DNA from: an uncultured Gammaproteobacteria bacterium
GTDB lineage: Bacteria; Patescibacteriota; Patescibacteriia; Magasanikbacterales; JBBTQS01
Assembly (NCBI GenBank): GCA_965230935.1
Contig: OZ246400.1
Span: forward strand, 310,359 to 374,358
Reading direction: 5' to 3'
Length of the DNA: 64,000 nucleotides
Part shown: in pieces, positions 1-64,000 of the stretch
Layout: each line of letters begins with the position of its first letter
Position numbering within the stretch: position 1 is the stretch's first letter
The notes under the pieces: generated by a model
Database searches by the model: none
The model's input: only the letters and a program-made list of their open reading frames with translations
Told to the model about the DNA's origin: nothing
Program-made: the position numbers and the translations under genes

Positions 1-1010
1 AAATCTTCATGCAAAAGTGTATCCTTTTTAACAGATTTAATCAACTTTTTACCTAGAAAATCTTCGTATCGCTTTGCTGGTATTCCTATCCCGGGTCTCT
101 TTACACAAATGTCGTGCTTTCCAAGAATTAATCCTTCAGATAAATCCCTTTTTGCTACAAGACTGTGATAAGCCCAATCTCTGATAACTTGCTCGTCAGA
201 ACTAACATTCTTATCTTTACCCAAAGACCTCCAAATTGCGTGTGTAGCCGAACAAAGTTCTGACAATTGCAGGCGATCCAAAGAAATGGCGTGATCAGGA
301 CCAGGCAAATCTTTATTAAGAGTGAAATGCTTTTCAATAATCTTTGCCCCCAAAGACACAGAAGCCACTGACGTCCAAATTGTAGGAGTGTGATCCGACA
401 AGCCAACATGGCACACGAATTTTTCTTTGTATACATCCAATAGTTCTAAATTAATTTCGGAATAGTCTGGGGGGTACGCGCTAACGCAATACAAAAGCAC
501 AAAAGGACATCCTTCCAGTTTGATCATATCTACAGCCTCAGCAATCTCATCAAGTGTAGACATCCCGGTTGAAACAATCATTGTTTTGCCTTTCTTGGCA
601 ATGTGCCTTAATAGGTGTAAATTTTGCATTTCACCTGAACCAATTTTGTAAAATTCAACACCCAAATCTTCTAATTTGTCACTAGCTTCTATTGAAAATG
701 GGGTACATAAATAAGTTATGCCTATACCCTCACAATAATTTTTAATTTCTCGATGATCCTCGTGACTTAACAAATTAGAATTCAATATCTTGTATAAATC
801 ACCCGCCCACATACTTACCGAACCAGGAATCATCTCAATATCTGGAATGTGATATTGAAACTTTGCAAAATGTGCACCAGAAATTTTTGCTTCTCTTATC
901 AGTTGCTTTGCAAGCTCAAGCGATCCACAATGATTATCCGCTATTTCAGCAATTATTAATGGAGGGCTTTGTTCATTTATTTTATATTGTCCTAATTGCA
1001 CATCCTTCAT
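1..1010 (-). CDS. neuB: NeuB-family nonulosonic acid synthase (N-acetylneuraminate / pseudaminic / legionaminic acid synthase), C-terminus runs off window edge
   Basis: Manual translation from ATG at 1010 gives MKDVQLGQYKINEQSPPLIIAEIADNHCGSLELAKQLIREAKISGAHFAKFQ... with no stop down to position 1. The N-terminus matches NeuB/PseI family sequences. It is absent from the ORF track because it is truncated at the window edge. AT-rich codon usage like the bulk of the window. Confidence 0.75.
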   Translation of the reverse strand, partial: MKDVQLGQYKINEQSPPLIIAEIADNHCGSLELAKQLIREAKISGAHFAKFQYHIPDIEMIPGSVSMWAGDLYKILNSNLLSHEDHREIKNYCEGIGITYLCTPFSIEASDKLEDLGVEFYKIGSGEMQNLHLLRHIAKKGKTMIVSTGMSTLDEIAEAVDMIKLEGCPFVLLYCVSAYPPDYSEINLELLDVYKEKFVCHVGLSDHTPTIWTSVASVSLGAKIIEKHFTLNKDLPGPDHAISLDRLQLSELCSATHAIWRSLGKDKNVSSDEQVIRDWAYHSLVAKRDLSEGLILGKHDICVKRPGIGIPAKRYEDFLGKKLIKSVKKDTLLHED

Positions 1011-1055
1011 AATAGCTATATAATAATCTAATTATTTAACCTCTCCTCTTTATAT

Positions 1056-1763
1056 ATGCCGCCCCTCGCCCTCATCCCCATCCGCTCTGGCTCCAAAACC
1101 CTTCCAGACAAAAACATCGCTCCAATCATGGGCAAGCCACTCGTTGCCCACACTATTGAATGTGCTCAACAAGTCAATATCTTCGATCGCATCATCGTCC
1201 TCACCGACAGCCAACATTACGCAGACATCGCCCAAGAATACGGTGCCCAAATCCCCTTCTTACTCCCTCCCGAAGTCACCCAAGACACTTCACCGGTCAA
1301 AGACGCGATCCACTTTGCACTCAACAAGATTCCAAACCTGCCAGAGCATACCTTTTTACTCGAGGCAACCTCATACCGCCTCCCTATTCATATTACGCAA
1401 GCATGGGACTTGCTGCAAACACCTGACACCGACTCACTCATCAGCGTAATCCGAACCCCAAAACAATATATCCCTGATTGGACCATTACTATCAATGACT
1501 CAGGCTACAGCACACTGCTCAGCGGCCAACCTTTACATACCGTAATCCCCCAACGTCAATCTCTCTCCACAACCTATACGCGCAATGGCGCAATCTACGC
1601 TTTTAAAACAAATCTTGCCCAACAAACACCACCACGACTCTACGGTGACCAATGTCGCGCCTACATAATGGACCCAATCTTCAACATTGACATCGACACC
1701 CAAGCCCATCTCAACGATTTTGAAAAACTACTCTTCAATAATTCCTTTCCAAAATACCATTGA
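1056..1763 (+). CDS. neuA: acylneuraminate cytidylyltransferase (CMP-nonulosonic acid synthetase)
   Basis: N-terminus MPPLALIPIRSGSKTLPDKN...KPLVAHTIE matches the CMP-NeuAc synthetase / CTP-transferase-3 family glycine-rich motif. Adjacent and divergent to the neuB-like gene. C-rich, G-poor coding strand, compositionally unlike neuB. Confidence 0.75.
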   Translation: MPPLALIPIRSGSKTLPDKNIAPIMGKPLVAHTIECAQQVNIFDRIIVLTDSQHYADIAQEYGAQIPFLLPPEVTQDTSPVKDAIHFALNKIPNLPEHTFLLEATSYRLPIHITQAWDLLQTPDTDSLISVIRTPKQYIPDWTITINDSGYSTLLSGQPLHTVIPQRQSLSTTYTRNGAIYAFKTNLAQQTPPRLYGDQCRAYIMDPIFNIDIDTQAHLNDFEKLLFNNSFPKYH

Positions 1764-1836
1764 CCTTCGCACCTTCTCATGCTAAGGTGCAGTACCGTTT
1801 GGCTACCCAAAACCCCAGCGCATAGGAGGGCAACCC

Positions 1837-2520
1837 GTGCACCAAACTCGCCACAAGGCGACAGAAAACCGCGGCGCTGCTGATGCGCTGTTTTACATCC
1901 AAGTCATTGGGGCAGCCGGACTGGTCATCCCCATGCTCATCCGCAACCTGTACACCGTGGAAGGCGTGAGCATGTCCTTTCTCATCGTACTGCTGGTATT
2001 CTGCGGACTCCAAGCGTCGCTGGCACTGCCGGCACACCGCACGCAGCCCAGTCGCAAGACGCGTCAGGCGCTGTTCATCTACATGATGTGGATCGTGTTG
2101 GTGGGAGTGGATATCCTGATCATCTGGCTTGGTGGCCTGTACGAATGGGACACCAACGATAGCGTGACCATCGGGGCTACGCTGGTGGGAGCTGTTCTCG
2201 TATACCGACGACGCCGCAGCCGCGGGTTCACCTTTGAGAACCCGATCACCAAGAGCCAAGTCGCCATGACGACACGCGGCATCCCACAACTGCTGCAAGG
2301 CGTGAAGATCTTCATCGCTGGTGGTGGTGGATTGCCCGGTGTGTCGGTGCTGGTCGGAAACCTCAACATCTGGATCCGCATGGCCCACCTGATCCTCACC
2401 CAGCAAGAAGCGATCTGGGACGAGAACCGCCGTTGGCTGCTCGCATCCGAGCTGGTCAACGCCCTCACCTGGGGCATGGTCTCGATCGTCTGGCTCAGCT
2501 GGTACTTTGGCTGGATCTAA
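1837..2520 (+). CDS. hypothetical integral membrane protein
   Basis: 227-aa ORF (GTG start) with several hydrophobic helices. Elevated GC (about 58%). No recognisable family. Followed by a terminator repeat. Confidence 0.4.
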   Translation: MHQTRHKATENRGAADALFYIQVIGAAGLVIPMLIRNLYTVEGVSMSFLIVLLVFCGLQASLALPAHRTQPSRKTRQALFIYMMWIVLVGVDILIIWLGGLYEWDTNDSVTIGATLVGAVLVYRRRRSRGFTFENPITKSQVAMTTRGIPQLLQGVKIFIAGGGGLPGVSVLVGNLNIWIRMAHLILTQQEAIWDENRRWLLASELVNALTWGMVSIVWLSWYFGWI

Positions 2521-2526
2521 CTACAC

Positions 2527-2580
2527 AACACAACAAAGAGCCCGCGAGAATCTTCTACGCGGTCTTTTAATTATCTCAAT
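2527..2580 (+). terminator. intrinsic terminator, repeat copy 1 (..aaagagcccgcgagaatcttctacgcggtcttttaattatc)
   Basis: Hairpin CCGCG-N11-CGCGG followed by a T-rich tract immediately after the stop of 1837..2520. Nearly identical to the element at 3372..3421. Confidence 0.6.
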
Positions 2581-2670
2581 AAGAAATCTTGACACATCCA
2601 CCAAAACACGATAAGCTCCAAACTTGTTGAGCCATGAACTCAATGACGAGCAATAACTCGTCTTTGTGAC

Positions 2671-3360
2671 ATGGTTGAACCACGATGGGACAACCTTGCA
2701 TCCCACATCAGGAAGATAACGAGGAGAGAAATCCCGATGAGATGGGGTAAATTCTACACAGCGCTGCGCTTGGCTCCAGAGCCACTCCAAGAGGGCGCGG
2801 ACATGGTCACTGGCGGTGGATTCTTCCGCATGTCGGATCCGCACCAACGGTTCCGCTTCGCCCTGATGGCAGAAGGGAGCGAAGCGTACGAGCTGGATCC
2901 GTGCTGGGTTCCTATCTGGCTGACTGCCAAGGTCAAGAGCGCCGAGGTGTGGCACCCCCAAGGTCAAGACCAACGAATTGTCCTGGAGCTGGAGATCGTG
3001 AGCAATACCCCGCCGGGGATCAAGCACACCACCGTCGAGATCGACTTCGATCAACATGGGATCAACACCGACCTGCCCGGAGGCTTGTTCCTCGATGAGT
3101 CGGTCGATTGGGACTTCGTGGACTTTCGCCGCTGGCCCGAGAAGATGGGCGAGGAGCTCAAGGATGTCGACGACGATGCGCCAGTCAACTTCACTCTACA
3201 CCAGAGCAAGTTGATCTGCGAGGCATGTCGACAAGGCAACTCGATCCCGGCCGATCACGCCAGAGCCCTGGGTGAGGCGCTCAAGAGCAATCGTGCAATC
3301 TCCTTCCTGCACACCTGTGAGCACTGCCATCGCGACGGCAAGGTGGAGATCCATCCCTGA
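2671..3360 (+). CDS. hypothetical protein with C-terminal Cys/His cluster
   Basis: 229-aa ORF with GC about 57%. C-terminus has CEACRQG...HTCEHCHRDG. No family recognised. Confidence 0.4.
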   Translation: MVEPRWDNLASHIRKITRREIPMRWGKFYTALRLAPEPLQEGADMVTGGGFFRMSDPHQRFRFALMAEGSEAYELDPCWVPIWLTAKVKSAEVWHPQGQDQRIVLELEIVSNTPPGIKHTTVEIDFDQHGINTDLPGGLFLDESVDWDFVDFRRWPEKMGEELKDVDDDAPVNFTLHQSKLICEACRQGNSIPADHARALGEALKSNRAISFLHTCEHCHRDGKVEIHP

Positions 3361-3371
3361 TCACAGCAACC

Positions 3372-3421
3372 AACACAACAAAAAGCCCGCAAGAATCTTC
3401 TGCGCGGCCTTTTTAATTATC
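3372..3421 (+). terminator. intrinsic terminator, repeat copy 2 (..aaaagcccgcaagaatcttctgcgcggcctttttaattatc)
   Basis: About 40-nt near-identical copy of the element at 2527..2580, including flanking caacacaacaaa. Lies between convergent genes, so it can act bidirectionally. Confidence 0.6.
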
Positions 3422-3908
3422 AGCTCTTTTTGAAAATCTCCTTCGCCCGCTCCACCACCATCACACTATCCACTGAATTGTAAAACTTGAGCTCTGGCAC
3501 CTTTGCCAAGCTCACCCACTCTGGTGCTTCAGCGTACTGCAACTCAATCTCATCAAATGTCGTATCGCCTAACGTGCCACCAACTGCCTCACACACATAA
3601 TAAATCAAAATGTTATGAAACTTCCCTGGCGTTAACGTATGCTTGAAAAAACTATCAGTGCAATACACCAACTCGCGTGGCTTAACCACAATCCCGGTCT
3701 CCTCGCGTACCTCGCGCACAAGCCCATCTTCTAATCGCTCCCCTAACTCCACTCCACCACCAGGAAAATCATACCCATCATACTGAGCTGACAATAATAT
3801 CACATCATCTTTAATCACAATCCCATAAACAGAAACCCGAAATTCGAGCTCATTTATTGGCACATCAAACTCCTCTTTTTTCTCATTGTGAACCCGAACA
3901 GTTTTCAT
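3420..3908 (-). CDS. NUDIX hydrolase
   Basis: Nudix box GGGVELGERLEDGLVREVREETGI (GX5EX7REUXEEXGU). Probable start is the internal Met (MKTVRVH) at 3908; the ORF-track start is 3977. Confidence 0.75.
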   Translation of the reverse strand: MKTVRVHNEKKEEFDVPINELEFRVSVYGIVIKDDVILLSAQYDGYDFPGGGVELGERLEDGLVREVREETGIVVKPRELVYCTDSFFKHTLTPGKFHNILIYYVCEAVGGTLGDTTFDEIELQYAEAPEWVSLAKVPELKFYNSVDSVMVVERAKEIFKKS

Positions 3909-4048
3909 ATGAATATGTGCGTATCGTAGCGCAAAAAAAGCCAAGCGCCAAGTCCGTGTTACCAAACTTGGCGCCATGATATGTCGTTACCTCAATCGAC
4001 AAGTCCGCAGACTTGCAAACAGAAGTAATCACAGATCAGTTGGCTATC

Positions 4049-4411
4049 CTACCTCTGAGCGCGTTCGATCACCCAGAAAAAGTAGAGATCCTTGGGATCG
4101 CTCGGTTCCTCCTTGTGGCCAAAAAAGATCGTGCCCTGCTCCTTGTGTGGCATACGATCCAGTGCCCCTTGCGACACCACATAGCGCAACCGCAACCACG
4201 GTGGCCTCGACCCCTCGTAAAGCCACCGCACCAACGCTTCGACAAGCGGTTGCTGCTGTAGTAGTGCGAGAACCCCGGTTCCGGGCAACATGCTACTTTT
4301 CAGCATCAAGTTTCGAATGTAGTGCGCCTCCATACCAAATGAGCAGCAATACTGCCCACATGGCAGACTAAACGCGGTTTCCACTTTTGGTGAGATATAC
4401 AAGAGCTGCAC
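4049..4411 (-). CDS. hypothetical protein (uncertain ORF in GC-elevated segment)
   Basis: 120-aa ORF. Several overlapping alternative-frame ORFs exist because of the elevated GC. No family recognised. Confidence 0.25.
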   Translation of the reverse strand: MQLLYISPKVETAFSLPCGQYCCSFGMEAHYIRNLMLKSSMLPGTGVLALLQQQPLVEALVRWLYEGSRPPWLRLRYVVSQGALDRMPHKEQGTIFFGHKEEPSDPKDLYFFWVIERAQR

Positions 4412-4539
4412 GCTAACTCCTCCTCAATCGTGCCTGTGTTACTTCTCGATAAAATCTAACAAACAATCCGAACCATGTCCAGAATCCAAAACACCGCCGG
4501 TTGGCAGTGCTTCGTGGTTGTTGTGTTTTGATGTGTGGC

Positions 4540-5010
4540 TTATCGGGGCACACCGACTGCCAGACGGGCGGTAGCCCACTCAGGTGGTGCGGCCAGCTCC
4601 CTGGGTAGATCCTCGAGCTCGCGCGCTTGTGCACGCTCAAAGCGATTGCGCACCTCGCGCTGTTGCGCCTCGATCTCGGAATCGGAGAGCTCGTCCAACC
4701 ATTGTGCGAGCGACGCCTCACCATGGGCGTCAAAGAACAGCATCAGCTTACGGTTGCCCGGACTCTCGGTTGGCTTGCCATTCTCTTTCACGATCCCTCG
4801 CGGCAAGAACCAGAGCTTGAACTCATGATCCAGGATGATCCCCGCCTGAGGGAACATCTCGTGCCGAAAGTACACGTAATAATCCCGGATGATCCGGGTG
4901 TCTCCCGGGACTCCTTGCACGCAGTGCGGCAAAAGCCCGGCAAATCCGCTCCCTTTGAAGAGCTGGTAGGCTCTTGCCTTGGTCATTCGTGCCACTAGGT
5001 CCCTCCTCAT
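4540..5010 (-). CDS. hypothetical protein
   Basis: 156-aa ORF with GC about 60% and a charged C-terminal half (EIEAQQREVRNRFERAQARELEDL). Strand choice favoured over the overlapping + ORFs by length and residue composition. Confidence 0.35.
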   Translation of the reverse strand: MRRDLVARMTKARAYQLFKGSGFAGLLPHCVQGVPGDTRIIRDYYVYFRHEMFPQAGIILDHEFKLWFLPRGIVKENGKPTESPGNRKLMLFFDAHGEASLAQWLDELSDSEIEAQQREVRNRFERAQARELEDLPRELAAPPEWATARLAVGVPR

Positions 5011-5131
5011 GTCCCCAGGATAAATCTGATCAGCGCACCTGTCAACGCGCTACCCTAGCGCATTTGGGCCGTACTGTCAAGATGACATTGACGTTGCCGC
5101 TCAATCAGGTACACTTCACTACATATAACGT

Positions 5132-6202
5132 ATGACTCGCCTTTTTCTTACACCAAAATTTGACCCCGCTAAGCCGGCAGTATATCTGGTTGATTCTTAT
5201 TTTAATCGGGCAGATATTGGTAAAACACTCTTTACCAACAAAACACCGGATGATTATGCTTACACAACCTTTACGTTTGCCGAGGACGTGAATAGCTGCG
5301 ATTACCTCATGATCCCTCAAGATGTGCGTACCATGACTGCTGCATTTCGAACCTATCTTGATGAACAAATCACACTCGCCCGAAGCATAAACAAAAAAAT
5401 CCTCCTGTTTATTGGAGGAGATTTGTCACACACATTATCAATCAGCGATCCGGAGGTAATCGTATTTAAAGGTTCACAGTATCGGTACCTCAAGCAACCT
5501 AATGAAATTATTGTTCCGCCATTTGCTGAAGATCTGATGCAGCAATACCACCCCAAGCCCAGAACAAAATCTGACAAGTTGGTAGTGGGATTTTGTGGGT
5601 GGGCTGGATTTGACGGGGTATGGACTGCACTTAAATTCTGGGTGAAGCATTTTGGAATCATTATCAGTAGTGTGTGGAAACGCAATGCCGCAGTGCACAA
5701 AAAAGGAATCTGGTATCGCCGTCGCGCAATTGCCATATGTAAACGAGCTCCGAAGGTAAACACAAACTTCATTGTGCGTAATACTTTCTCGGCCAGCAAA
5801 CATACCATCTCCCTTGATCCAAAAACAGCGCGGAGAGAATATGTGGATTCAATCATAAATAGCGACGTCACACTAGCACCAAAGGGTGATGGTAATTTCT
5901 CTGTCCGATTTTATGAAACCTTAGCACTTGGCCGTATTCCCGTGCTCATTGATACTGATGTTGTGCTCCCACTTGAGCAGCATATTGATTACGACGAGGT
6001 GATCATTCGAATTCCCTATCAACACCTTGATCAGCTTCCACAAATTCTCGCTGATTGGTATCACAATCTCACTGATGAGGTGTTTGTGCAGAAACAAAAA
6101 AGAGCATACGAGCTCTTTACCAAAAACCTTCGCTATGATGCGTTTTGGAATACAATCTTTAATGATCCGGTAGAGCGCTTGCTTGAACCGCGCAATCCTT
6201 GA
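5132..6202 (+). CDS. exostosin-like (GT47-type) glycosyltransferase
   Basis: C-terminal segment TLAPKGDGNFSVRFYETLALGRIPVLI matches the exostosin-family motif (CxxPxGDxxxSxRxxEAlxxGCIPVI). Confidence 0.55.
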   Translation: MTRLFLTPKFDPAKPAVYLVDSYFNRADIGKTLFTNKTPDDYAYTTFTFAEDVNSCDYLMIPQDVRTMTAAFRTYLDEQITLARSINKKILLFIGGDLSHTLSISDPEVIVFKGSQYRYLKQPNEIIVPPFAEDLMQQYHPKPRTKSDKLVVGFCGWAGFDGVWTALKFWVKHFGIIISSVWKRNAAVHKKGIWYRRRAIAICKRAPKVNTNFIVRNTFSASKHTISLDPKTARREYVDSIINSDVTLAPKGDGNFSVRFYETLALGRIPVLIDTDVVLPLEQHIDYDEVIIRIPYQHLDQLPQILADWYHNLTDEVFVQKQKRAYELFTKNLRYDAFWNTIFNDPVERLLEPRNP

Positions 6203-6227
6203 TAACATTGAGCTATTATCTTCCAAT

Positions 6228-6941
6228 ATGGATCAAGCACTTAAAGAAAAAATACGCAATGTTGATGGCTGGCTTACTGACCGCGAAGGTCAAGCGCTCT
6301 ACACGCTGGCGACGCGCTGCACTGGTCGTGGAGAGATTGTTGAGATTGGTTCGTGGAAAGGAAAATCAACCATCCTATTAAGTCTTGGTTCTCGCAGCAA
6401 CGCTGGCAAGCCTATTCATGCGGTTGATCCACATATCGGCTCTCCAGAGCACAACAAAAAAGAGAAAGTTTGGACCTTTGAGACATTTAAAACCAACATT
6501 GCCAACGCTGGAGTACAAGATATGGTGCGCCCGATCGTGCAGACATCAGAAGCAGCAGCACAAACTTTTTCTCAACCGGTGGAATTGGTGTTTATTGACG
6601 GCGCACATGAATATGAAGCGGTAAAACTTGACTTTGACTTGTGGTTTCCAAAAGTGGTTGATGGTGGAGTTATGGCATTTCATGACACCATTGGCTGGCA
6701 AGGACCGAAACAGGTGGTGCAAGATCTGGTCTATCGTTCGACACGATTCAAGAACGTCCGGTTCGCTGATAGTCTTACCTATGCCACCAAAGTTTCACAC
6801 AACACCCTGACCGACCGGCTACGCAATCGGTACATGCTGCTGCTAAAAAATATCACCGAGTTTGCCACCTGCAAACTCCGCTTGCCCAAATGGCTCAAGC
6901 GCATTGGGAAAAAAGCAATCACCACGTTAAGCGGATCTTAA
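6228..6941 (+). CDS. class I SAM-dependent methyltransferase (Methyltransf_24 / TylF-MycF-like O-methyltransferase family)
   Basis: DGWLTDREGQALYTLA....GEIVEIGSWKGKST followed by VFIDGAHEYEAV. Internal Met at 6228 avoids overlap with the upstream gene; the ORF-track start is 6183. Confidence 0.6.
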   Translation: MDQALKEKIRNVDGWLTDREGQALYTLATRCTGRGEIVEIGSWKGKSTILLSLGSRSNAGKPIHAVDPHIGSPEHNKKEKVWTFETFKTNIANAGVQDMVRPIVQTSEAAAQTFSQPVELVFIDGAHEYEAVKLDFDLWFPKVVDGGVMAFHDTIGWQGPKQVVQDLVYRSTRFKNVRFADSLTYATKVSHNTLTDRLRNRYMLLLKNITEFATCKLRLPKWLKRIGKKAITTLSGS

Positions 6942-8215
6942 CTTGAGGCATTACTTGTGTGCGACGTGTCTTTTGCTGTGTACAACAATGAAGATGCCAC
7001 AATAACTCCGATAAACTTCATCAACAAGTGAGCAACAACAGCGCCGATCAAACCAAAATACTTGATCAGCGCCACACTTACCACAATCTGTAATACATTG
7101 GTCACCACAGAGAATTTATACAGCTGCCTTTTTTGACTATGCGCTTCAAGCGCAGCAACCGGCACATACACCAGTGCCCCAAACAATGAAAAAGCAAGCA
7201 CCTGTGTGAGAACAATTGAATCATGGTATTGCGGGAAGAAAAAATCAAAAATATACGGCGCAGCTACTGCATATGCGACTACTACTACCAACATAACCAG
7301 AGCAAATTTTGCCATTTTTGAAAAAAACACAATCTTAATCTCACGAAGCGGGCGAGAGGCGAATTTGGGCAATGCCATACGTGGGATGATTTTAAACAAT
7401 CCCTTCAACTGGTCCGGAATGGCGAGTGCAAACAAATACACAGCTGTATGTGTGGCGCCCAAATAATGAAACACGAGCACTTTGTCAATATGACTGGCTA
7501 ACGTATTAAACAAATTGATAATACTTAAGTGCTTGCTATAATTAAGCGAATACGTTTTTTTTTCTTTTTTGATTGCAAATCGCCTCACGGTTCTCCAATA
7601 TACCGCAATCCCGACTGCGGCCATGGAAATAAAGTATGCCAGCACCATTGGCAATAACGCGTCGCTCATAACCATGGTAACAAGGAGCACCATTGAGACC
7701 ACGGTATTGCTGAACAACCAATAGAGCACTGAAGTTTTAAAATCTTTGATTCCACCTAAAAAGGCGCTATACAACCCGGTACTATTAATCAACGGAGTAA
7801 ATACCGCGATGAGCACCATAGCAAAGGCCAACATGGCGTTGCCGGCAAATGAATAGTAAATCGCGGCACCAAGCGCAGCAATACTGATAGGAAAACTCCA
7901 ATACAAATTTTTGCGAAATGCAAAACGTAAAAATCCTTTTTGCCCGCGCGCCACTGCTTGTACCACAACCGTACCCAATCCGGTTAGAGAAAACGATCCT
8001 AAAATAGACGCGACCGACAAAACAAACTTGTAACTACCATATACTTGCTGTGTTAGTAGGTTTGCATAGGCAATTGACATGACAAATGCGGTCAAGGCAG
8101 TGAGTGTTTGTGAGAGTACCAACCATGACCCACCTTTAGCAAGGTAGACCATATCCGTTTTAAAATATCGCTCACTTGAACGGAGCAAACGATACAATGA
8201 TGATTGGCGTGGCAT
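6938..8215 (-). CDS. oligosaccharide/polysaccharide flippase (Wzx-like, MOP superfamily)
   Basis: 425 aa, about 12 predicted TM helices, N-terminal LAKGGSWLVLSQTLTALTAFVMSIAYANLL typical of Polysacc_synt/Wzx. Sits in the glycan locus. Confidence 0.65.
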   Translation of the reverse strand: MPRQSSLYRLLRSSERYFKTDMVYLAKGGSWLVLSQTLTALTAFVMSIAYANLLTQQVYGSYKFVLSVASILGSFSLTGLGTVVVQAVARGQKGFLRFAFRKNLYWSFPISIAALGAAIYYSFAGNAMLAFAMVLIAVFTPLINSTGLYSAFLGGIKDFKTSVLYWLFSNTVVSMVLLVTMVMSDALLPMVLAYFISMAAVGIAVYWRTVRRFAIKKEKKTYSLNYSKHLSIINLFNTLASHIDKVLVFHYLGATHTAVYLFALAIPDQLKGLFKIIPRMALPKFASRPLREIKIVFFSKMAKFALVMLVVVVAYAVAAPYIFDFFFPQYHDSIVLTQVLAFSLFGALVYVPVAALEAHSQKRQLYKFSVVTNVLQIVVSVALIKYFGLIGAVVAHLLMKFIGVIVASSLLYTAKDTSHTSNASS

Positions 8216-8219
8216 GATC

Positions 8220-9329
8220 TTATGATGTTATGCGCGCAATGGTCTTTTGCCATGCGACACATCCAGTATACCAGTCTTGTAAGGCTTTGCGTTGTGCATC
8301 GTCCCATTCTTCCAAACGCAACCACTGCTGTACCGCCTCAAGAATTTGGTCAAAACACTGCGTATACGTTGCACCGGTCAACTCAACCTCGCGTAGCAGT
8401 TCGCAAAATCGATCAGTGGTTTGCATTCCCATCCGTTCGGTATCATAGTCTTTAAAATAGTTGTGCGGATTGCGCTCCTGATTCACAATTGGCGTACCAT
8501 AGAGCACCAACTCACCCAAATGGTCTGTGATCTTACGCACAATATAACTTGCCCAAATATCATCATAGCGTCCAATAAACGGGCTCAAAAAGTATGCTGG
8601 CAACACGGCACGACTCATGCCGGTGTTTTGTGAATTAAACGGAGACCACGTACCATTTTGTAAGGTAAACTGTCCATCACGTTTGTATTCAGTAACCGTC
8701 ACCGGACATGAAAGCCGCTGGACCGCGTCAATATCTGGGTCATCCATCCAAAATCCTGCCACCACTGCACCAACGCCCTGCGCTTGCCCCCACTGCACAT
8801 CTTTGGCTTCTTCTCCTCGCATTTGTACTGGAAATCCCCGATGGTAAAATACTGCTCCGCGCTGTTCAGTAAGTTCGTCACACACATTAAACCAGCCGGT
8901 ACTGGTACTCACCGCGTCTGCTGCAGTCTGTTGTCCAATGGCAGCATACGCACCAAAGTAATCTTTTTCCAAAACAAAATTATCATCATCAATGGTAATA
9001 ATGACTTGTGCCCCAAGTTGATAGGCGCGCAACAATGAAACATTGCGGCGTTGAATACAATTCCACGGCAAATGTTCTAATAGTTCTGGAAAATCCTCCA
9101 AATATGCGTCTTGCGCTGGGGCATCATAATACTCGCAAGTGTACCCAAATTTTTCTTGCAATCCGGCAACAAACTCTCCAACCTCTGTTGGTGTTTTTTT
9201 ATCTCCGGTCACTACGACCACCAAATCATCTTTTGCCACACCATTGTCTTGCGCATTTTGCAAATACGCATCCAAAAGTTTTGGCACATAAATTGTAGTG
9301 GTCACTAAGGCAAATCGTGGAGTACTCAT
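8220..9329 (-). CDS. RGP / GT75-family protein (UDP-L-arabinopyranose mutase-like, reversibly glycosylated polypeptide family)
   Basis: Strong motif matches to plant RGP1: [14 protein letters not shown] vs [34 protein letters not shown] vs [31 protein letters not shown] vs RGYPFSLREG. The N-terminal [11 protein letters not shown] matches HLIIVQDGDPSK. Confidence 0.75.
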   Translation of the reverse strand: [369 protein letters not shown]

Positions 9330-10381
9330 AAAATATTTGGGTTATGAAGACGCTTATGCGCATGATCTAACACACGCTGAAGTCCTTCTTCTAAGCTAAT
9401 CTTTGGTTTCCATCCAAATGACATCACGCGAGATGGGTCGCCAAATCGGTTTTGAACACCAACTGGCTTGTCCAACAACTGTTTAATACCAGGTTCATAC
9501 CCTTCGAGTTTGGCATAGGTCTTACAAATCGTGTTAAAACTGGTGAGCACACCGGTACCAATGTTAACCCCACTGCCATCATGCACATGATCCAAAATCG
9601 TAATCATTGCCTCAACACAGTCATCGATATGAATAAAGTCGCGTGCTTGCTCACCAGTCCCCCACACCGTGAGCGGTGCCTCGTGCTTAGCAACGCGCAG
9701 AGCAATCGCCGGGACAGGATAACTTAGATCCTGATCCTCGCCATAGCCTGAAAAGGGTCGCACACAGGCAACCTTCATGCCGTATTGCTTCGCCGCCAAT
9801 GTACTTAAGTATTCACCGGTCAACTTACTCCATCCATACGTCATATCCGGTTGACCAACCGTACTTCCATCAAATGTAATCATTGACTCATCCAGCTTGG
9901 TGAACCCATCTTCTCCTTGCAATTGTGTTGGGTATGCGGCACTGGAACTTGCATACAACACCCGGTCAATCCGTTCTGGTTGACGCGTTGCCCACAAAAA
10001 GAATACCGCATCAATGCCCAAATCAGTTGCCACACGCATTGGATCACCATCAATCAACGCGCGACCACCGACAATCGACGCCAAATGATACACATCAGAA
10101 AATTCAGGCAATGTGTCGATTTGGTCGTTGGTTACGATGGTATATAAATAGGAAAGTAAATCACGATTTAAAAACGTAATAGTTGACTCACCCACATTGT
10201 AGATCACCTGCTGCTCATCTTGAGAACGTATCGTACCGCCAAGCCACACATCAGGATGTTTTCCAGTTGATAAATCATCAATAATCCAAAGGTCATGCCC
10301 GCGCTTGAGTAATGCAGACACCAAATGCCGGCCAACAAACCCACATCCTCCGGTAATTAAAATTGGTTTTTGCTTTTCCAT
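9326..10381 (-). CDS. NAD-dependent sugar-nucleotide epimerase/dehydratase (extended SDR)
   Basis: ILITGGCGFVGRHLV Rossmann motif, YASSSAAYP, and catalytic YGWSK (YxxxK). Overlaps the RGP-like gene by 4 nt, suggesting translational coupling. Confidence 0.7.
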   Translation of the reverse strand: MEKQKPILITGGCGFVGRHLVSALLKRGHDLWIIDDLSTGKHPDVWLGGTIRSQDEQQVIYNVGESTITFLNRDLLSYLYTIVTNDQIDTLPEFSDVYHLASIVGGRALIDGDPMRVATDLGIDAVFFLWATRQPERIDRVLYASSSAAYPTQLQGEDGFTKLDESMITFDGSTVGQPDMTYGWSKLTGEYLSTLAAKQYGMKVACVRPFSGYGEDQDLSYPVPAIALRVAKHEAPLTVWGTGEQARDFIHIDDCVEAMITILDHVHDGSGVNIGTGVLTSFNTICKTYAKLEGYEPGIKQLLDKPVGVQNRFGDPSRVMSFGWKPKISLEEGLQRVLDHAHKRLHNPNIL

Positions 10382-10382
10382 A

Positions 10383-11120
10383 TTATTTGGTAAATGTCTC
10401 TACCCGTTGCCATCGAATACGCCACGCTGGTGCCAGATAGCCCAACATGGTCGAGGTGTTATTATTTGATTCTCCTTCTTTGCGCGGCTTCCATGCTGAT
10501 GGCACTTCAGCAACTCGTGCCCCGCGACGCAATGGTTTGAGCAAACACTCCACTAAAAATGGATGCTTAAGTTCTTCCCATGTGATCCCCTCCAACACCT
10601 CGCGCCGATAGAGTCGAAATCCAAAGGTGAGATCAGTAAGCCGCACGCCATACAAGAGCGAAAAAAACTTTTGGAACACATAGTTTGCAACCATTTTAAC
10701 GGCGCCATACCCTTCAAACCCTCCGCCTTTGACCCAACGCGTGGTAGCCACAATATCTACATCGCCTTGTTGCATACGCGCCACCATGTCTTTGGCCGTT
10801 GCTGGATCGGTTTCAAGGTCTGATGACATGAGCAGTACGTAATTTTTTTGCGCTGCAGCAAATGCATCCTGCATTGCGCCACCCAGATATGATTTTTGCT
10901 GCTCAACCACGCGAATCTGCTCACCATACTGCTGCGTGAGCTGGGCAATCACCGCACGACTCTCTGATGTGGTTCGCTCAGGATGAATCACGATAAGGAT
11001 TTCTCCAATATATTGCGCATTTTCTTCCATCACAATATCAACGGTTTTTTGTAAAGAAAACGTCTCATTCATCACCGGAATCACTACTGAAATTGCATGC
11101 GTCAAATCAGGGGTATTCAT
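10383..11120 (-). CDS. GT2 glycosyltransferase, polyprenyl-phosphate sugar synthase-like (DPM1/ArnC-like)
   Basis: ISVVIPVMNE start typical of GT2. DLETD and ...GFRLYRREVL motifs. Start at Met 11120 (MNTPDL) is preceded by an AAGGA Shine-Dalgarno; the ORF-track start is 11171. Confidence 0.65.
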   Translation of the reverse strand: MNTPDLTHAISVVIPVMNETFSLQKTVDIVMEENAQYIGEILIVIHPERTTSESRAVIAQLTQQYGEQIRVVEQQKSYLGGAMQDAFAAAQKNYVLLMSSDLETDPATAKDMVARMQQGDVDIVATTRWVKGGGFEGYGAVKMVANYVFQKFFSLLYGVRLTDLTFGFRLYRREVLEGITWEELKHPFLVECLLKPLRRGARVAEVPSAWKPRKEGESNNNTSTMLGYLAPAWRIRWQRVETFTK

Positions 11121-11179
11121 GTTCCTTAGGGTATCAGAAGCCGATATGTGGGTCAATGAAAACTGGAACAACGCTCATT

Positions 11180-12769
11180 TTATTCTTCACCATCAAAATG
11201 AACAGTATACGCACGCAATGTGGAACCATGATAACTCAAATTATCAATTGAAAGATTTGTAATTTCTTGTAAATAGTCCTCAGGATTATCAATCCCAAGC
11301 AGTGGTCGGTATCGATATCCTAATGCAATATCATAATCAACATAATGCGTAATACCGACAGTTTTGAAAAACTCCCATAATTGCTTTTGTTTGATTGCTG
11401 TATAGGCATCGTGGTTCACTAAACCATCGCTGTTCATAATAAATCGATCAGACAAATACCCATAGATACCACTGTTAAATGAAGCGATCCTGGCATTTTC
11501 GGGTAAATTCTCGCGTATCCAATACGCGGCACGAATCATATCTTTCTCTGCAGGATACAACGGTAGTGCGGTTAATCCAGTACCAATAAAAAGTCCAGCA
11601 ATCCCAAGTGCCATAATCAATTGCATGCCGCGATTGCGTAGTGCTGACAATTGCGACCCAATCCACACCGCAACAAACACCAGCACAATTTGCGGGCCAA
11701 CAAAATACCACTCACGGGGTGTCCACCGGAGCGCGCCGTGGATCGCAACAAACAGGACACTAGCTACCATCACCATACCAATGTAGCGATTAGGAGCGTG
11801 TTGCCAATGCTTTCGCATCGCGGCAAAACGCTGTTTTGTGCGCAACCACTTGAGTGCAAGAGCGCCAAATGCAGCGTACACGAGCGCACCAATCGCCGTT
11901 TGCATTACCACCATATGGATGGCGAGTGCAAATTGATATGCAGACCAAATCAGCACCGTAGTGACGGTTCGATCTTTATAAAAAAACAACTGGCGATTAG
12001 TAAATGTAAGTGACAAACCACTTTCTTGTATTGGTGTACCTAAAGTGAAATAGCTCCACAGTACCCATGGGCTCAGCAGAAGGAAAAACGGAATAGAAAG
12101 ACTAAACGCCGTACGCCAAAATGCCCGTCGGTGATGCCACAAAAACCACAAGAAAATAACTCCAGGAAATACACCATAATCACTACGCGCAAGGGCAAGC
12201 AGCGCACCAAGTGCCCCCCACAAGGCAATACGTTTGATTGGCCAGCGATCCAGACCATAGATAATTGGAAAACCGATGAAGATTGCAAAGAGCATTATTG
12301 TGAGACTTGTTTCTAGCCCATTGAGCGCTGCAACCAACTGAAAAGGTGATAGTGCAACCAATGCCAACACCCACAGTGCTGCCCCAGCACGAAAGAGCTT
12401 GCGCGCAACACGATAGATCACCGCCAATGTTATTGCATCAAATAATGCTCCAAGAGTTACTAAAATATGCACCGGCAATGCATCACCTGCACCAGAGGTA
12501 AGCTTCATCACTCCTGTCACAATCCCCATCCACAATGGATGATATCCATTCGTCAAATGCAATCCATCAAATGTTGAGCCAAACCCTTCGGCGATATTTT
12601 GCCCAATTGCAAAATAATAAAATGAATCATCTGGCACAAACCATGCCGCCAACGTTTCGAGTGGCAACCAGGCAAGAATCAACCGCACCAGAAGCACTGC
12701 TGCAATTAAGCCAAAAGCAATCCGATCCACACGATCAGAGATGAACTTATTGTTTTTTCGCCAACACAT
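11180..12769 (-). CDS. GT-C fold membrane glycosyltransferase (PMT/ArnT-like, GT39/GT83-type)
   Basis: 529 aa with many TM helices and an N-terminal periplasmic-loop acidic motif (FVPDDSFYY). Paired immediately downstream of the GT2 polyprenyl-P-sugar synthase, the classic arrangement. Confidence 0.55.
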   Translation of the reverse strand: MCWRKNNKFISDRVDRIAFGLIAAVLLVRLILAWLPLETLAAWFVPDDSFYYFAIGQNIAEGFGSTFDGLHLTNGYHPLWMGIVTGVMKLTSGAGDALPVHILVTLGALFDAITLAVIYRVARKLFRAGAALWVLALVALSPFQLVAALNGLETSLTIMLFAIFIGFPIIYGLDRWPIKRIALWGALGALLALARSDYGVFPGVIFLWFLWHHRRAFWRTAFSLSIPFFLLLSPWVLWSYFTLGTPIQESGLSLTFTNRQLFFYKDRTVTTVLIWSAYQFALAIHMVVMQTAIGALVYAAFGALALKWLRTKQRFAAMRKHWQHAPNRYIGMVMVASVLFVAIHGALRWTPREWYFVGPQIVLVFVAVWIGSQLSALRNRGMQLIMALGIAGLFIGTGLTALPLYPAEKDMIRAAYWIRENLPENARIASFNSGIYGYLSDRFIMNSDGLVNHDAYTAIKQKQLWEFFKTVGITHYVDYDIALGYRYRPLLGIDNPEDYLQEITNLSIDNLSYHGSTLRAYTVHFDGEE

Positions 12770-13748
12770 AAATACCGGTCATATGATTACGGGTAACTCG
12801 CAAATATACCCACAGCACTGCTGCAGGAATCGAAAACAATGTATAGTCTTTTATTTTTGCGAGTACAAAGAGCACCTGAATTTTACCACTACGTTTGGGT
12901 GATGTCGATGGATTATCTTGTGGTACTTGAGTAGATGTTTCACCTTGCGCTTGTGCATCGCGCTTGTATGCCAACTTTTTGGCTTTAGCAACCAACCCAA
13001 AACTCAAATATCCAGCAGTCCAAAAATGAAACTTGGTCACCAAATACGCAAATGAAGCACCATAGCGACGAAACTTTACCACATCAAACCCATTGGCTGA
13101 TAAAAAATGGCGATACGCCGTGCGATTCCAGCGACTTAAATGACGAGGCGGCACATCATTTACTTTAAACGGCTGCCACGAACCTCGGTATGGTGTGCTA
13201 ATCACCATAAACCCACCTGGCTCTAGCACATCGTGAATCTCGCGAACAAACGCCTGAGGATTATCCAGATGCTCTAACACTTCAAACAATGTCACCACAG
13301 CAAACTGCTTTTGTGGGAAGTGTTCACGAAACTGCGCTAATGTCATGGCATATGCCTGACGCAAACCAAACACATTTTTAGCTACCTCAATAGCATACGT
13401 ATCAAAGTCCAACCCGTGTACATCGTAACCAATTTTGCGCGCCGCATTGATAAAATTTCCAGTCCCCATTCCTAAATCAAGCAATGTCCCATTGGGGGCA
13501 GGATTATCGCGCAAAAACATACGATGCGTAATCACCGGCTTCATGTGCGGATCAGCATTGCGATCAGCATACCGCTCATCATGTTCATACCACTGCGCAC
13601 CTGGATTTTGCATAGGATCCCAAAACTGACCAACGCAAACTGCACATTCCCAAAGCGTATAACCATCATGTGTCTCCTGATATGTGAGTGGAGCCTGTTC
13701 AAGACAAATGCCACAATGGTTTGGCGCTTGAGGTTGTGTCTGATCCAT
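12747..13748 (-). CDS. class I SAM-dependent methyltransferase with N-terminal zinc ribbon
   Basis: CGICLEQ...CAVCVG zinc-ribbon pairs. LLDLGMGTGNF (motif I) and VVTLFEVLEHLDNP (motif II/III). Confidence 0.6.
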   Translation of the reverse strand: MDQTQPQAPNHCGICLEQAPLTYQETHDGYTLWECAVCVGQFWDPMQNPGAQWYEHDERYADRNADPHMKPVITHRMFLRDNPAPNGTLLDLGMGTGNFINAARKIGYDVHGLDFDTYAIEVAKNVFGLRQAYAMTLAQFREHFPQKQFAVVTLFEVLEHLDNPQAFVREIHDVLEPGGFMVISTPYRGSWQPFKVNDVPPRHLSRWNRTAYRHFLSANGFDVVKFRRYGASFAYLVTKFHFWTAGYLSFGLVAKAKKLAYKRDAQAQGETSTQVPQDNPSTSPKRSGKIQVLFVLAKIKDYTLFSIPAAVLWVYLRVTRNHMTGIYVLAKKQ

Positions 13749-13750
13749 AC

Positions 13751-14419
13751 TTACTTTTTGGCGCTTACCAAATATCCCATTGGGTAGGTGTCACCGCGAT
13801 AGGATTTACCCGTGATTTTGGCAAACCCGGTGAATAGCGCGTCGCATACCTTTGCACACCAGGTGAGCGGATACTCCACAATGGCGCTCAAAAATCCTGG
13901 AAGCAAACGCCCAATAAACAAATGGCGAGTCATAAATACTCCCCCACCAATTGGCGTAATAGTCACCTGAGAAAAACCGGCTTCAGTAAACATGCGCTCA
14001 AGCGCGCGATCAGTAAAGCGATAAAAATCATGCGGACTTGGGTGGATTGGGTACAAAAATGGCACTACCGCGACAACCGGCGCACCAGAACGGACAACGC
14101 GATACGTCTCCTGCACAAGTTGTTGCACATGATAAATATGCTCCAATACATTAATAAGCAATGCACCATCATACGATGCATCAGCTACGGGAATTGGTTC
14201 TTCAAGATCAGCAACAATATCCGTGTCTTTGATCGTGTCGAGATTTACGGTTTTGACTGTAAAATCACCCTCCAAAAACTGATGATACTCACTCGCATGC
14301 TCACCCCCTAAATCCAAAATTTCACCAGTGAATTTATGGCCAGCAAGCGCGGCATGAGTTTGTCGACGAAATACACTATACATAGGCAAAAGTATACGTT
14401 CTGTTTGGCCAATTGTCAA
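13751..14419 (-). CDS. class I SAM-dependent methyltransferase (type 11)
   Basis: ILDLGGE motif I and DGALLINVLEHIYHVQQLV motif. Confidence 0.6.
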   Translation of the reverse strand: MTIGQTERILLPMYSVFRRQTHAALAGHKFTGEILDLGGEHASEYHQFLEGDFTVKTVNLDTIKDTDIVADLEEPIPVADASYDGALLINVLEHIYHVQQLVQETYRVVRSGAPVVAVVPFLYPIHPSPHDFYRFTDRALERMFTEAGFSQVTITPIGGGVFMTRHLFIGRLLPGFLSAIVEYPLTWCAKVCDALFTGFAKITGKSYRGDTYPMGYLVSAKK

Positions 14420-14496
14420 AAAGACAATACCAGCAAAACCCTTGATAAATTCTGTATTTTAGGCTATGATGGACACGTTATCTTTACTCTTTTCCC

Positions 14497-15555
14497 ATGG
14501 AAAATCAAGACCCCAAAGCAATACTGATCACCGGCGGCGCCGGTTTTATTGGGAGCAATGTATTGCGCCATCTTTTCAAACAATTTCCCAACACACATTT
14601 TCACGTGTTAGACCTGCTCACCTATGCAGGAGATATTAAAAATATCGACGACGAAATTCATGATTCTGGTCGCTTTACCTTTTGGTATGGTGACATCCGC
14701 AATGAGCAGCTGGTAAACGAAATTATTGGTCGTTGTGAAATGGTAATTCATTTTGCAGCAGAAACCCATGTGGCACGCTCAATTTACGATGACGTCAAAT
14801 TTTTTGAAACTGATGTGCTGGGTACGCGTGCAATCGCAAATGCTGTTTTGCAGCATCGTGAGACCATCAAACGCTTTATCCATATTTCAACGTCCGAGGT
14901 GTATGGAACTGCTGACTACGAACCAATGGATACCAAACACCCGCTCAACCCAATGAGTCCATATGCTGCTGCAAAAGCAGGAGCAGATCGTCTGGTGTAT
15001 TCATACATGGCAACCTATAATTTACCAGCCACGATCATCCGTCCGTTTAACATCTATGGTCCGCATCAACATTTGGAAAAATTGATTCCACGCTTTATCA
15101 CGAGTGTGATGCTGGATGAACCAATGACCGTTCATGGAGACGGTAGCTCCCAGCGCGACTTTACCTATGTCGAGGATGTAGCACGCGCAATTGAACTCGT
15201 GCTGAAAGCACCGGATGAAAAAGTCCGTGGAGAAGTTTTCAATGTCGCCAGTGGAGTCGCTCGATCAGTACTTGAAATTGCGCAAAAGATCACCGAACTC
15301 TTTAAAGCACAAGAGAATCTAAAATTTAGTCCGACAACCATTAATGTTGGTGATCGTCCTGGGCAGGTCTTCAAGCATATTGGTGATGCCAGTAAAATTA
15401 AAGACGTCCTTGGCTGGGAACAACAGGTTAGTTTTGAAGAAGGACTTAAGCGCACCATGAACTGGTATGTTGAGCGTCGTGAGTGGTGGAAAGAAAAAAT
15501 TTGGATGCGACATGTAGAGATCCTCACCCAAGAAGGCACCAAAGAACTTCACTAA
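14497..15555 (+). CDS. NDP-hexose 4,6-dehydratase (dTDP/CDP-glucose 4,6-dehydratase family)
   Basis: ILITGGAGFIGSNV, VIHFAAETHVARS, STSEVYG, YAAAKAGADRLVYSY, IRPFNIYGPHQHLEKLIP all match the RfbB-type 4,6-dehydratase family. Nucleotide specificity not determinable. Confidence 0.7.
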   Translation: MENQDPKAILITGGAGFIGSNVLRHLFKQFPNTHFHVLDLLTYAGDIKNIDDEIHDSGRFTFWYGDIRNEQLVNEIIGRCEMVIHFAAETHVARSIYDDVKFFETDVLGTRAIANAVLQHRETIKRFIHISTSEVYGTADYEPMDTKHPLNPMSPYAAAKAGADRLVYSYMATYNLPATIIRPFNIYGPHQHLEKLIPRFITSVMLDEPMTVHGDGSSQRDFTYVEDVARAIELVLKAPDEKVRGEVFNVASGVARSVLEIAQKITELFKAQENLKFSPTTINVGDRPGQVFKHIGDASKIKDVLGWEQQVSFEEGLKRTMNWYVERREWWKEKIWMRHVEILTQEGTKELH

Positions 15556-15558
15556 TCT

Positions 15559-16503
15559 ATGGCAGCTCGACGAGCATTTATCACCGGGGCAAGTGGTTTT
15601 GTAGGTAGCAACCTTCTTCGTGCGCTGCTTGCTGATGGGTATGAAGTGCATGGTCTGGTGCGCGCAAAATCAGCATCTGCGTGGCGTTTACCCAGCGATG
15701 CCGCGAATCTTCATTTACATGAAGGCGATATTACTGACGAAAAATTTTTGACCCGAATTCTTAAAGAGATTGCACCACACGAAGTGTACCATCTGGCACA
15801 CTATGGTGGATATCGCGGGCAAGACGATGTGCGCATGATCCGAAACGTCTGCATTGATGGCACACAAGCGCTCTACAATGCTTGCGCCCAGATTAATAGC
15901 ATTGAAGGAATTGTCCATGCCGGGAGCTCATCTGAATATGGAGTGAAGCCAGAATCCATGCGCGAAGACATGGTGCTTGAACCACACACTGAATATGGCA
16001 TTGCCAAAGCATGGGCAACATTGTATGGGCAAATGTTGGCGCGCCAGAACATCTTACCAATCACAACGGTACGACTGTTTGCGGTGTACGGACCATACGA
16101 AGCAGCAACTCGCCTGGTGCCAGCTGCAGTATTAGCGGCGTTGCGCAACACTACGATGAATCTCTCTGACCCAACAGCCACTCGTGACTTTGTGTATATC
16201 GATGATGTAATTGCTGCACTACGCCTTGTGGCAACCGGAAAACATTCCGGAAGCATTTACAATATTGGTGGTGGGGCACAAACCACGATCAAAGATATGG
16301 TTGACCTGATCGCACAAGCGGCACATGTATCTTTAGACATACATATTGGAACCATTGCCGGACGAAACGCTGATGTTCCATTTTGGCAAGCAGATATCTC
16401 ACAGGCAACTGCAGAACTTGGCTGGAAACCAACACATACTCTTAAAGATGGCGTTGCAAAAACAGTTACCTGGTTTACCCAAAATCAAACCTTATACACC
16501 TAG
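15559..16503 (+). CDS. NAD(P)-dependent epimerase/reductase (SDR), probable deoxysugar 4-reductase/epimerase
   Basis: FITGASGFVGSNLLRALL Rossmann motif and YGIAKAW catalytic YxxxK. Follows the 4,6-dehydratase with a 3-nt gap. Confidence 0.6.
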   Translation: MAARRAFITGASGFVGSNLLRALLADGYEVHGLVRAKSASAWRLPSDAANLHLHEGDITDEKFLTRILKEIAPHEVYHLAHYGGYRGQDDVRMIRNVCIDGTQALYNACAQINSIEGIVHAGSSSEYGVKPESMREDMVLEPHTEYGIAKAWATLYGQMLARQNILPITTVRLFAVYGPYEAATRLVPAAVLAALRNTTMNLSDPTATRDFVYIDDVIAALRLVATGKHSGSIYNIGGGAQTTIKDMVDLIAQAAHVSLDIHIGTIAGRNADVPFWQADISQATAELGWKPTHTLKDGVAKTVTWFTQNQTLYT

Positions 16504-16507
16504 TATT

Positions 16508-17329
16508 ATGGCGCAAAAGCTCAACACTACAGAACTCACCACGGCTGCCCGCGAAGTACGCGAGCTTATTTTGCGTACTGCAGCGCGCACCGGAGTGATC
16601 CATATTGGCTCCTCCCTTTCCCCTGTTGATCTGCTTGTTGCACTGTACTACGAAATAATGAACATTGACCCATCTGCTCCTAAAGATCCTAATCGCGATC
16701 GGTTTATCTTAAGCAAAGGCCATGGTGGACTCAGCCAATACGCAGTACTCGCTATGCGAGGCATTATGCCAATGCACCAACTTGATGAGTACATGAAAGA
16801 TAATAGTCTTTTGCCGGTTCACCCGGTACTTAATTCAGCTCCTGGAATTGAAGCAACGACCGGTTCACTTGGTCATGGATTAGGTATTGCCGTTGGTATG
16901 GCACTAGCCGCGAAAAAAAATAAGGCCGATTGGCGAACCTTCACCATCTTAAGCGATGGTGAGTGCGACGAAGGTTCAACTTGGGAAGCTGCGCTGTTGG
17001 CCGGTCACTTACAACTTGATAATTTGGTGGTCATGGTGGACTACAATAAAATTCAAGGCTTTGGAAACACTAAAGACATCTTGGATCTAGAACCATTTGC
17101 CGACAAATGGCGTGCAGCTCGATTTGCAGTTCAAGAAATCGACGGCCACAACTTTGACGAAATTATGCCAGCACTGCGCAACCTTCCATTATCCTCCGGC
17201 AAACCAACTGCGCTTATTTGTCACACGGTTAAAGGGAAAGGAATCCCCTACATGGAAAACACGCTCAAATGGCATTATAGCAATCTAAAACCTGAGGATC
17301 TTGATACGACGCTCGATCAATTGTCCTAG
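16508..17329 (+). CDS. transketolase, N-terminal (TPP-binding) subunit
   Basis: HIGSSLSPVDLLVALYY, DRFILSKGHGGLSQY, GSLGHGLGIAVGMA, DGECDEGSTWEA. Start taken at Met 16508, directly after the upstream stop; the ORF-track start at 16346 overlaps the previous gene. Confidence 0.75.
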   Translation: MAQKLNTTELTTAAREVRELILRTAARTGVIHIGSSLSPVDLLVALYYEIMNIDPSAPKDPNRDRFILSKGHGGLSQYAVLAMRGIMPMHQLDEYMKDNSLLPVHPVLNSAPGIEATTGSLGHGLGIAVGMALAAKKNKADWRTFTILSDGECDEGSTWEAALLAGHLQLDNLVVMVDYNKIQGFGNTKDILDLEPFADKWRAARFAVQEIDGHNFDEIMPALRNLPLSSGKPTALICHTVKGKGIPYMENTLKWHYSNLKPEDLDTTLDQLS

Positions 17330-17334
17330 TCCCT

Positions 17335-18258
17335 ATGCGCAACACCTTTATTGCTCAACTGACTGAATTTGCAAAACAAAACCCAGATGCAATGCTACTC
17401 ACTGGTGATCTTGGCTATAATGCCTTTGAGACATTTATGCAAGAACTTCCGGAGCAGTACTTGAATGTTGGTGTTGCAGAACAAAGTTTGATCAGTGTTG
17501 CTGCCGGTTTGGCACTGAGCGGCAAGAAAGTATTTTGCTATTCAATCTCCACCTTTGCGACCATGCGTGCGTATGAACAAATCCGCAATGACATTGCCTA
17601 TCAAAATTTGCCAGTGGTGATTATCGGTGGCGGAAGCACGTTTAGTTACAGCGTGCTTGGGTGCACCCATTTTCCGATGGAAGACATTGCGATTATGCGC
17701 GCACTCCCGAACATGCATGTGCTGTGCCCCGGTGATCCGCATGAGGTGAAACAGCTTATGCAACAAGTCTGTACTCTTGATGCACCGGTGTACATGCGTA
17801 CAGCAAAACGTGGAGAACCAATGGTTCATCCGGCGGATACACCAATTACACTAGGGAAGGCGGCGATGCTTCAAGATGGTACTGATGTGACTCTTGCGGT
17901 CAGTGGCCGACAATTGCCATTTGTTATGCAAGCAGCTGAGCAACTCCAAAAAGAGCACGGAATGAGTGTCCGGGTATTGAGTTTTCACACAATCAAACCG
18001 CTTGACACTCAAGCGATTCTTGATGCAGCAAAAGACACAAGCGGAATTGTGACGATTGAAGAACATTTGATTACCGGAGGTTTTGGTAGTGCTGTCGCCG
18101 AAGTATTGGCTGACGCCACTGTAAACACCACGCTTAAGCGCATTGCCGTAGCAGATGAATTTCCAAAAGGAATCGGGACGCAAGAGTATATGCTTGAGCA
18201 ATATGGCATCACCATAGAAAACATGGTGGCGCAAGCATTGGCTATTGTACAAAAATAG
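17335..18258 (+). CDS. transketolase, C-terminal (pyrimidine-binding / C-terminal domain) subunit
   Basis: GVAEQSLISVAAGLALSGK and VVIIGGGSTFSYSVLGCTH. Split-transketolase partner of the preceding gene. Confidence 0.75.
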   Translation: MRNTFIAQLTEFAKQNPDAMLLTGDLGYNAFETFMQELPEQYLNVGVAEQSLISVAAGLALSGKKVFCYSISTFATMRAYEQIRNDIAYQNLPVVIIGGGSTFSYSVLGCTHFPMEDIAIMRALPNMHVLCPGDPHEVKQLMQQVCTLDAPVYMRTAKRGEPMVHPADTPITLGKAAMLQDGTDVTLAVSGRQLPFVMQAAEQLQKEHGMSVRVLSFHTIKPLDTQAILDAAKDTSGIVTIEEHLITGGFGSAVAEVLADATVNTTLKRIAVADEFPKGIGTQEYMLEQYGITIENMVAQALAIVQK

Positions 18259-18260
18259 GT

Positions 18261-19433
18261 ATGCCAAAGGTTTTCATTATTGTGAATGAACTCCTGCGCG
18301 GCGGTGCTCAGCGCATTATTCTTGATCTGGCAAAATCCATTCCACGCGATCAGTTTGCATTACACATTGTGATGTGTAAATCAAAAGATAGTTTTCCAAA
18401 CGATGTTTCATCACTGCAAGATGAATTTGCTAAGATAGATATTCCGGTAATCTCTCTTGAGGGTGGCAAACGCTTTTCATTTGCTGAATTTCGTCGACTG
18501 GTGAGACTACTCAAAAAAGAAAAGCCTGACATTGTGCATACCTTCCTCCCCTACGCCGGAACCATGGGACGTATTGCAGCCAAGCTCGCTGGTGTGCGCT
18601 GTGTCATCAGCACCAAGTGCAATCTTCCGGTCGCCTATAGCAAAAAAGTATATTGGTTGGACAAACTCACACTATGGTTAGCTGATACGTGGATTGGAGC
18701 AACTGAGGGAATTGAGCTGCATTATGGCAAGTCAAGTAAGCGCTTCTCGCAAAAACTTTGGAATGCCGGTCGTCGACACTTTACTATTGTCGCCGGTGTA
18801 GATACGACAACACTTCAAGGGGTGCAAAACGCTATTGATTACACTGCCAAACGTGCACAAATTGATGTTCCATCAGACGCCACCATGATCTTCACCACAG
18901 CACGGCTCATCTCATGGAAAGGAATCAACTATGCAATTGATGCATTGCACAAACTTGATGCAAACACGCATTTGGTAATCGCCGGCTGGGGACCTCAAGA
19001 AGCTGAATTACGCGAGCAAGCCAATACTCTTGGTCTGACCGACCGGGTTCATTTTCTGGGAAGTCGTGATGATATCTACGAACTTTTGGCAGTTGCTGAC
19101 ATCTATGTGCAAACCTTTGCTACGATGCCGGATGGCAAACTATGGGTTGGTCCAAATACGTCACTTATTGAAGGAGCTGCCAGTGGAATCCCAGTAGTCT
19201 GCACACATGTACCACTCATTGAGCAGTTGATTGAAGATGGAATTACTGGCAAACTAGCTGATGTAAATAGTGCAGAATCATTGGCCCAAGCAATCACCTG
19301 GTGCACTGATCATCCAAAACAAGCACAAGGACTTGCACGTGCTGCACAGCAACGAGTTCACGAAAAATATTCAATCACGGCAATGAGCACACAAACGCAA
19401 CAGCTCTATAGCGCCTGTCTTAATCAGACATAA
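18261..19433 (+). CDS. GT4 glycosyltransferase
   Basis: C-terminal EGAASGIPVVCT GT4 (E-x7-E region) signature, 390 aa. Confidence 0.65.
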   Translation: MPKVFIIVNELLRGGAQRIILDLAKSIPRDQFALHIVMCKSKDSFPNDVSSLQDEFAKIDIPVISLEGGKRFSFAEFRRLVRLLKKEKPDIVHTFLPYAGTMGRIAAKLAGVRCVISTKCNLPVAYSKKVYWLDKLTLWLADTWIGATEGIELHYGKSSKRFSQKLWNAGRRHFTIVAGVDTTTLQGVQNAIDYTAKRAQIDVPSDATMIFTTARLISWKGINYAIDALHKLDANTHLVIAGWGPQEAELREQANTLGLTDRVHFLGSRDDIYELLAVADIYVQTFATMPDGKLWVGPNTSLIEGAASGIPVVCTHVPLIEQLIEDGITGKLADVNSAESLAQAITWCTDHPKQAQGLARAAQQRVHEKYSITAMSTQTQQLYSACLNQT

Positions 19434-19443
19434 TTACAACACT

Positions 19444-20661
19444 ATGGCAGAAAAAACAACATTCACTCCAGGAGAAGACTGGGTATGGTACAGTCGCGCG
19501 ATGTACAGCGACCGCGAAATTGCCGCTGTAGTTGAGTCACTGAGCAGCGATTGGCTTGTACCAGGAGCCTACAGTGAACAATTTGAAAACGCAGTGGCTG
19601 ATATGTTTGGGCAAAAGGTTGGTCTATTTGTCAACTCAGGTTCATCAGCAAACCTCCTTGCTATAGAAGCACACAATTTACCAAAAGGCGGCGAAGTGAT
19701 CACCCCAGCATGTACATTTTCTACAGTGGTGAACCCGCTTTTGCAATGTGGACTGACTCCGGTGTTTGTTGATGTAGCGCTTGATACCTACAACACCAAT
19801 CTTGATCTGCTTGAAGATGCCATTACTGACAAGACCGTTGCACTCATGATTCCACATCTGGTGGGAAACTTGAATGATGTCAAACGACTTCGTGGTATTG
19901 CTGATAAACACAACCTTATTTACATAGAGGATAGTTGCGATACCATTGGCGGAACGATCAATGGAGAAAAAACCGGAACCTATGCTGATGCCAGTACCAC
20001 TAGTTTTTATGCATCACACATTATTACCGCTGCAGGAGGCGGTGGCATGGTCATGTTTAAAGACCCAGATAAGGCACGACGATCAAAAGTACTTCGTGAC
20101 TGGGGCCGTGCACTTCCAGAACACAAAGATGAAGGAGCAGATAAACGCTTTACCTTTACCCTCAATGGCAAACCACATGATGGTAAGTTTGTCTTTACTG
20201 AGCGCGGATACAACCTCAAGCCAATTGATTTACAAGCAGCGTTTGGTTTAGTGCAACTTGATCGACTTGAAGAATTTAATGTGATTCGACAGACGAATTT
20301 CAAAACACTGCGTGATTTTTTTGCGCAATTTCCAGAACATTTTATTTTGCCACATGAACTTAATGGCGCTGACACCCGCTGGCTTGCCTATCCACTTCAT
20401 ATTAAAGAAGATTCACCACTGGATCGTAAATCACTCATGTCACACCTTGAAGCACACAAAATCCAAACGCGAGTGCTCTTTTCCGGAAACATCCTCCATC
20501 ATCCTGCATACGCTAACATCCCCCACCGCGTCCATGGTGAACTTCCCAACGCTGATGCAATCTTAAGTAATGCTATGCTGCTTGGCGCCCATCATGGTAT
20601 GCGCCAAGCACATCTTGATTATGTCATGCAGGTACTCAGTGATTATCTTAAAGCGCTCTAG
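19444..20661 (+). CDS. DegT/RfbH/ColD-family PMP-dependent sugar 3-dehydratase (His replaces the Schiff-base Lys)
   Basis: SGSSANLLAIEA (RfbH-like). Active-site segment SFYASHIITAAGGGGMV has His where aminotransferases of this fold have Lys, as in E1/ColD 3-dehydratases. Confidence 0.6.
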   Translation: MAEKTTFTPGEDWVWYSRAMYSDREIAAVVESLSSDWLVPGAYSEQFENAVADMFGQKVGLFVNSGSSANLLAIEAHNLPKGGEVITPACTFSTVVNPLLQCGLTPVFVDVALDTYNTNLDLLEDAITDKTVALMIPHLVGNLNDVKRLRGIADKHNLIYIEDSCDTIGGTINGEKTGTYADASTTSFYASHIITAAGGGGMVMFKDPDKARRSKVLRDWGRALPEHKDEGADKRFTFTLNGKPHDGKFVFTERGYNLKPIDLQAAFGLVQLDRLEEFNVIRQTNFKTLRDFFAQFPEHFILPHELNGADTRWLAYPLHIKEDSPLDRKSLMSHLEAHKIQTRVLFSGNILHHPAYANIPHRVHGELPNADAILSNAMLLGAHHGMRQAHLDYVMQVLSDYLKAL

Positions 20662-20664
20662 GTC

Positions 20665-21828
20665 TTGCGCATAAATATCATGAACAAACCACGCATTGCC
20701 ATTGTTACTTCTTGCATGGATAACCGCCCTGCCCGTGGGACGGCACTGGTTGCGCGTCGGTTTGTTGAACGCCTTGAACAGTATCGTGATCAGTTTGACT
20801 TCACCCTCATCCACCACAACAAAACAGAGGACCCGATCTATCAGCAATACCCGGAACTTATTATCCCAAATGTGTGGTTTCCATTTGGAAGAACCATGTG
20901 TAATGAAATGCTCTTTTGGTTTACGCATCGGTTTTCTCGAGCCAAATTTGATGTGGTGCATTATCTTCAACCACGTGTCTGGCCATCGTATCTCCTCAGC
21001 CACACAAAACGCATTGTGCTTACCCCGCATGATGCCGGAATTATGCTTAACCTTTCCCCAATTGGCATGGGCGAACGCCTATTTCGTTTTACAAATCGAC
21101 GACTCAACTGGCGCATGAATAATCTCATCGCGGTTTCTGAATTTGCAAAACAAGAAATTGCTGATACCTATCATATTGATGACAAAAAAATCACCGTGGT
21201 ATACAACGGTGTTGATAATCATATGCAGCCGGTTGAACAAACTACGTCAACACACACACTACTTAAAACTAAATATGGAATTACACAACCATACATCCTC
21301 TCTGTCGGACGAATGACACCACACAAAAATATTCTCACACTGCTTGATGCCTACGCAGCGTTACGCGCAAAGGGTTGTGCTGAATCACTCGTGCTTGTTG
21401 GCGGGCGACATCTTTCCAAATACTCCAGCCAAGTTGAACAAAAGATCAATGATCTATATTTGCAAACGCACGTACATATTGCACCCTATATCGAACCGGA
21501 AGATCTACCATTAGTGTATAGTGCTGCTGCAGTTCTCGTATATCCCTCACTTCACGAAGGATTTGGCTTACCGATGCTTGAAGCAATGGCATGCCATACA
21601 CCAGTAGTTGCGAGCAATGCCACGTCTTTGCCAGAAATCGCTGGCAATGCTGCGCTCTTGTGTGACCCAACAAACACGGAGGCAATTACAGATGCACTCC
21701 ACCACGTACTTACTGATACACACATGCAGCAAGACCTTGTTTCCAAAGGAAAAAAGCGTGTGCAGCAGTTTACTTGGGATCGATCAACACAAGCCATTAT
21801 CTCTTTGTATAAGACATTAACAGCATAA
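20665..21828 (+). CDS. GT4 glycosyltransferase
   Basis: EGFGLPMLEAMACHTPVVASN GT4 motif. Confidence 0.65.
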   Translation: MRINIMNKPRIAIVTSCMDNRPARGTALVARRFVERLEQYRDQFDFTLIHHNKTEDPIYQQYPELIIPNVWFPFGRTMCNEMLFWFTHRFSRAKFDVVHYLQPRVWPSYLLSHTKRIVLTPHDAGIMLNLSPIGMGERLFRFTNRRLNWRMNNLIAVSEFAKQEIADTYHIDDKKITVVYNGVDNHMQPVEQTTSTHTLLKTKYGITQPYILSVGRMTPHKNILTLLDAYAALRAKGCAESLVLVGGRHLSKYSSQVEQKINDLYLQTHVHIAPYIEPEDLPLVYSAAAVLVYPSLHEGFGLPMLEAMACHTPVVASNATSLPEIAGNAALLCDPTNTEAITDALHHVLTDTHMQQDLVSKGKKRVQQFTWDRSTQAIISLYKTLTA

Positions 21829-21831
21829 GCT

Positions 21832-22872
21832 ATGCGCCTTTTATTTATCACTCAAAAACTTGACCGTAATGATGATGTCTTAGGATATATGCATCGCTGG
21901 ACCGAAGCGATTGCGAAACGTTTTGAGCACACCATTGCACTATGTTTGCAAAAAGGTGACGTAGCTCTCCCACCCAACATCGTAGTCCATTCATTAGGTA
22001 AAGAAACAAAACCGTCACGGTGGTCGTATGTGCGCAAACTATTTTCTCTGGCGTGGCGTGAACGGAAAAACTATGATGTGGTGTTTGTGCACATGAACAT
22101 TGAATATCTTCTTTTGTGCGGCTGGTTATGGAAACTATGGGGTAAGAAGATTGTTTTGTGGTACAACCACAAAGATGGAAATCTTAAAGTAAATATTGCG
22201 CGTCTGTTTACTGATGTCGTCATGCACACTTCAGAACATGCGTACACTGCGCGATTTTCAAATCACAAACAAATGCCAGTGGGAATTGATACTGATGCAT
22301 TTGTTCCACAAGAGCAGCTACCACCGGTCAACACCATTCTCTCTATTGGAAGAATTGCCCCGGTCAAACATATCCATACGCTTATTGAGGCGGTTCAACA
22401 CCTTACCAACGAAGGTGTTAAGGTAAAACTTGATATCTACGGAAGTGCTCTTGAGCGCGACAAAGCATATGATGAACAAATCCGCGCACAATCACACGAA
22501 CTCCGAGCAAAAGGAATTGTTGAATTCCACGGATCGATTGCAAACCGACACAGCCCCCCGCTTTTTGCAAGCCATGGTATTACCGTCAATATGAGTCCCG
22601 ATGGCCTGTTCGACAAGGTAATTTCCGAAGGAATGGCTTGTGGTGGTTTGGTGCTTATCACCAACACCTCCATGAAAATTTTGCCAGAGTACTGCGTTTT
22701 TACGCTTGCTGATGCCAAAGACATGGCTGAAAAATTTAAAATACTTTTTGCACTACCTGATGAAAAACGCCGCGAACTTGGACAACAATTTCGTCAGCAC
22801 ATTATTGAAATCCACAGCCTCAAACGTGTGGTGGATGAAATTATGAATTCAGTCAACGCCTTGCAGAAATAG
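21832..22872 (+). CDS. GT4-like (GT1-fold) glycosyltransferase
   Basis: SEGMACGGLVLITN motif. N-terminal glyco_trans_4-like region. Confidence 0.5.
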   Translation: MRLLFITQKLDRNDDVLGYMHRWTEAIAKRFEHTIALCLQKGDVALPPNIVVHSLGKETKPSRWSYVRKLFSLAWRERKNYDVVFVHMNIEYLLLCGWLWKLWGKKIVLWYNHKDGNLKVNIARLFTDVVMHTSEHAYTARFSNHKQMPVGIDTDAFVPQEQLPPVNTILSIGRIAPVKHIHTLIEAVQHLTNEGVKVKLDIYGSALERDKAYDEQIRAQSHELRAKGIVEFHGSIANRHSPPLFASHGITVNMSPDGLFDKVISEGMACGGLVLITNTSMKILPEYCVFTLADAKDMAEKFKILFALPDEKRRELGQQFRQHIIEIHSLKRVVDEIMNSVNALQK

Positions 22873-23866
22873 TGGTAATTGCCTGAGCAAACGCATTATG
22901 GTTGTTGATTGGAATAATCTGCACCTGATCAGAAGGCTGAACTTCATATCCAGCAACGCCAACATCATGCATTACCACAGGGCATCCTGCTGCTAATGCT
23001 TCGAGCACGACCAATCCATATCCTTCAGTCAAGCTTGGAAATAAAAACCCGTCAGCTGATTGCATGTAGCCAACAGAGTCATCTACCCAACCCGTAAAGG
23101 TGATGTTATCTTGAAGGTTATTTTTTGCTTTTTTAACTTTTACTTCCAATGATTTACGCTGTGATCCATCACCAATAATCACTAACCCATACTCCGGATT
23201 AGTTTTCACCACTGCGGCAAATACATCAATCAACCAAGAGATGTTTTTTACTCTCTCCAATCGGCCTACCGTGATAAAAATCTTTTTCCACTTTGGAAAT
23301 TGAGTATGCAAATCAACCAATGAACGGTGCTGTGTGATCTTCTTCGTATCAAGTGCAACTGGGCGCACCACAATCTGACTGGGATCAACGCCGAGCTTGA
23401 GTACACTTTCGCGAACCCGTCCACCAACAACCCGAACGTGATCAGCACGCCGCACAATATATTTGCCCAACCAATACTGGATAAACGATCGAAGTCCGGC
23501 AAATAAATAATATGATGAGCCATAAAAATCACCATGCAACTGTACTTCGAGCGTAATCCCAAATTTCTTACACAATCCTAATCCAACCCATCCTAAAAAA
23601 AATGGATCCTGCGTACTGACCTGTGTAATCCCTTTCTCCCGAATTAACTCACGGGCACGAGCGCGTAATCGAAATAATTGGACAATCTTGTTTGCTCCTC
23701 CGGTTCCATACGCCGTCACTGATGGTGAGAGTGGTACGGTTGTTTGTTGTGGAGATGGAATCACGATGCTGAGCGTTTGTTGCGCACCATAGATACGCAT
23801 TCGCTCACTGACTGGTGAGTCAGGGTCTAAAATCTTCTGATCGATGCTAAGCATTACCTGTGACAT
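22853..23866 (-). CDS. GT4 glycosyltransferase
   Basis: TEGYGLVVLEALAAGCPVVMHD. Confidence 0.65.
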   Translation of the reverse strand: MSQVMLSIDQKILDPDSPVSERMRIYGAQQTLSIVIPSPQQTTVPLSPSVTAYGTGGANKIVQLFRLRARARELIREKGITQVSTQDPFFLGWVGLGLCKKFGITLEVQLHGDFYGSSYYLFAGLRSFIQYWLGKYIVRRADHVRVVGGRVRESVLKLGVDPSQIVVRPVALDTKKITQHRSLVDLHTQFPKWKKIFITVGRLERVKNISWLIDVFAAVVKTNPEYGLVIIGDGSQRKSLEVKVKKAKNNLQDNITFTGWVDDSVGYMQSADGFLFPSLTEGYGLVVLEALAAGCPVVMHDVGVAGYEVQPSDQVQIIPINNHNAFAQAITTISARR

Positions 23867-25005
23867 AGCTGGTCAAACAATGCGTGCATACGGGCACTAA
23901 TATGATCCCAATTGTATCGATCACGCACTAACCGCATACCAGCGGCATGTATTTCTTTTTGCTGCTCAGCTGGTACCGTGTGCGCACGAGTGATCGCTTG
24001 GGTAACTGATTGTGGATCACCAACTTTACACACAAATCCGGTCTCATTGTCTTTGAGAAAATCAGCGATTCCACCAACGGTAGTGCCAACGATCGGGAGA
24101 TGTGCTGCAATCGCTTCTAAAAATACATTGCCTAGGCCTTCGGAATGACTTGGGCGACAAAACACATCACTTGCCCACAAATATGGAGGGACCTGCGCAT
24201 GTGTTACCTCGCCCACAAAATGGATATGTTCACTCGCTGACAAAGACTGCGCGTGCTGGCGCAACACCTCTTCTAACTCTCCGGTGCCAACAATTAAAAG
24301 ATGGTACTCTTGCGGCAGATACTCCATAGCACTGATCAAATCCTTCACGCCATTTTTCACTACCAATCGCGAGACGGTAATGATCACTGGCGCATCAGTT
24401 GGAATACCAAACTGTTTGCGAATCTGTGCACGATGTTCTGGCGCATCTTTACCCGGGCGAAACTGTGCAATATCTACTCCATTAGGAATCACCGCTGAAG
24501 AAGAACCAGCAAAACTCATATCCTTTCCCCAATCCATTAAATAGGTGCTGATTGCTTGCACCCCATCAGCTTTGGTAAAAATTTTACGAAACTTTTTTGG
24601 CATAAATCGCGCCTTTTCCAAAATCTTTGGAATCGGATCTCCCTCTTGCAAGGTGAGCAAAAACGGCACCCCGGTCTTACGTTTAAAACTCAACGTAGCA
24701 AAGCCGCCATAACTCGCCATAATTGACCATGCCAAATCATAGGCATGTTTACGATGGAGCTGCATTGCCTTACGATACCCAAAAAAAGCTAACAACAGCT
24801 TGTCAAAAAAAGGAATGCCAAATCCCACACGATAAATCTGTACATTGCCAATCTTCTCTTGTTTTGGTAACGACCGCCGCAATCGCGCAGTTACCATATC
24901 AAACTGCATGTCAGTAATACGGTTGGTCACTTCTTTAACGGCAACTTCTGCCCCACCGATAAGAGGGAGATATGCAGTAGAGAAAATCAATACGCGCTTA
25001 TCCAT
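23854..25005 (-). CDS. GT4 glycosyltransferase
   Basis: SEGLGNVFLEAIAAHLPIVGTTVGG. Start at Met 25005 (MDKRVLIF) avoids a 26-nt overlap; the ORF-track start is 25044. Confidence 0.65.
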   Translation of the reverse strand: MDKRVLIFSTAYLPLIGGAEVAVKEVTNRITDMQFDMVTARLRRSLPKQEKIGNVQIYRVGFGIPFFDKLLLAFFGYRKAMQLHRKHAYDLAWSIMASYGGFATLSFKRKTGVPFLLTLQEGDPIPKILEKARFMPKKFRKIFTKADGVQAISTYLMDWGKDMSFAGSSSAVIPNGVDIAQFRPGKDAPEHRAQIRKQFGIPTDAPVIITVSRLVVKNGVKDLISAMEYLPQEYHLLIVGTGELEEVLRQHAQSLSASEHIHFVGEVTHAQVPPYLWASDVFCRPSHSEGLGNVFLEAIAAHLPIVGTTVGGIADFLKDNETGFVCKVGDPQSVTQAITRAHTVPAEQQKEIHAAGMRLVRDRYNWDHISARMHALFDQLCHR

Positions 25006-25018
25006 ATCGTTCCAATGT

Positions 25019-25960
25019 CTACATGCGTGTTTTAAACTCCTCAATTGTTTTTGCTAACCCGTCGGCAAGTGCCACTTGTGGTTCCCAATCCAAAACCTCT
25101 TTGGCTTTACTGATATCTGGCCGACGTCGCTTTGGGTCATCTTGCGGAAGTGGTTGATATACTAATTTACTTTTTGAGCCAGTAAGCGTAATCACTTCTT
25201 GTGCTAACTCTGCAATCGTATTTTCAGTTGGATTCCCAAGATTAATTGGACCCATAATCTCTGCGGGAGCATTCATCATCCGCACAAATCCATCGACCAA
25301 ATCACTCACATAACAAAAACTTCTGGTCTGCGTTCCATCACCATAAATTGTAATATCATCACCACGAAGCGCCTGAATAATAAAATTAGACACCACACGT
25401 CCATCGTCAAATGCCATTCGTGGACCGTATGTGTTAAAGATGCGCACAATTTTGACCTCCATCCCATGCATACGAAAATACTCGTAAAAAAGCGTCTCCG
25501 CCACACGCTTACCTTCGTCATAGCACGCGCGTGGTCCAATGGGATTTACCGCGCCAACATATTCTTCTGGTTGCGGATGAACCTCAGGATCACCATACAC
25601 CTCAGAAGTTGACGCTTGAAACACTCTCGCGCCATGCGAACGTGCTAATCCTAAAATATTAATCACACCAATGGTATTTGCTTTTACGGTTCGTACGGCA
25701 TTTTTTTGATAATGGATCGGTGATGCTGGGCAGGCCAAGTTGTATACCTGTTGAATCGGTTCATCAACAAAGAGCGGGTCAATGATGTCATGTTCAATAA
25801 ACATGAAATTTTCATGATCTTTAAATGAATCCAAATTGCGCTTGTCGCTGGTAAAAAAATTATCAACACCGATAACGCGATCCCCGTTGGTCAAAAGCAA
25901 CTCACACAGATGACTTCCCAAAAACCCACTTGCGCCGGTCACTAAAATTGTCTTTTTCAT
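25019..25960 (-). CDS. uxs: UDP-glucuronate decarboxylase (UDP-xylose synthase)
   Basis: [38 protein letters not shown] and [11 protein letters not shown] are a close match to the UXS family. Confidence 0.75.
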
Positions 25961-26038
25961 AACTGATTGATAGTGTATGATATATAGGCACAGTACACCA
26001 TATTTACAGCATTTTGTAAACTCAAATTAGGTAATAAA

Positions 26039-27205
26039 ATGGCTAAAACTAGGAATAAAAAAACTATTGGACTGGTAATTACCCAAGGGAAATGGGGAGG
26101 TGCCCAACGGTATGTATTTGATCTGGCGACCCATCTTGCGACTCGCTATCGAGTTGTAGTAAGCATTGGTACACAACATGGATCACAGACACTCCAAAAT
26201 CGTTTACATGATTTTGTACAATCACACCCAACTGTTGATATTACCGTTACCCTATTAAATCATCTGCAACGAGCAATTAATCCATGGCATGATCTACGTG
26301 CCATTACTGAATTGCGCCAATGGGTGGCTACGAACCATATTGATCTTGTGCATTATAACAGTAGTAAGGCGGTAGTTATTGGTGCACATGCAAGTCGCGG
26401 CACGATTCCACAAATTGCCACGATCCATGGGTGGCCGTCACAAGAACTACTCTCGCCAATGCGTTCGTGGCTATATCGATTACTTGAAAAACGAGCAAGT
26501 CGCGCACTCGATGCACTGATCACGATTGACTTAACGTCGTCACGTATTGCTCAAGACAAGTATGGGCTTCCAAAGAAAAAGGTACACCACATCGCACACA
26601 GGATTGCACCTATTGATTTTCTGCCGCGCGATGACGCCAGGGAACAATTTGAACAACTCACTGGCCAATCATTATCCAACAAATATTGTGTCGGTACGAT
26701 TGCCAATCATTATCCAACAAAGCGTCTTTCCTTATTTATTGATGGACTCGCACAATTTATCACGCAAAAGAAGGATATTGTCGGATTGATTATTGGTGAT
26801 GGACCACAGCGCCACGCGTTACAACAACAGATTAATACGCTGAACATGCAAGACCACATCTTTTTACTTGGTCATCAAGATAATGCCGCGCGCCTCCTTA
26901 AAGGATTTGATCTGTTTGCGTTAAGTTCTGCTAAAGAAGGGTATCCGTATGTGCTCCTTGAAGCACAGCAAGCCGAACTTCCAATCGTAAGCACGGCAGT
27001 TGGTGGATGTATCGACATTCTCCAAAATTCTCCAACTGGCTTTTTAGTTGATACTCCAATCCCTGAAGTATTTGCTCACACGCTAGCGCAAGCACGTGTG
27101 CAACATACCTACCCAACAAAAACCCTCAACACACCACCACAACAGGCACTAGACTCCATGATTGAGCAAACTACCACACTCTACGAATCTTTCTTAGCGT
27201 CCTGA
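26039..27205 (+). CDS. GT4 glycosyltransferase
   Basis: KEGYPYVLLEAQQAELPIVSTAVGG. Confidence 0.65.
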   Translation: MAKTRNKKTIGLVITQGKWGGAQRYVFDLATHLATRYRVVVSIGTQHGSQTLQNRLHDFVQSHPTVDITVTLLNHLQRAINPWHDLRAITELRQWVATNHIDLVHYNSSKAVVIGAHASRGTIPQIATIHGWPSQELLSPMRSWLYRLLEKRASRALDALITIDLTSSRIAQDKYGLPKKKVHHIAHRIAPIDFLPRDDAREQFEQLTGQSLSNKYCVGTIANHYPTKRLSLFIDGLAQFITQKKDIVGLIIGDGPQRHALQQQINTLNMQDHIFLLGHQDNAARLLKGFDLFALSSAKEGYPYVLLEAQQAELPIVSTAVGGCIDILQNSPTGFLVDTPIPEVFAHTLAQARVQHTYPTKTLNTPPQQALDSMIEQTTTLYESFLAS

Positions 27206-29262
27206 TATTGTTGCGCAAGTTCTTCCTCCCCTGCATTGCGTAATGTTTCGATAATCAGATCGGCAATAGGCCAACGTGGCGGCAAAAATTCACCAAGATC
27301 GTATTGCACTGCTTCACGAAATGCTGCTACTGCTTGTTCTGGCTGCTCGGCAGCAATATACATCGTTCCCAAACGCCAGTGCACTTCTGCAATTTGCGGG
27401 TAATCATCAATTACTTTTTGTAATACTTGTTCAGCTTGCCCAAACTGATTTAACAACAGATGTGCTTGTGCCAACTCAAATCCAAGCTGCTGTCGTTTTG
27501 GCGATAGTTCCAATGCTTTTTTAAGCGCCGCCTGTGCTTGGAGTAATAATTCCGGAGTATTGGTATGCAATCCTGATTGTTGTGCCATTTGCGCAAGCAC
27601 CAAATACATCCGAAGTTCAAACGGCATGACATCAATGACGGTTTTCATGTCAGTGATTGCCAGGGGATAAAAAATATCATGCCACGCACCTATCACTTCT
27701 GGTTGTCGGGTATTGATGACTTGTGCAACGGCACGAGAATACTCACGAACAATATCATCAAAGTGCGGACTGCCAATCGATTTCGCTTCTTCGTACACCC
27801 GCAATGAATCAGCATATTGACCATTGTGGAGAAGCCCGATACCAAGTCGTAGCGCTTTATTTGCTGAAGAGACTTTTCCCACATATTGCTGCGTCAGCAA
27901 TGTGGCAAGCACTAATACAATCACACCAGCAATCGCCTGATTTTTCCACGGCGCTCGCGCTGGCTGTACTGGCTCATCTGATCGATTACTCAACTGGTCA
28001 ATCATGGCCAATACAACAAAGAAGTATAAGTATGACGTGGTATTTTCAAAAACAAACAAATTATGAACAAACGTAGCGACCAGAAACACTTGTGTACCAA
28101 TGGCCACATACCATAATTCTGGATGCCGTCTCCGCAGTCGCTGTGCCCCATACAACCCCGCGATAAACAACAACAGATACGCAACAGCGCCAATTACCCC
28201 CTGTGTAGTCAAAGTATTTACGAGCACATTATGTGCATTATCAAACCACGTTTCCGAAATTCCAAAACGGAAAAATTCCGGATTGTATCCTTGGTTGAAT
28301 GCATAAAAAAATGTATTGATTCCCCAACCAACGATTGGGTGCTCCTTCCAGGTCTCATAAGCAATCTGCCACGCCATAACCCGAGTACGACCAGTACCTT
28401 CAGTAAATGAGATGTGGGTAAATCGACTCAGGAATGGGTTCTCTGTAATTACTGATTGATTTCGCAATCCAAAAATTGTACCGCCGGCCAGCACTAATAC
28501 CCCAAACCCGACCAACGCAATCTTACGCCAACGCGCTGAACATTCTTTTGCTACTCCCACAAGGAGCAGCAGTAATACACCGCCAATTGCAAATCCTAAC
28601 CATGAGCCTCGAGTTTGGGTAAAAATAAGAGTGAGTAATGATCCAAACGCGCCAAGTGCCCAAAGCAGTCGCCACCACCATTGCCGCTTTTCAAACAAAA
28701 GTACGGCGCTGACAAAAAACAAAAAGATACTATATCCGGCAACATAAATGGTGTTGCCGAGTGTCGAACGTACCCGATTGCTTCCTTGATTCAGTAAAAA
28801 CTGCGGATCGGCAACTTGGATCCACGCAATAACCATCACTGGAATGGCCGCAACAAAAAACCATCCCAAAAGCCATCGCCACTCACGCCATCCAACAAAT
28901 ACTTGACGCGCCACATAAAATAAAATTGCGTAATGGAACATGGTATACAGACCCAACATGCGCTCATGATTGTCCCACAAACTCCGCTGCACATCGACAC
29001 TAAAGAGCGTCGAAAGTGTCAGCGAGATAAAAAAGAGCGCAACACTCAACCCAATCAAACTCACTCGCGACCGTATCTCTTTCCAATACCCAGCAAGAAA
29101 CATCACCCACACCACAGCTATCAACGCAACTATCACACGCAAATACAATACTTTAGGAACAATAAACGGAAAGATGTAGGAATCAAGTCCTACAAACAAC
29201 GGCATGAGAAACGCAAGCCCCACGAGCGCTTGCAATATACGACGATAATGATGAAACTTCAT
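27181..29262 (-). CDS. O-antigen ligase/polymerase-like (Wzy_C) membrane protein fused to C-terminal TPR repeats
   Basis: About 12 TM helices. Wzy_C-like central loop (TQTRGSWLGF ... DNAHNVLVNTLTTQGVIG). The C-terminal about 250 aa are TPR-like helical repeats. Confidence 0.6.
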   Translation of the reverse strand: MKFHHYRRILQALVGLAFLMPLFVGLDSYIFPFIVPKVLYLRVIVALIAVVWVMFLAGYWKEIRSRVSLIGLSVALFFISLTLSTLFSVDVQRSLWDNHERMLGLYTMFHYAILFYVARQVFVGWREWRWLLGWFFVAAIPVMVIAWIQVADPQFLLNQGSNRVRSTLGNTIYVAGYSIFLFFVSAVLLFEKRQWWWRLLWALGAFGSLLTLIFTQTRGSWLGFAIGGVLLLLLVGVAKECSARWRKIALVGFGVLVLAGGTIFGLRNQSVITENPFLSRFTHISFTEGTGRTRVMAWQIAYETWKEHPIVGWGINTFFYAFNQGYNPEFFRFGISETWFDNAHNVLVNTLTTQGVIGAVAYLLLFIAGLYGAQRLRRRHPELWYVAIGTQVFLVATFVHNLFVFENTTSYLYFFVVLAMIDQLSNRSDEPVQPARAPWKNQAIAGVIVLVLATLLTQQYVGKVSSANKALRLGIGLLHNGQYADSLRVYEEAKSIGSPHFDDIVREYSRAVAQVINTRQPEVIGAWHDIFYPLAITDMKTVIDVMPFELRMYLVLAQMAQQSGLHTNTPELLLQAQAALKKALELSPKRQQLGFELAQAHLLLNQFGQAEQVLQKVIDDYPQIAEVHWRLGTMYIAAEQPEQAVAAFREAVQYDLGEFLPPRWPIADLIIETLRNAGEEELAQQYQDAKKDS

Positions 29263-29265
29263 AAA

Positions 29266-31515
29266 CTACTCTTGATCTAATGTTTGTAAAAACTTTTCTC
29301 CTTCAATACGAAAAGTTGGATCTAACTCAATTGCCTTGCGTGTTGCGTTGCGCGAATCGTCAATACGACCAAGCGCTGCATATACTGCCCCCAAGCGAGC
29401 ATACCACGTTGCAAACCAACTTGGCTCTTCGGTCTCTGGTGGCTTGGTCACGACATATTCATAAAACTGTGCAAGTCCCGCTAAATCATCCGCATCAACA
29501 TAGCGCTGCGCAACAAGTTCATACTGACTCGAATTTTCAAAGTTATATCCCAATCGCATAACCTCACCGATCTGCGCCAATCCTTGTTGGAGAGTTGCAT
29601 CATCCTGCAATAACACAAACGCATAATACCAACGCACCAGACCAGAATTGGGTGTACGTTCTACTAACGATTGCGCAAGGGGAAGCGCTTTATCAAATTG
29701 CTGGCTAAACAAATATGCTTGAACAAGCAACAATCCCCCTTCGTCTTTTTGCGAGCTAAATTCAATCAGCTCATTAAACAACTCTTCGGCCCGCAAAAAA
29801 TACTCTGACTCTTTGCTACCCACAGCGAGCTGATAATAATATTTGCCGAGAAATGACTTTACTAAATAAGAACCTGGATGGCGGACGTATACCTGCTCTC
29901 CACGCTCAGCAAATTGCACAATATCTTCTCGCCACATACGACGAATGTGCTCAGGAAGTCCAACTTCACTCTGGTTTTCTGTTTGTTCGTATACCACTGC
30001 CGCAACTGCCCCAGCACCCCAGCGCCAGCGTTCAAAATCATAAGGCGTGTACCAATCAAATGCCCGGTTCAGCTCAGCACGTGCAGAAGTCCAATCATTA
30101 ATATAAGAATATTGCAAACCATTATTCGTAATAAGGGACGAAACCATAGCAGACACACTAAAGCGCCACATGACAACGAGCAATATCAATACACTCCCCC
30201 ATCCAATCATCTGCGCAGTGGTGGACGAAACTCGACGAGGTTCGGGTGTTGGTTGAATCTCTCGCGCCAAAAATATAACAAGTGCAACTATTGTCGTAAT
30301 CGTTAAGTATGTTGCCGCGGTATCAAACAAAAAGAAATTTTGTACACCATAGCCAGCAGCAATAGCATATACGGTTCCGGCCTGGTTGGCACTCAGCGCC
30401 CCTTCTTTGCGCAATCGTAGAACCAAACGCCACAATATAATCACTACAAATACAAAGGCAAGCCCGCCGACGATTCCGGTAGTGGCCAACACCTCCACAT
30501 ACATATTGTGTGGCTTATCAACAAACGTTTCAACATAGGCAACTTCAGTCAGTCGATTATCATAATGCCGATCAAGGATCGTCCGATAATTTTCAGGACC
30601 CCAACCCAGTAACGGACGAGCAGTAAAACCAGTCAACGCCACTGACCAGTTAATCGCGCGTGTTTTCAACGTGCTGGTACTAAGCACATCAGCATAGGAT
30701 GAATTGGCGACAATTGGCGCATCACGATAGACCCAACCTACTGATACCACCAGCACTCCAAGTATTGCCGCACCAATAAGTGTTCGTCGAATCCATCGTG
30801 GCGCTCCAGCAGTAACACCACGATAAAAAAGATATACAGCCATACCCACTACTAGCCCCAACAATGCACCACGTGGTCGAGCAAGAATCATTGCTACTAA
30901 CAAGATGAGTACTGCGATTACCAACCCGATCTTCTTCCACCGCGTTTGTACATACGTCAACAACCAAGGAGCAAGGAGAATATGCAAAGCAATATACCCA
31001 CCCAAAAATACTGGATTACCAAGAGTGCTTGCAATACGATTTGCAGAAAAGTTTGGCAAAAAGTTTGGAATAGCAAATTGAATAAACCCCAAAATCGATA
31101 CTACAACAGCAGTGCCAAAACTGATCATGATAAGACGGTTCCATTGTTCACGATCAACAATACCGCTTCCAAAAATCAGCACGAACAACAATAAGTGCGC
31201 TTGAAAAAACAGACCAGTAGAGCGTGCCATATCTGCCCACATGCTTTGATGGAGATTAACCCCAACCAAAGCACTGATGATATTCACGACAAACAATCCG
31301 ATAATAGACCACACCACCAATGACTTTCGCGGACGAGTTTGTGGCTCTTTGAGCCAAACCCATATCGCCAAGAGTGTGGCAATTCCCATTATCGTCTGCA
31401 AATACACTGCTTTTGGAAAGGAGATTGGAAACAAAGACCATTGCACATATACAAGCGGCACTCCGACAATCGCCGCGACACCGAGCCAATAAATTGTTTT
31501 CTTGATGAGCTGCAT
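29266..31515 (-). CDS. O-antigen ligase/polymerase-like (Wzy_C) membrane protein with C-terminal TPR repeats (paralog 2)
   Basis: Same architecture (RPRGALLGL ... DKPHNMYVEVLATTGIVG, then a TPR tail). Start at Met 31515 (MQLIKK); the ORF-track start 31602 overlaps the upstream paralog. Confidence 0.6.
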   Translation of the reverse strand: MQLIKKTIYWLGVAAIVGVPLVYVQWSLFPISFPKAVYLQTIMGIATLLAIWVWLKEPQTRPRKSLVVWSIIGLFVVNIISALVGVNLHQSMWADMARSTGLFFQAHLLLFVLIFGSGIVDREQWNRLIMISFGTAVVVSILGFIQFAIPNFLPNFSANRIASTLGNPVFLGGYIALHILLAPWLLTYVQTRWKKIGLVIAVLILLVAMILARPRGALLGLVVGMAVYLFYRGVTAGAPRWIRRTLIGAAILGVLVVSVGWVYRDAPIVANSSYADVLSTSTLKTRAINWSVALTGFTARPLLGWGPENYRTILDRHYDNRLTEVAYVETFVDKPHNMYVEVLATTGIVGGLAFVFVVIILWRLVLRLRKEGALSANQAGTVYAIAAGYGVQNFFLFDTAATYLTITTIVALVIFLAREIQPTPEPRRVSSTTAQMIGWGSVLILLVVMWRFSVSAMVSSLITNNGLQYSYINDWTSARAELNRAFDWYTPYDFERWRWGAGAVAAVVYEQTENQSEVGLPEHIRRMWREDIVQFAERGEQVYVRHPGSYLVKSFLGKYYYQLAVGSKESEYFLRAEELFNELIEFSSQKDEGGLLLVQAYLFSQQFDKALPLAQSLVERTPNSGLVRWYYAFVLLQDDATLQQGLAQIGEVMRLGYNFENSSQYELVAQRYVDADDLAGLAQFYEYVVTKPPETEEPSWFATWYARLGAVYAALGRIDDSRNATRKAIELDPTFRIEGEKFLQTLDQE

Positions 31516-31522
31516 ACTGGAG

Positions 31523-33559
31523 TTATTTTCGTGCTTCAATGAGAATGCGTAATCCCAAATCTTTCGCTTGTTGTTCCAATTCTTGCGCTCGCTGCTCGTC
31601 ACCAGACAAACTGTAGAGCATTCCTAAAAACCAATAGGTTCTGGCAATAGATGGGAACTCTTCTATGCGCTTTTCAAGCAGCGCGATTCCACTATCTACA
31701 TCACCAACAGATGCATAAGTCGAGGCAAGCGCATATGAGACATATAAATGATTCGGGGATAGTTGTTCAGCGTGCTTGTACGCATCAAAGGCGAGCGCAT
31801 ACCAATCAGGATGAGCGATTTCTCCAAGATTTTCATACATCTGTCCTAACAAATAAGTTCGTGTAAATATAGTGTAATCACGAGTACATCGCTGCGAATC
31901 TTCAAGAAGTTCACGAGCGACTTGCATTTGCAAATCAGCACTAATCGTTCCTGACTCACTTGCTTGTAACCACGTAAACAACTGTCGAGACCACCAATCG
32001 CACCCGTACCCATAGCTGATTGTTTTTTGATTTTGGTTGATATCCTCTTGCCAAGAAAACCACTGCCGCCCGTCAATCGCCAAACGCGCCTGCCGATGTC
32101 CATAGAGTTGATGAGCCACCAAACTTGTATATCCCACAGCTACAAGCAGAACAAGAACACCAATGACCTGTAAACCAATACGACGGGTATTTCTCAATCC
32201 TATCTTAGTTGAGCGCTCAGAAGAACGGGTAAGTGTGTGACTAAACGCCCACCCGTACAATATCCAAAAGAATAGATGGACACTTATGTGTTCGATACTA
32301 AATATACCGTACACTCCATACGCAATTATCCCACCAATCAAGATTACCCATTGCCAATCAGTGTGCATTGGCCGATCAACTGCTCGAAGCTTGCGCAAAC
32401 CAAACCACACCAACACTCCAAATAACGCTAAGTAGAGCAAAGCGCCAATAAGTCCAGATTCAACAAAAGCAGTAAGATAAAAATTATGCGCATCATCAAT
32501 AAAAATATCAGTAAGTGCCACCTGATCAATAGTGGGATCGAAATACTTTGCAAAAATATGAGGGTATGCTGCTTTTCCCCATCCAGTAAATGGTCGCTCT
32601 ACAATACCCTCCCAAGCACTTTGCCAAAAAACTAAACGCGTCTGCGAAGTTGTAGCCTGAAAATCAAGACGTACCCCCCGCGGTAATTGAACGATTGTTT
32701 GTGGAATAAATTGAACAACTACATATAACAATACTACCAACACACCGATCCATATACTTATCTTTGTTCCTCGAGTAAGTTCCATCTGCTCCACACGACG
32801 CAAACGCATACGATGCCAGATCAATACCACACCCATTGCCACCACACCTAAAATTAACCCAAGAATCGCAGCTCGAGAAGATGAGAGTAGTAGTGAGTAT
32901 ACTATCAGCACACCGACTACACCATGTGCCCCATACCACCACAATTGCTTATTCTTTGATACACTCGTAGTCTGAGACGTTGGGATGTGCACTCCACTTA
33001 TTCCAAGGAGCACTAAGTGCATTAATAAATATCCGGTATAAAATATTGGATTACCAATAGTCACTCCAAAATGAGCAGTAAGAACGTCCGGGAAAAATCC
33101 CACCACATGCACCCCAATAATATTCATCACACTCAATACTGTGGCAACGATCAATGAAAAACGCATTACACGTATCCATTGCTCGCGTGTATGCAGCACA
33201 AATGGCAAAAGCAAACCTACCATTACCAAATGCGCCACAACCCAAACACCATTACCGCGCAACAATGTTCCCCAAATACTTTCTGTTGGATTGACCCCCA
33301 CGACACTGGTAATAATCACCACTACTACATACCCAAGCGCGATTAGGATAAAAGGATTCAAATACCATTTCTTTGATAGACAAATTGCTGGAGTATTCCC
33401 CCTCTTTTTCAACATACTCCGAATTAGCACTCCTAATCCCACCAACTCAATCAATAACAACGCAATAATAATTTTAATACTCACATTGGTCTCCCCAAAT
33501 CCCACCAACACCAACAATGGCGTGAGTGTTAATAAGTACACAAAAATTGATAAACGCAT
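31523..33559 (-). CDS. O-antigen ligase/polymerase-like (Wzy_C) membrane protein with C-terminal TPR repeats (paralog 3)
   Basis: Same architecture (SSSRAAILGL ... DDAHNFYLTAFVESGLIG, then a TPR tail). Confidence 0.6.
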   Translation of the reverse strand: MRLSIFVYLLTLTPLLVLVGFGETNVSIKIIIALLLIELVGLGVLIRSMLKKRGNTPAICLSKKWYLNPFILIALGYVVVVIITSVVGVNPTESIWGTLLRGNGVWVVAHLVMVGLLLPFVLHTREQWIRVMRFSLIVATVLSVMNIIGVHVVGFFPDVLTAHFGVTIGNPIFYTGYLLMHLVLLGISGVHIPTSQTTSVSKNKQLWWYGAHGVVGVLIVYSLLLSSSRAAILGLILGVVAMGVVLIWHRMRLRRVEQMELTRGTKISIWIGVLVVLLYVVVQFIPQTIVQLPRGVRLDFQATTSQTRLVFWQSAWEGIVERPFTGWGKAAYPHIFAKYFDPTIDQVALTDIFIDDAHNFYLTAFVESGLIGALLYLALFGVLVWFGLRKLRAVDRPMHTDWQWVILIGGIIAYGVYGIFSIEHISVHLFFWILYGWAFSHTLTRSSERSTKIGLRNTRRIGLQVIGVLVLLVAVGYTSLVAHQLYGHRQARLAIDGRQWFSWQEDINQNQKTISYGYGCDWWSRQLFTWLQASESGTISADLQMQVARELLEDSQRCTRDYTIFTRTYLLGQMYENLGEIAHPDWYALAFDAYKHAEQLSPNHLYVSYALASTYASVGDVDSGIALLEKRIEEFPSIARTYWFLGMLYSLSGDEQRAQELEQQAKDLGLRILIEARK

Positions 33560-33695
33560 AATAATTCAGCTAAAATCACGTTTATTAGCCCTCTTACTAT
33601 ACCTCAGACACATTGAAAAGCAAAACTCTCCCCTTTCGGGGAGAGTTTGCTATCCAATACCAGTTAAGACCAATACTGGAGACGCTTGCCTACGA

Positions 33696-36600
33696 TTAGT
33701 AGGTAAGAGTCTTACCTGAGAATGGAAGTCCGCCCACTCCAGATGAGGTTGGCTTCAGATCATAGATCTCGCCAGTGTAGCCATCAGACCACACAATACC
33801 TTGTTGAACGGTACCACCAGCATTTGGCTGGAGAACCAATCCAAGAGTCAAGGTTTCGTTTGCGTCAGCATCGTCAGTATCAAGGGTAACGATAATTGTC
33901 TCGTCTTGACCTGATTCGATAGTAACGTTGGTGAAGTTGGCTGCAGTAATAGCAGTGTTGTCGTTTGCCAAACCAATTGCACCAGCGGTGAAGCTGTCTT
34001 CATATGAAGTACCAGATGCAGTGTTCAAGATGTTCGCTGCACTGATGTTCTTCTTATATACCTTCAATTCACGGTCGTTAGATCCTCCAGCTGCTTGTGA
34101 GATAGAGGTGTCCAACTTGAAGTTCAAGAGCTTCAAGGTGATTTCTTGGTTGTTAGCGTTAGACGCGTTGCTTAATACCCACTTCGCAATGGTTTGATCA
34201 TCACCCTTGGAGACTGATCCACTTGGTGCGTCACTTGCGTGAGCAATAGAGAGAACTGCCTTAAGTGGGTGCATGGTATTACCATTGAGGTCATTACCTG
34301 CTGCAGCTGCAAACACTTGTTCGTCAATACCGGTTGGGGTAATTGAAGTACCTGAGTTTGCACCACGACTGACAAGACTGTCAGTGTCGCTTGTGTCGTA
34401 GTCGTTGATCAACGTTGCAATGAAGGTTGAACTTGAGAGGCTGTCTGGCTGTGATGTGATATCTGCCATCAACTTCAAGGTCTTACTACTATTACGTGGA
34501 ATGATCAATGACAAGTTGCTGAACTTAGCGTATGCAGTAGATGATGCTTTAGCACCAGCGGTTACGTTTGTAGTATCAAGAGATGCTACAGCTTGACCAA
34601 CTTGGCTATCACCATCCATCAAACGCAAGTTACCAACAACACCGGTAACTGCAGTAGAACCAGTAACTGATGCGATGATTGCTGTCAATTCAGTAATCTT
34701 TACATCTTCTGGCTTACCAGCACTAAACTTCCAACGGACAAGCTCTTGATCAGCAGCTCCCATTGCCATGTAGTGCTCGTTTGGTGTGTCAGCAGAGATT
34801 GCTGCTTCAAGACTTCCAGATACCGCAATGAAGAGGTTCTGAAGACCTGCAGACATGCTTGCTGTACCACTTTGACCGGTCTCTAAGGTTTGATAGGTGA
34901 CTGAAGATGGATATACAACACCATCAGTGTCACTTACCGTACCAAGGTCGGTAGAAGTTGTACTCTTGATGTCAGCAACAATATCAACGGTGTATTGCTC
35001 ACCCTTTGCCAACTCAATTGCGTTGGTCAAGGTGTAGTCAAAGGTATCGGTATCACCAGTGGTGAGGGTACCTTTAGCTGGAGCAATATCTTCTCCGTTG
35101 TGACGCAATCGCATGTTGATGAAACCACCTGCAAGACCGTCATTACCAGTATCGTCAACTTCTGCCTTCAAGGTAATGTTGGTGATCTTACTTCCTTCAC
35201 CTGAACCTGCCTTAATCACGAAAGAGCTAACTGTTACGTACTTCGCGTTAAGAACAGCGGTTGGGTTAGTAGTTTCTGCACCGTCAGCCAATGTGGTGTT
35301 CTCTACCAAGGTAGGGGTACCACTTGAAACTGTAACGGTATGCGCTGCGGTTTGTGATGTACTGATTGAGGTCAATGAGGTCTTACCTTGTGCATTACTT
35401 GAACCTGCTTCCAGACGTGCGAACAAGGTGTTTCCTGAATCAATACCACTACCAGTGGTATCAACATATGCCTCAAGCACACTTGACTCACCTGCTTTTA
35501 CAACAAAGTTGTTTGAGAAGGTAAAGTCTGCATCGATAGTAGAACCGATGGTTGCGTGAGCAGTAGAACTAGCAACAGTAGTACCCACTTGAGTACCGTC
35601 GAGCAAGATCTTTGCGTTCTTGATCACGTTGTTGCTGTCTCCTGAACCAAATCCAACACTCAAGCTGGTCAACTTCACGTCTTCGCCAGATGCGGTCAAA
35701 TCCCACTTACCAAGCAATACGTTTGAAGCACCATCAGGAATGTCGTCAGTTGGTGAATCATCTGCTACCTGAATGGTCAAAGAACCAGTGTTGATTGTGG
35801 TTTGTGCAGTGGTTTCTACAGTAAATGCTGTAGTGTTGTCACTCACAACCGGTGCGTATACACCATATTCTTTCTCCCAAACGCGAACATCTTCGTCGTT
35901 TTGGATGCTGAATTGGAACGTACGGTTAGTTCCGGCAGCAATTTCACCACGGATGTCCAAGAACTTGGACTGACCTGAGGTGATTGCCAAACCACCATCT
36001 GCATGACCAGTGAAGTCGAACATGAGTTCATCGTCACCAAGATCTGCGTGAGTAGCACCAAACTGCTCACCAGCTACCTCAAGACTAATGTTCTTCAAGT
36101 CTTTTGAATCAACACTTCCGATCTGAGTGAATGTTACACTCTTCACAAGAATGTCTTGGTCAACTGCGTCGAACTTGAATTTACCAAGTTCTTTTTCTTC
36201 ACCAACTTTTGCGTCTACAGTTGTAGCACTTGTTGGAGAACTGGTTGCGATTTCAAGGTAACCCAAGTCAGATACTTGAGCCACGGTCATGTTTGCACCA
36301 GCTGCTGAACCAGATACAGAACCGGTACCTTCCAAAGTAGCACCAGTGATTTTTACACCAATAGTACCACCGTTGGTTGCGCTCTTGTTTACGTCAAGGC
36401 GTACCCATACTGGCATAGTGCCAGATACGGTAAAGTTGTCGGTCCACTCAATTACTCCTTCGGAGATTGAGTTGGTCTTTGCAAGGATAGTATCACCGTC
36501 CATGAGGTATACCTCATCAACGTCACCGTCCTTTGAAATACCAGTCAACTCACCAGCAACAGTGTCAACTTCTACGTCGCCACCATTTGCAGTGAAGTCA

Positions 36601-37454
36601 GCAAGCAACATTGGTGCCATACGTTGACCCAAGGTTGAACCTGACGTGTTGTCAGTTACCACTGAATCAGCGTCTGGTGAACCAGATGCTACGCTGATGC
36701 TCAAGTTTCCACCTGAAGTTGGTACTGGAGGAGTAACTTCAGCACCGGTTTGTGCGGTGTCTGAGAGTTCAAACTCACCCAATGCGTCACCTGCTTCTAC
36801 TGAAGCAAGATCTGCTTCCCATACATGAACGCTCATGAAGCCGTTTCCAGCCATTGCTGCGCTGTCAACCATTCGCTTCTTGCCGTCTTCCATGTAGTAG
36901 TAGTCATCACCGTCTTTGACGTATGAACCATCAGGCAATCCGTCAGCAGAGGTGAGATCTTCACCAATAGTGTAGTTAGGGAAGAATCCGTCTGGGATAT
37001 CTACCAATCGACCAGAAAGCCAGTTTTCGCCATAAAGAGCGTCACCGTCTTCACCAGTCTTCACCCAACGAAGGACACCACCAGGAGTGATGGCATATAC
37101 CTTTTCGTCTGAGGTGATTTTTCCAAACCAAGTTCCTGGTCGCAAGGTAATATTATCAACCAAAGGTACTGCAGCAAGGCTATCAGCACTTACAGTTGTA
37201 ATTGATGGTGAATCAAAGTCACCGTACCATGACAGGAAAGTAGCTGAGTTTGGGAACACATACCGTCCACCATCTTGTACATAGTAGACAGTCGTGAGAT
37301 CAGCACGCTTGTAGAGCTTACCGTCCTCAAGAGCTTCAGCCGCATTTGCGGTCAGACTTCCTGCGATTGCAGAAAAGCCAACTGCCCAGAGAATAGTAGC
37401 AACAACGGTTACGTACGTAACTGCGCGCTTACTCATTGTTAATACATTACTCAT
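33696..37454 (-). CDS. giant secreted/surface protein (about 1250 aa) with N-terminal signal/anchor, three about 40-aa N-terminal repeats and a long Ser/Thr/Gly/Asp-rich beta-rich repeat region (S-layer or adhesin-like)
   Basis: Start at Met 37454 (MSNVLTMSKRAV...), preceded by an AAAGGA SD. Hydrophobic segment VTYVTVVATILWAVGFSAIAGSLTANA. Repeats DGGRYVFPNSATFLSWYG / TPGGVLRWVKTGEDG / DGSYVKDGDDYYYMEDG. Remaining sequence is low-complexity and repetitive, with a C-terminal ...LPFSGKTLTY. Confidence 0.55.
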   Translation of the reverse strand: MSNVLTMSKRAVTYVTVVATILWAVGFSAIAGSLTANAAEALEDGKLYKRADLTTVYYVQDGGRYVFPNSATFLSWYGDFDSPSITTVSADSLAAVPLVDNITLRPGTWFGKITSDEKVYAITPGGVLRWVKTGEDGDALYGENWLSGRLVDIPDGFFPNYTIGEDLTSADGLPDGSYVKDGDDYYYMEDGKKRMVDSAAMAGNGFMSVHVWEADLASVEAGDALGEFELSDTAQTGAEVTPPVPTSGGNLSISVASGSPDADSVVTDNTSGSTLGQRMAPMLLADFTANGGDVEVDTVAGELTGISKDGDVDEVYLMDGDTILAKTNSISEGVIEWTDNFTVSGTMPVWVRLDVNKSATNGGTIGVKITGATLEGTGSVSGSAAGANMTVAQVSDLGYLEIATSSPTSATTVDAKVGEEKELGKFKFDAVDQDILVKSVTFTQIGSVDSKDLKNISLEVAGEQFGATHADLGDDELMFDFTGHADGGLAITSGQSKFLDIRGEIAAGTNRTFQFSIQNDEDVRVWEKEYGVYAPVVSDNTTAFTVETTAQTTINTGSLTIQVADDSPTDDIPDGASNVLLGKWDLTASGEDVKLTSLSVGFGSGDSNNVIKNAKILLDGTQVGTTVASSTAHATIGSTIDADFTFSNNFVVKAGESSVLEAYVDTTGSGIDSGNTLFARLEAGSSNAQGKTSLTSISTSQTAAHTVTVSSGTPTLVENTTLADGAETTNPTAVLNAKYVTVSSFVIKAGSGEGSKITNITLKAEVDDTGNDGLAGGFINMRLRHNGEDIAPAKGTLTTGDTDTFDYTLTNAIELAKGEQYTVDIVADIKSTTSTDLGTVSDTDGVVYPSSVTYQTLETGQSGTASMSAGLQNLFIAVSGSLEAAISADTPNEHYMAMGAADQELVRWKFSAGKPEDVKITELTAIIASVTGSTAVTGVVGNLRLMDGDSQVGQAVASLDTTNVTAGAKASSTAYAKFSNLSLIIPRNSSKTLKLMADITSQPDSLSSSTFIATLINDYDTSDTDSLVSRGANSGTSITPTGIDEQVFAAAAGNDLNGNTMHPLKAVLSIAHASDAPSGSVSKGDDQTIAKWVLSNASNANNQEITLKLLNFKLDTSISQAAGGSNDRELKVYKKNISAANILNTASGTSYEDSFTAGAIGLANDNTAITAANFTNVTIESGQDETIIVTLDTDDADANETLTLGLVLQPNAGGTVQQGIVWSDGYTGEIYDLKPTSSGVGGLPFSGKTLTY

Positions 37455-37602
37455 AGATAAGTTTCCTTTCTTGTTAATTTTTTTGACTATGCTACCCCCT
37501 TTGGGTCGACCTTTCAGCCGCATAGTATTGTGTCTCCCTCAATCATTTATATAGAGATACACATGTATCGTCACAACGTGCATGACGACGACATCTATAT
37601 CA

Positions 37603-38790
37603 CTACTCCTGTGAATCCTGATTACCAGTAGTGTGCGTTACATTTTCCTCTTGTACTTGCAGGCCACCCGGAACAAATACCTGCTCTGTGCTTGCTTTGG
37701 CTGCCACTTGACCAACTTCAACCGCTCGTGATTGCACATCATTGCTGAGTGGCGCCGCTCCATTTACTTTTTCAAGAACCTCATCAAACGCTTCATCCTC
37801 TAAGAGCTCTTTTGCGCTTTTGAGGACATTTTTAACCTCGTCAGACTTGGAAACAACTTCTTCTTGCGCTGGATCAATCACTTCAACATGCCCCACCTCT
37901 AATCCGCCAGGAATATTTTCAAGTGATTCAACAGCATCTTGTACATCTTGCTGCGCGCCTTCAACTGTAGATTCGATACGTTGAATCTGTTTGTCAATCA
38001 CCTCTTTAACGTCTTCAACAGACACGACATCCTCTCCTGCTGCCAATGACTCTACATACACTTCTACGGTTTTGGTCTCAGTTGCTGCTGCAGCCTCAAC
38101 TGCATCACGAACAATGTAGGTTACCTCTTCGGGAATCATGGTGTTATCAACCAATGTTTCATGAGTCTCATCCAAAATCTCTGCAACATCCTCGGAAACT
38201 TCTTCAACTGCTTGTGCCAAATCAATCACCTCTTCTCCTTGTAATGTGTCGAGCGCCTCTTGAACTTGTGCAGCACTGTCTTTAAACCGCTCAACAGTCT
38301 TCTGCACTCGTGTTGCTGCAGTAGTGTCGTCTTGATCAATAGTTGCTAAAATTTGTTTTACCTCTTGTAAACGACGGGTGGCATGCTCGGCTTGGAGTTT
38401 CTTCTTCGCAACTTCTCCTTGAGTAAGTCCAACCACAACCTCAGTTGTTTTTTCAATACTTAATTTTACAAAATACCCTGCATCACCTTCTGTACTATTA
38501 CTGGTTGCAAATACACCAGTAATCCAACTCCCTGTTGCCAACCCAAAAACCAACACTACCATTACCACTGGACGCACCACTGCATATACCGTGTGATTTG
38601 GAACAATAATAGCAAGCACCTCCCACAACCGAGCAAATGAGAACCAGCGGGTCTTAGGAAGTGAGGTTGAATGCTCTAGGCTTGACAACAGATTTTTTCG
38701 AGTTTGATGCACAAAATCCGCCCGTGGGGTGATATTCCCACGCACGTCAGCTAATGTGTGTAAATGTGTTTTAAGATCTTTACGATCCAT
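37603..38790 (-). CDS. anti-sigma factor-like membrane protein (DUF5667-like architecture)
   Basis: Immediately downstream of the ECF sigma gene with a 3-nt gap. Short cytoplasmic N-terminus, one TM helix (VVMVVLVFGLATGSWITGVFA), then an acidic helical extracytoplasmic domain. Confidence 0.5.
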   Translation of the reverse strand: MDRKDLKTHLHTLADVRGNITPRADFVHQTRKNLLSSLEHSTSLPKTRWFSFARLWEVLAIIVPNHTVYAVVRPVVMVVLVFGLATGSWITGVFATSNSTEGDAGYFVKLSIEKTTEVVVGLTQGEVAKKKLQAEHATRRLQEVKQILATIDQDDTTAATRVQKTVERFKDSAAQVQEALDTLQGEEVIDLAQAVEEVSEDVAEILDETHETLVDNTMIPEEVTYIVRDAVEAAAATETKTVEVYVESLAAGEDVVSVEDVKEVIDKQIQRIESTVEGAQQDVQDAVESLENIPGGLEVGHVEVIDPAQEEVVSKSDEVKNVLKSAKELLEDEAFDEVLEKVNGAAPLSNDVQSRAVEVGQVAAKASTEQVFVPGGLQVQEENVTHTTGNQDSQE

Positions 38791-38793
38791 ACA

Positions 38794-39360
38794 TTATTGA
38801 ATCTCCAATAATTTTCGCAATGCTTTCATCGCGCGATGAGCAGTGACACGAACCTGTGATTTGTTGGTTCCTAATATGTCAGCCACCTCACCAGCACTTA
38901 GGCCGTCAACATATCGAAAGAGCAATACTTCTCGATACTCTTCTTTTAATCGACTGATCGCCTTGAGCACCAACTCGTGATCTTGTTGTGTTTCAATCGC
39001 TTTAAGAAAGGCACCTTTGTCTGAAAGAAGTGTTTGTGCCACATGTTCATCAACCTGATCAACACGTGTATCACTTTCTCGAACCGCTCGCTTACGATAT
39101 AAATCGATCACGAGATTGCGTGCAATTCGATAGATCACCGCTCGAAAACTACGAATGTCAGTATGCTCAGTCAGATAGTGCCATGCCTTGAGAAATGCAT
39201 CAGCAGTGATATCTTCTGCATCCTCAACATTACTCACCTTAAAGTACACAAATCGATAAATCGGTGTAACATAGCGGTCGTACAACTGGGCGTATGCTTG
39301 CGGATCCTTTCTCGAGTGAATCCGGTACAACAGGTAATTTTCTTTGAGCTTGCTCTTCAT
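38794..39360 (-). CDS. RNA polymerase sigma-70 factor, ECF subfamily
   Basis: Region 2 (FRAVIYRIARNLVIDLYRKRAV) and region 4 HTH (LSAGEVADILGTNKSQVRVTAHRAMKALRKLL). Confidence 0.8.
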   Translation of the reverse strand: MKSKLKENYLLYRIHSRKDPQAYAQLYDRYVTPIYRFVYFKVSNVEDAEDITADAFLKAWHYLTEHTDIRSFRAVIYRIARNLVIDLYRKRAVRESDTRVDQVDEHVAQTLLSDKGAFLKAIETQQDHELVLKAISRLKEEYREVLLFRYVDGLSAGEVADILGTNKSQVRVTAHRAMKALRKLLEIQ

Positions 39361-39502
39361 TGTAATGCTCTATTAATGAAGACGGATGAGTTAGAAAAAC
39401 GTTACACTAGGTAATTATGAGTGAGAATTGAGGATGTAGTATACCATATGCCACTTTCATAAAAATTCGCTTGATTCCGCCAGTACACTCTTCGAATTAC
39501 GC

Positions 39503-39523
39503 AGGATATCTCCGAGATATCCT
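39503..39523. promoter_or_regulatory. perfect palindrome AGGATATCT-ccg-AGATATCCT
   Basis: 9-bp arms with a 3-bp spacer, about 140 bp upstream of the ECF sigma start codon in the divergent intergenic region. Confidence 0.4.
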
Positions 39524-39602
39524 GAAGTAATTCTCAAAGTGCACTGGCTCAACTAAACCAATATCATGAAAAGGTCACAATTTACACGCCTCCTAGTCCA
39601 TC

Positions 39603-39634
39603 ACTATTTTGTATAGACTGGTGTATACAAAATA
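39603..39634. promoter_or_regulatory. operator-like palindrome CTATTTTGTATA-N8-TATACAAAATAG
   Basis: Perfect 12-bp arms. Shares the TTGTATA/TATACAA half-site with the sites at 39680 and 39775. Confidence 0.45.
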
Positions 39635-39679
39635 GCGCATATGACGATAATTTAGCCATGATTCTCAAATCACTTTGAG

Positions 39680-39691
39680 TACAATATTGTA
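39680..39691. promoter_or_regulatory. palindrome TACAATATTGTA (same TTGTA half-site family)
   Basis: Perfect 12-bp palindrome between the two larger sites. Confidence 0.35.
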
Positions 39692-39774
39692 TACTTTTTT
39701 ACTGAAAAAGTCAAGAAGAAAATCACCTATTCTTTCGCTACATTGACAACAAAATCTTGGTGTGTTTTACTAAA

Positions 39775-39798
39775 ATTGTATATACTAGCCTATACAAT
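39775..39798. promoter_or_regulatory. operator-like palindrome ATTGTATA-N8-TATACAAT abutting the HTH gene start
   Basis: Perfect 8-bp arms with an 8-bp spacer, ending 2 nt before the ATG at 39800. Same half-site and spacing as the 39603 site. Confidence 0.45.
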
Positions 39799-39799
39799 T

Positions 39800-40099
39800 A
39801 TGGCTCAAGGTCACCAACAAGGAGAGATTGTGCGAGTATCAGTGTCAGAAGCAGCACGACTTTTTGGTGTTTCCCAACAATCCATTCGGCGTGCCATTAA
39901 AAGCAATGAGATCACTTACATTGTTGTTGCCGGCAGATACAAAATTAACTTTGAATCCCTTGTTAAGTGGTCTCAGCAAAAAACCCATCGCAAAAATAGA
40001 CTAGACTCAGCAGGCATTGGCCAATATGTTTCTAAGTGGAAAATTAGAAACAAACTCTACAGCCCAAGTAGCAAAACTGTCCGCAAAAACCACGAGTAA
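39800..40099 (+). CDS. helix-turn-helix DNA-binding protein (excisionase/MerR-like HTH_17 family)
   Basis: VSVSEAARLFGVSQQSIRRAIKSNEITYIVVAGRYKINFESLVKW matches excisionase-family HTH. Start at ATG 39800; the ORF-track TTG start at 39743 adds a hydrophobic leader. Confidence 0.55.
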   Translation: MAQGHQQGEIVRVSVSEAARLFGVSQQSIRRAIKSNEITYIVVAGRYKINFESLVKWSQQKTHRKNRLDSAGIGQYVSKWKIRNKLYSPSSKTVRKNHE

Positions 40100-40116
40100 C
40101 ATGCTATACTATAGTC

Positions 40117-41829
40117 ATGTTCAAGAAAATTTTTCATAATCGATACCTTCACTGGTACCAACACGCAAAGCAACTTTTTTTCTTTGACATTATCCTGCTT
40201 ATTGCCATTGTGGTGATCACAGGAACTGGCGTCTTTTTTTACTTTTACGGCTTTCCGGTGACCAGCAAAATCGACCTCACTGTCACACCCAAAGCGCCAA
40301 TTGCTGAATTCATTAGTGGAGAACCATTCGCCTTTGATGTCCAATACAAAAATAACAGTGAAGCACTTCTTCGAGATGTTCAACTTACGGTTTTGCTGCC
40401 CAATGGATACATTCCGGAATCGTTCCCTGACGAATATGACAAAACCAGCAATACATTGACACTCCCTGATTTGAGCCCGGGAGCCAATGGTACAGCAACT
40501 ATTACCGGCCAACTCTTGTTGTCAACTGACAGTACCACTACGCTCATTGCGCTCATCTCTTATAAACAAGAATCTCGTTCTGTGCGTGAACAAAAGACCA
40601 CTGCACTTACCCTAGTTCCACAAGAGCACGAATCAATTATTGGACTGTCAATTAACCAGCATGGTGTTACACCAAAGACCGTATTTTACACACAACAGCT
40701 CGCTACTACAGAATTGATAATCTGTAATATGAGTGATGTCGCGCCACTCCCACCAGTCACAATCCAAGTCAACCATCCAGACTTCGCCTCTCCTTCCCAA
40801 GGTGAAAATGCGCAAAGTACCTTTACCCTTGATTTCCCGATAGAACCTGGGGATCCATGTCATATTCAAGAACTTGCACTTACGCCACGTGATGACGTTG
40901 AGAAAGAAAGTGAGTTTGTTATCTCAACACGCTATTCAGGAAACACAGAAACGATTACAATCCACCAAGCCAAACAACCCTACCAGGTTCGTAATCCAAA
41001 ACCTCAACTTACCCTAACTAGTACTGAATCGATCTTCTCACCAGGCAAACAGCACGCCTTCACATTGAACCTGGAGAACCCACACGAGATGACACTCCAG
41101 GATATTATACTCACTATTCCCCAGTCACCATTTTTTTCTACAAAAACATTCACCAAGCAAACCCACCCCGAACTTAATGCGCTCGCGCCAAATGAATCAA
41201 CCCAAATACTCGTCACTATCAACACCAAAGCAAATCAACTCGAAGACACACCAAGTATCACGATAACACCGCAAGTTAGCTTTTCCCTAAATGATTTGAG
41301 CCAAGCATTGAATTACTCTGGTGAACCACTCACCCTCCTGATCCCGGCGCAACCACGACTTAGCGCCAATGCTCGATATTTTTCTCCGTATGGCGACCAA
41401 CTGGGGCGCGGGCCGCTCCCACCAATCGTTGGCCAACAAACCAAATATTGGATTTTTGTGAATGCAAGTGCGCAATATGGCACTATTGATAACTCGATTA
41501 TTGAACTTACCACTGCACCCCATGTCCAATTCACCAACAAACAGAGTGTGAGTAGCGGATCTGTATCAGCGCCATCCTCACGTTCGCGTGTCTGGAACCT
41601 TGGATCTATCCCTGGTGGCAAAACTGAAGGGCTCTTTCTTGAAGTTGCACTCACTCCATCTCCTGAGCAAGTCAACGCAAATGTTGCACTAATACAAAAC
41701 GCGACACTTGTTGGAATAGACTCTGCTACCCAAACAAGTGTCAGCGTTTCATTAGGATCGATTTTAAGCTCACTTACCAGTGACACCTTTGCGCAAGATT
41801 ACACTACAGAAGTACTTCCAGCTCCGTAG
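40117..41829 (+). CDS. membrane-anchored extracytoplasmic repeat protein (DUF11/CARDB-like repeats), hypothetical
   Basis: N-terminal TM (LFFFDIILLIAIVVITGTGVFFYFYGF), then repeated ...N.G...L.DV.L...LP.G...-type beta-sandwich-like segments. No enzymatic motif. Confidence 0.35.
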   Translation: MFKKIFHNRYLHWYQHAKQLFFFDIILLIAIVVITGTGVFFYFYGFPVTSKIDLTVTPKAPIAEFISGEPFAFDVQYKNNSEALLRDVQLTVLLPNGYIPESFPDEYDKTSNTLTLPDLSPGANGTATITGQLLLSTDSTTTLIALISYKQESRSVREQKTTALTLVPQEHESIIGLSINQHGVTPKTVFYTQQLATTELIICNMSDVAPLPPVTIQVNHPDFASPSQGENAQSTFTLDFPIEPGDPCHIQELALTPRDDVEKESEFVISTRYSGNTETITIHQAKQPYQVRNPKPQLTLTSTESIFSPGKQHAFTLNLENPHEMTLQDIILTIPQSPFFSTKTFTKQTHPELNALAPNESTQILVTINTKANQLEDTPSITITPQVSFSLNDLSQALNYSGEPLTLLIPAQPRLSANARYFSPYGDQLGRGPLPPIVGQQTKYWIFVNASAQYGTIDNSIIELTTAPHVQFTNKQSVSSGSVSAPSSRSRVWNLGSIPGGKTEGLFLEVALTPSPEQVNANVALIQNATLVGIDSATQTSVSVSLGSILSSLTSDTFAQDYTTEVLPAP

Positions 41830-42998
41830 GGCTCTACAACTTGCAATTCTTCGTAAATGCCGGAGAGCTTTTGAGCAATAGTGTCCCAATTATATCGTTG
41901 AGCAATAAATGCTTGCACATGCTCTCCTTGCTTTTCCACAAAATCAGGATCAAGTGCCAAGCGGATCATAGCATGTTCAAGCGCATCAACATTACCAACC
42001 GGAAAGATAAATCGCTCGTCTTTAACTGCCTCAAGATGAGGCGCGATGTCTGATACCAATACGGGAACCCCTTGTGCCATAATTTCAAGTACACTCATGG
42101 GCAACCCCTCTGCATATGAGGCATGTACGGCAAACTGCGCTTGACGCATGAGTGCGTGCAACGTTGCACCAGATTGAAATCCGGTAAAGACGATAGAATC
42201 ATCATGTGCTGCAATCGCCTTAAGGGATTGCAAGTATTCATCGGTAAACGCACCATCACCTACAATTGCCAATTGCTTATTTGTCATTACTTCGGGATGG
42301 CTTTTTTTGGCACGCAAATATGCCGCAATAATCTCATGAACACCTTTATGCGCAACCAAACGAGTCACCACAGCGATATATTGTTTTGGTTGCAAACTAA
42401 AATCGCGCACGATTTCGGCATCAAACTCAACGTTCACAGCCTCTGGGATAGTGGCACCATTTGGCAAATACTCACTCCGCACACCGTAGGTATCTTTAAT
42501 ATACTGCCCGATCATAAATGAGCTGGCCAACACCACGTGACCAAAATGGCTTGCTGCCCATTCACCAATACGCAATACCAATCGAGCAAACCAATTCCAT
42601 TTGGCATGCTCTCGGTCAATCGACTGAAAACTAATCACGACTTTTACCTGTGGAGTAAATACTCGTGGAATCCATGCAAGTAACGACGGACCAACACCAT
42701 GATAATGAATGATGTCATACCCGCGAAAGAGTGCGTGGATAGTTGAAGTAAACGTGTGAACAATAGCATCCAAATGTTTGGTATGAATGGTTGGCGTTTT
42801 AATAATCTTCATGCCTTTGTAGGTCGGCTTAGTTGTGGTGCTGTACCATGCTCGAGAATAAATACTCACCGCATGTCCATAACTTGCTAAACGACCACCC
42901 AATTCATCAACAGAACGTTCAACACCACCAAAAATCGCCGGCACACCTTTTGCACCGATCATGGCAATCTTCAATTTTCGTGTAGTGTTTTCTGTCAT
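41799..42998 (-). CDS. GT4 glycosyltransferase
   Basis: AEGLPMSVLEIMAQGVPVLVSD. Confidence 0.65.
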   Translation of the reverse strand: MTENTTRKLKIAMIGAKGVPAIFGGVERSVDELGGRLASYGHAVSIYSRAWYSTTTKPTYKGMKIIKTPTIHTKHLDAIVHTFTSTIHALFRGYDIIHYHGVGPSLLAWIPRVFTPQVKVVISFQSIDREHAKWNWFARLVLRIGEWAASHFGHVVLASSFMIGQYIKDTYGVRSEYLPNGATIPEAVNVEFDAEIVRDFSLQPKQYIAVVTRLVAHKGVHEIIAAYLRAKKSHPEVMTNKQLAIVGDGAFTDEYLQSLKAIAAHDDSIVFTGFQSGATLHALMRQAQFAVHASYAEGLPMSVLEIMAQGVPVLVSDIAPHLEAVKDERFIFPVGNVDALEHAMIRLALDPDFVEKQGEHVQAFIAQRYNWDTIAQKLSGIYEELQVVEPYGAGSTSVV

Positions 42999-43131
42999 AT
43001 TTCGCCTTAAAAAAGCAGCTAAAACTGCTTAATTTTAACTGCAAACTATAGCATATCTAAAACGTTTTGTCAAGTGAATAACCCGAAAAAATACCTTATT
43101 TAAGCAAAAATGAGAGACACCTAACATCAAA

Positions 43132-43155
43132 GGCGCCGCAAAAAACCGCGGCGCC
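43132..43155. terminator. GC-rich hairpin GGCGCCGC-N8-GCGGCGCC with T-rich flanks
   Basis: Perfect 8-bp stem 36 nt downstream of the stop of the 43191..45398 gene (minus strand). T-tracts lie on both sides. Confidence 0.5.
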
Positions 43156-43190
43156 TTCTCCTTTTTATGTATTATGTGGCCTGCAGCCAA

Positions 43191-45398
43191 TTACGCTGCT
43201 ATATCATAGTCAGTGGATGGTTTTTGAGACTTTTTCCTTCCTTTTTTTTGTAAAGAAGCAAGTTTCTTTTTGAGCACTTTTGGTTTCAGTGGAGGAATCG
43301 GCTCTTGACCTGCATTTGTCTTTTGCTCTGTAAATCCCCCTCTAATCAAATCTGGAGGCTCATGACTCGCACGGTTACTAGCCGGTGCTTCTTGAGGTGC
43401 AACATACGGATCAAATTCCGGATGATGATCAAAATACGTCGGGTCTTGCAAAACAGTCAGCGCCTCCCGATCTCTACGCTGTCGTAACAAATCATATACC
43501 TTCTTAAGAATCTGCTCGTGACCTTTTGCATCTTCTTGATCAGGCCAATCAAATCGCTCTGCTAATTGACGCATGGCATCCGGCCTTAAACTCAAATGCC
43601 CCAAACCTTCGCCAACACGTTGTCGAACGACATCAACATCATCTGGAGTAAACTCCATATCGTTGTTTACATCAATCACCATTTGAAGTGCAGCTGCCAT
43701 GTCATTCTTTTCAAGGAGCATTGCTTCAAGTTTCTCAAGATGTTGCTCCAAAACAGAAGGTGCTACTTCTGACTCACGATCTGACACTAAAGGAGTGGGG
43801 CTATCTTCTTGTGGAGCTACGGCTGATTCAACCACTTCTTGTTGCCCATGCTCATCAAGTATTTGGGCCATGTTAACCACTTCGGTCTTGGCACCAATCC
43901 CCATCTCTTGGTCTGATCCTACTGGCTCGGACTCAGTAGGAGCTGACTCGATGGACTTAGGAGGTGAGTCTGGTGCCGATTCATTAGTTGGCTGCGTCTC
44001 TACTCCCAATATCTGCAATGCTTTATCAAGTTGTAATTCTTTTGCAACACGAACTGCTTCCTCTCGACTCGTTCCCATTCCAGCCAAAACTTCAACAATC
44101 CCCGACCTGCCAGCCTCCTTATCTTTTGGCATCATCTTATTGAGTCGCTTTAAGAACCCTGCTTTACCACTCACATGATCGCGTTGTAAATCATCAAAAA
44201 TATCCCAACGATCAACTCCTTCATGAGCTGCAAGTCTATCAATAATATGATTTAACACTATCACCTGCGGCTTGTACCGTTCATATCGTGTTAATTCTCC
44301 ATGTTCGACCGACTCCATAGACTGCGAATCGCGCAAACGTGCACGAACTTCCATAGCAAACATCTCAGTAGTAGCTTCAGTAAGCCCTTCAAAAAACAAC
44401 TTTCCAGTTGAGGGATTGTGCATCCGTGTTCCAATACGCTGTTCAATTGTTATATCCTGCTCACCTTCTTTTTTCGTCACTACCATCCGTGTAAACCCGG
44501 ACATATGCGCCATCTCATGAGATAAATCGCGAAGAAACTCAAGTGGATCATCTTGACGACGAATGTATAGATGTCCTTTATGATACTCCCCACCGTGGGC
44601 ACCAACTTTTGCCTCAAACTCCTCATCAGATACAATATGAATTCTATCAACAGTGAGCTGATTTTCCTCAAATCCAAGCTGCCCCAAATTCTGATTAATC
44701 GAAGCTAGCACATCAACAATCGCCTGTCGCTCAAATGCTGTAGGCTCAAGCTCTACAATATTCTCTTTTTCTCGTGCCCAATCCTGTGCCTCTTCTTGGG
44801 CCAATTCTTCACGCTGCTGCATAGTCTTCACCACTCGCTTACCCTCAGCATCTACTAATCGACTGTGCCGATCATCATTCCATTTTGCAAATGATGCATC
44901 GGTTTCTTCTTGCAGTGCTGCAACATCTCCAGTATGTTCATCAGCCAATCGCGGTTCAGCACCTGGCATATCAAGCGCATGAGCAGCCACTTGGGTCACA
45001 TTCGTATTTGCTTCAGTATCCTGGACATGGTGTTGCTGTGCCGCATCGTCAATTTCACGCTCAACCTGAACTGCTGCTTGCTCTGCTGCTTTTTCCTCAG
45101 TCAATTCACCATCTTGATACGCATAGTAATCAGCAAGCTTTTGCCATCGATCCCCAAACCCAAACGCATCTTTAATACGATCGATTTGATCCGGTGGTTT
45201 GGGCGGCGCTTCAGCTTCTGCTTTGCGACGTGCTTCTTCCACCTCCCGTGCACCTTTCCATGGATCATCAAGATCATCGTATTGATCTTTTTCAAATCCG
45301 CGCAAATGCTCAGAAGCAGCCTTCATGGCCTTCTTCGCTTTTCCATCTTTCTTCTTTTTTGATGAATCATCCATCAAGTTGATTTTCATTTTTACCAT
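43191..45398 (-). CDS. hypothetical acidic 735-aa protein with HExxH motif (possible zinc-metallopeptidase-like core), Lys-rich termini
   Basis: LSHEMAHMSGF (HEMAH) in the middle. Very Glu/Asp-rich, with K-rich N- and C-termini (KKKKDGKAKKAMK ... LQKKGRKKSQK). No signal peptide or TM segment seen. Confidence 0.4.
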   Translation of the reverse strand: MVKMKINLMDDSSKKKKDGKAKKAMKAASEHLRGFEKDQYDDLDDPWKGAREVEEARRKAEAEAPPKPPDQIDRIKDAFGFGDRWQKLADYYAYQDGELTEEKAAEQAAVQVEREIDDAAQQHHVQDTEANTNVTQVAAHALDMPGAEPRLADEHTGDVAALQEETDASFAKWNDDRHSRLVDAEGKRVVKTMQQREELAQEEAQDWAREKENIVELEPTAFERQAIVDVLASINQNLGQLGFEENQLTVDRIHIVSDEEFEAKVGAHGGEYHKGHLYIRRQDDPLEFLRDLSHEMAHMSGFTRMVVTKKEGEQDITIEQRIGTRMHNPSTGKLFFEGLTEATTEMFAMEVRARLRDSQSMESVEHGELTRYERYKPQVIVLNHIIDRLAAHEGVDRWDIFDDLQRDHVSGKAGFLKRLNKMMPKDKEAGRSGIVEVLAGMGTSREEAVRVAKELQLDKALQILGVETQPTNESAPDSPPKSIESAPTESEPVGSDQEMGIGAKTEVVNMAQILDEHGQQEVVESAVAPQEDSPTPLVSDRESEVAPSVLEQHLEKLEAMLLEKNDMAAALQMVIDVNNDMEFTPDDVDVVRQRVGEGLGHLSLRPDAMRQLAERFDWPDQEDAKGHEQILKKVYDLLRQRRDREALTVLQDPTYFDHHPEFDPYVAPQEAPASNRASHEPPDLIRGGFTEQKTNAGQEPIPPLKPKVLKKKLASLQKKGRKKSQKPSTDYDIAA

Positions 45399-45404
45399 AT
45401 AATT

Positions 45405-45602
45405 CTATTTGGAAAAAAATTCTGATGTAATATCTTTTCGAACTTGCTGTGCCTGTTTTGTATTCTCCTGCACCACAATGGAATCCACTAATTGTTTCCG
45501 ACGCTTTGCAATTGCATCACGACGATGCAAAAATCGCACAAAAGCATGCGCAGTTTTTGCAACTCGTTTTGCAATGTTTGAAATTGAATCACCATTACTC
45601 AT
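45405..45602 (-). CDS. small basic hypothetical protein (65 aa)
   Basis: ORF only. Lies between two minus-strand genes with short gaps. Lys/Arg-rich. Confidence 0.25.
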   Translation of the reverse strand: MSNGDSISNIAKRVAKTAHAFVRFLHRRDAIAKRRKQLVDSIVVQENTKQAQQVRKDITSEFFSK

Positions 45603-45620
45603 AGTATTGCTAGTATACCA

Positions 45621-47711
45621 TCACTCCAGTCCTAACACACTAATCGTCAGGACGTTATCAGTCATGGCCATAATCTCATCAATACCATCGCCATCAAAAT
45701 CAGCTGCTCCTACCATAATCCCACCACGATCGTGTTTTGAAAATGCATGAAACGATTCTCCTACTTGATTCCCTTCATGATCAAATACCTGTACCAGCGG
45801 TGGGCTCCCAGGACCCGGTCCAGTCACAATCTCTACATCACCATCACCGTCAACATCTGCTGCAGCCACACGAATTCCACCATTGGTCTGCTTAAATGGA
45901 AAAAACCCAGGCGATAACAGTCGCCCATCACCTGAAAATACTTGCACGTGTGCTCCACCGCCAACTCCTGCTCCAGCAATAATCTCAGTAAACCCATTAC
46001 CATTTGTATCCCCAACCGCGACATTTACACCCCCACGAAACTTGGGATGAAATGCAAAAAAACCACCATTGAGCAATCGCCCATCACCAGCAAAGACACG
46101 GATATGTGGACCGCCGCCATTTCGTGTTCCGGTCACAATCTCTTTTGCCTTGCCGCCGGTCACATTGCCGGTAGCAATGGTAATTCCACCACGATATGTT
46201 GGTGCATAAGCTGGAAATTTCACGCGTAATGAGCCGCTTTGCTCATATACATACACATAGGTTTCATCCGAGACGATTTTTTCAATCGTGCCATCTCCTT
46301 CTAAATCATCGAATAATACCTGATTACCTCCACCCTCTTCTGGCTCATATGCAAAAAATCCATTGCGCTGTGTTTTCCCATATTCGTCAAACACCCGGGC
46401 AAATGCTCCATTATCAAAGCTGGTGCCATAAAATCTCTCGATACGTCGCAATAAAATCCGTCCATCTTGTGCAGGAATTGATACTGCACTCACAATCCGG
46501 CCGGAATTTGCTTTGGTGTCTTGCGTACCGTGGATATGCTCAAACTCACCATCGAGAACCACCGTCTTGGCACTGTTAGTTGCATTGACCAACACCGTCC
46601 CATGCGTAAAATCACGCCGCCATACTCCATCTTCATCAAACACCCAGTTATGTTTTGCATCCACTCGATACGGATCTCCAGTTGCTTCTCCTAAGAATGC
46701 TTCATACTCATCATACCACCACAAACTCTCATGGTGTGCATCTCCATCATCAAATGAATAAAACCCATCTCCCATCAAAGCGCTCGCTAATCCAAATCGC
46801 ATGGCGCGATAATCTGTGGAATCAACATGATTATTAGTATTACTGTTGACAATCGAGGTGTTTGGCTCAGCACCAGCATCTTCAAAAGTGCGATACTGAT
46901 TTAATGTCTGCCGCCACCCATAACGAGGAAAATTTTCATACATGACGCCATTGAGTGTTGTAAACCCTGAATCACCATTTCCAATAAGGACAATACGACC
47001 ACTCGCTAACGTTCGGGTTTGCTCATACAACAAATTCATCCCATCTTTCCACGCGCTATTAATTCGTGTCACTGTGTCCGTGCCACCAGACCCGTCAATA
47101 TTAATATCGCTGCCGGCAAAATCAGCAATCCGCTCCCATGAGTTATCATAAAATACCCCATCCCAATGCGCAGTGCTTAAAATCTCATTTACCACGTGCG
47201 TGGCCAAGTATTGATAATACCGTTGACCATTATGCATTGGCGCGGCTGTAGAGATATTCAGTAAATCCATTCCCGGCCACCAAGACAACTTCTGCCCTTG
47301 TGCATTTTTCAAATACCACTTCTGCGGAATCTCGCTCCAGCGCTGGTACCGCAACGGGCTAATGGTTCGTAGTGACCCAGCATCTTGGCGAAGATCCTGA
47401 CTGGTAACGTATGCCAAAATCACAATGTCTGGATTAAGTTTTCGAATTAATTGCAGTGATTCAGGATTGCGCTCTTGCACTTCAGCGTCAAGCACGAGCA
47501 AATCCCATTGTGCCAACTCGCGCGCTTGTTGCTCACTTACGGTCCAAGACAAAAAGTAATTCGCACGTTTTGGAAACGTTTGTTTAATGGTCACAGCGTG
47601 AAACCCCTGCACATACCAAAATATACCGAGAAGCAACGCGATCGGAATACTGGCGCGACGCACCAGAGTAAAATATGATTTTCTAGTATCACGAAGCGAT
47701 AACATACTCAT
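45621..47711 (-). CDS. secreted/anchored protein: N-terminal TIM-barrel glycoside-hydrolase-like domain (GH114-like, tentative) plus C-terminal FG-GAP/VCBS-type Ca-binding repeats
   Basis: N-terminal hydrophobic anchor (IPIALLLGIFWYV). C-terminal repeats GDTNGNGFTEIIAGAGVGGGAHVQVF, DVDGDGDVEIVTGPGPG, DFDGDGIDEI. The N-domain call rests on weak motif resemblance only. Confidence 0.4.
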   Translation of the reverse strand: MSMLSLRDTRKSYFTLVRRASIPIALLLGIFWYVQGFHAVTIKQTFPKRANYFLSWTVSEQQARELAQWDLLVLDAEVQERNPESLQLIRKLNPDIVILAYVTSQDLRQDAGSLRTISPLRYQRWSEIPQKWYLKNAQGQKLSWWPGMDLLNISTAAPMHNGQRYYQYLATHVVNEILSTAHWDGVFYDNSWERIADFAGSDINIDGSGGTDTVTRINSAWKDGMNLLYEQTRTLASGRIVLIGNGDSGFTTLNGVMYENFPRYGWRQTLNQYRTFEDAGAEPNTSIVNSNTNNHVDSTDYRAMRFGLASALMGDGFYSFDDGDAHHESLWWYDEYEAFLGEATGDPYRVDAKHNWVFDEDGVWRRDFTHGTVLVNATNSAKTVVLDGEFEHIHGTQDTKANSGRIVSAVSIPAQDGRILLRRIERFYGTSFDNGAFARVFDEYGKTQRNGFFAYEPEEGGGNQVLFDDLEGDGTIEKIVSDETYVYVYEQSGSLRVKFPAYAPTYRGGITIATGNVTGGKAKEIVTGTRNGGGPHIRVFAGDGRLLNGGFFAFHPKFRGGVNVAVGDTNGNGFTEIIAGAGVGGGAHVQVFSGDGRLLSPGFFPFKQTNGGIRVAAADVDGDGDVEIVTGPGPGSPPLVQVFDHEGNQVGESFHAFSKHDRGGIMVGAADFDGDGIDEIMAMTDNVLTISVLGLE

Positions 47712-48852
47712 ACACTTTCATCAATCGTTCATAATGCAGCTCCAAATTATGCTGGCTAACCACCCATTCTCGAGCAGCCAAACTTATTGCATCTTTTGTG
47801 GTTGATGGTAGCTGTTGAACTTGATCAAGCATATCAATCCATGCATGGGTATTATTTGGCTGAACCAAAAAACCAGTTTTGCCATGGGCAATTTGCTCTG
47901 GAATCCCACCAACACGCGACGCGACCACAACCTTTCCCATTGCCTGTGCTTCGAGTACGGCAAATGGATAATTTTCTGACCATGTTGACGGAACAACAAC
48001 CACACCGGCACGCGAGATAAATTCAATCAACTTGTCTTTTTTCAAAAATCCAAGCAACTCAACATTATTGAGTGACTTGTGTTTAATAGTCGCTTCAAGT
48101 TTTGATTCGAGTGGCCCTCTCCCCGCGATACGAAACTGCACATGAGGCAATCGGGCTGCAACCGCTACAAGCAACTCCAATCCTTTTTCATGGGAGAGCC
48201 GACCAGCATAAGCAACATAGCCATCGTCATGTTGCGAAAATACAAACGCATTGGTGTCTACGGTATATGGTAAATGCACAAAACGCTCTTTGGGCCACCC
48301 GGCCTTAATACAAAAATCCATCATAAATTGACTTGGCGCCAAAAATAAATCAACCCCCTGATCATACGAGCGTAAAAGCTGATGAAGCATGCGCTCAAGC
48401 CCTCCAAGTGCTTTATGCGCTACTGAACGTTTTGCCGTTAAACTGTAATCAGCAGAGACGAGTTTGTAGTCATGCAAACTCATTACTACCGGTATGTGAT
48501 GTTTTTTAAGTACCGGCAAAATCGATGGGGTAAGGTGGTGATAGATATTGTGCACATGCGCCACATCAAACGGACCAACAGCACTGATTAATGATTCTAA
48601 TTTGCGTCGCGCTTCAGTGGAATATACAAATCGGCCTGCTTTGCGCAACGTGCGCATCGGTCCTTCACTTTGCCGAAAATCAACTTGAGAAACAAAATAG
48701 CGGCTATACTCACTTGATTCATTTTGCCTATGGTGCATAGCAAATGGAACCACAGTGTGCTGATGAGTGCTGAGCAACTCGCTGACATTTAAAAAATAGG
48801 TACTAGCACCATCTCGACGGAAAAAATGTTTATGAATCTGGAGAATGTTCAT
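47689..48852 (-). CDS. GT4 glycosyltransferase
   Basis: SENYPFAVLEAQAMGKVVVASRVGGIPEQI. Confidence 0.65.
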   Translation of the reverse strand: MNILQIHKHFFRRDGASTYFLNVSELLSTHQHTVVPFAMHHRQNESSEYSRYFVSQVDFRQSEGPMRTLRKAGRFVYSTEARRKLESLISAVGPFDVAHVHNIYHHLTPSILPVLKKHHIPVVMSLHDYKLVSADYSLTAKRSVAHKALGGLERMLHQLLRSYDQGVDLFLAPSQFMMDFCIKAGWPKERFVHLPYTVDTNAFVFSQHDDGYVAYAGRLSHEKGLELLVAVAARLPHVQFRIAGRGPLESKLEATIKHKSLNNVELLGFLKKDKLIEFISRAGVVVVPSTWSENYPFAVLEAQAMGKVVVASRVGGIPEQIAHGKTGFLVQPNNTHAWIDMLDQVQQLPSTTKDAISLAAREWVVSQHNLELHYERLMKVYEYVIAS

Positions 48853-49952
48853 GATCGTAGTAAAAGATCAAAATACAATTGTTCATATGCACGAACCATA
48901 TCTTCAATTGCAAAATGCTCATGAGCATGGGTGCGTGCATTTTGCCCAACCACTTGCGCATCTGATCTTCGCTCAATGACAAACTGCACCATCTGTGCCA
49001 GTGCTTCTGAATCCTCAGATGATACAAGATACCCAGTCCTGCCGTGCTCAATCAGTTCTGGAATCCCGCCGACACGAGTGGCTATTACTGGCATACCAGT
49101 GCTCATGGCTTCCATAATCACCAGTCCCAGTCCTTCCCAGCGAGAAGCCAAAACAAACACATCATGCTGTGCGTACAACTCTGGCATTTCATCGGTGGTT
49201 CCGTAAAGCTGTACTTTGTTGACCAACCCCAACAATCGAATCCGATCTTCAAGAATCGAAAGTAACGAACCATTTCCTACAATAGTAAGCGTCCATGGGA
49301 GATCACGGATTGCAGAGAGTGCACTGAGCAACACATCAAATCCTTTTTGCTCTTCAAGGCGCCCGACGCTCAATAATTTGACGTGTGGTGCATCAACCAA
49401 TGACAAACGAGATATCTGCGCAAATCTGGAAAGCTCGATACGATTTGGAATCACGACAATTTTTTTCGGATTCACCTTTTCGACTGTGGTTGCATACTCC
49501 GCAACTGCACGAGAAATCACGATGATCCGATCAGAAATTTTGGCTACCCAGCGCTTGAGGAAATGTTTAAACGATGATTCATCAAACCAGGTGTTATGTT
49601 CGGTCGAAACAATTACCGGCACGCGTGCAAAAAATGCAGCGATTTTCCCCCATACATCTGCGCCAAATAAGTGTGTATGCACGATATCTGGTCGTGCTTT
49701 TCGAAATGCTCGCCACAGCTTGATTGTTAAACGAAATCCGAAATCACCCATATTAGGCATATGAATCACCTTGACCCCGGCATCGCGAATCACGTGTTCA
49801 AACGGACCAAGCGCCACAACCGTGATAACTACCATGGCAAAACGCGACCGGTCATGATATTTTGCAATATCAGCCAACAATCGTTCAGCGCCACCAAAAC
49901 GCAACGTGGGAATAACGTGTACTACTTTGATTTTGATGTTGTTTTTTGACAT
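48849..49952 (-). CDS. GT4 glycosyltransferase
   Basis: WEGLGLVIMEAMSTGMPVIATRVGGIPELI. The internal Met (MSKNNIKIKVVHV) at 49952 is the likelier start. Confidence 0.65.
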   Translation of the reverse strand: MSKNNIKIKVVHVIPTLRFGGAERLLADIAKYHDRSRFAMVVITVVALGPFEHVIRDAGVKVIHMPNMGDFGFRLTIKLWRAFRKARPDIVHTHLFGADVWGKIAAFFARVPVIVSTEHNTWFDESSFKHFLKRWVAKISDRIIVISRAVAEYATTVEKVNPKKIVVIPNRIELSRFAQISRLSLVDAPHVKLLSVGRLEEQKGFDVLLSALSAIRDLPWTLTIVGNGSLLSILEDRIRLLGLVNKVQLYGTTDEMPELYAQHDVFVLASRWEGLGLVIMEAMSTGMPVIATRVGGIPELIEHGRTGYLVSSEDSEALAQMVQFVIERRSDAQVVGQNARTHAHEHFAIEDMVRAYEQLYFDLLLRS

Positions 49953-51424
49953 ACCAATACTTGTGCGGTAGCAATTGCTAATCCAATAGGCAACCACATC
50001 TTTGCGTTATAGTAAGACGTATTTAATAACTGATACACCATAGCACCTAAGACCATCACGATGAGCGCACCAAGCAATCGGCGATCATCCTGTTTTGTGA
50101 TCGTGCGATAAGAGCGTATAAGTGTTGCCATAATAGCCAACAACAATACCACCCATGCAAGTAAGCCGATCATTCCATTTTCTGCAATTACTTTTTGAAT
50201 CATGCCATGGGCATCAAGTGGATCACCGTACTCAATAGCAAAAATCCGAGTATCAGCCACGATCGGAATAAAGCTTCCTGGGCCATTGCCAATCCATGGA
50301 CTGCGTTTAAAATATTCCCAAGAAATCTCGGTCAGATCAAGTCGAGTACTAGTCGAGCCAGCAACCAAGCGACTTGATGAAATTGCCGTCATATAGATCA
50401 CTGCTGGCAAAAGCATGAGCAAAATAACCCCAGCAATTTTCCCGGCATGTTTACCAACTACTGATCGCTTGATCTGTACGCGATACAAATACATGAATCC
50501 CATAAGCTCAACTGCCAGTACAATCCAAGCGGTTCGTGCAAAAGTTAATAGCGCCACCAATGCAATTACTGCGGTAGCCAAAAAATACCATTTCTTTTTC
50601 CAGCTTGCTCGCTCATGATATACAAAGTACACCCCAATAGGAACCATCAACACTAACACTTCCGCTAAGAGATTGTGGTTGTAGCCAAGCGGTGCAAAAT
50701 TACCAATGGCAAATGGAGTGGCACGGTGCCAAAGTCCACCAAATGGACCAACAAAAATAAACGACACAGCTCCCATAAGCGCACTGAGTACGCCAGCAGC
50801 GAAAAACGAGCGCAAGGCACGCAACACCATCTTGCTGTTTTTAATAATACTATTTGGGAGTACCACAAACATGACATACATGAAGATGATTGGGCGCAAA
50901 ATAAACTTAACACCAATCAAGAAAAGCTCCTGATTGGCACCAAATAATGACAGTACATGCGTGAGTACCAACGCCACAAAAAACCAAAGCAAGGGCGTGC
51001 TGCGCATCAGTGAAACCTCACGACGGGGAAGCAACACCAGAATACGCAAAACCAAAGCAGCTAAGAGCACCAACGCGAAAAAATCAACAAATGGTGCGTC
51101 AACCGATGAAAGATATGGAATCCGTCGAGACCATTCATACGATCCAAAATTCACAATCAAGCCGGTGAATGGGGCAAAAAATGCCAACACATACAGACCA
51201 ATATCGAGTCGATAGGCAAAAAAAGCAATTGCTGCCAATGCTAAGAAAATTGCCAAGGGCAACCAACCGGAGAATATTGTGACAATCGCCGCAACGGCCA
51301 GTACGGAAAGCCCGAATAAAAAGGCGGTTTTCCGTTGTTCACCACCAACAATAACTACATCTGAAAAATCAAATGCATCGTCAAGTTGATGGTAGGAAAC
51401 ATCTGTTTTAATTACCCGTGCCAT
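49922..51424 (-). CDS. O-antigen ligase/polymerase-like (Wzy_C) membrane protein without TPR tail
   Basis: 500 aa, multi-TM, with TFARTAWIVL ... DAHGMIQKVIAENGMIG matching the Wzy_C-type loop. Confidence 0.55.
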   Translation of the reverse strand: MARVIKTDVSYHQLDDAFDFSDVVIVGGEQRKTAFLFGLSVLAVAAIVTIFSGWLPLAIFLALAAIAFFAYRLDIGLYVLAFFAPFTGLIVNFGSYEWSRRIPYLSSVDAPFVDFFALVLLAALVLRILVLLPRREVSLMRSTPLLWFFVALVLTHVLSLFGANQELFLIGVKFILRPIIFMYVMFVVLPNSIIKNSKMVLRALRSFFAAGVLSALMGAVSFIFVGPFGGLWHRATPFAIGNFAPLGYNHNLLAEVLVLMVPIGVYFVYHERASWKKKWYFLATAVIALVALLTFARTAWIVLAVELMGFMYLYRVQIKRSVVGKHAGKIAGVILLMLLPAVIYMTAISSSRLVAGSTSTRLDLTEISWEYFKRSPWIGNGPGSFIPIVADTRIFAIEYGDPLDAHGMIQKVIAENGMIGLLAWVVLLLAIMATLIRSYRTITKQDDRRLLGALIVMVLGAMVYQLLNTSYYNAKMWLPIGLAIATAQVLVCQKTTSKSK

Positions 51425-51633
51425 GGTCTGTTTTACTACACTGAAATAATTCCCATTCGTATGGGAAGTACCCCCAGTATACTATAAAAATCGCTCAAAA
51501 TACAGCAGAAAATACTGAAGGCCGGAGGGCGTAGCGAAGTTCATCGCGTTGCCCACCGGCCCCCGGTGTTGTTGTATGTCATGTACGACAGTAGGTGTGT
51601 CAGATCAGACGGACGATCCCCGCCCCAGCACCC

Positions 51634-53649
51634 TTACGGGCAGCAGGAGAGGTTGTAGCCGGAGTCCCCGTTCGTGACCGTGATGCAGCTCAGCGCGGCG
51701 CCACCCTGGGGGGTGACGATCAGGCTGGTGATCACATTGGTCTCGGACGGGTAGTAGGAGTTCGGAGCGAAGTTCTCCGTCTTGTAGGAAACCCACAACT
51801 CCATACAGGCCCCGGCCGGGGCGTCGAACATGCCGCTGAGCGAGGTGCCCAACAACTCGTTCTTGCCCCAGGTGTAGAGCGACTTGTCCCCGGCGTCACC
51901 ACCGGAGTCCTCGTCGTCCTTCCCGGACCAGTTCGTGCAACCGACGAGCGACGTCCAACCAGACGCCGCCGACGGCTCGACCTGCTCAGCATCCAGGCAC
52001 CACCAACCATACAAGGTCGCCCCGTACAGGTCGGTGTTGGCCTGGATGTCGGCGGTGTAGGTGACGACGCCCGAAGGCGGCGCCGGCGCCTGGCAGCTCC
52101 CATCCGGCTCGCAGGTGTACCCCGAGGGGCAACCCACCAACTCGCACGAGTCCTTGTGCACGCACTCGTAGCCGGCTGCAAGCGCCGGCTTCTCGACGCA
52201 CACGTGATTCGCTGCACAGGTGACGACCTTGAGACCGCCATCGAAGCACTGGCCACCCGAGCAGTACGGCAGGCTGCACGCCATGCCATCGCTGTCCGAG
52301 CAGTTCGCGTCGATCGCGCACTCCAGGAACTGGCACTGGCCGCCGAAGCAAGCCGCGCCACCGGAGCAATTCCCACAGTTTCCGCCGCACCCGTCGGCAC
52401 CGCACTCCTTCCCCCCGCAATCGGGGACGCACACCGGCGGCTTGGCCACGCACGTGTGCGTGGTCAGCTCGCACTCCTGGTCCGCGTTGCAGTGCGAGTT
52501 GGACTCGCACATGCCGGGCTTGAGGCTGTACTGACACCCGACCGAAGCCAGGCAGCTGTCGTTGGTCCAGGACTTGCCGTCGCTGCACGCGATCGGCGTG
52601 TACGTGCACGCCCACTCGCCGTCCACCATCTGACAGGTGTCCGACGTGCAGGTGTTGCTGTCGTCGCAGTCGGAACTGCTCGAGCACGCCGGGGGATCCG
52701 GCAACACGCACTGCTTCTCCACACACGGCTCCCCACCGCAGTCCGAGTTCTCCTCGCACTGCGGCTGCACGGCCAGGTCGACCTGGCACTTCCCGCCGGC
52801 GCAGAAGCCGACGGTCGTGGGGTCCCCGGCCGTGATGCACTCCTCGTCACTCGTGCACTCGGGCGGAGGAATCTCGCACGTGCCGGCCACGCAGACCGAC
52901 CCGGCGGCACACGTGCCGCACAGCACCGAAGTGCCGCAGTTGTTGAGATGCTCCCCACACTCCAGCCCGTTGCACGTCTGCACGACGCTCTCGGGCACGC
53001 AGGGCGTGTCGATGGGCGTGTGGACGCACCCCGTGGTGGGGTTGCAGGAGTCCTGGGTGTTCGAGTTCTGGTCGTCGCAGACGAGCGCCTCGAACTGGCA
53101 CCCGCCGCCGCTCACCGAGCAGGAGTCCGACGTGCAGGCATCGCCATCGTCGCACACGGTCACACTCCCCTGGCACGCGTTGGCGCCACAGGTGTCGTTC
53201 TCGGTGCACGGGTTCTCGTCGTCGCACGGCTTGGTATTGGGTGTGTACTCGCACACGCCCGCCACGCAGGCGTCGTCCGTGCAGAAGTTGCCATCATTGC
53301 AGTCCATCCCATCACAGGGATCGACCGGCTCAGCGCACGACCCGCCCTCACAGGCGGCACCACCCGGGCACACCGGCCCGCACTCGCCACCGCACCCATC
53401 GGCCCCGCACTCCTTGCCGTAGCAATCGGGAGTGCAGACGTCCGGCTCGTCGGTGTCGGGCGTGTCCGCATCCGGCTCGTCCGTATCCGGCTCGTCCACG
53501 TCGGGATCGCTCCCCGTGTCCGCATCCGGCTTCTCGGTGTCGGTCATCTGGACGTCGGCCACCTCGTCGGCCGGAACGTCACTCGGGTTACAACCACCTG
53601 CCAGCGCAAGCGCCAGCAGGACGAACGCAAAACGCGTGAGCTGCTTCAT
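51634..53649 (-). CDS. high-GC lipoprotein with Asp/Pro/Thr-rich linker and tandem cysteine-rich repeats (Myxococcota-type CxDxNxCTxDxC)
   Basis: Signal peptide plus lipobox MKQLTRFAFVLLALALAGGC. Repeats CDGMDCNDGNFCTDDAC, CDDENPCTENDTC, CDDGDACTSDSC, CDDQNSNTQDSC, CDDSNTCTSDTC. PDCxGKECGADGCGGxCGxC occurs twice (internal duplication). About 70% GC with GC3 near 90%. The antisense 709-aa ORF is judged spurious. Confidence 0.65.
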   Translation of the reverse strand: MKQLTRFAFVLLALALAGGCNPSDVPADEVADVQMTDTEKPDADTGSDPDVDEPDTDEPDADTPDTDEPDVCTPDCYGKECGADGCGGECGPVCPGGAACEGGSCAEPVDPCDGMDCNDGNFCTDDACVAGVCEYTPNTKPCDDENPCTENDTCGANACQGSVTVCDDGDACTSDSCSVSGGGCQFEALVCDDQNSNTQDSCNPTTGCVHTPIDTPCVPESVVQTCNGLECGEHLNNCGTSVLCGTCAAGSVCVAGTCEIPPPECTSDEECITAGDPTTVGFCAGGKCQVDLAVQPQCEENSDCGGEPCVEKQCVLPDPPACSSSSDCDDSNTCTSDTCQMVDGEWACTYTPIACSDGKSWTNDSCLASVGCQYSLKPGMCESNSHCNADQECELTTHTCVAKPPVCVPDCGGKECGADGCGGNCGNCSGGAACFGGQCQFLECAIDANCSDSDGMACSLPYCSGGQCFDGGLKVVTCAANHVCVEKPALAAGYECVHKDSCELVGCPSGYTCEPDGSCQAPAPPSGVVTYTADIQANTDLYGATLYGWWCLDAEQVEPSAASGWTSLVGCTNWSGKDDEDSGGDAGDKSLYTWGKNELLGTSLSGMFDAPAGACMELWVSYKTENFAPNSYYPSETNVITSLIVTPQGGAALSCITVTNGDSGYNLSCCP

Positions 53650-54161
53650 GGTCGTTTCTCCATACCATGCTGCTGTGGATATTCATGTCGACGCCTTGCC
53701 GACACTATCTCCACAATTCTTTAAACTGTCGATTGGTTCAGTTGTAATGATCATAATGCTCATTTCAACCGTCGCATACAATTATCCCTATTGGATTGCT
53801 GTACGCGACTGTCGAAAAAAGAAGCATGTACTTTGATCGTTCGGCTCAAGGTGCATTATTGAAGGAGGGCACAATAGTGTACCGAACCGAACGGTCACAA
53901 TACATGCTTGACGCAAAAAAAATGAGACCAAACCCCCTTCAATTTGGTTGTAAACTGGTACTACTGTGACGTTGGATAATAGCATAATCATTGCTTTCTG
54001 TCAACCCCTTAATTTAGGTAAAAGTATGATCTTGTATACCCAACACAACAAAAGCAAAATTTTGACTAAATTTAAATAAATTTCAAAGCCCACGGAGAAG
54101 TTCATCCTCGTGGGCTAAGAAGTTGTGTGTTGTGGTTTGATGCTGGCCGCTTACGCGACGA

Positions 54162-55412
54162 TCAGAATGCGGCGCCGCCGCCGAGCGCGCAGGCCCAGCC
54201 CCGCGACTCGTCACCCTGTACATTGGCCCGCCAAGACGGACCGCACACGAGCGCGAAATGCGGCCGAACTGCGTCCGTGACCTCACCCAGGTCGTAGGTC
54301 AGGCCGAACAACAGGTCCAGGTCGTGCCGATCGTAGGCGTCGAAGCTGCTCACGCGCGAGTTCAGGCTCATCCACTCGAACATGCCGCGAAAACGCAACT
54401 GCTCGAGCCAGAGCTTGAAATCGATGCCAAAGCCCAACGCGAACCGCGACGCGACGTTGGAGTCCCGGTCGATGCTCGGGGTGTTCTCCAGGTCGGGCTC
54501 GCCCCCCACGCCGAAGCGCGTGAGCACGAACGCGTCGAACACGCCGTTGAACAGGTTGGCGAACCGCAGCTCGAAGTCCAACGTGCCGGCACCGAGCAGG
54601 TCCTCCTCGCCCATCACGTCATCACCCGCAAAACCCCGCAGGTCAGCGCTCAGGCGCAGAACGAACCGCAACGCGAAGCGCTTGGAAAACTCGTCCAAAC
54701 GCATGTCGTGATCGTCGAGCCGACCTTCGATCCGGTCCAGACGAGGAACGACACCGTCGGTGTCACCGTCGGCGGGGTCGATCACCCCATCGCCGTCCAG
54801 GTCCACGCCGTCGAGACGTCGCTCGAGCACGCTCACCCGGCCGGTACGCTGATGATCCAACGCGTGAAGACGATCGTTCTGGTGCCGATCCAACTGCGCC
54901 TGCTCCCAATCCCGCTTGTGCTGCACGCACACGCTGGTGTCGTAGCTGACCACGACGTACCGCTGACCACGCGGGGCGTTGGTGCGCCCCTGAATGCAGG
55001 TCATGGCCTGCGCCGGCCAACTCAGGCTCTTGCGCTGCGCGTACACCGGTAGCGTGTCCCGGATCTTGGCGCACCGGCCGTTGGCCAGGTCACGCTGCCG
55101 GTCCAGGTTCCCCCGGTGCTCGCCGATGGAGTCGGTGAACCCCTGGGCACGAAAGCGCAGACACTGGTTGGGGCTGTGGTGCACCTCACGCGTCATGCGA
55201 TCGAGGAGCTTGACGGCGGCGGCAGCCGGCGGCCCACCCGGCGTCAAGCCAAGACGCTGGATGCCGTACCGGCCGAACTTGCCCACGTACGAGCCGTCCT
55301 CGGGCATATCCCAGCCCGTAAACGGGTTGCGGGACGCCTGGGCAGACGCCACAGAGGTGAAAAGACACGAAACGATCAAAGCGGCGAGAGCCGCGGCGAT
55401 CCGCTGCTGCAT
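54162..55412 (-). CDS. high-GC secreted OmpA-like domain protein with TSP3-type Ca-binding Asp repeats and beta-rich C-terminus ending in Phe (outer-membrane-protein-like)
   Basis: Signal peptide MQQRIAAALAALIVSCLFTSVASAQA. AQGFTDSIGEHRGNLDRQRDLANGRCAKIRDTL matches the OmpA-C peptidoglycan-binding motif (GxTDxxG..N..LSxRRAxxVxxxL). DLDGDGVIDPADGDTDGV is TSP3-like. C-terminal ...GGGAAF. Confidence 0.55.
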   Translation of the reverse strand: MQQRIAAALAALIVSCLFTSVASAQASRNPFTGWDMPEDGSYVGKFGRYGIQRLGLTPGGPPAAAAVKLLDRMTREVHHSPNQCLRFRAQGFTDSIGEHRGNLDRQRDLANGRCAKIRDTLPVYAQRKSLSWPAQAMTCIQGRTNAPRGQRYVVVSYDTSVCVQHKRDWEQAQLDRHQNDRLHALDHQRTGRVSVLERRLDGVDLDGDGVIDPADGDTDGVVPRLDRIEGRLDDHDMRLDEFSKRFALRFVLRLSADLRGFAGDDVMGEEDLLGAGTLDFELRFANLFNGVFDAFVLTRFGVGGEPDLENTPSIDRDSNVASRFALGFGIDFKLWLEQLRFRGMFEWMSLNSRVSSFDAYDRHDLDLLFGLTYDLGEVTDAVRPHFALVCGPSWRANVQGDESRGWACALGGGAAF

Positions 55413-55556
55413 GGAACTCTCCTATCACCGCCCTTAGCAAGGCGCGGTTATACACACGCCCAGAGGGCAGGCCAACAGGATCTCTTGATGTCGCTCGCTG
55501 CTCCATCTGCATCAATCCTGTGAATGAGCACGAATCAAATAGGTTATCCTACTGAT

Positions 55557-55601
55557 TGCGCAATGAATACTGTCCACTAGCATGAACCTCATTCATTGCG
55601 C
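55557..55601. promoter_or_regulatory. large inverted repeat TGCGCAATGAAT-N22-ATTCATTGCGC upstream of the OmpA-like gene
   Basis: 11/12-bp arms located 145-190 bp upstream of the start at 55412, in an AT-rich spacer. Confidence 0.35.
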
Positions 55602-55842
55602 TCAGTAGACGTATTTGTGATTTCACTCAGAAAATCCGCCTATTTTGAACAGTTCACCTTACCACAATCGCTTAATCTTGTCAAGAGAACAAATTATACT
55701 AAAAAAACCTTTAACTTACCTAAAATTAAACAAAATTCAAGAGAGCCCACACCTTGTATGATTCCGCGGTTAGCGGTACAAAATATGGGCCCGTCTCGGG
55801 TTGTTGTGTTGTGATGTGTGCGCCAGCTACGGCTCAGCCGGC

Positions 55843-57045
55843 TCAGCGACCGAAGATCGGCAACGGTGGCCGCCGGCGTAGTAGCCGTGACCCGTGCGCG
55901 AGAGCCGCTGGAGCCGCTTGTCGCCACCGCGAACGGAGCGACGGGCGAGCCCGACGAGCCGGCCGAGACCGACGCGGCGAGTAGCTGGACGTGTCCGCCT
56001 TGCACTGGTGGGTGCTGGTGTCGCACGTCTTGCCGCTGCCGCACTGCTCGTCCTTGTAGCAACCGCGCACGCACCGGTTGGGCGTCCCCGCCTTGCAGTA
56101 GGAAAGCCCGACGCAGTCCTCGTTCTGGGTGCACTCGTCCGCCTTCACGCACCGGCCCGTGCCCGCGATCGCCTCGCACGTCTCGTTGGAGCCGCACTGG
56201 GCGTCGGACGTGCACTCCTTGAGCGACACGCACTTGCCACGCACGCAGGTCTGATCCGGGGCGGCACACGGCGCCGCGTCCGAACAGGCGCCCGCACGCG
56301 AACTCCGACTGGTACGACGACCCGCCCGACGCGCACGACGCGCACGACGCGTGTCGGCCTGGCGGTACTTCCCCCAGCCGAGCCGCTCAGCGGCCGCCTC
56401 GAGGTAACCGATCTTGTCGTCCTCACTGGCGCCGGTCCGACCCGCGAGCGCGCGCTCCTGGGTCAGCGCCTGGTGGGCGTCGCGCTTGGCCTGCGGCCAG
56501 TAGCGGAAGCTCCCGTCGAACAGAACCACGTCCTCGAGCGTCTCGGCCAGCGTCACGAGCTGATCCACGCTGAACTTCGGAAGGTCGTCCTTGCTCGCCG
56601 CGGCGCCCCCGAAGGTGACGGCCGCCACAGCCTTACGGATCTCACGGTTCTGCACCTCGTCGCCCTCCCAGCGGGAGACGACGTTCTGCCGGAACCAGTC
56701 GAGCTTGGCGGTACGCGTGGACTCGGCGGTCTGCGCGTCGGCGATCGACTGCATGTTCCGCGCGCACGCCGTCGGATCGAAGTCCGGAGCGCAGCACTTG
56801 GGCACGCACGCACCGCCACCGGCGGGCGCGATCGCCCCACCGCCCGGACGTCCGGCCGGACCGCCACCCGGCACCTCGCACTTGGAAGTAACGGTGTTGC
56901 ACTTGGTCGCGCCGTTCACCGGCGCGGCCGCCGCGCACTGCGGGTCGGTCATGCATGGAGATCCGACATCGGCCATGGCCGCCGGGGACGCCAGCGCGAT
57001 GAGCGCGGCGACGAAAATCTTGGAAAAGGGCTGGTTGTTTCGCAT
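55843..57045 (-). CDS. high-GC secreted cysteine-rich protein with Arg-rich low-complexity segments
   Basis: Signal peptide MRNNQPFSKIFVAALIALASPAAMA. N- and C-terminal Cys-rich modules (CVRGKCVSLKECTSDAQCGSNETCEAIAGTGRCVKADECTQNEDC...). The RRARRARRAGRR and PRRSRPARRARP stretches may be real or local frame errors. The antisense 402-aa ORF is judged spurious. Confidence 0.5.
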   Translation of the reverse strand: MRNNQPFSKIFVAALIALASPAAMADVGSPCMTDPQCAAAAPVNGATKCNTVTSKCEVPGGGPAGRPGGGAIAPAGGGACVPKCCAPDFDPTACARNMQSIADAQTAESTRTAKLDWFRQNVVSRWEGDEVQNREIRKAVAAVTFGGAAASKDDLPKFSVDQLVTLAETLEDVVLFDGSFRYWPQAKRDAHQALTQERALAGRTGASEDDKIGYLEAAAERLGWGKYRQADTRRARRARRAGRRTSRSSRAGACSDAAPCAAPDQTCVRGKCVSLKECTSDAQCGSNETCEAIAGTGRCVKADECTQNEDCVGLSYCKAGTPNRCVRGCYKDEQCGSGKTCDTSTHQCKADTSSYSPRRSRPARRARPSLRSRWRQAAPAALAHGSRLLRRRPPLPIFGR

Positions 57046-57305
57046 GTTATTGCCCCCTCCTCGAGGCTCACCTGTTTTGCAGGCTTCTGGAAATGCGAAT
57101 AGAAACTACGGGAGCCATCCCTTAGTGTTGGGAAAAACCCCGGCGGCACAATCGGGATGATCCTCCCATAGTACTGTGTGCCTAGCCAACGACCTCATGT
57201 CGTCTGAGCGGTCCACGAGACCGCCTACGTACCGATAAATCGTCACGCGCCTTGAGGAAGACTGAGTAAACTTAGTTCCTCCTCAGGGATCGCGACAGAT
57301 CCAGT

Positions 57306-57338
57306 TCACTATAGTAACAGATGACGTTACCATAGTGA
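57306..57338. promoter_or_regulatory. inverted repeat TCACTATAGTAAC-N7-GTTACCATAGTGA (followed by TGACAA-gatt-TTGTCA)
   Basis: 12/13-bp arms located about 260 bp upstream of the 55843..57045 gene start, in the AT-rich junction region of the GC island. Confidence 0.35.
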
Positions 57339-57380
57339 CAAGATTTTGTCAAGTAAATGTATTTATTCACAAAATTTAAA

Positions 57381-57411
57381 AAATAGCTAAATTTAAGCTA
57401 TTTTACAAAAA
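57381..57411 (-). terminator. intrinsic terminator of the wzz-like gene (AATAGCTAAATTTAAGCTATT hairpin plus T-run on minus strand)
   Basis: Near-perfect hairpin about 25 nt downstream of the stop at 57433, followed on the minus strand by TTTTTT. Confidence 0.5.
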
Positions 57412-57432
57412 ACGACCTAATTTAGGGGTTAT

Positions 57433-58089
57433 TTAGGAATGCACACCAAACATCACATGGTCATTTTTCTTACCACGTGTACGAGATTCTTTGGCAAATA
57501 ATACGCGCAAAGAGGCTAAAATTAGCCCAAAAAGAAATCCAACAATCGCATTGACGATCAGATTTGGTTTTACTGGAAATCGAGAGGTTACTGGGGAATC
57601 CACTACTTTAAACCCGGTTTGCGGATTAACATAATTTTCTCCATTGGTAATCAAGGTGGTAATAACTGCCTGTGCAGTCAATTGTGCCTGTTGTGGATCC
57701 TCATGATAGGCGGTAATACTCAGTACTCCAGTCCCGGCATGAATCTGTGGATCGATCATCCGTTTCCAAAATCGACGACGTTGCCGCTCAGTTTCTGGAA
57801 AATCACTAGTTACGACTTGAGGTTCGATTGCCATTACTTCTGATAAGAACACACTGGTTTGTACAATTGTGGCAAGGTTCTCCCCGGTACGTTCTGCAGA
57901 CTTAATTACCGTGTACGGATCAATACCAAACCCCTGTCGCGGAATAATCAACACACTTCCGGTTGCGCTGTACTTAAGTGGAAACAACAAACTTAAGCCA
58001 ACAGCAAAAATTGCTACTACGATTCCTACACCAAACAAAAATTTGGAACGCTGGAGAAGAATCAGCAAATAGGATTGCTCAGTTGCCAT
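57433..58089 (-). CDS. polysaccharide chain-length determinant-like protein (Wzz/PCP family, short form)
   Basis: N-terminal TM (FGVGIVVAIFAVGLSLLFP) and C-terminal TM (IVNAIVGFLFGLILASL) bracket a soluble domain. N-terminal LLQRSK...PLKYSATGSVLI is typical of Wzz. Confidence 0.55.
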   Translation of the reverse strand: MATEQSYLLILLQRSKFLFGVGIVVAIFAVGLSLLFPLKYSATGSVLIIPRQGFGIDPYTVIKSAERTGENLATIVQTSVFLSEVMAIEPQVVTSDFPETERQRRRFWKRMIDPQIHAGTGVLSITAYHEDPQQAQLTAQAVITTLITNGENYVNPQTGFKVVDSPVTSRFPVKPNLIVNAIVGFLFGLILASLRVLFAKESRTRGKKNDHVMFGVHS

Positions 58090-58097
58090 AGTAAAAA

Positions 58098-59177
58098 TTA
58101 TTCAAGAGCCAAAAGTGGCATATCGACAATGGCCTCACCATCATCGCGCATGACTTGTAATTGTACCGTAGTACCAACCGGGTACGAAAACAACAAACTA
58201 CTTAGTGTTTGATCGTAGCTTAACGGAATACCGTTTACTGCAGTGATCACATCACCAACTTGCAGTGCAGCAGGTGCTGACGTTGATTGAGAGACGCGCA
58301 TGACCATGGCACCCTGTTCAGGAACTGTTGGGTCAATACTTGCTAAACCTGCAAGAGAAATATAGCTAAACGGTAATTGAGCACGACGAACTTGCTGTGT
58401 GGCAAATAAATCGTCAAGTACCGGGGTTACAAATGATGCAGGAGTAAACTGAATATGATTCTCCTGAGCATCTACACCAGTAACAATGCCGAGTACTTGC
58501 GCATCTTTGGTAAGTAGTGGCATGCCCAATGCAACATCGTGATATGCCGGACTTGCAAGACCAACTTCATCATACACCTGTGCGTCTTGCACCAAACAAT
58601 CAGTACTTGCACAATCATAATGATGTACTGCATCTATAATGATAGCACGAAGTGGACCACTTGTGGTAGGAATAGCCACCACTTCACTACGGGTGTTCTC
58701 ATCCACACGCGCAAATGCAAGTGCAAGAAGAGACACATCTTCAAGTTTAGCAAACACCAAGTTACTTGCCTGATCACGGACAATGGCAGTGACTGGAGCG
58801 AATACTCCTTGACCTAATCCAATAACTGCTTGTGTATTTGCAATGACATCCTGGGTGCTTACTACCCATCCATCATGCGTAAGCGCAATGGCATAGCCGA
58901 GCTGGTCACGTTGCGTGATGTAAAAGTTTGCCAAGGTATCGTTCGTCTTGGTGCGTGACGATGGATATACTGGCAAGACACCTCCAAGCACTTTGCGATC
59001 AATGCGACTTATGGTAGTGGTAGCATCTTGGGGTACAAAAATAGGGGTAGAACGTTCAACAACGGTGATACCAAAATCAAATAGTTTTCCAGAAAGCAAG
59101 CCGCCAATAAGTCCAAGCCCAAGTGCGAGGGCAATAAAAAATACTGCAAGAATAATACGTTTCATATTAAGCACCAT
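58098..59177 (-). CDS. HtrA-like trypsin-fold/PDZ protein, catalytic Ser apparently not conserved
   Basis: N-terminal TM. LTHDGWVVST (His region). ALGMPLLTKDAQVLGIVTG where GNSGGPL is expected. C-terminal PDZ (LQVGDVITAVNGIPL). Confidence 0.45.
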   Translation of the reverse strand: MVLNMKRIILAVFFIALALGLGLIGGLLSGKLFDFGITVVERSTPIFVPQDATTTISRIDRKVLGGVLPVYPSSRTKTNDTLANFYITQRDQLGYAIALTHDGWVVSTQDVIANTQAVIGLGQGVFAPVTAIVRDQASNLVFAKLEDVSLLALAFARVDENTRSEVVAIPTTSGPLRAIIIDAVHHYDCASTDCLVQDAQVYDEVGLASPAYHDVALGMPLLTKDAQVLGIVTGVDAQENHIQFTPASFVTPVLDDLFATQQVRRAQLPFSYISLAGLASIDPTVPEQGAMVMRVSQSTSAPAALQVGDVITAVNGIPLSYDQTLSSLLFSYPVGTTVQLQVMRDDGEAIVDMPLLALE

Positions 59178-59249
59178 AGTCGTTTCACGAGCAATATCAC
59201 GTGGTGGCAAATGAGGGGAATGTGAATCCTGTGAGTCCATAGAGTTGTG

Positions 59250-60038
59250 TTATAGCCAGCGCACTAACAAAAGAATAAGTAATAAAAGTACGCCGGCAAC
59301 ACCATATACTATTTTGCGTATTTTGTCACGACGCGGTTCTCCAGCAACTTGTTCGAGCAGCGGTAGCGCTAATGCAAATGTCATTGCAGGAAAAAGCGAA
59401 ACAACACCATACCCAAATGGAAGCAGAAGGGTTGCCCACGCAACTTCAATTACAACCAAGGTAAGAATCGCGCACGCGATAATACGATGCGCAGTGCGTT
59501 TTTCTACAAATCGTAAGTAAGCATACACTGAACTCAATACTTCGATTCCCATACCCACTAACACCCAAATCACATTCAGTTGTGCAAAAACCACCAAACC
59601 AAACAATGACGCACCTGCGAGATACAGTGCATAGACTTGCACCATCCGGGTCGTTCGCAACAACACTTCGCGCGAACGCTGCGCCGGCACCATCAAAAAC
59701 CGCAATCCATGATAATCATAGATCAACAACACAATACTAGAGAACATCACAATTACAATATGCGCCAACACATGCTCGACCAAAAATATCACTCCTCCAG
59801 CACCAAACAATAACCATGCACTATGCAAGAGTAAAAAAATACGCACCGGACTTTTCCCCGCCTGACGAGTATGGTACGTCAATCCAATACCATGAATCAA
59901 AACACTCAAGATAAGAAGTATTACTCCCCAACTAGGAATCACCCGAATAAAGATCAACAGGAGTGCACTGACTCCTGCTAAGATACTTGAGATGCGAAGT
60001 GCACTACTCATAAGAAAGTGATGAGACCACCAAATCAA
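59250..60038 (-). CDS. hypothetical polytopic membrane protein
   Basis: 262 aa with about 7 hydrophobic helices. No family motif recognised. Confidence 0.4.
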   Translation of the reverse strand: MIWWSHHFLMSSALRISSILAGVSALLLIFIRVIPSWGVILLILSVLIHGIGLTYHTRQAGKSPVRIFLLLHSAWLLFGAGGVIFLVEHVLAHIVIVMFSSIVLLIYDYHGLRFLMVPAQRSREVLLRTTRMVQVYALYLAGASLFGLVVFAQLNVIWVLVGMGIEVLSSVYAYLRFVEKRTAHRIIACAILTLVVIEVAWATLLLPFGYGVVSLFPAMTFALALPLLEQVAGEPRRDKIRKIVYGVAGVLLLLILLLVRWL

Positions 60039-60450
60039 GCTCCTCCATATGTGATCCGCGCATGTCGATGTTTCCGTTTTCTAACTGGTTAATGGTTTGG
60101 GAAAGTTCAAGCACCAAACTTAAATGAATGCTTTGCATACGCTCGGGAACCAGTGTCTGCAATAATGCGTTATGCAACTCTTGCGCAAGTGCAAGCCACT
60201 GAGCATCTTGGTCTTCAGCTTCGAGTGTTTGGAGCGCTTCGACATACGTTTGCACACGTGTGCGCACATCTTGTGCATATTCTTGTTCCAGATTGTTTGG
60301 CGCAAATTCAATCGACGTTACGGTACGATTCTCATCCTCCACTGGATTGTTCACCTGTACATATACAACAAGCACCAACAAAATTGTAGTGGTCACTAAT
60401 GCGATCCACAAAAACATGGGACGAGAACGACGATGAGAACTTCCAAACAT
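60004..60450 (-). CDS. hypothetical membrane-anchored protein
   Basis: 148 aa, one N-terminal TM (LWIALVTTTILLVLVVYV), then an acidic helical domain. Confidence 0.35.
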   Translation of the reverse strand: MFGSSHRRSRPMFLWIALVTTTILLVLVVYVQVNNPVEDENRTVTSIEFAPNNLEQEYAQDVRTRVQTYVEALQTLEAEDQDAQWLALAQELHNALLQTLVPERMQSIHLSLVLELSQTINQLENGNIDMRGSHMEELDLVVSSLSYE

Positions 60451-60452
60451 AC

Positions 60453-61475
60453 TTATTCGTGTTTACTTGAAAATACTTCTTTAAGAAAGACCGTAAGCGC
60501 TGTTGCAATCGGAATTGCCAAAAGTGCCCCCAAAACACCTGCCAGCTTTGCACCAATTAAAATCGAAATAATACTGACCAATGGATTAAGTCCAACTGCT
60601 TTTTGCATGACCTTTGGTACCAGCAAGTTGTTTTCAATGACTTGCATGATCCAATAGAAGATCAGCACGATAAGTGCGCGAATTGGAGAATCAGTGAACG
60701 CAAAAAAGATTGCCGGGATAGCCGCGAGCACCGGGCCAACATAAGGGATGATTTCGAATAGCCCGGCGATAAGTGCTAACACCAATGCATACTGCACGCC
60801 AATAATAGTCAGACCAACGTACGCTAACACACCAATAATCAAACTGAGCATGAGTTGTCCACGCAACCAATGCCCGAGCATGGTTTTGATCTTCGACAAA
60901 ATACGTGTGACGTATGGTTGGTATTGATCAGGAACCACTTGGCGCATGGCACGCTTAAGTGCACTTTCTTGCACTACCATGTAAAACGTCAATACCAGCA
61001 CTAACAAGAATGAAAATACATTGCCGAAAAATCCAGTGATGGTTGAGAAAACATTCGTGAAGGTTCCTTGCAATCCTGATGAGAGTGAGCTGATACTGGA
61101 CTGAATCTCATTTGAGATACCATATTGTTGTGAAAATTGCTTGAGCGCTTCAACACTTGATGCTACTCGATCCCACTGTGAACTGAGTCCTTCGGCAAGT
61201 GCTTTTGATTCTGTAACTACTGGTGGCACCAACAAAATCCCAACCAACACAAATAACCCAATAAAAATGACATAGGTCGCTAGTACGGAGATCGCCCGAG
61301 GGATTTTGCGACGTTCACACCAATCGGCCAATGGATCAATAAGTGAGGCAAAAATAAGTGAGACAAATACCAAAAGAATGATATCTCGGATCATGACCAA
61401 GAACCACAAAAACAGTAGTGTGAATACGATCTTAACAATCGTCTTTGTACTGATCGTAATGGATTGTTCTTTCAT
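60453..61475 (-). CDS. AI-2E family transporter (PerM/YhhT, UPF0118)
   Basis: 340 aa with 8 TM helices. ...GLFEIIPYVGPVLAAIPAIFFAF... is characteristic of AI-2E/UPF0118 proteins. Confidence 0.65.
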   Translation of the reverse strand: MKEQSITISTKTIVKIVFTLLFLWFLVMIRDIILLVFVSLIFASLIDPLADWCERRKIPRAISVLATYVIFIGLFVLVGILLVPPVVTESKALAEGLSSQWDRVASSVEALKQFSQQYGISNEIQSSISSLSSGLQGTFTNVFSTITGFFGNVFSFLLVLVLTFYMVVQESALKRAMRQVVPDQYQPYVTRILSKIKTMLGHWLRGQLMLSLIIGVLAYVGLTIIGVQYALVLALIAGLFEIIPYVGPVLAAIPAIFFAFTDSPIRALIVLIFYWIMQVIENNLLVPKVMQKAVGLNPLVSIISILIGAKLAGVLGALLAIPIATALTVFLKEVFSSKHE

Positions 61476-61522
61476 ACTGGACTAGTGACATTGTACCGTA
61501 TATAGTGGAGCTACACAAACCT

Positions 61523-61969
61523 ATGCCAACCCTAGCTAAAAACAAACGAGCCCGATTTGACTATGAAATCCTTGATACTCTTGAGGCTGGTGTTATGTTG
61601 TCTGGAGCTGAGGCCAAAGCCACGCGAGAGGGGCAGATGAAGTTGGTTGAATCGTATGTCACGTTTAAGGGTGATATCCCCTATCTGACTAATGCGCACA
61701 TTAGTCGGTACAGTAAATCAGATCAGTATGCGCCGTATGATCCAACACGTCCACGAAAGCTACTACTTAAAAAGAGTGAAATCGCAATGTTGATTGGAAA
61801 AAAAAGTCGCGATGGATTGACAATTGTCCCGCTTTCTGCCTATACTAGTCGCGGCGTAATTAAAATTGAGATCGGCCTAGCGCGTGGAAAGAAAAAACAT
61901 GATAAGCGCGAGGTACTCAAAAAACGTGACATTGATCGCGATGTGCGCCGAGACCTTAAACGGGGATGA
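61523..61969 (+). CDS. smpB: SsrA-binding protein SmpB
   Basis: NKRARFDYEILDTLEAGVMLSGAEAK ... LLLKKSEIAMLIGKKSRDGLTIVPLSAY matches SmpB. Start at Met 61523; the ORF-track start is 61505. Confidence 0.8.
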   Translation: MPTLAKNKRARFDYEILDTLEAGVMLSGAEAKATREGQMKLVESYVTFKGDIPYLTNAHISRYSKSDQYAPYDPTRPRKLLLKKSEIAMLIGKKSRDGLTIVPLSAYTSRGVIKIEIGLARGKKKHDKREVLKKRDIDRDVRRDLKRG

Positions 61970-62349
61970 CCGGTATCGATGGGAGTATTCCTGTTTCATT
62001 CTTGCGTATCGAGTTGAGTGTACTCGTAAAACGTGCTCAATCCTATACGTGCAAACGTATACAGCCGAGTGAAAGGAGCTATTGCGCAAGCATTTAGCAC
62101 ACCATCATTCGCACCGGTTGTTGCTTAAGAGCACGCAACCCATCGCCGGCTGATACTTCTAGGCCATCAGCGGTGTCATAAGAAGTGTAGGTCAGTGTGT
62201 CTTCCCAGCATGTTGGCTGAAATTCCGGGATTGGTGTTCATGGACTTTGGCTGTTTGTGGCCATGGACGCGACATTACAAACAGTCTACATACGTAGATC
62301 GGGATGTTGCAGTCTTCCAGACGTGGGTTCAATTCCCACCATCTCCACA
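61962..62349 (+). ncRNA. ssrA: tmRNA (ssrA), standard one-piece form
   Basis: The 5' GGGGATG (61962-61968, overlapping the smpB stop) pairs with the 3' CATCTCC (62340-62346) as an acceptor stem. T-arm GTGGG-TTCAATT-CCCAC at 62323-62339, then discriminator A and CA. Internal frame ...AIAQAFSTPSFAPVVA-TAA is a candidate tag peptide. Followed by a GNRA-loop terminator. Confidence 0.6.
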
Positions 62350-62360
62350 GAAATAAAAAA

Positions 62361-62392
62361 TACCGCCGCAAGGTGGTGTTTTTTGTTTCTGG
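62361..62392 (+). terminator. tmRNA terminator (ACCGCC-GCAA-GGTGGT hairpin plus TTTTTTGTTT)
   Basis: Stem with a GNRA tetraloop immediately 3' of the tRNA-like end, followed by a U-run. Confidence 0.55.
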
Positions 62393-62437
62393 AGACTGTG
62401 TAGGAATTGAATCCTAGCGAACCGTAGGTGAGCGTTT

Positions 62438-62456
62438 GTTCAATCCACCATCTCCA
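62438..62456 (+). repeat. degenerate second copy of the tmRNA 3' terminus (gttcaatccaccatctcca)
   Basis: About 17/19 identity to 62327..62347 (gttcaattcccaccatctcca), about 90 nt downstream of the genuine 3' end. Preceded by a T-arm-like mini-hairpin taggaattgaatccta. Confidence 0.5.
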
Positions 62457-62467
62457 TCACAAAAGAA

Positions 62468-62523
62468 ATACCACTGGTTGCAATCGCTTCGCGACCCTAA
62501 CGGGCAAAAGCAACCAGTGGTAT
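62468..62523. terminator. bidirectional terminator: 14-bp stem ATACCACTGGTTGC...GCAACCAGTGGTAT
   Basis: Perfect 14-bp inverted repeat with a 28-nt loop, followed by TTCTTTT on the plus strand and a T-tract on the minus strand. Lies between ssrA (+) and the convergent GDYXXLXY gene (-). Confidence 0.5.
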
Positions 62524-62544
62524 TTCTTTTATCTTAAAACAGTA

Positions 62545-63069
62545 TTACTCTCCAAACTCCACCACCTCGCCCCGTATCAACAAATCAACAATTCCGGCAT
62601 TCCCCTTCTCATCAATAGCCACTCGCACATCAACCTCCTCAGCTCGTTCTCGTTCAATCACCTTCCCGGCTCCCTCAGGAACAAAATAACTTTCAATACC
62701 ATACTCAACAGTTAAACGATCATTACGCACACCGGTGATTTTTCCTTTGATGAATAACTCCTCTTTAGGCGGCAAAGGCGAAACCAAAACTGGCTCTGCA
62801 TATTCCCCTACTTTTTCCAGTTTAATGTACACTTCTGACCCAAGACTTGGGCCTGTCACATAACTTATTACTTTTTCTGTATCAATCTGTGTGATCTCAT
62901 AGCGTAAGATCACATAATCACCACGGAAAAAATCGCGTGGATCAACCGGAACAGTTTTCAGCAACACCTGTTGACCGGTCTGTAATGTGTACTCTTTCAT
63001 CCCAATAAACACGGCAAATACCGCTACCCAAAACAGTGCAATACCGATAAAAATGGTTTTCTTTTGCAT
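62545..63069 (-). CDS. GDYXXLXY-motif membrane-anchored protein
   Basis: N-terminal TM (IFIGIALFWVAVFAVFIG), then PRDFFRGDYVILRYEI (GDYxxLxY family). Start at Met 63069 (MQKK) gives a 4-nt gap to the upstream gene; the ORF-track start is 63138. Confidence 0.55.
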   Translation of the reverse strand: MQKKTIFIGIALFWVAVFAVFIGMKEYTLQTGQQVLLKTVPVDPRDFFRGDYVILRYEITQIDTEKVISYVTGPSLGSEVYIKLEKVGEYAEPVLVSPLPPKEELFIKGKITGVRNDRLTVEYGIESYFVPEGAGKVIERERAEEVDVRVAIDEKGNAGIVDLLIRGEVVEFGE

Positions 63070-63073
63070 ACTA

Positions 63074-64000
63074 TTATGATTGTACTTGATGCGTGCCAAA
63101 CTCCTGCTTAATCTCTCGTCGTTTTTTCTCAAGGGCAATACCTCCTAGCACAAGAATCAATCCACCAACCATAAAGAATACTGATCGTGATAACAAATCC
63201 CAAAAGAAATCAAAGTACCGAGCGAAGATAAATACCGCTGTCCAAAACATGCCCATGTTGACCAATTTCATATCCTCTCGTTTGTGACCAATCCATAAGA
63301 ATGTTCCGATCACCGCCACCATAAGAAGATTAAATAGGATGATATACACGGATGACGCTGGGGGGAAAAAGAAGAAAAAGAGCGTCAACCCAACCATGCC
63401 AAATCCAAACCAACTTTCAAATGCTGACGTTTTGGATTTACTTGGATTAAAGAACCAATTGATGAGCAATGTAAAAATAGCAACCAAGGAAAAAATCACC
63501 ATCATAAACTTAAACTGACCTGACACGAGTGAGAGTAAATCCAACTCACCATTATACCGCCTCATCACTACTCCTGAAAATTCTTCGAATGTAAGCAAGA
63601 ATAGTGAAACCATCAATACCTTAAGCGCACCAATTCTAAAAATTCGTGCGACTTTTTTCAATCCATCAGCAAAGTAATGCATGGCACCAATGCCAAAAAC
63701 CATCACACCACAAATCAGATACATTGCCGGTAGAAAACGGATGTCTGCAAACGCATCAAATAAACGCGTCCCTCTGAATACGAAAAATCCAAGCCACAAA
63801 AAGAACAATACTGCCGAAAGTGCGGCAACCGGTGTAGATGAAAATGCATACACAAATGGCAACACACCAATGAGCCAAATCAAAAGAAGTACGTGTGCAT
63901 TTGCATTTACATGATAAATCTGGGCGATCAAAAATACTGACGCGCCAAATAACATGGCACCCAAAAATAGGAGGGCTGCTCCAACCTTAGGATAATTTTT
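63074..64000 (-). CDS. polytopic membrane protein (DUF2157-like, usual partner of GDYXXLXY proteins), N-terminus beyond window
   Basis: ORF is open to the window edge; manual check found no in-frame stop upstream of the TTG at 63964. More than 9 hydrophobic helices. Co-occurs with the GDYXXLXY gene. Confidence 0.45.
   Translation of the reverse strand, partial: KNYPKVGAALLFLGAMLFGASVFLIAQIYHVNANAHVLLLIWLIGVLPFVYAFSSTPVAALSAVLFFLWLGFFVFRGTRLFDAFADIRFLPAMYLICGVMVFGIGAMHYFADGLKKVARIFRIGALKVLMVSLFLLTFEEFSGVVMRRYNGELDLLSLVSGQFKFMMVIFSLVAIFTLLINWFFNPSKSKTSAFESWFGFGMVGLTLFFFFFPPASSVYIILFNLLMVAVIGTFLWIGHKREDMKLVNMGMFWTAVFIFARYFDFFWDLLSRSVFFMVGGLILVLGGIALEKKRREIKQEFGTHQVQS

Follow-up and report, generated by a model that had tools for sequence, protein, structure and literature searches.

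The gene at 8220..9329 (minus strand) of the window, i.e., of the whole 64,000-nucleotide stretch of DNA that was analysed, encodes a 369-aa homologue of NDP-sugar pyranose-furanose mutases (GT75, RGP/MtdL-like), and judged from its sequence the product is a bacterial-type, not a plant-type, GT75 protein. By the residues conserved among its members, the clade to which it belongs is a large, so far uncharacterised branch with an altered active site. We lean towards reading the protein as a cytosolic, flavin-independent NDP-sugar mutase of the MtdL branch, predicted to convert a pyranose to a furanose within an envelope lipid-carrier operon.

Membership of the GT75 family, proposed in the preliminary description, was borne out by a search with PF03214 (RGP), which matched the ORF with 42.3 bits, above its gathering score of 23.8 (E 7.3e-11), over profile positions 90-333 only (the C-terminal two thirds), and which is precomputed on nearly all homologues of the protein. 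The blocks that had been likened to plant sequences are all present: ITIDDDNFV at residues 111-119 (8973..8999, minus strand, as are all blocks named here), with D114-D116 (MtdL D109-D111) and N117, found in 72 of 72 clade members; HRGFP at residues 163-167 (8829..8843), with Arg164 (MtdL Arg159); and a RYDD(I/M)W-type block at residues 252-262 (8544..8576), with R254 (MtdL R257) and D257 (MtdL D260). GT75/PF03214 membership, the DDD, RG(F/Y)P and RYDD(I/M)W motifs and the autoglycosylated arginine are thus shared with the plant class-1 RGP/UAM proteins (OsUAM1, AtRGP1-3), which are UDP-L-arabinopyranose mutases, but the likeness holds at motif level only, because the match to the Pfam model, in which plant sequences dominate, is modest overall (42 bits); the protein further departs from the plant enzymes in carrying Ile, not Ser, at the position of MtdL residue 87 and Gln at that of His287.

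By 2023 just two bacterial GT75 enzymes, each from an actinomycete antibiotic pathway, had been characterised (PMC9937993). MtdL of Marinactinospora thermotolerans (A201A pathway; PDB 7XPR, 7YUA and others) and Hyg20 of Streptomyces hygroscopicus are Mn2+-dependent GDP-L-galactose/GDP-L-fucose pyranose mutases of GT75. The window protein matched MtdL (7yua) with a phmmer E of 6e-38, and the profile of its clade did so over the full length (260 bits, E 4e-76), whereas 8cid, the other GT75 structure in the PDB, deposited as a UDP-arabinopyranose mutase, gave 33 bits in the C-terminal half only. Length and three-region layout are those of MtdL, 17 of the 20 functional residues of MtdL recur unchanged, and the DDD motif, the nucleophile Arg, the general-base Asp, the beta-phosphate Arg and Gln and the loop-A Arg and His are all retained; overall identity is, however, only about 35%, with Asn42, Asp87 and His287 replaced by Lys, Ile and Gln, respectively. 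In MtdL, Arg159 is the proposed nucleophile and the counterpart of the arginine autoglycosylated in plant UAMs, R257 binds the beta-phosphate and the sugar, D260 is the proposed general base, and base selectivity lies with T13/N42/S86, as against Pro/Asp/Asp in plant RGPs, the S86D exchange abolishing GDP binding (PMC9937993). The window protein has T11/K45/C91 at these positions (C91 being part of CIQRRN, 9042..9059, together with I92 = D87, a clade-specific substitution, and R95 = R90) and keeps the guanine-contacting Thr and Asp, while the plant P/D/D is absent. The label "plant-type" given to it earlier is therefore to be abandoned, both on this T/K/C signature and on the far closer kinship to bacterial MtdL than to 8cid.

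The gene lies in a seven-gene operon of the minus strand (14383 -> 6938) that comprises two methyltransferases, a GT-C enzyme, a GT2 enzyme, an SDR, the GT75 protein and a Wzx-like flippase, with tight junctions (an ATGA overlap and gaps of 1, 4 and 8-59 nt), and a promoter-like site, TTGACA-17-TATACT, recognised by consensus match only (11 of 12 positions), is located at 14391..14419 (minus strand) in the divergent intergenic region upstream. Whereas the gene for MtdL sits in an antibiotic gene cluster, that of the window protein shares an operon for cell-envelope glycan with genes for a GT-C enzyme and a polyprenyl-phosphate GT2. The two SAM-methyltransferase genes heading it (12747..13748 and 13751..14383, minus strand; Pfam and the gene calls of L001) are both kept beside the cassette in L006, and a GT75-methyltransferase fusion protein (P0126) showed no significant homology to the operon methyltransferases.

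Upstream of the GT75 gene, 9326..10381 (minus strand; PF01370) encodes an extended, 4-epimerase-like SDR of 351 aa, with GxxGxxG at residues 11-17, SSS at 145-147 and Y182xxxK186. Its stop codon TGA overlaps the GT75 ATG as ATGA, the classic arrangement of translational coupling, and the coupling with an epimerase-like SDR reported in the preliminary description was accordingly upheld; a natural SDR-GT75 fusion protein (P0129, 52% identity) also exists. The protein carries a Ser/Tyr/Lys triad of the epimerase type, lacks the Glu of dehydratases and decarboxylases, and looks like an epimerase, most likely acting at C4. Single-sequence and profile searches, as well as an AF2 model compared by Foldseek, all returned UDP-hexose 4-epimerases (GalE) as best PDB matches, at only 22-27% identity, and only a few orders of magnitude separated the matches to UDP-hexose 4-epimerases, UXS, GDP-fucose synthase and GDP-mannose 3,5-epimerase, UDP and GDP enzymes being represented alike; among NCBIfam, PDB and AF2 plus Foldseek comparisons, no specific kinship to the characterised UDP-Xyl/UDP-Ara epimerases emerged, and an assignment of nucleotide or sugar by homology was given up. 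Presumably, Ala occupies the positions of GME Cys145 and Fcl Cys109 (motifs compared by eye). A GME-like 3,5-epimerase, making GDP-L-Gal upstream of an MtdL-type step, was considered as a separate candidate and provisionally rejected, the positions of GME Cys145 and Lys217 appearing as Ala and Pro/Tyr by the same kind of comparison.

The preliminary description was right in naming the SDR as a partner, but it missed the most conserved ones, a dolichol-P-mannose-synthase (DPMS)-like GT2 and a GT-C enzyme of the same operon. The former (10383..11120, minus strand; PF00535) is a polyprenyl-phosphate glycosyltransferase-like protein of 245 aa without transmembrane domain, whose NCBIfam matches (AglJ, Dol-P hexose transferase, ArnC, PgfS, PpgS) were all under cut-off and whose sole PDB match was the Dol-P-Man synthase of P. 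furiosus (5mlz, E 6e-13). The canonical DXD (DAD) is replaced by SSD in the GT2 of the window and by ASD in the family consensus, the DDGS-type motif by HPE and xPxxTTPE, respectively, and the region around the guanine-binding Asp39 of DPMS is deleted or replaced in the family; since the DXD and DDGS motifs are lacking, the donor is not readable from DPMS. The second partner (11180..12769, minus strand; 529 aa) was assigned as a GT-C fold membrane glycosyltransferase on a weak PMT_2 match and on structure, and has a near-invariant D47-D48 near its N-terminus, in keeping with the acidic motif of GT-C enzymes in the first extracytoplasmic loop. Its homologues, on which PF13231 is found, go by the names GT39 or ArnT-like, and its family gave no match in a sequence search of the PDB, but according to its AF2 model (pLDDT 92.9) the protein folds as GT-C, all significant Foldseek matches in the PDB being GT-C enzymes (STT3, AglB, ArnT, ALG9/12, AftA/B/D, PglB). 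Enzymes of this class use only lipid-linked donors. At the other end of the operon, 4 nt past the GT75 stop, begins a Wzx-like protein (Polysacc_synt, MOP family; 425 aa; 6938..8215, minus strand), which might, as a weak assignment of role, serve as flippase of the furanose pathway; Wzx-type proteins usually flip Und-PP-oligosaccharides.

Comparison of 80 related GT75 loci showed which of these neighbours are kept. A GT2 ortholog adjoins GT75 in 50 loci, an SDR ortholog lies directly upstream in 33, both occur in 23 and neither is found beside GT75 in 20. A GT-C enzyme is a frequent neighbour, and in several CPR loci the GT75 gene is followed by small 4-TM SMR-like ORFs, which hint at a flippase. 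A search of the available literature yielded no description of the GT2-GT75 cassette. GDP-sugar genes (Fcl, GMD-like, HddA/HddC-like) occur in seven of the loci, with Fcl beside GT75 in L062 and L071 (442-455 bits) and L078 (257 bits), where GMD-like, HddA-like and guanylyltransferase genes are also neighbours; in L062 and L071 a GT2 ortholog of the same family stands beside GT75 amid them. Because the base-pocket residues of the window protein (T11/D43/K45/C91) are identical in the GT75 proteins of these three loci, GDP is favoured as the nucleotide; the nearest structures of the SDR, being UDP-hexose 4-epimerases, speak for UDP instead. On balance we take the nucleotide to be likelier GDP than UDP, the latter retaining an appreciable minority share.

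The preliminary description had instead proposed the plant route, in which a UDP-glucuronate decarboxylase (UXS) would convert UDP-GlcA to UDP-Xyl, the SDR would form UDP-L-Arap and GT75 UDP-L-Araf for a surface glycan. The genes are indeed there: besides GT75 and the coupled SDR, the decarboxylase at 25019..25960 (minus strand) is genuine (E 8.5e-119, 400 bits to human UXS1, full length over residues 2-311), and the suggested search for a UDP-glucose 6-dehydrogenase turned up a UDP-glucose-dehydrogenase-like (UGD-like) gene in the same glycan region, just outside the window (L001 19343-20716). The epimerase-type triad of the SDR and its UDP-hexose 4-epimerase neighbours in structure would suit this route, and plant GT75 enzymes catalyse exactly its last step, besides converting UDP-Galp to UDP-Galf (PMC9937993). 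What did not stand is the link of these genes to the cassette: no UXS or UGD ortholog was found within 8 kb of GT75 in the 80 loci, including the 33 with the SDR, and in the window itself the UXS gene lies 15.7 kb from GT75 in a separate transcription unit, with an operon of the opposite strand (14497..22872, plus) between them; a GT47/RXYLT1-like protein at 5132..6202 is another plausible consumer of its product. As GT75 is moreover MtdL-like, with a Thr and a small residue where plants have Pro and the Asp that, introduced as S86D, kills GDP binding in MtdL, and has relatives in GDP-sugar operons, the UDP-L-Araf route is a minority reading, which we consider unlikely; if it is right, the plant route would exist in a bacterium as well. 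The occurrence of a UXS and a UGD-like gene in the genome region of the window is, for its part, an observation that counts against our preferred explanation.

A different doubt concerns catalysis. The clade is far from rare: GT75 relatives form 2453 clusters of 50% identity at E<=1e-3 and 332 at E<=1e-30, and the clade occurs in 292 species genomes of at least 10 phyla, nearly all MAGs (Patescibacteria/CPR, Acidobacteriota, Binatia, Nitrospinota and others), the nearest homologues coming from Patescibacteria MAGs. The earlier view that such proteins are rare in bacteria thus applies to cultured organisms only. Across the clade, MtdL residues T13, D40, R90, D109-111, N112, R159, D195, S228, Q229, R257, D260, R289 and H292 are kept in 70-72 of 72 members and I15 in 67, with R164, D199 and D257 of the window protein (MtdL R159, Asp195 and Asp260) invariant. 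The position of MtdL Asp87 (I92) is instead Ile or Val in 69 of 72 members, and that of His287 (Q284, which an ungapped MtdL alignment places with R286 = R289 and H289 = H292 at 8457..8486, minus strand) is Gln in 71 of 72, as in 98 of 137 representatives. In MtdL, Asp87 contacts the sugar O4 and is essential, D87N and D87S being inactive, while the third Asp of the DXD ligates the metal and His287 is the second Mn2+ ligand; His287 is conserved in MtdL and in the active AtRGP1-3 and absent from the inactive AtRGP5, which also lacks Arg257, and active plant enzymes carry Ser at position 87 (PMC9937993). With both residues replaced, catalysis may differ or be lost, and the clade could consist not of mutases but of self- or protein-arginine glycosyltransferases, ordinary GT-A transferases or non-catalytic partners, to which the weak secondary Pfam match of the protein to STELLO would also be congenial. 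We hold this to be quite improbable, since the other catalytic and substrate-binding residues are kept across more than 70 diverged sequences, Arg257 included, plants are active with Ser at 87, and the synteny with enzymes forming and consuming NDP-sugars fits a role in modifying them. Furthermore, positions 87 and 287 change together between two discrete states (D+H and I/V+Q), which suggests a compensated alternative active site and not decay.

Less probable still is that the SDR is a UDP-glucose 4-epimerase and GT75 a UDP-Galp mutase that stands in for the FAD-dependent Glf, for although GalE proteins are the top PDB matches of the SDR, its orthologs are auto-annotated "UDP-glucose 4-epimerase" and plant GT75 enzymes have the required activity (PMC9937993), its identity to any GalE is low, those names are generic, COG-level ones, and the GT75 base pocket is not of the plant UDP type. 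With the Glf/UGM-type mutases, and with the Campylobacter CDP-fucopyranose mutase HS:41.17 (PMC12369002), GT75 shares the outcome, an NDP-furanose made from an NDP-pyranose for surface polysaccharides, but those enzymes rely on reduced flavin and an unrelated fold, whereas GT75 has a GT-A fold and works with a divalent cation and an arginine as nucleophile. Campylobacter, among whose proteins bacterial GT75 homologues had been expected, was dropped on the strength of one paper: its HS:41.17 furanose mutase is FAD-dependent, and the paper has no GT75, MtdL or RGP (PMC12369002).

Under the preferred reading, that of an MtdL-type mutase in a lipid-carrier operon, the SDR would invert one centre, most likely C4, of a common NDP-pyranose, and ring contraction by GT75 would proceed via an adduct of the sugar with Arg164, Asp257 serving as general base. 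The DPMS-like GT2 would then move the furanosyl residue to polyprenyl phosphate, pulling an equilibrium that by itself favours the pyranose, and, once the lipid-linked furanose had been flipped across the membrane, the GT-C enzyme could transfer the sugar from it to an envelope polymer outside the cytoplasm, by a logic analogous to that of ArnC/ArnT and of decaprenyl-P-arabinose/Emb-Aft. The combination of a DPMS/ArnC-like GT2 and a GT-C enzyme in one operon, with SMR-like 4-TM proteins in some loci, recalls the three-component lipid-carrier systems (ArnC/ArnE-F/ArnT, GtrB/GtrA/Gtr-type, DPM1/PMT, decaprenyl-P-arabinofuranose Emb/Aft). It differs from them in that the window GT2 lacks transmembrane helices and the canonical DXD/DDGS, and in that the donor would derive from an NDP-furanose made by a GT75 mutase; we know of no lipid-carrier system that does so. 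Mycobacterial DPA is made from PRPP via DprE1/E2, not from an NDP-sugar. That polyprenyl-phospho-furanoses constitute a new class of lipid-linked donor in uncultured bacteria, made by a flavin-independent GT75 of the non-canonical Ile/Gln type with a DPMS-like GT2 and then used by GT-C enzymes on the cell envelope, is a possibility that we advance tentatively; if true, the NDP-sugar route would parallel the biosynthesis of mycobacterial decaprenyl-P-arabinofuranose while being unrelated to it.

Flavin-free mutases are wanted as tools for NDP-furanose synthesis and, furanoses being to our knowledge absent from mammals, furanose pathways are useful markers and targets. The window gene represents a far bigger, unstudied GT75 clade, known almost exclusively from uncultured lineages, which systematically exchanges two residues that the solved enzyme needs for activity or uses to bind the metal, and whose conserved association with GT-C enzymes and a polyprenyl-phosphate GT2 predicts a new way to lipid-linked furanose donors for envelope glycans.

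The gene at 8220..9329 (-) encodes a protein of 369 aa matching the RGP family of Pfam (PF03214, E 7.3e-11; 42.3 bits, gathering score 23.8) at profile positions 90-333 only; STELLO was a second, sub-threshold Pfam match, and NCBIfam models gave no match. The DDD-type, HRGFP and RYDD-type blocks quoted in the preliminary description were found in the protein. The adjoining gene (9326..10381, -), an extended short-chain dehydrogenase/reductase (SDR; PF01370, E 1e-35), is translationally coupled to it, its TGA overlapping the GT75 ATG as ATGA. The third gene of the proposed set (25019..25960), likewise on the minus strand, encodes a bona fide UDP-xylose synthase (UXS; full-length match to human UXS1, E 8.5e-119), and a gene resembling UDP-glucose dehydrogenase (UGD) is located on the same contig just past the window start (19343-20716 of the contig's locus, L001; 276 bits with an NDP-sugar dehydrogenase model, AglM and TuaD being closest). 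With reading frames, motifs, overlap and UXS all present, the original observation is therefore confirmed.

The gene is a genuine GT75 gene, nonetheless it belongs to the bacterial MtdL branch and is not plant-type as first supposed. The nearest solved structure in the PDB is not a plant enzyme but MtdL of Marinactinospora thermotolerans (7XPR, 7YUA and others, deposited under the title 'Transglycosylse' and identified through PMC9937993), a Mn2+-dependent GDP-L-galactose/GDP-L-fucose pyranose mutase of the A201A pathway (PMC9937993). MtdL matched the window protein at E 6e-38 in a single-sequence search, and a profile built from 32 members of its clade at E 4e-76 (260 bits, full-length alignment), against 33 bits over the C-terminal half for the only other GT75 structure, the 'UDP-arabinopyranose mutase' 8cid. 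Nor did the supposed rarity of the family in bacteria hold: 50%-identity clusters numbered 2453 at E<=1e-3, 1444 at 1e-10 and 332 at 1e-30, more than 2500 90%-identity clusters were among the scored candidates, and a pattern scan found at least 292 of 185,579 species genomes positive, nearly all of them MAGs. Carriers include Patescibacteria/CPR, Acidobacteriota (Bryobacterales, Terriglobales), Binatia, Nitrospinota/Nitrospirae, Gammaproteobacteria, Chlamydiae, Planctomycetia, Dehalococcoidia and Dormibacterota. Of the bacterial GT75 enzymes, MtdL and Hyg20 alone had been characterised by 2023 (PMC9937993), and a search of the accessible literature found none later; the Campylobacter mutase HS:41.17 is FAD-dependent, and its paper never mentions GT75 or MtdL (PMC12369002).

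When the functional residues of MtdL (PMC9937993) were mapped onto 72 clade members taken from genome loci, T13, I15, D40, R90, D109-D111, N112, R159, D195, S228, Q229, R257, D260, R289 and H292 (MtdL numbering) were kept in 67-72 of them, eight of these positions being strictly invariant. Three positions differ systematically: N42, contacting guanine O6, is Lys (K45 in the window protein), D87, contacting sugar O4, is Ile or Val (I92), and the Mn2+ ligand H287 is Gln (Q284). MtdL D87N and D87S are inactive (PMC9937993). In a set of 137 representatives at 50% identity, residues 87 and 287 change together between two states, D+H (MtdL-like) or I/V/G/F+Q, which looks more like a compensated alternative active site than like decay. 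Base choice is set by T13 and S86 (Pro and Asp in plants), and S86D abolishes GDP binding in MtdL (PMC9937993); the clade carries Thr and Cys/Ser, the GDP-type state. The window protein is one member of this large clade, which is uncharacterised and variant in its active site.

The gene sits within a tightly packed minus-strand operon that is preceded by a divergent promoter-like region (14391..14419) and comprises, by Pfam and gene calls, two methyltransferases (13751..14383 and 12747..13748), a membrane protein of 529 aa (11180..12769), a GT2 protein of 245 aa (10383..11120), the SDR, GT75 and lastly a Wzx-like protein (6938..8215). The GT2 protein resembles polyprenyl-phosphate glycosyltransferases (AglJ, Dol-P hexose transferase, ArnC, PgfS and PpgS in NCBIfam), and its sole PDB relative is the dolichol-P-mannose synthase (DPMS) of P. 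furiosus (E 6e-13). Its family lacks the canonical DXD, with SSD in the window protein (consensus ASD) where DPMS has DAD, and the DDGS-type base-binding motif, where the window protein has HPE (family consensus xPxxTTPE); neither it nor its orthologs have transmembrane helices. The membrane protein itself has only a weak PMT_2 match; its homologues, in which PF13231 is present, go by the names GT39 or ArnT-like, and its AF2 model (pLDDT 92.9) matched GT-C enzymes only (STT3, AglB, ArnT, ALG9/12, DPY19, AftA/B/D, PglB, Pmt4). GT-C enzymes use lipid-linked donors.

Across 80 related GT75 loci, a GT2 ortholog was adjacent on the same strand in 50 and an SDR ortholog (45-70% identity) directly upstream of GT75 in 33; both occurred in 23, GT2 abutted GT75 without the SDR in 27, mostly Bryobacterales, and 20 had neither. 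Multi-TM proteins of 500-600 aa lie upstream of GT2 in many loci, and several CPR loci have small 4-TM ORFs after GT75 with weak SMR/TMEM234 matches, reminiscent of ArnE/F. The metagenomic protein P0129 (742 aa) is a natural fusion in which an SDR orthologous to that of the window (52% identity, E 4e-128) is joined to a GT75 domain; in another, P0126 (570 aa), the GT75 domain is fused with a SAM-methyltransferase. In a neighbour-joining tree SDR-linked GT75 proteins mostly cluster, interspersed with members from Bryobacterales and Acidobacteriota that have GT2 only, and the window protein falls among Patescibacteria, Magasanikiibacteriota and a single gammaproteobacterial MAG. In six CPR loci (L015, L016, L017, L018, L026, L035) the cassette adjoins a conserved protein of ~270 aa, absent from the window, in which an RfaE-domain-II-like (adenylyl/cytidylyl) nucleotidyltransferase is fused to a type-II phosphomannose-isomerase cupin and which may supply an NDP-sugar precursor.

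As to the nucleotide, GDP-sugar genes occur in seven basal loci (L040, L041, L062, L071, L078, L079, L083). They encode GDP-L-fucose synthase (scoring 442-455 bits for L062 and L071 and 257 for L078; cut-off 500 bits), GMD-like dehydratases, HddA-like kinases and HddC/ManC-like guanylyltransferases, with the order Fcl, GMD-like, GT2, GT75, kinase in L062. GDP is favoured because the GT75 proteins adjoining these genes share the base-pocket residues of the window protein (T/I/D/K/C). Against GDP, the SDR is no closer to GDP- than to UDP-sugar enzymes (22-27% identity to both), and UDP-hexose 4-epimerases head its matches; since it has the S/Y/K triad without the dehydratase or decarboxylase Glu, our best guess from these residues is an epimerase, probably acting at C4. 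Weighing synteny and base pocket against those top matches, we lean towards GDP, regard UDP as a weaker candidate and consider any other nucleotide unlikely. The UDP-L-arabinofuranose pathway first proposed, with L-Ara on UDP, would agree with the SDR matches and the window UXS is real, but its linkage to GT75 is not conserved: in none of the 80 loci did a UXS or UGD ortholog lie within 8 kb of GT75, and the GT47/RXYLT1-like protein encoded at 5132..6202 could plausibly consume the product of the window UXS instead, so that this pathway is a minority possibility. UDP-Gal, resting on the same SDR matches, is improbable as substrate. The product of 5132..6202 (+), an exostosin/GT47-like bacterial protein whose RXYLT1 C-terminal match is weak, possibly consumes UDP-Xyl or UDP-GlcA; at 50% identity it is conserved next to this cassette in the Patescibacteria locus L006 too.

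The divergently transcribed operon 14497..22872 (+) encodes an NDP-hexose 4,6-dehydratase-like protein (317 bits with the dTDP-glucose dehydratase model), another SDR, a transketolase split into 16448..17329 and 17335..18258, an RfbH-like 3-dehydrase (19444..20661, 392 bits) and GT4 enzymes, apparently a route to a 3,6-dideoxy or two-carbon-branched sugar. At or beyond the window start (1..1763; L001 18320..20716) lie a NeuB-like nonulosonic acid synthase, the UGD-like gene and a CMP-sugar cytidylyltransferase (1056..1763). Three tandem paralogues at 27181..33559 (-) are large Wzy_C (O-antigen-ligase-like) proteins, and a fourth Wzy_C protein is encoded at 49922..51424 (-); a homologous Wzy_C + TPR family flanks the cassette of GT2, SDR and GT75 in six CPR loci. 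The large ORFs 33696..37523 (-) (1275 aa) and 43191..45398 (-) (735 aa) had no Pfam match; the neighbouring 45621..47711 encodes a GHL15 glycosyl-hydrolase-like protein with FG-GAP repeats. A GC-rich island (51600..57100, 58-63% GC against ~44% elsewhere) encodes secreted, Cys-rich or lipoprotein-like products without Pfam matches (51634..53649, 54162..55412, 55843..57045, -); its long antisense ORFs are probably GC artefacts, and the island could be a horizontal acquisition or a chimeric assembly. A tmRNA gene (61962..62350, +; Rfam 124.7 bits) has a long tag peptide of 25 residues, ANVYSRVKGAIAQAFSTPSFAPVVA.

In the mechanism that we infer from these demonstrated parts, the SDR would convert a common NDP-pyranose into the epimer accepted by the mutase, and GT75 would contract the ring, Arg164 attacking C1 and Asp257 shuttling protons by analogy with MtdL. 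GT2 would then transfer the furanosyl unit to polyprenyl phosphate, draining an equilibrium that favours the pyranose, and after flipping the GT-C enzyme would attach this sugar to an acceptor in the envelope. Modification of sugar or acceptor may be the task of the two methyltransferases. The conserved operon around the GT75 gene predicts a lipid-linked furanose pathway.

Follow-up and report, generated by a model that had tools for sequence, protein, structure and literature searches.

Yersinia pseudotuberculosis makes yersiniose A through DdhA-D followed by YerE and YerF, with YerE attaching activated acetaldehyde to CDP-3,6-dideoxy-4-keto-glucose (PMC12247030). The dehydratases E1 and SpnQ require four cysteines plus a reductase, whereas ColD has no such cysteines and proceeds by hydrolysis plus glutamate transamination (reviewed in PMC8987622). 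For miharamycin and amipurimycin biosynthesis, split transketolases (TKs) have been proposed to transfer a hydroxyacetyl unit to keto-sugars (PMC12247030), and 13 TKs from Streptomycete biosynthetic gene clusters likewise (Krug et al. 2024, as summarised there). TKs normally take aldehyde acceptors, and acceptance of a ketone is unproven even in the Streptomyces cases (PMC12247030).

The locus described here lies in a 64-kb window (the whole stretch of DNA analysed) and is predicted to share the early logic of the yersiniose A pathway, namely 4,6-dehydration and PMP/His-dependent 3-deoxygenation, as well as its late logic of ThDP-dependent C–C bond formation at the C4 ketone and subsequent reduction of the branch. 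In contrast, its carboligase is a split member of the transketolase family while YerE belongs to the decarboxylase family (TPP_enzyme_N/M/C), so that the C2 unit is probably hydroxylated; its 4,6-dehydratase is RmlB-like and not of the CDP-glucose type, its 3-dehydratase lacks an Fe-S cluster, and no E3 accompanies it. The miharamycin and amipurimycin TKs resemble the window TK in context, being split, located in sugar-tailoring clusters and proposed to attack keto-sugars, with neither characterised in vitro. However, they belong to actinomycete secondary-metabolite clusters and nucleoside-type sugars, whereas the window TK belongs to a cell-surface glycan operon of the Patescibacteria and to a multi-phylum clade.

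Operon organisation

Eight genes, all on the + strand and 2-10 nt apart, occupy positions 14497-22872 and most likely form a single operon within a patescibacterial (CPR) surface-glycan locus. An RmlB-like NDP-hexose 4,6-dehydratase (14497..15555; 352 aa, GDP_Man_Dehyd/Epimerase) and an NAD(P)-dependent extended SDR (15559..16503; 314 aa) precede a TK-like alpha subunit carrying the ThDP diphosphate-binding PP domain (16508..17329; Transketolase_N, E 2e-49) and a beta subunit with an altered acceptor pocket (17335..18258; Transket_pyr and Transketolase_C), a domain content that bears out the earlier identification of a split TK pair. These are followed by a GT4 glycosyltransferase (18261..19433; Glycos_transf_1, E 1.5e-27), a predicted DegT-fold, PMP-dependent NDP-4-keto-6-deoxyhexose 3-dehydratase (19444..20661; DegT_DnrJ_EryC1, E 4e-87), a second GT4 enzyme identified by domain search (20665..21828) and a GT4-like protein that matches Glycos_transf_1 in its C-terminal domain only (21832..22872; E 3e-13) and whose gene, the last of the block, begins 3 nt past the preceding one. 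The sequence-only reading had placed its open reading frames correctly and its listed genes stand, but its module omitted the GT4 gene at 18261-19433 and stopped short of the two GT4 genes that carry the unit on to 22872. For the alpha subunit, the ATG at 16508 agrees with homologue lengths of 262-280 aa; the mechanical reading frame opens at TTG 16346, and the publicly annotated product is 293 aa long. A Komeilibacteria genome has the genes in identical order, and the order SDR–TKN–TKC–GT4–DegT is conserved among related loci.

The 4,6-dehydratase scored 317 bits against TIGR01181 (dTDP-glucose 4,6-dehydratase), under the cut-off of 365, but only 70 bits against the CDP-type TIGR02622 and 83 bits against gmd, and its best PDB matches were all dTDP-glucose 4,6-dehydratases (2HUN, 227 bits). 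Its catalytic motif is STSEVYG where RmlB has STDEVYG, and STSEVYG was found in all orthologues checked (64-65% identity), both in TK-type loci (L001, L032) and in a locus with a YerE-type carboligase (L091). The change from TDE to TSE makes the substrate, and even the exact reaction, uncertain. The SDR carries a Gly-rich NAD motif and YGIAK and matched RmlB, GalE and Rmd equally at ~100 bits, with no specific family; homologues lie directly upstream of TK-N in L001, L005-7, L010, L011, L022, L032 and others, and L091 encodes one at 35%. We propose that it reduces the branch carbonyl in a YerF-like role, the weakest step of the model. As it has no diagnostic family, it could alternatively be a 4-ketoreductase or epimerase, in which case a plain 3,6-dideoxyhexose could result.

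The GT4 enzyme encoded at 18261 is a candidate transferase for the product sugar, and its orthologues (45-50%) directly follow TK-C in L001 and L005. The GT4 gene at 20665 is a conserved partner just downstream of the dehydratase gene: a GT4 gene also follows DegT in L001 (46%) and L091, while in L005 a 48% homologue is encoded on the other strand, a few kb upstream. The earlier statement that the module holds neither a nucleotidyltransferase nor an E3 reductase was upheld: the sugar-1-phosphate nucleotidyltransferase motif GGxGTRL is absent from the 64-kb window in all six frames, and a regular-expression search for the plant-ferredoxin-type E3 motif, a weak test, found no match. An RfbF-like cytidylyltransferase is encoded in 11 related loci outside the window's lineage.

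Linkage and exchange of carboligases

Across many phyla, 65 of 80 TK loci had DegT and/or SDR genes no more than 3 kb from the TK pair, and the remaining 15 had neither within that distance. DegT genes were concentrated around the TK, with a density of 1.74 per 10 kb over the nearest 2 kb versus 0.08-0.27 beyond, and 18 of the DegT neighbours within 3 kb were His-type dehydratases. In three sister CPR loci with no TK, a Cys-less dehydratase (59-68% identity) adjoins a 600-618 aa TPP_enzyme_N/M/C carboligase whose best PDB match is 8RPH, followed by AHAS, and one of these loci (L091) also has an orthologue of the 4,6-dehydratase and a homologue of the SDR. In these sister loci, a YerE-type ThDP carboligase thus takes the place of the TK beside the same Cys-less dehydratase.

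Proposed pathway to a branched sugar

We propose, with a probability of about 0.6, that the operon follows a yersiniose-like route to synthesise and transfer a C4-branched 3,6-dideoxyhexose, the C2 branch being added by the TK. Judging from family membership, the RmlB-like dehydratase would convert an NDP-hexose, supplied by a nucleotidyltransferase encoded elsewhere, to an NDP-4-keto-6-deoxyhexose. His192 of the DegT protein would form the PMP ketimine and eliminate the 3-OH, and because this protein has neither an Fe-S cluster nor an E3 partner, the reaction would probably finish in a ColD-like manner, with enamine hydrolysis yielding NDP-3,6-dideoxy-4-ketohexose and ammonia and with PMP regenerated from an amino acid. 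The alpha2beta2 TK-like enzyme would then load a C2 ketol unit onto ThDP, with hydroxypyruvate or a ketose phosphate as the likely donor since the donor histidines, including the H100 equivalent, are retained. Addition of this unit (probably hydroxyacetyl) to the C4 ketone would give a 4-C-hydroxyacetyl tertiary alcohol, a step suggested by the synteny, by the changes in the acceptor pocket and by the replacement of the TK with YerE-type enzymes in sister loci. Finally, the adjacent SDR would reduce the carbonyl of the branch, as YerF does, leaving a 1,2-dihydroxyethyl group, and the embedded GT4 enzymes would install the sugar. Two-carbon transfer to a keto-sugar, giving a branched or chain-extended product, had been suggested before; the DegT/SDR linkage and the YerE-type exchange support the transfer. 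Since the module can create a carbonyl at C4 only, a branch there is more likely than chain extension.

Alternatively, the TK may act on the nucleotide sugar in another way, using an acetyl donor, a C3-keto isomer or an aldehyde acceptor for chain extension, with the SDR serving as a ring ketoreductase or epimerase. The specificity of the remodelled pocket is unreadable from sequence, Lys-type DegT aminotransferases lie beside the TK in 11 loci and suggest varied downstream chemistry, and the SDR is as close to epimerases as to 4-reductases. However, the H100 position is Phe in pyruvate-using DXPS (PMC7661550), so retention of the histidine favours a hydroxylated C2 donor and argues against acetyl transfer. 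In addition, the module has no enzyme to form a C6 aldehyde or 3-keto isomer, and for the YerE-type enzymes that stand in for the TK in sister loci, attack on the C4 ketone is established (PMC12247030). We therefore consider such chemistry unlikely.

A predicted 3-dehydratase related to E1

The DegT protein is 41% identical to E1/RfbH, and its best match is E1/RfbH/DdhC (CDP-6-deoxy-L-threo-D-glycero-4-hexulose 3-dehydrase, PDB 3BCX; E 4e-88), with which it shares the SFY-xx-H spacing, though its score of 391.6 bits against the NCBIfam RfbH model NF011936 is below the cut-off of 423. ColD (GDP-4-keto-6-deoxymannose 3-dehydratase, PDB 2GMS; E 1e-53) is far more distant (185 bits versus 299 for E1). 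The translation contains both the RfbH-like motif SGSSANL, as previously reported, and SFYASHIITAAGGGG. His192 aligns with the catalytic His220 of E1, in a column that is Lys in the E1 H220K mutant structure 3BB8; a phmmer alignment with ColD puts it one column off, but with the downstream GEGG spacing as anchor it corresponds to ColD His188. All 120 best DegT homologues have this His, making 121 of 121 clade sequences with the window protein counted, so the claim that His replaces the PLP-binding Lys is confirmed.

The 21-residue Fe-S loop of E1 is represented by RDWGRALPEHKDEGADKRF, in which all four [2Fe-2S] cysteines are gone; the protein's only cysteines are C90, C102 and C165, and in all 120 homologues Cys is absent from the loop. 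The loss of these cysteines implies that no E3 reductase is needed and accounts for its absence. The protein also differs from E1 systems in being partnered with a non-CDP-type 4,6-dehydratase. With ColD it shares His for Lys, a Ser–His pair and the lack of both an Fe-S cluster and a reductase partner, and ColD's hydrolysis with glutamate recycling is the known route open to an Fe-S-free His enzyme. Its earlier assignment as an E1/ColD-type 3-dehydratase thus holds for the E1-like sequence but not for E1's Fe-S cysteines, and we infer ColD-type chemistry. As ColD is so much more distant than E1, the Fe-S-free state probably arose independently inside the E1 lineage.

The Cys-less protein might instead be aminotransferase-like (SpnQ-type C4 transamination) or dependent on an external reductant, and not a catalytic 3-dehydratase. 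SpnQ does transaminate without its reductase (PMC8987622), and the sub-threshold RfbH score and the alteration of GEGG to AGGG are consistent with such a role. However, we regard it as highly unlikely, as E1 and ColD do not catalyse this transamination in similar conditions (PMC8987622), the His is invariant across the clade, and a 4-amino sugar would offer the adjacent TK or YerE-type carboligases no carbonyl to attack.

A transketolase clade with a remodelled acceptor pocket

The closest solved structure to the TK is the split enzyme of Carboxydothermus hydrogenoformans (alpha subunit versus the 6YAK N chain, 233 bits; beta subunit versus 6YAJ, 195 bits), which shares its alpha2beta2 split and its ThDP and donor residues. 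Alpha-subunit H32, H72, H105, D150 and N180 correspond to E. coli H26, H66, H100, D155 and N185, each kept by 60-61 of the 61 clade members, and the beta subunit retains E49 (=E411), F74 (=F437), H112 (=H473) and R2 (=R358). In contrast, H461, D469, F434, S385 and R520, all present in the genuine C. hydrogenoformans TK, are replaced by G100, L108, I71, N29 and K158. H461 and D469, which hold the acceptor sugar phosphate, are retained in canonical TKs but give way to Gly and a hydrophobic/non-Asp residue in 60 of 61 clade members. As R358 and a basic residue at R520 are kept, the acceptor may be phosphorylated. The variant TKs are monophyletic (bootstrap 100/100) in a tree with only three canonical outgroups (E. 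coli TktA, the C. hydrogenoformans split TK and the canonical split TK of L012), and they span many phyla and occur in large genomes such as those of Bradyrhizobium, Planctomycetota and Acidobacteriota, which would ordinarily also have a standard full-length TK.

That this is an ordinary pentose-phosphate TK lying in a glycan locus by chance, with a plain 3,6-dideoxyhexose as product and the SDR as 4-ketoreductase, is the least probable reading: CPR genomes are small and frequently encode split TKs, homologues are publicly named simply 'transketolase', the closest structure is a genuine split TK, the ThDP and donor residues are intact and one relative (L004) encodes the dehydratase without a neighbouring ThDP enzyme, but the altered acceptor residues, the separate clade and its presence in large genomes, the tight DegT and SDR linkage with conserved gene order, and the co-occurrence of a canonical and a variant pair in L012 all argue against it. 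Clustering with housekeeping TKs, which would have undercut the sequence-only reading, was not seen, and by its residues and phylogeny the window TK is a specialised, non-housekeeping enzyme. In the sugar-branching role proposed for this type of TK, it would serve to build an unusual C4-branched 3,6-dideoxyhexose for the cell surface of this patescibacterium.

Operon organisation and genomic setting

Much of the window (~5-51 kb), which belongs to a Patescibacteria (CPR) genome, is occupied by a large glycan locus encoding four Wzy_C proteins and a flippase as well as methyltransferases and many glycosyltransferases of the GT4 and GT2 families. An operon of eight + strand genes lies inside this locus at 14497-22872; the genes are divergent from the upstream minus-strand genes and are separated from one another by gaps of just 2-10 nt. 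These genes encode an RmlB-like 4,6-dehydratase (14497-15555), an extended SDR (15559-16503), the alpha (TK-N; Transketolase_N; 16508-17329) and beta (TK-Pyr/C; Transket_pyr/Transketolase_C; 17335-18258) subunits of a split transketolase (TK), a GT4 glycosyltransferase (18261-19433), a DegT protein (19444-20661; PF01041, E = 4e-87) and two further GT4 enzymes, whose genes extend to 22872. The Pfam matches are all very strong, so chance is no concern. All module genes listed in the sequence-only reading were present, but that list had left out the GT4 gene lying between the TK and DegT genes. In the public annotation, TK-N is 293 aa long, implying a start at ~16448 and an overlap with the SDR gene. 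However, a 273-aa product is favoured by evidence around the TK-N start (16346-16510), as homologues are 262-280 aa long and an ATG at 16508 stands 4 nt past the SDR stop.

Several other genes of the glycan locus can be assigned to families. An RGP family protein (PF03214, plant 'reversibly glycosylated polypeptide', UDP-arabinopyranose mutase-like) is encoded at 8220-9329, and the RGP-SDR-GT2-flippase block is conserved between the window and a Komeilibacteria locus (L001, RGP-type gene at 16401-17495 of that locus). The Wzy_C (O-antigen ligase/polymerase) domain occurs in three consecutive large membrane proteins of 693, 778 and 678 aa (27181-33559), two of which carry C-terminal TPR repeats, and in a fourth protein 16 kb away (49922-51424); four such paralogues are unusually many for a genome of ~0.9 Mb. 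The sole nucleotidyltransferase-like gene found in the window (1056-1763) encodes a cytidylyltransferase nearest to PseF (pseudaminic acid cytidylyltransferase; 118 bits versus a cut-off of 205.7), which may point to a nonulosonic or ulosonic acid as a component of the same glycan.

Elsewhere in the window, a 5.5-kb stretch (51600-57200) has a G+C content of 58-63% versus ~45% for the genome and contains long ORFs that overlap on both strands, for example at 51595-53724 (+) and 51634-53649 (-). It had no Pfam, NCBIfam, rRNA or other Rfam match and only two tiny tandem repeats. An rRNA operon was rejected as the cause of the high G+C because no rRNA was found, and the stretch could be of foreign origin or encode an unusual protein. 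A 1275-aa ORF at 33696-37523 had no Pfam match, and a tmRNA gene with the tag ANVYSRVKGAIAQAFSTPSFAPVVA is located at 61962-62350.

A 3-dehydratase of E1-like descent lacking Fe-S cysteines

The best solved relative of the DegT protein is the Fe-S 3-dehydrase E1 (RfbH/DdhC; PDB 3BCX; E = 4e-88, 41% identity, 299 bits), followed by the Fe-S-free 3-dehydratase ColD (E ~1e-53, 185 bits), and its score of 391.6 bits against the NCBIfam RfbH model NF011936 falls just short of the cut-off of 423. Like E1, it combines a DegT (fold-type I aminotransferase) domain with a His in place of the Schiff-base Lys. This substitution, claimed from sequence alone, was confirmed by alignment: His192 corresponds to His220 of E1, a column in which the structure of the H220K mutant (3BB8) has Lys. 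The RfbH-like motif SGSSANL noted in the same reading was likewise found in the translation, as was SFYASHIITAAGGGG. In contrast, the four-Cys [2Fe-2S] motif of E1 (C-X57-C-X1-C-X7-C) is absent from the window protein; the counterpart of the E1 Fe-S loop, RDWGRALPEHKDEGADKRF, contains no Cys, and the whole protein has three (positions 90, 102 and 165). Retention of the His and a loop devoid of Cys were common to all 120 of the 120 closest homologues (50-100% identity). The closest of those carrying a source name derive from Komeilibacteria, Yanofskybacteria, Taylorbacteria, Uhrbacteria and similar lineages, and the homologues are labelled simply as "aminotransferase" in public databases. Searching metagenomes with the DegT protein alone yielded just four short loci, which were uninformative.

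Both E1 and SpnQ require a four-Cys [2Fe-2S] cluster and a reductase (PMC8987622), and the missing Fe-S cysteines rule out a mechanism of this kind, with E3 as the reductase partner, for the window enzyme. ColD requires neither cluster nor reductase, the reaction being completed by hydrolysis with glutamate-driven regeneration of PMP (PMC8987622). The window enzyme resembles ColD in its His at the Lys position and in lacking both an Fe-S cluster and a reductase partner in the window, but differs in scoring nearer to E1 and in its neighbouring dehydratase, which is well below the gmd cut-off (83 versus 415 bits). From these sequence features, we infer an enzyme of E1-like descent with a ColD-like mechanism. 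The absence of an E3 reductase from the module, as originally claimed, is expected for a protein without Fe-S cysteines, and no ferredoxin-type match was found in the window. The regular expression used (plant-type ferredoxin motif plus RxYS) is a weak and largely uninformative test for E3, as it gave zero matches in the window and all loci, even beside Cys-containing E1 homologues. The accompanying claim that the module lacks a nucleotidyltransferase also held, with no GGxGTRL motif within the 64-kb window, and the window further differs from E1/RfbH/DdhC systems in having no RfbF/RfbG-type CDP-glucose genes. No mention of Fe-S-free E1 homologues was found in the literature.

The first gene of the operon matched the dTDP-type 4,6-dehydratase profile at 317 bits, versus 70 for the CDP type and 83 for gmd. 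Its STSEVYG motif contains a TSE catalytic triad, as in GMD/UXS-type enzymes, and suggested a UXS/ArnA-type decarboxylase, although this alternative was set aside on the scores (RmlB 317 versus 102 bits). Owing to this motif, the substrate of the RmlB-like enzyme is still uncertain.

A transketolase clade with altered acceptor residues

Among solved structures, the one nearest to the window TK is that of the C. hydrogenoformans enzyme (ChTK), a genuine split TK. Alignment of 61 TK-N and TK-C pairs with E. coli TktA and ChTK (E. coli numbering) showed that H26, H66, H100, D155, N185, E411, F437 and H473 were kept in 60-61 of the 61 pairs. In the window TK, the ThDP/Mg and donor positions H32, H72, H105, D150 and N180 of the alpha subunit are present, as are E49 (the cofactor-activating Glu) and H112 of the beta subunit. 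Pyruvate-using DXPS has Phe at the H100 position (PMC7661550), and the His found here favours a hydroxylated C2 (ketol) donor. Other active-site positions, among them the acceptor- and phosphate-binding H461, D469, S385 and R520, were changed across the family: H461 is replaced by Gly in 60 of 61 pairs and F434 by Ile in 59, D469 by Leu, Phe, Ala, Tyr or Gln (Asp in just one sequence), while S385 and R520 are variable. The corresponding residues of the window beta subunit are G100 (H461), L108 (D469), I71 (F434), N29 (S385) and K158 (R520). The combination of Gly and non-Asp occurs in 60 of 61 pairs, whereas His and Asp are retained in E. coli TktA, in ChTK and in the canonical pair of a Micrarchaeota locus (L012). 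The latter, the lone exception to the Gly signature, is a second, canonical-type split TK situated 3 kb from a variant pair. The two pairs of this locus (6502-8319, -, and 10001-11756, +; one of each type, ≤3 kb apart) adjoin an RfbF-like gene and an E1-type dehydratase with four Cys.

Clustering with housekeeping Tkt, the outcome the sequence-only reading had set against its own proposal, was not observed. The variant clade was monophyletic relative to a thinly sampled outgroup of three canonical TKs in 100/100 NJ bootstraps. A housekeeping TK (EC 2.2.1.1) was rejected from the active site, the tree and synteny. Homologues in public databases are labelled simply as "transketolase".

Genomic linkage to deoxysugar genes

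Scanning GTDB species representatives with a TK-N alignment identified at least 595 relatives. The best 80 of these (45-61% identity) include members from Patescibacteria, Omnitrophota, Planctomycetota, Acidobacteriota and Bradyrhizobium and from DPANN/archaeal genomes, Methanoperedens and Micrarchaeota among them. TK-N was followed by TK-C in every locus, often with an SDR gene directly upstream and DegT genes alongside; a DegT and/or SDR gene lay within 3 kb of the TK in 65 of the 80 best loci. Across these loci, DegT density fell from 1.74 per 10 kb within 2 kb of the TK to 0.08-0.27 farther out. DegT neighbours within 3 kb comprised 18 His-type and 11 Lys-type proteins, and in the non-CPR His-type neighbours the E1 motif is complete (SFYPAHHIT with 3-4 Cys). 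An RfbF-like cytidylyltransferase was present in 11 loci, and the window gene order was exactly matched in one Komeilibacteria genome.

Lys-type DegT proteins (true aminotransferases) flank the variant TK in L008, L018, L021, L026, L031, L042, L045, L051, L052, L054 and L057, some of these loci also holding an E1-type gene, which suggests amino-modified forms of the branched sugar. The variant pair also occurs in many Bradyrhizobium species (L063, L069, L070, L073, L075, L079, L080 and L082), where two SDR genes lie upstream and the downstream gene aligns with DegT solely over two distinct segments of ~180 aa (34-36%).

Proposed sugar-branching pathway

The strongest argument for TK-catalysed branching of the dehydratase product is that two unrelated ThDP carboligase families share one slot beside the same dehydratase. 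In three further CPR loci (L091-L093), the same Cys-less dehydratase (59-68% identity) occurs without a TK and is directly adjoined by a TPP_enzyme_N/M/C protein of 600-618 aa (L091 2001-3857, L092 5034-6866 and L093 5071-6873), which in the PDB matches 8RPH best and acetohydroxyacid synthases next. Its domain architecture is of the YerE type. During yersiniose biosynthesis, it is YerE that attaches activated acetaldehyde at the C4 ketone of CDP-3,6-dideoxy-4-keto-glucose (PMC12247030), and this pathway has the same logic as the route proposed here. L091 additionally encodes an orthologue of the STSEVYG dehydratase (64%) and an SDR homologue (35%). The window TK differs from YerE-like carboligases in having Transketolase_N and Transket_pyr/Transketolase_C instead of TPP_enzyme_N/M/C domains, and would thus be YerE-like in proposed function while lying outside the YerE family. 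A further relative (L004) encodes the dehydratase and neither ThDP enzyme, indicating that the dehydratase can serve unbranched sugars too. L092 and L093 also have genes for a B12-binding radical SAM protein and a NUDIX protein close by, and a NUDIX gene is present at 3420-3977 of the window.

In the proposed pathway, an NDP-hexose would be converted to a 4-keto-6-deoxy sugar and then, by ColD-like chemistry, to a 3,6-dideoxy-4-keto sugar, to which the TK would add a two-carbon unit to give a 4-C-hydroxyacetyl adduct; use of a ketone acceptor would be new to TK biochemistry. The SDR could reduce this to a 4-C-(1,2-dihydroxyethyl) sugar, for transfer by the GT4 enzymes; the role of the SDR is the weakest link of the model. 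The sequence-only reading had proposed two-carbon transfer onto a keto-sugar, giving either a branched or a chain-extended product. The swap with a YerE-type enzyme supports branching, while chain extension is less favoured, as C4=O is the sole carbonyl that the module can create.

YerE-type and PDH-E1-type enzymes are known to branch deoxysugars in a ThDP-dependent manner, while TK-type branching has been published solely as an untested proposal, for miharamycin, amipurimycin and 13 Streptomycete clusters, and hydroxyacetyl transfer to a ketone has been demonstrated in vitro for no sugar-branching split TK (PMC12247030). As defined in that review, the window likewise has a split-gene TK within a keto-sugar-generating cluster. 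Literature searches for TKs in O-antigen, capsule, rfb or glycosylation-island loci returned nothing relevant beyond PMC12247030, and we found no account of such branching TKs from surface-glycan loci or from organisms other than actinomycetes.

Implications

The most far-reaching interpretation, to which we assign a probability of about 0.45, is that a large, unrecognised TK-derived clade (H461 to Gly, D469 to hydrophobic, F434 to Ile) C-branches NDP-keto-sugars for cell-surface glycans and is coupled in CPR to a new, Fe-S-independent branch of the E1 3-dehydratase family. The expected products would then be 3,6-dideoxyhexoses carrying a hydroxyacetyl or dihydroxyethyl branch, as yet undescribed in any polysaccharide. 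With a clear sequence signature and defined partner enzymes, the window and 80 related loci offer many candidates with which to probe TK branching, of relevance to deoxysugar enzymology, biocatalysis and CPR metabolic reconstruction. For example, a ketone-accepting, hydroxyacetyl-delivering TK would be valuable for the biocatalytic synthesis of functionalised tertiary alcohols and, if its Fe-S cluster has been lost, the E1-like 3-dehydratase would represent a natural experiment on the interconversion of E1 and ColD mechanisms. For metabolic reconstructions of CPR, the database label "transketolase" is not valid evidence of a pentose phosphate pathway. Elaborate surface sugars would also represent an investment made by these genome-reduced bacteria.

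Follow-up and report, generated by a model that had tools for sequence, protein, structure and literature searches.

Tandem Wzy_C-TPR membrane proteins beside a giant secreted Ig-domain protein in a Magasanikbacteria-like genome: candidate dedicated glycan transferases of a conserved cassette

Genes of the locus and their genomic setting

The window (the whole 64,000-nucleotide stretch of DNA that was analysed) belongs to the genome of a Magasanikbacteria-like member of the ultra-small Patescibacteria (CPR); its closest named relatives are Candidatus Magasanikbacteria (Patescibacteria group). It carries four Wzy_C genes, all on the minus strand and at the positions previously noted from the sequence alone (the sequence-only reading):

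27181..29262, minus strand: paralog A, 693 aa, WaaL/PglL-type Wzy_C core followed by a TPR solenoid (Pfam, AF2 and Foldseek)
29266..31515, minus strand: paralog B, 749 aa from Met30, Wzy_C core with the longest TPR-like tail (~286 aa)
31523..33559, minus strand: paralog C, 678 aa, Wzy_C core with a short TPR tail
49922..51424, minus strand: protein D, 500 aa, Wzy_C without TPR, in a separate operon

The open frame of B runs beyond 31515 to a GTG at 31602, and its start is most likely Met30 (31515) because a 749-aa gene call in an independent assembly and the ortholog alignment agree, which replaces the 778 aa given earlier; C is 653 aa in an independent gene call versus 678 aa here. All four proteins exceed the Pfam gathering cut-off for Wzy_C (PF04932, 31.7 bits), with scores of 64.9, 60.2, 81.2, and 49.0 bits for A, B, C, and D, respectively, so the family assignment passes the profile check by which it could have failed. 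The TPR tails previously ascribed to A, B, and C are detected by Pfam in A (above the cut-offs of TPR_2, TPR_19, TPR_16, TPR_8, and TPR_14) and B (TPR_2, 33 vs 27 bits; TPR_14, 28 vs 23.5 bits), whereas that of C has Pfam matches below threshold only and is recognized by a match of residues 575-671 to solved consensus-TPR proteins (phmmer against the PDB, E=1.7e-17). The C-terminal domains are ~231, ~286, and ~192 aa long in A, B, and C, respectively, rather than uniformly about 250 aa. A Pfam scan found no TPR in D, whose operon neighbors are two GT4 genes and a GHL15/FG-GAP protein. PglL_A (PF15864) and Wzy_C_2 (PF11846), which co-occur with Wzy_C in PglL/PglS-type enzymes (PMC3643930, PMC12645811), are absent from A-D even at E<=1 in Pfam.

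Genes for glycan synthesis are found in the same window:

5132..27205, no single strand assigned: glycan-precursor and assembly genes (Pfam scans)
6938-8215, minus strand: Wzx-like flippase (Polysacc_synt; Pfam)
11180-12769, minus strand: weak GT-C/PMT_2-like membrane protein (Pfam)
57433..58089, minus strand: small two-TM protein with sub-threshold matches to Wzz (N-terminal, E=0.045) and GNVR (C-terminal, E=0.002)

The region 5132..27205 also holds GT47-like, methyltransferase, RGP-like GT, GT2, and epimerase/dehydratase genes, a split transketolase, a DegT aminotransferase, and six GT4 genes. About ten GT4 genes, a Wzx, and a Wzz had been proposed near the paralogs: nine GT4-type genes are confirmed, the flippase at 6938-8215 represents Wzx, and for Wzz there is a sub-threshold candidate only, the two-TM protein at 57433-58089, a possible polysaccharide co-polymerase. 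No initiating phosphoglycosyltransferase was found among the scanned ORFs of the window, its 64 kb showed no genes for lipid A or core, and the Cys-rich protein of a high-GC island has no record under the ORF boundaries used. A CPR genome without lipid A/LPS genes has been reported and the CPR/Patescibacteria cell envelope called unclear (PMC5220378), while a monoderm wall has been described in rare CPR organisms (PMC8871954). The idea of a monoderm host is in line with these descriptions; since the lineage is described as monoderm and without LPS genes, lipid A-core is an unlikely acceptor, as had been supposed for a monoderm host, and A-D are unlikely to be WaaL-type enzymes acting on it (PMC5220378, PMC8871954).

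Fold, topology, and catalytic residues

Among A-C, structural modeling was based on A. Its AF2 model (pLDDT 91.8, pTM 0.90) has a 12-TM core, a 13th TM helix (~441-479), and an alpha-solenoid of paired helices at residues 483-692. The top Foldseek match is WaaL (7TPG, 7tpg_B; TM-score 0.68 normalised to the target, 452 columns, E=1e-6), followed by TPR superhelices, among them those of OGT and SPINDLY, both protein glycosyltransferases. TM segments were assigned from the AF2 helices and positive-inside statistics, because a Kyte-Doolittle scan gave overlapping and unusable segments. Lys and Arg amount to 17.3 in 74 aa of the predicted cytoplasmic loops of A versus 4.5 in 75 aa of the predicted external loops. 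By the positive-inside rule, the N-terminus of A is predicted to lie inside and the catalytic loop outside, with the TPR domain also outside and beside the catalytic loop, which answers for A the earlier question of the side on which the TPR domain lies.

Residues R218, R294, and H344 are invariant in the alignment of A, B, C, and D. They are equivalent to R215/R288/H338 of Escherichia coli WaaL and R224/R298/H349 of PglL (PMC3643930), and their spacing in A agrees with both triads. The Arg/Arg/His residues are kept in 76-77 of 77 A-type genes and in all 19 extra Wzy_C copies, where D341, G312, and G314 are likewise kept (19/19), and the PxxGxG motif (P309, G312, G314) is invariant. A single-sequence phmmer search with the membrane core of A found no match in the PDB. 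A 10-sequence core profile matched both 9RMK ("Oligosaccharyltransferase"; E=3e-12, 305 positions), which its residue numbering identifies as PglL and for which we found no open-access paper describing the structure, and WaaL (E=5.5e-12). The two scores are nearly equal (49.2 bits for PglL vs 48.4 bits for WaaL), so that sequence does not separate oligosaccharyltransferases from ligases.

Residues reported to be specific to PglL are G316, G318, H400, E404, and P406. In the alignment with 9RMK, E404-x-P406 of PglL lies opposite E406-x-P408 of the family, with a conserved His nearby. Among the A-type genes, E406 is found in 72/77 and P408 in 64/77 (A of the window has T408). Most relatives have the conserved His at position 397, the window clade at 400, and aligning it with PglL takes a 2-residue gap. 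B, C, and D lack this His; position 406 is Asp in B and Glu in C, and D has neither. The B- and C-type copies also lack the invariant external motifs of A, namely WDNHER (loop 3) and SPHxDD and SPKRQQ (TPR). Judged by these profiles and the model of A, A, B, and C are members of the WaaL/PglL (Wzy_C) superfamily of membrane glycan transferases.

Copy number and the conserved cassette

Pairwise comparison bears out the proposed paralogy, with identities of 24-28% (A-B, 25% over 622 aa, E=2e-44; A-C, 24% over 603 aa, E=2e-24; B-C, 28% over 305 aa, E=7e-27), and A, B, and C are, by this measure, old paralogs. The similarity of A to D is not significant (E=0.063) and that of C to D is weak (E=1.5e-4); D, previously counted as a fourth TPR-less copy, does have Wzy_C and no TPR but is a distant family member outside the paralog group. 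The order C-B-A and one-to-one orthologs are kept in four other species (loci L007-L010), the C-type gene of L007 being split into ORFs of 221 and 431 aa. A is 36-44% identical to the position-1 genes of relatives, B is 37% identical to the middle gene of locus L002, and C is 31% identical to its first Wzy_C gene.

A single-copy Wzy_C-TPR gene is widespread in Magasanikbacteria, and A is by its similarities the ortholog of this gene. The A-type gene was found in the genomes of 206 species, and a search at E<=1e-30 gives 4,809 matching cluster representatives. The homolog search with C returned 10 database matches; of the three paralogs, C is the rarest and diverges most, and B and C are on long branches in a neighbor-joining (NJ) tree without bootstrap support. 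Comparison among relatives thus portrays A as the conserved ortholog and B and C as lineage-restricted, faster-evolving extra copies. The comparative check on copy number suggested earlier revealed one, two, or three copies depending on the species, with a single copy in most of them. The extra copy of two-copy loci could be placed in neither the B nor the C orthogroup: its identity is 23-30% with A and with B and 21-27% with C, and the NJ tree is unsupported.

Upstream of C lie further features of a conserved cassette, of which A, B, and C are the tail; this cassette was not recognized in the sequence-only reading.

38794..39360, minus strand: ECF-type sigma-70 factor (Pfam Sigma70_r2, r4_2, and ECF), at the head of the cassette
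37603..38790, minus strand: DUF5667 single-pass membrane protein (Pfam DUF5667, E=6.6e-6; one TM segment)
37486..37526, minus strand: giant-gene leader element, small and with RNA-like structure (an outer stem around unpaired GAAAGGUCGA and an inner hairpin)
33696..37454, minus strand: giant secreted protein, ~1252 aa from the ATG at 37454 (longest ORF to 37523, 1275 aa)
33623..33648, minus strand: strong hairpin resembling a terminator (stem of 11 bp, GAAA loop, T-run), located between the giant gene and paralog C

The order is ECF sigma, DUF5667, giant secreted protein, and then one to three Wzy_C-TPR genes. Of 51 loci, 29 have the ECF sigma gene and 32 have the DUF5667 gene 5' of the giant gene; the position and topology of the DUF5667 protein suggest an anti-sigma factor. 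In 37 of 51 species, the A-type gene directly follows a same-strand gene for a giant N-anchored secreted protein (a member of the giant-protein family in 34 and an unrelated giant N-anchored protein in 3), and in 14 of 51 it has no adjacent giant protein. Extra Wzy_C copies occur in 15/41 loci with the giant protein and 0/17 without it. Fold, topology, catalytic-residue conservation, orthology, synteny, and the copy-number pattern are directly supported.

The upstream protein is typically ~1,200 aa long, secreted, acidic, and Ser/Thr-rich, with Ig-like domains. In the window it begins with a signal peptide and a conserved alpha/beta module at the N-terminus, after which a flexible linker leads to approximately ten all-beta Ig-like domains joined by Ala/Gly/Thr/Ser-rich linkers (AF2 pLDDT 80), and translation of the 1275-aa ORF gives a pI of 4.3, no Cys, and 21% Ser+Thr. 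Foldseek matched it to Ig-domain arrays such as PrgB, that is, to generic Ig arrays only and no specific S-layer protein, and nothing was found in Pfam or NCBIfam even at E<=10. Its 24 homologs are unnamed or "hypothetical protein", and those with a named source are from Patescibacteria. Conservation is highest in the N-terminal ~125 residues, and L002 encodes a second giant protein that carries this module at its C-terminus. With 10 occurrences of the Bacteroidetes-type sequon D[ST][AILVMT] against 9.9 expected, the giant protein shows no enrichment in it or in any other known O-glycosylation sequon. We consider this protein a candidate glycosylation acceptor.

A start at the ATG at 37454 is argued for the giant protein. 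The leader RNA family is backed by covariation in relatives; MAFFT placed the sequences in two different registers with no common structure, which an anchored subset and a covariance model overcame, and this model did not reach the window copy at E<=1. Rfam at the gathering score gave no match in the window or in three related loci. Of 37 related loci, 33 have a hairpin and T-run 3' of the giant gene (dG -17 to -30 kcal/mol) comparable to that at 33623..33648, the stems being unrelated in sequence. Given this strong conserved terminator, co-transcription of the giant gene and the Wzy_C genes should not be assumed.

Possible functions and comparison with known systems

WsfB and PglL, which combine Wzy_C with a C-terminal TPR motif, are predicted protein O-oligosaccharyltransferases (O-OTases) (PMC2943079), and genes for dedicated O-OTases usually adjoin the acceptor gene (PMC3643930, PMC12645811). 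Our preferred reading, held tentatively and at somewhat less than even confidence, is that A, B, and C are dedicated protein O-OTases like WsfB or PglL, acting at the outer face of a single cytoplasmic membrane; the donor, the acceptor, and the division of labor among A, B, and C are what we infer. The GT4-rich locus would assemble an oligosaccharide on a polyprenyl-diphosphate carrier, the Wzx-like protein would flip it outward, and the Wzy_C core would transfer it via Arg218/Arg294/His344 at the external loop, while the extracytoplasmic TPR solenoid would pick the acceptor, most likely the giant Ig-domain protein encoded immediately upstream. The outcome would be dedicated O-glycosylation of a surface (possibly S-layer-like) protein, in parallel with WsfB/WsaB, predicted for Gram-positive S-layer proteins, and with TfpO/PglS for adjacent pilins. 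On this reading A is the ancestral conserved enzyme and B and C are old extra copies that kept the catalytic residues but had A's external motifs replaced, and the latter two probably differ from A in the glycan or in the class of sites that they serve. The earlier suggestion of ligation to different acceptors is compatible with these data.

Several observations count against the O-OTase reading: the absence of PglL_A and Wzy_C_2, the equal profile scores for PglL and WaaL, the conserved terminator 3' of the giant gene, the species without an adjacent giant protein, the lack of sequon enrichment, and the lack of an initiating phosphoglycosyltransferase among the scanned ORFs. TPR domains, moreover, bind non-protein ligands too. 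A wider form of the reading, which we put forward as doubtful but possible, is that the giant Ig-domain protein is a major S-layer-like surface glycoprotein of Magasanikbacteria with the Wzy_C-TPR enzymes as its dedicated O-OTases, and that the cassette (ECF sigma, DUF5667 anti-sigma, leader RNA motif, giant protein, and terminator) is a regulated surface-coat module; in the window clade, the triplicated enzyme would present three external specificity surfaces for different glycans or sites on one protein, a compact glycan-diversification system in a ~0.9 Mb genome.

The alternative that survives best, which we regard as unlikely, is that A-C are WaaL-like ligases with a non-protein acceptor. 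The flipped glycan would be transferred to a glycolipid of the membrane or to a secondary polymer linked to the wall. Binding of that polymer by the N-terminal module of the giant protein would account for the adjacency of the genes, and the TPR domain would hold either the polymer or a partner enzyme. Secondary cell wall polymers are bound in this way by S-layer anchoring domains, and the N-terminal ~125 residues, most conserved and recurring in L002, look as expected of a wall-anchoring domain. WaaL is the best solved structural match and ties with PglL in profile score, and the intergenic terminator fits a functional link without enzyme-substrate coupling. That extra copies track the giant protein does not discriminate, because the same is expected for O-OTases. 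However, the canonical acceptor is missing in a host group without lipid A/LPS genes (PMC5220378), and the TPR motif in these enzymes has been described as mediating protein-protein interactions (PMC2943079).

It is quite improbable that the paralogs are Wzy-type polymerases, each for a different repeat unit of the GT4 locus and with the TPR as a chain-length or export adaptor. True polymerases occur within Pfam Wzy_C, and the Wzx-like flippase, the many glycosyltransferases, and the sub-threshold Wzz/GNVR protein would suit such a role, but the NCBIfam repeat-unit polymerase model TIGR04370 is matched by B alone (19.8 bits vs a cut-off of 40, E=3e-4) and not by A, C, or D, and among solved structures a ligase and an oligosaccharyltransferase come closest in sequence and in fold. 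Most relatives are single-copy and tied to one giant gene, not to variable glycosyltransferase content, and the TPR-less D inside a GT4 operon is a more natural polymerase candidate. The earlier notion of several repeat-unit polymers and polymerases has less support, all polymerase-model and Wzz matches being sub-threshold.

We give still less credence to B and C being decaying or non-catalytic duplicates, such as regulatory or scaffolding subunits of an A-centered complex. Loss of the three external motifs, the very few relatives of C, the split gene in L007, and the long branches could be read in this way, whereas the retention of all six core residues in every extra copy speaks against it, and full-length, same-order orthologs persist though A orthologs are only ~44% identical, which implies long-term purifying selection. 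IctB-like transporters rather than glycan enzymes are very improbable, as the weak matches to TIGR00947 (A, E=7e-13; D, E=8e-6) reach at best 48.3 bits versus a cut-off of 366 and reflect the shared Wzy_C fold, and the ligase residues are conserved in genes within a glycan locus.

Full-text literature searches found no Wzy_C or O-antigen-ligase gene tied to a specific function in CPR/Patescibacteria, and a cyanobacterial EPS survey did not discuss Wzy_C-TPR fusions. Ultra-small, probably epibiotic CPR cells meet their hosts through the surface. If the O-OTase reading is true, the cassette names a candidate surface glycoprotein, its transferase(s), and its regulators (ECF sigma/anti-sigma and leader RNA), and the one, two, or three enzyme copies across species offer a natural experiment on diversification of transferase specificity; O-OTases with new acceptor rules are also of practical interest for making glycoconjugates (PMC12800693, PMC9829042). 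If it is wrong, what the locus shows is an ordinary expansion within a family that is very common and carries generic annotation.

Among known systems, OGT and SPINDLY have a TPR superhelix fused to a glycosyltransferase, and the TPR of A matches theirs. The eukaryotic TMTC O-mannosyltransferases combine a polytopic membrane core with luminal TPRs, and the TPRs of OGT and SPINDLY recruit the protein acceptor; the catalytic folds and donors of all these enzymes are unrelated to those of A-C, and the likeness is an analogy only. WaaL of Cupriavidus metallidurans (7TPG/7TPJ) has the 12-TM core, external catalytic loop, and Arg/Arg/His in common with the family but neither the 13th TM helix nor the TPR, and its lipid A-core acceptor should not exist in this lineage. 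PglL of Neisseria, a general O-OTase, gives the strongest sequence-profile match of all solved structures (E=3e-12, 305 positions) and shares Arg/Arg/His, PxxGxG, and, with most A-type genes of the alignment, an E-x-P motif after TM11. Identity to it is very low, however, PglL_A and Wzy_C_2 are missing from A-D, and PglL works in a diderm periplasm on many protein substrates, with its gene not beside that of its main substrate.

TfpO/PilO, PglS, and TfpM are Wzy_C enzymes encoded directly beside a single protein substrate gene (PMC3643930, PMC12645811). The succession of giant protein and Wzy_C-TPR gene resembles the logic of TfpO/PglS, the adjacency being found in 37/51 species with a putative substrate role, whereas the TfpO/PilO, PglS, and TfpM substrates are small type IV pilins of diderm bacteria, and no TPR tail is reported for these enzymes (PMC3643930, PMC12645811). 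WsfB (Paenibacillus alvei) and WsaB/WsaA (Geobacillus stearothermophilus) come from monoderm hosts, as here. WsfB has a Wzy_C core with a C-terminal TPR like A-C, while in WsaA/WsaB the TPR protein is separate and encoded next door, and WsfB/WsaB have been treated together with the S-layer glycosylation (slg) gene clusters and with sgsE and spaA, which encode S-layer precursors (PMC2943079). In the present locus the presumed acceptor is an Ig-domain protein, unrelated and Pfam-less, an ECF sigma/DUF5667 pair stands at the head of the cassette, and there are up to three tandem enzymes instead of one.

Domains, fold and active site of the Wzy_C proteins

The four ORFs that a sequence-only reading had assigned to the Wzy/O-antigen ligase family, namely the tandem genes A (27181-29262), B (29266-31515), and C (31523-33559) and the distant gene D (49922-51424), are all present on the minus strand, and each protein matches the Pfam Wzy_C model (A 64.9, B 60.2, C 81.2, and D 49.0 bits) above its curated cut-off of 31.7 bits. 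B probably begins at Met30 (31515), giving a protein of 749 aa; a separate, independent gene call places the start at this residue, as does the alignment of orthologs. Counted from there, the intergenic gaps are 7 nt (C-B) and 3 nt (B-A). The C-terminal TPR domain proposed for all three tandem proteins is above Pfam cut-offs in A (several TPR models) and B (TPR_2 and TPR_14), whereas in C it is sub-threshold in Pfam and is recognized by the match of residues 575-671 to solved consensus-TPR proteins (E=1.7e-17). Pfam did not find TPR in D. BLASTP identities are 25% for A-B (E=2e-44), 24% for A-C (E=2e-24), and 28% for B-C (E=7e-27), while no significant match joins A to D and that between C and D is weak (E=1.5e-4). 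Thus, the three tandem genes are genuine paralogs of old divergence, and D, previously counted as a fourth copy, is a TPR-less Wzy_C protein that is only a distant member of the family.

Modelled by AF2 with 50 homologs (pLDDT 91.8, pTM 0.90), A is predicted to contain, in order, nine TM helices, a loop of 80 residues (266-345), three further TM helices, a 13th TM helix (441-479), and an all-alpha solenoid (483-692). In a Foldseek search with this model, the top-ranked structure was 7TPG, a WaaL ligase (target-normalised TM-score 0.68), followed by TPR superhelices including those of OGT and SPINDLY. Over 50 family members, the Lys+Arg content of the short loops is 17.3 per 74 residues on the predicted cytoplasmic side versus 4.5 per 75 on the predicted external side, which supports a modelled topology with the N-terminus inside and both the catalytic loop and the TPR domain outside the cell.

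Residues R218, R294, and H344, as well as G169-N170, P309, G312, and G314, are invariant in A-D and all relatives, and the spacing of the first three matches that of the catalytic residues of Escherichia coli WaaL (R215/R288/H338) and PglL (R224/R298/H349) (PMC3643930). A core-only profile matched 9RMK ("Oligosaccharyltransferase", E=3.2e-12, 305 positions) and WaaL 7TPG (E=5.5e-12, 214 positions) with equal scores; the identification of 9RMK as PglL rests on its exact agreement with nine residue numbers published for that enzyme. The equal scores agree with the report that simple sequence similarity cannot separate WaaL from PglL (PMC3643930). In the core profile, E404-x-P406 of PglL is aligned with E406-x-P408 of the family, near which lies a conserved His (position 397 in most A-type proteins, i.e., orthologs of A, and 400 in the clade of the window). 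Together they resemble, inexactly, a motif reported to be PglL-specific. Neither PglL_A nor Wzy_C_2 of Pfam was detected in A-D.

A conserved cassette and its extra enzyme copies

On the minus strand of the window, the tandem genes close a cassette with the following order:

38794-39360, minus strand: ECF sigma factor, head of the cassette
37603-38790, minus strand: DUF5667 single-pass protein, second
33696-37454/37523, minus strand: giant protein (secreted, with Ig-like domains), third
33648-33623, minus strand: strong terminator-like hairpin, followed by C, B, and A

A relative whose A ortholog is just 44% identical shares this cassette, including three Wzy_C genes, and farther relatives have either the cassette with one Wzy_C-TPR gene or another large, LTD-domain protein upstream. 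We scanned 80 species loci with HMMs built from the cassette proteins. In 51 of these loci the upstream sequence extends for 8 kb or more: a giant-family gene lies upstream on the same strand in 34 of the 51, DUF5667 in 32, and the sigma factor in 29, and three further loci have an unrelated N-anchored protein of 1,155-1,296 aa directly upstream.

The comparison of copy number across genomes that had been proposed earlier revealed zero to three extra Wzy_C ORFs upstream of the A-type gene, and these are confined to loci with the giant protein. Among 41 such loci, 26 have no extra ORF, 11 have one, three have two, and one (L007) has three, whereas extra ORFs are absent from all 17 loci that lack the giant protein. 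The count in L007 is due to a C-type gene split into two ORFs, and the two overlapping extra ORFs of L023 (348 and 480 aa) may likewise be one split gene. Three tandem Wzy_C genes in the order C-B-A were found in the window and in four other loci (L007-L010), the contig of L010 stopping before the point where a giant gene would show. In BLAST comparisons, A is 36-44% identical to every position-1 gene, B 34-40% to the middle gene, and C 29-32% to the first gene; an NJ tree, constructed without bootstrap, gives the same grouping and places the extra copies on long branches.

The 77 A-type proteins have in common a set of external motifs that are invariant or nearly so, namely W96-D-N-H-E-R101 in loop 3, N468, P499-H500, D503, and R551 in the C-terminal domain, and S587-P-x-R-Q-Q592 and R630 in the TPR domain. 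In the 19 extra copies, the catalytic residues are kept while most of these external motifs are replaced. This is consistent with A having a conserved ligand and with an altered specificity of B and C, but not with simple decay. The split C-type gene of L007, a three-copy species (5851-7781, ORFs of 221 and 431 aa), may have arisen by frameshift or be a pseudogene, a hint that cells can do without the third copy.

A has an identical counterpart on a 931-kb contig, and hundreds of homologs (660-700 aa, Wzy_C+TPR) were identified; those that are named by their sources belong to Patescibacteria or Candidatus Magasanikbacteria and are called "O-antigen ligase family protein" or "tetratricopeptide repeat protein". 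Relatives are present in 206 genomes among GTDB species representatives, and the titles of nearly all 80 retrieved loci name Magasanikbacteria or Patescibacteria. With a full-length profile, 4,809 representatives of 50%-identity clusters were detected at E<=1e-30, and the top-scoring ones span both core and TPR; this architecture is thus widespread and already carries generic annotation. Many MAGs bearing this Patescibacteria-specific cassette (among L007-L086) are titled "uncultured Gammaproteobacteria bacterium", which is probably the placeholder of one bulk MAG submission and not real taxonomy.

Leader RNA, giant protein and flanking signals

The leader of the giant gene contains a candidate new structured RNA, located as follows:

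37486-37526, minus strand: leader RNA, window copy (recognized by eye and folding)
L040:1764-1813, L062:3762-3811, and L085:4243-4292: related copies

Its predicted architecture, a variable outer stem around a conserved unpaired (A/U)A(A/G)GUCGA (bulge sequence AAGGUCGA) and a variable inner hairpin, was seen in MFE folds of 24 of 27 loci. A covariance model applied to 1.47 Mb gave 16 matches at E<0.001, every one of them in a giant-gene leader; it did not reach the window copy. In the resulting alignment, whose fitting to the covariance model biases it towards the structure, covariation is strong: 93.6% of cells are paired versus 63% in shuffles, 11 of 12 pairs have compensatory changes, and none of 500 shuffles reached the observed score. 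No Rfam family at gathering score covers the leader RNA in the window or three related loci. Farther upstream, k-mers GTGTAACA and CGTCTTC are enriched before ECF sigma genes of related loci (window ~39360-39620, minus strand), with TGTAAC in 17 and CGTCTTC in 10 of 27 loci; they resemble ECF-type -35/-10 elements and suggest autoregulation.

Since the leader RNA overlaps the first 23 codons of the longest giant ORF, whose upstream ATG is at 37523, this ORF probably starts too early and the true start is probably the ATG at 37454, which is preceded by an AAGGA ribosome-binding site; giant orthologs align from residue 24 of the longest ORF. The protein has a signal peptide, a pI of 4.3, no cysteine, and 21% Ser+Thr, with no match in Pfam or NCBIfam, and its 24 homologs are unnamed by their source or called "hypothetical protein", the named ones being from Patescibacteria. 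In an AF2 model of residues 62-1261 (pLDDT 80, pTM 0.44), an alpha/beta module at the N-terminus is followed by a disordered linker of Thr, Pro, Ser, and Gly and by about 10 beta-sandwich domains resembling Ig-domain arrays such as that of adhesin PrgB (Foldseek). The module is the best-conserved region (residues ~65-186; window ~36966-37331, minus strand): ~120 aa in three beta-beta-beta-alpha units without a Pfam match. It recurs with 42-45% identity at the C-terminus of a second, otherwise unrelated Thr-rich giant protein of 1,066 aa (L002:15450-18650) and may be a shared wall-anchoring or assembly domain. Directly 3' of the giant gene, a GC-rich hairpin with a T-run (33623-33648, minus strand) is found in 33 of 37 related loci (dG -17 to -30 kcal/mol), conserved in place and not in sequence; it looks like a terminator or attenuator between the structural gene and the downstream Wzy_C genes.

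Genomic surroundings and possible function

The neighbourhood had been described as holding about 10 GT4 genes, a Wzx, and a Wzz. The 60 kb around A-C indeed contain nine GT4-type genes and a Wzx-like flippase, along with a GT2, a weak GT-C-like membrane protein, sugar-nucleotide enzymes, and methyltransferases, but Wzz is represented only by a 218-aa two-TM protein (57433-58089) with sub-threshold Wzz and GNVR matches. Among the sugar-nucleotide genes lies a split transketolase pair (16346-18258, plus strand; N-terminal and pyrimidine-binding/C-terminal halves), which also adjoins a Wzy_C-TPR gene in a distant relative (L006:14898-16561), suggesting a conserved role in making an unusual sugar. 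A 6 kb island at ~51.6-58 kb, probably horizontally acquired, has a GC content of 0.58-0.63 versus 0.44 elsewhere, spurious ORFs in every frame, and Cys-rich secreted proteins: a 671-aa lipoprotein-like protein with Dicty_CTDC repeats (51634-53649, minus strand) and two others (400 aa with 24 Cys and 416 aa with 7 Cys). Three contigs carry D, which neighbours the island; the gene table of one includes the island, and the other two are reported to be similar. A full-length tmRNA gene is located at 61962-62350 (plus strand; RF00023, 124.7 bits).

The best-supported model is dedicated O-glycosylation of the adjacent giant protein, in which the Wzy_C-TPR proteins would transfer the glycan and the external TPR would serve as the acceptor-binding module. 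It is favoured because an LPS acceptor is not expected in this lineage (PMC5220378, PMC8871954), in line with the earlier proposal that a monoderm would not use lipid A-core. Further support comes from the C-terminal TPR motif joined to Wzy_C in WsfB and PglL and the pairing of WsaB with a separate TPR partner, WsaA (PMC2943079), from the typical adjacency of dedicated O-OTase genes to their substrate genes (PMC3643930, PMC12645811), and from the inseparability of WaaL and PglL by similarity. However, our confidence in this model is below one half: a terminator separates the giant gene from C, 14 of 51 loci have no adjacent giant protein, A-D lack the PglL-specific Pfam domains, and the window ORFs that were scanned include no initiating phosphoglycosyltransferase. 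The main rival is that the glycan is ligated to a wall polymer or glycolipid, which the giant protein would bind through its N-terminal module. A polymerase role for A, B, and C, as in the earlier suggestion of several repeat-unit polymers, is less supported than protein O-glycosylation or ligation, Wzz being sub-threshold; D, a TPR-less protein encoded within a GT4 operon, is the more natural candidate for a polymerase or second ligase.

The conserved Magasanikbacteria cassette, the strict tie of extra enzyme copies to the giant protein, the tandem array of three orthogroups, and the structured RNA in the giant-gene leader appear to be undescribed, and our literature search found no study of any of them. 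The family itself is abundant and already annotated, and the link between this domain fusion and surface-protein glycosylation is known from Firmicutes and Neisseria.
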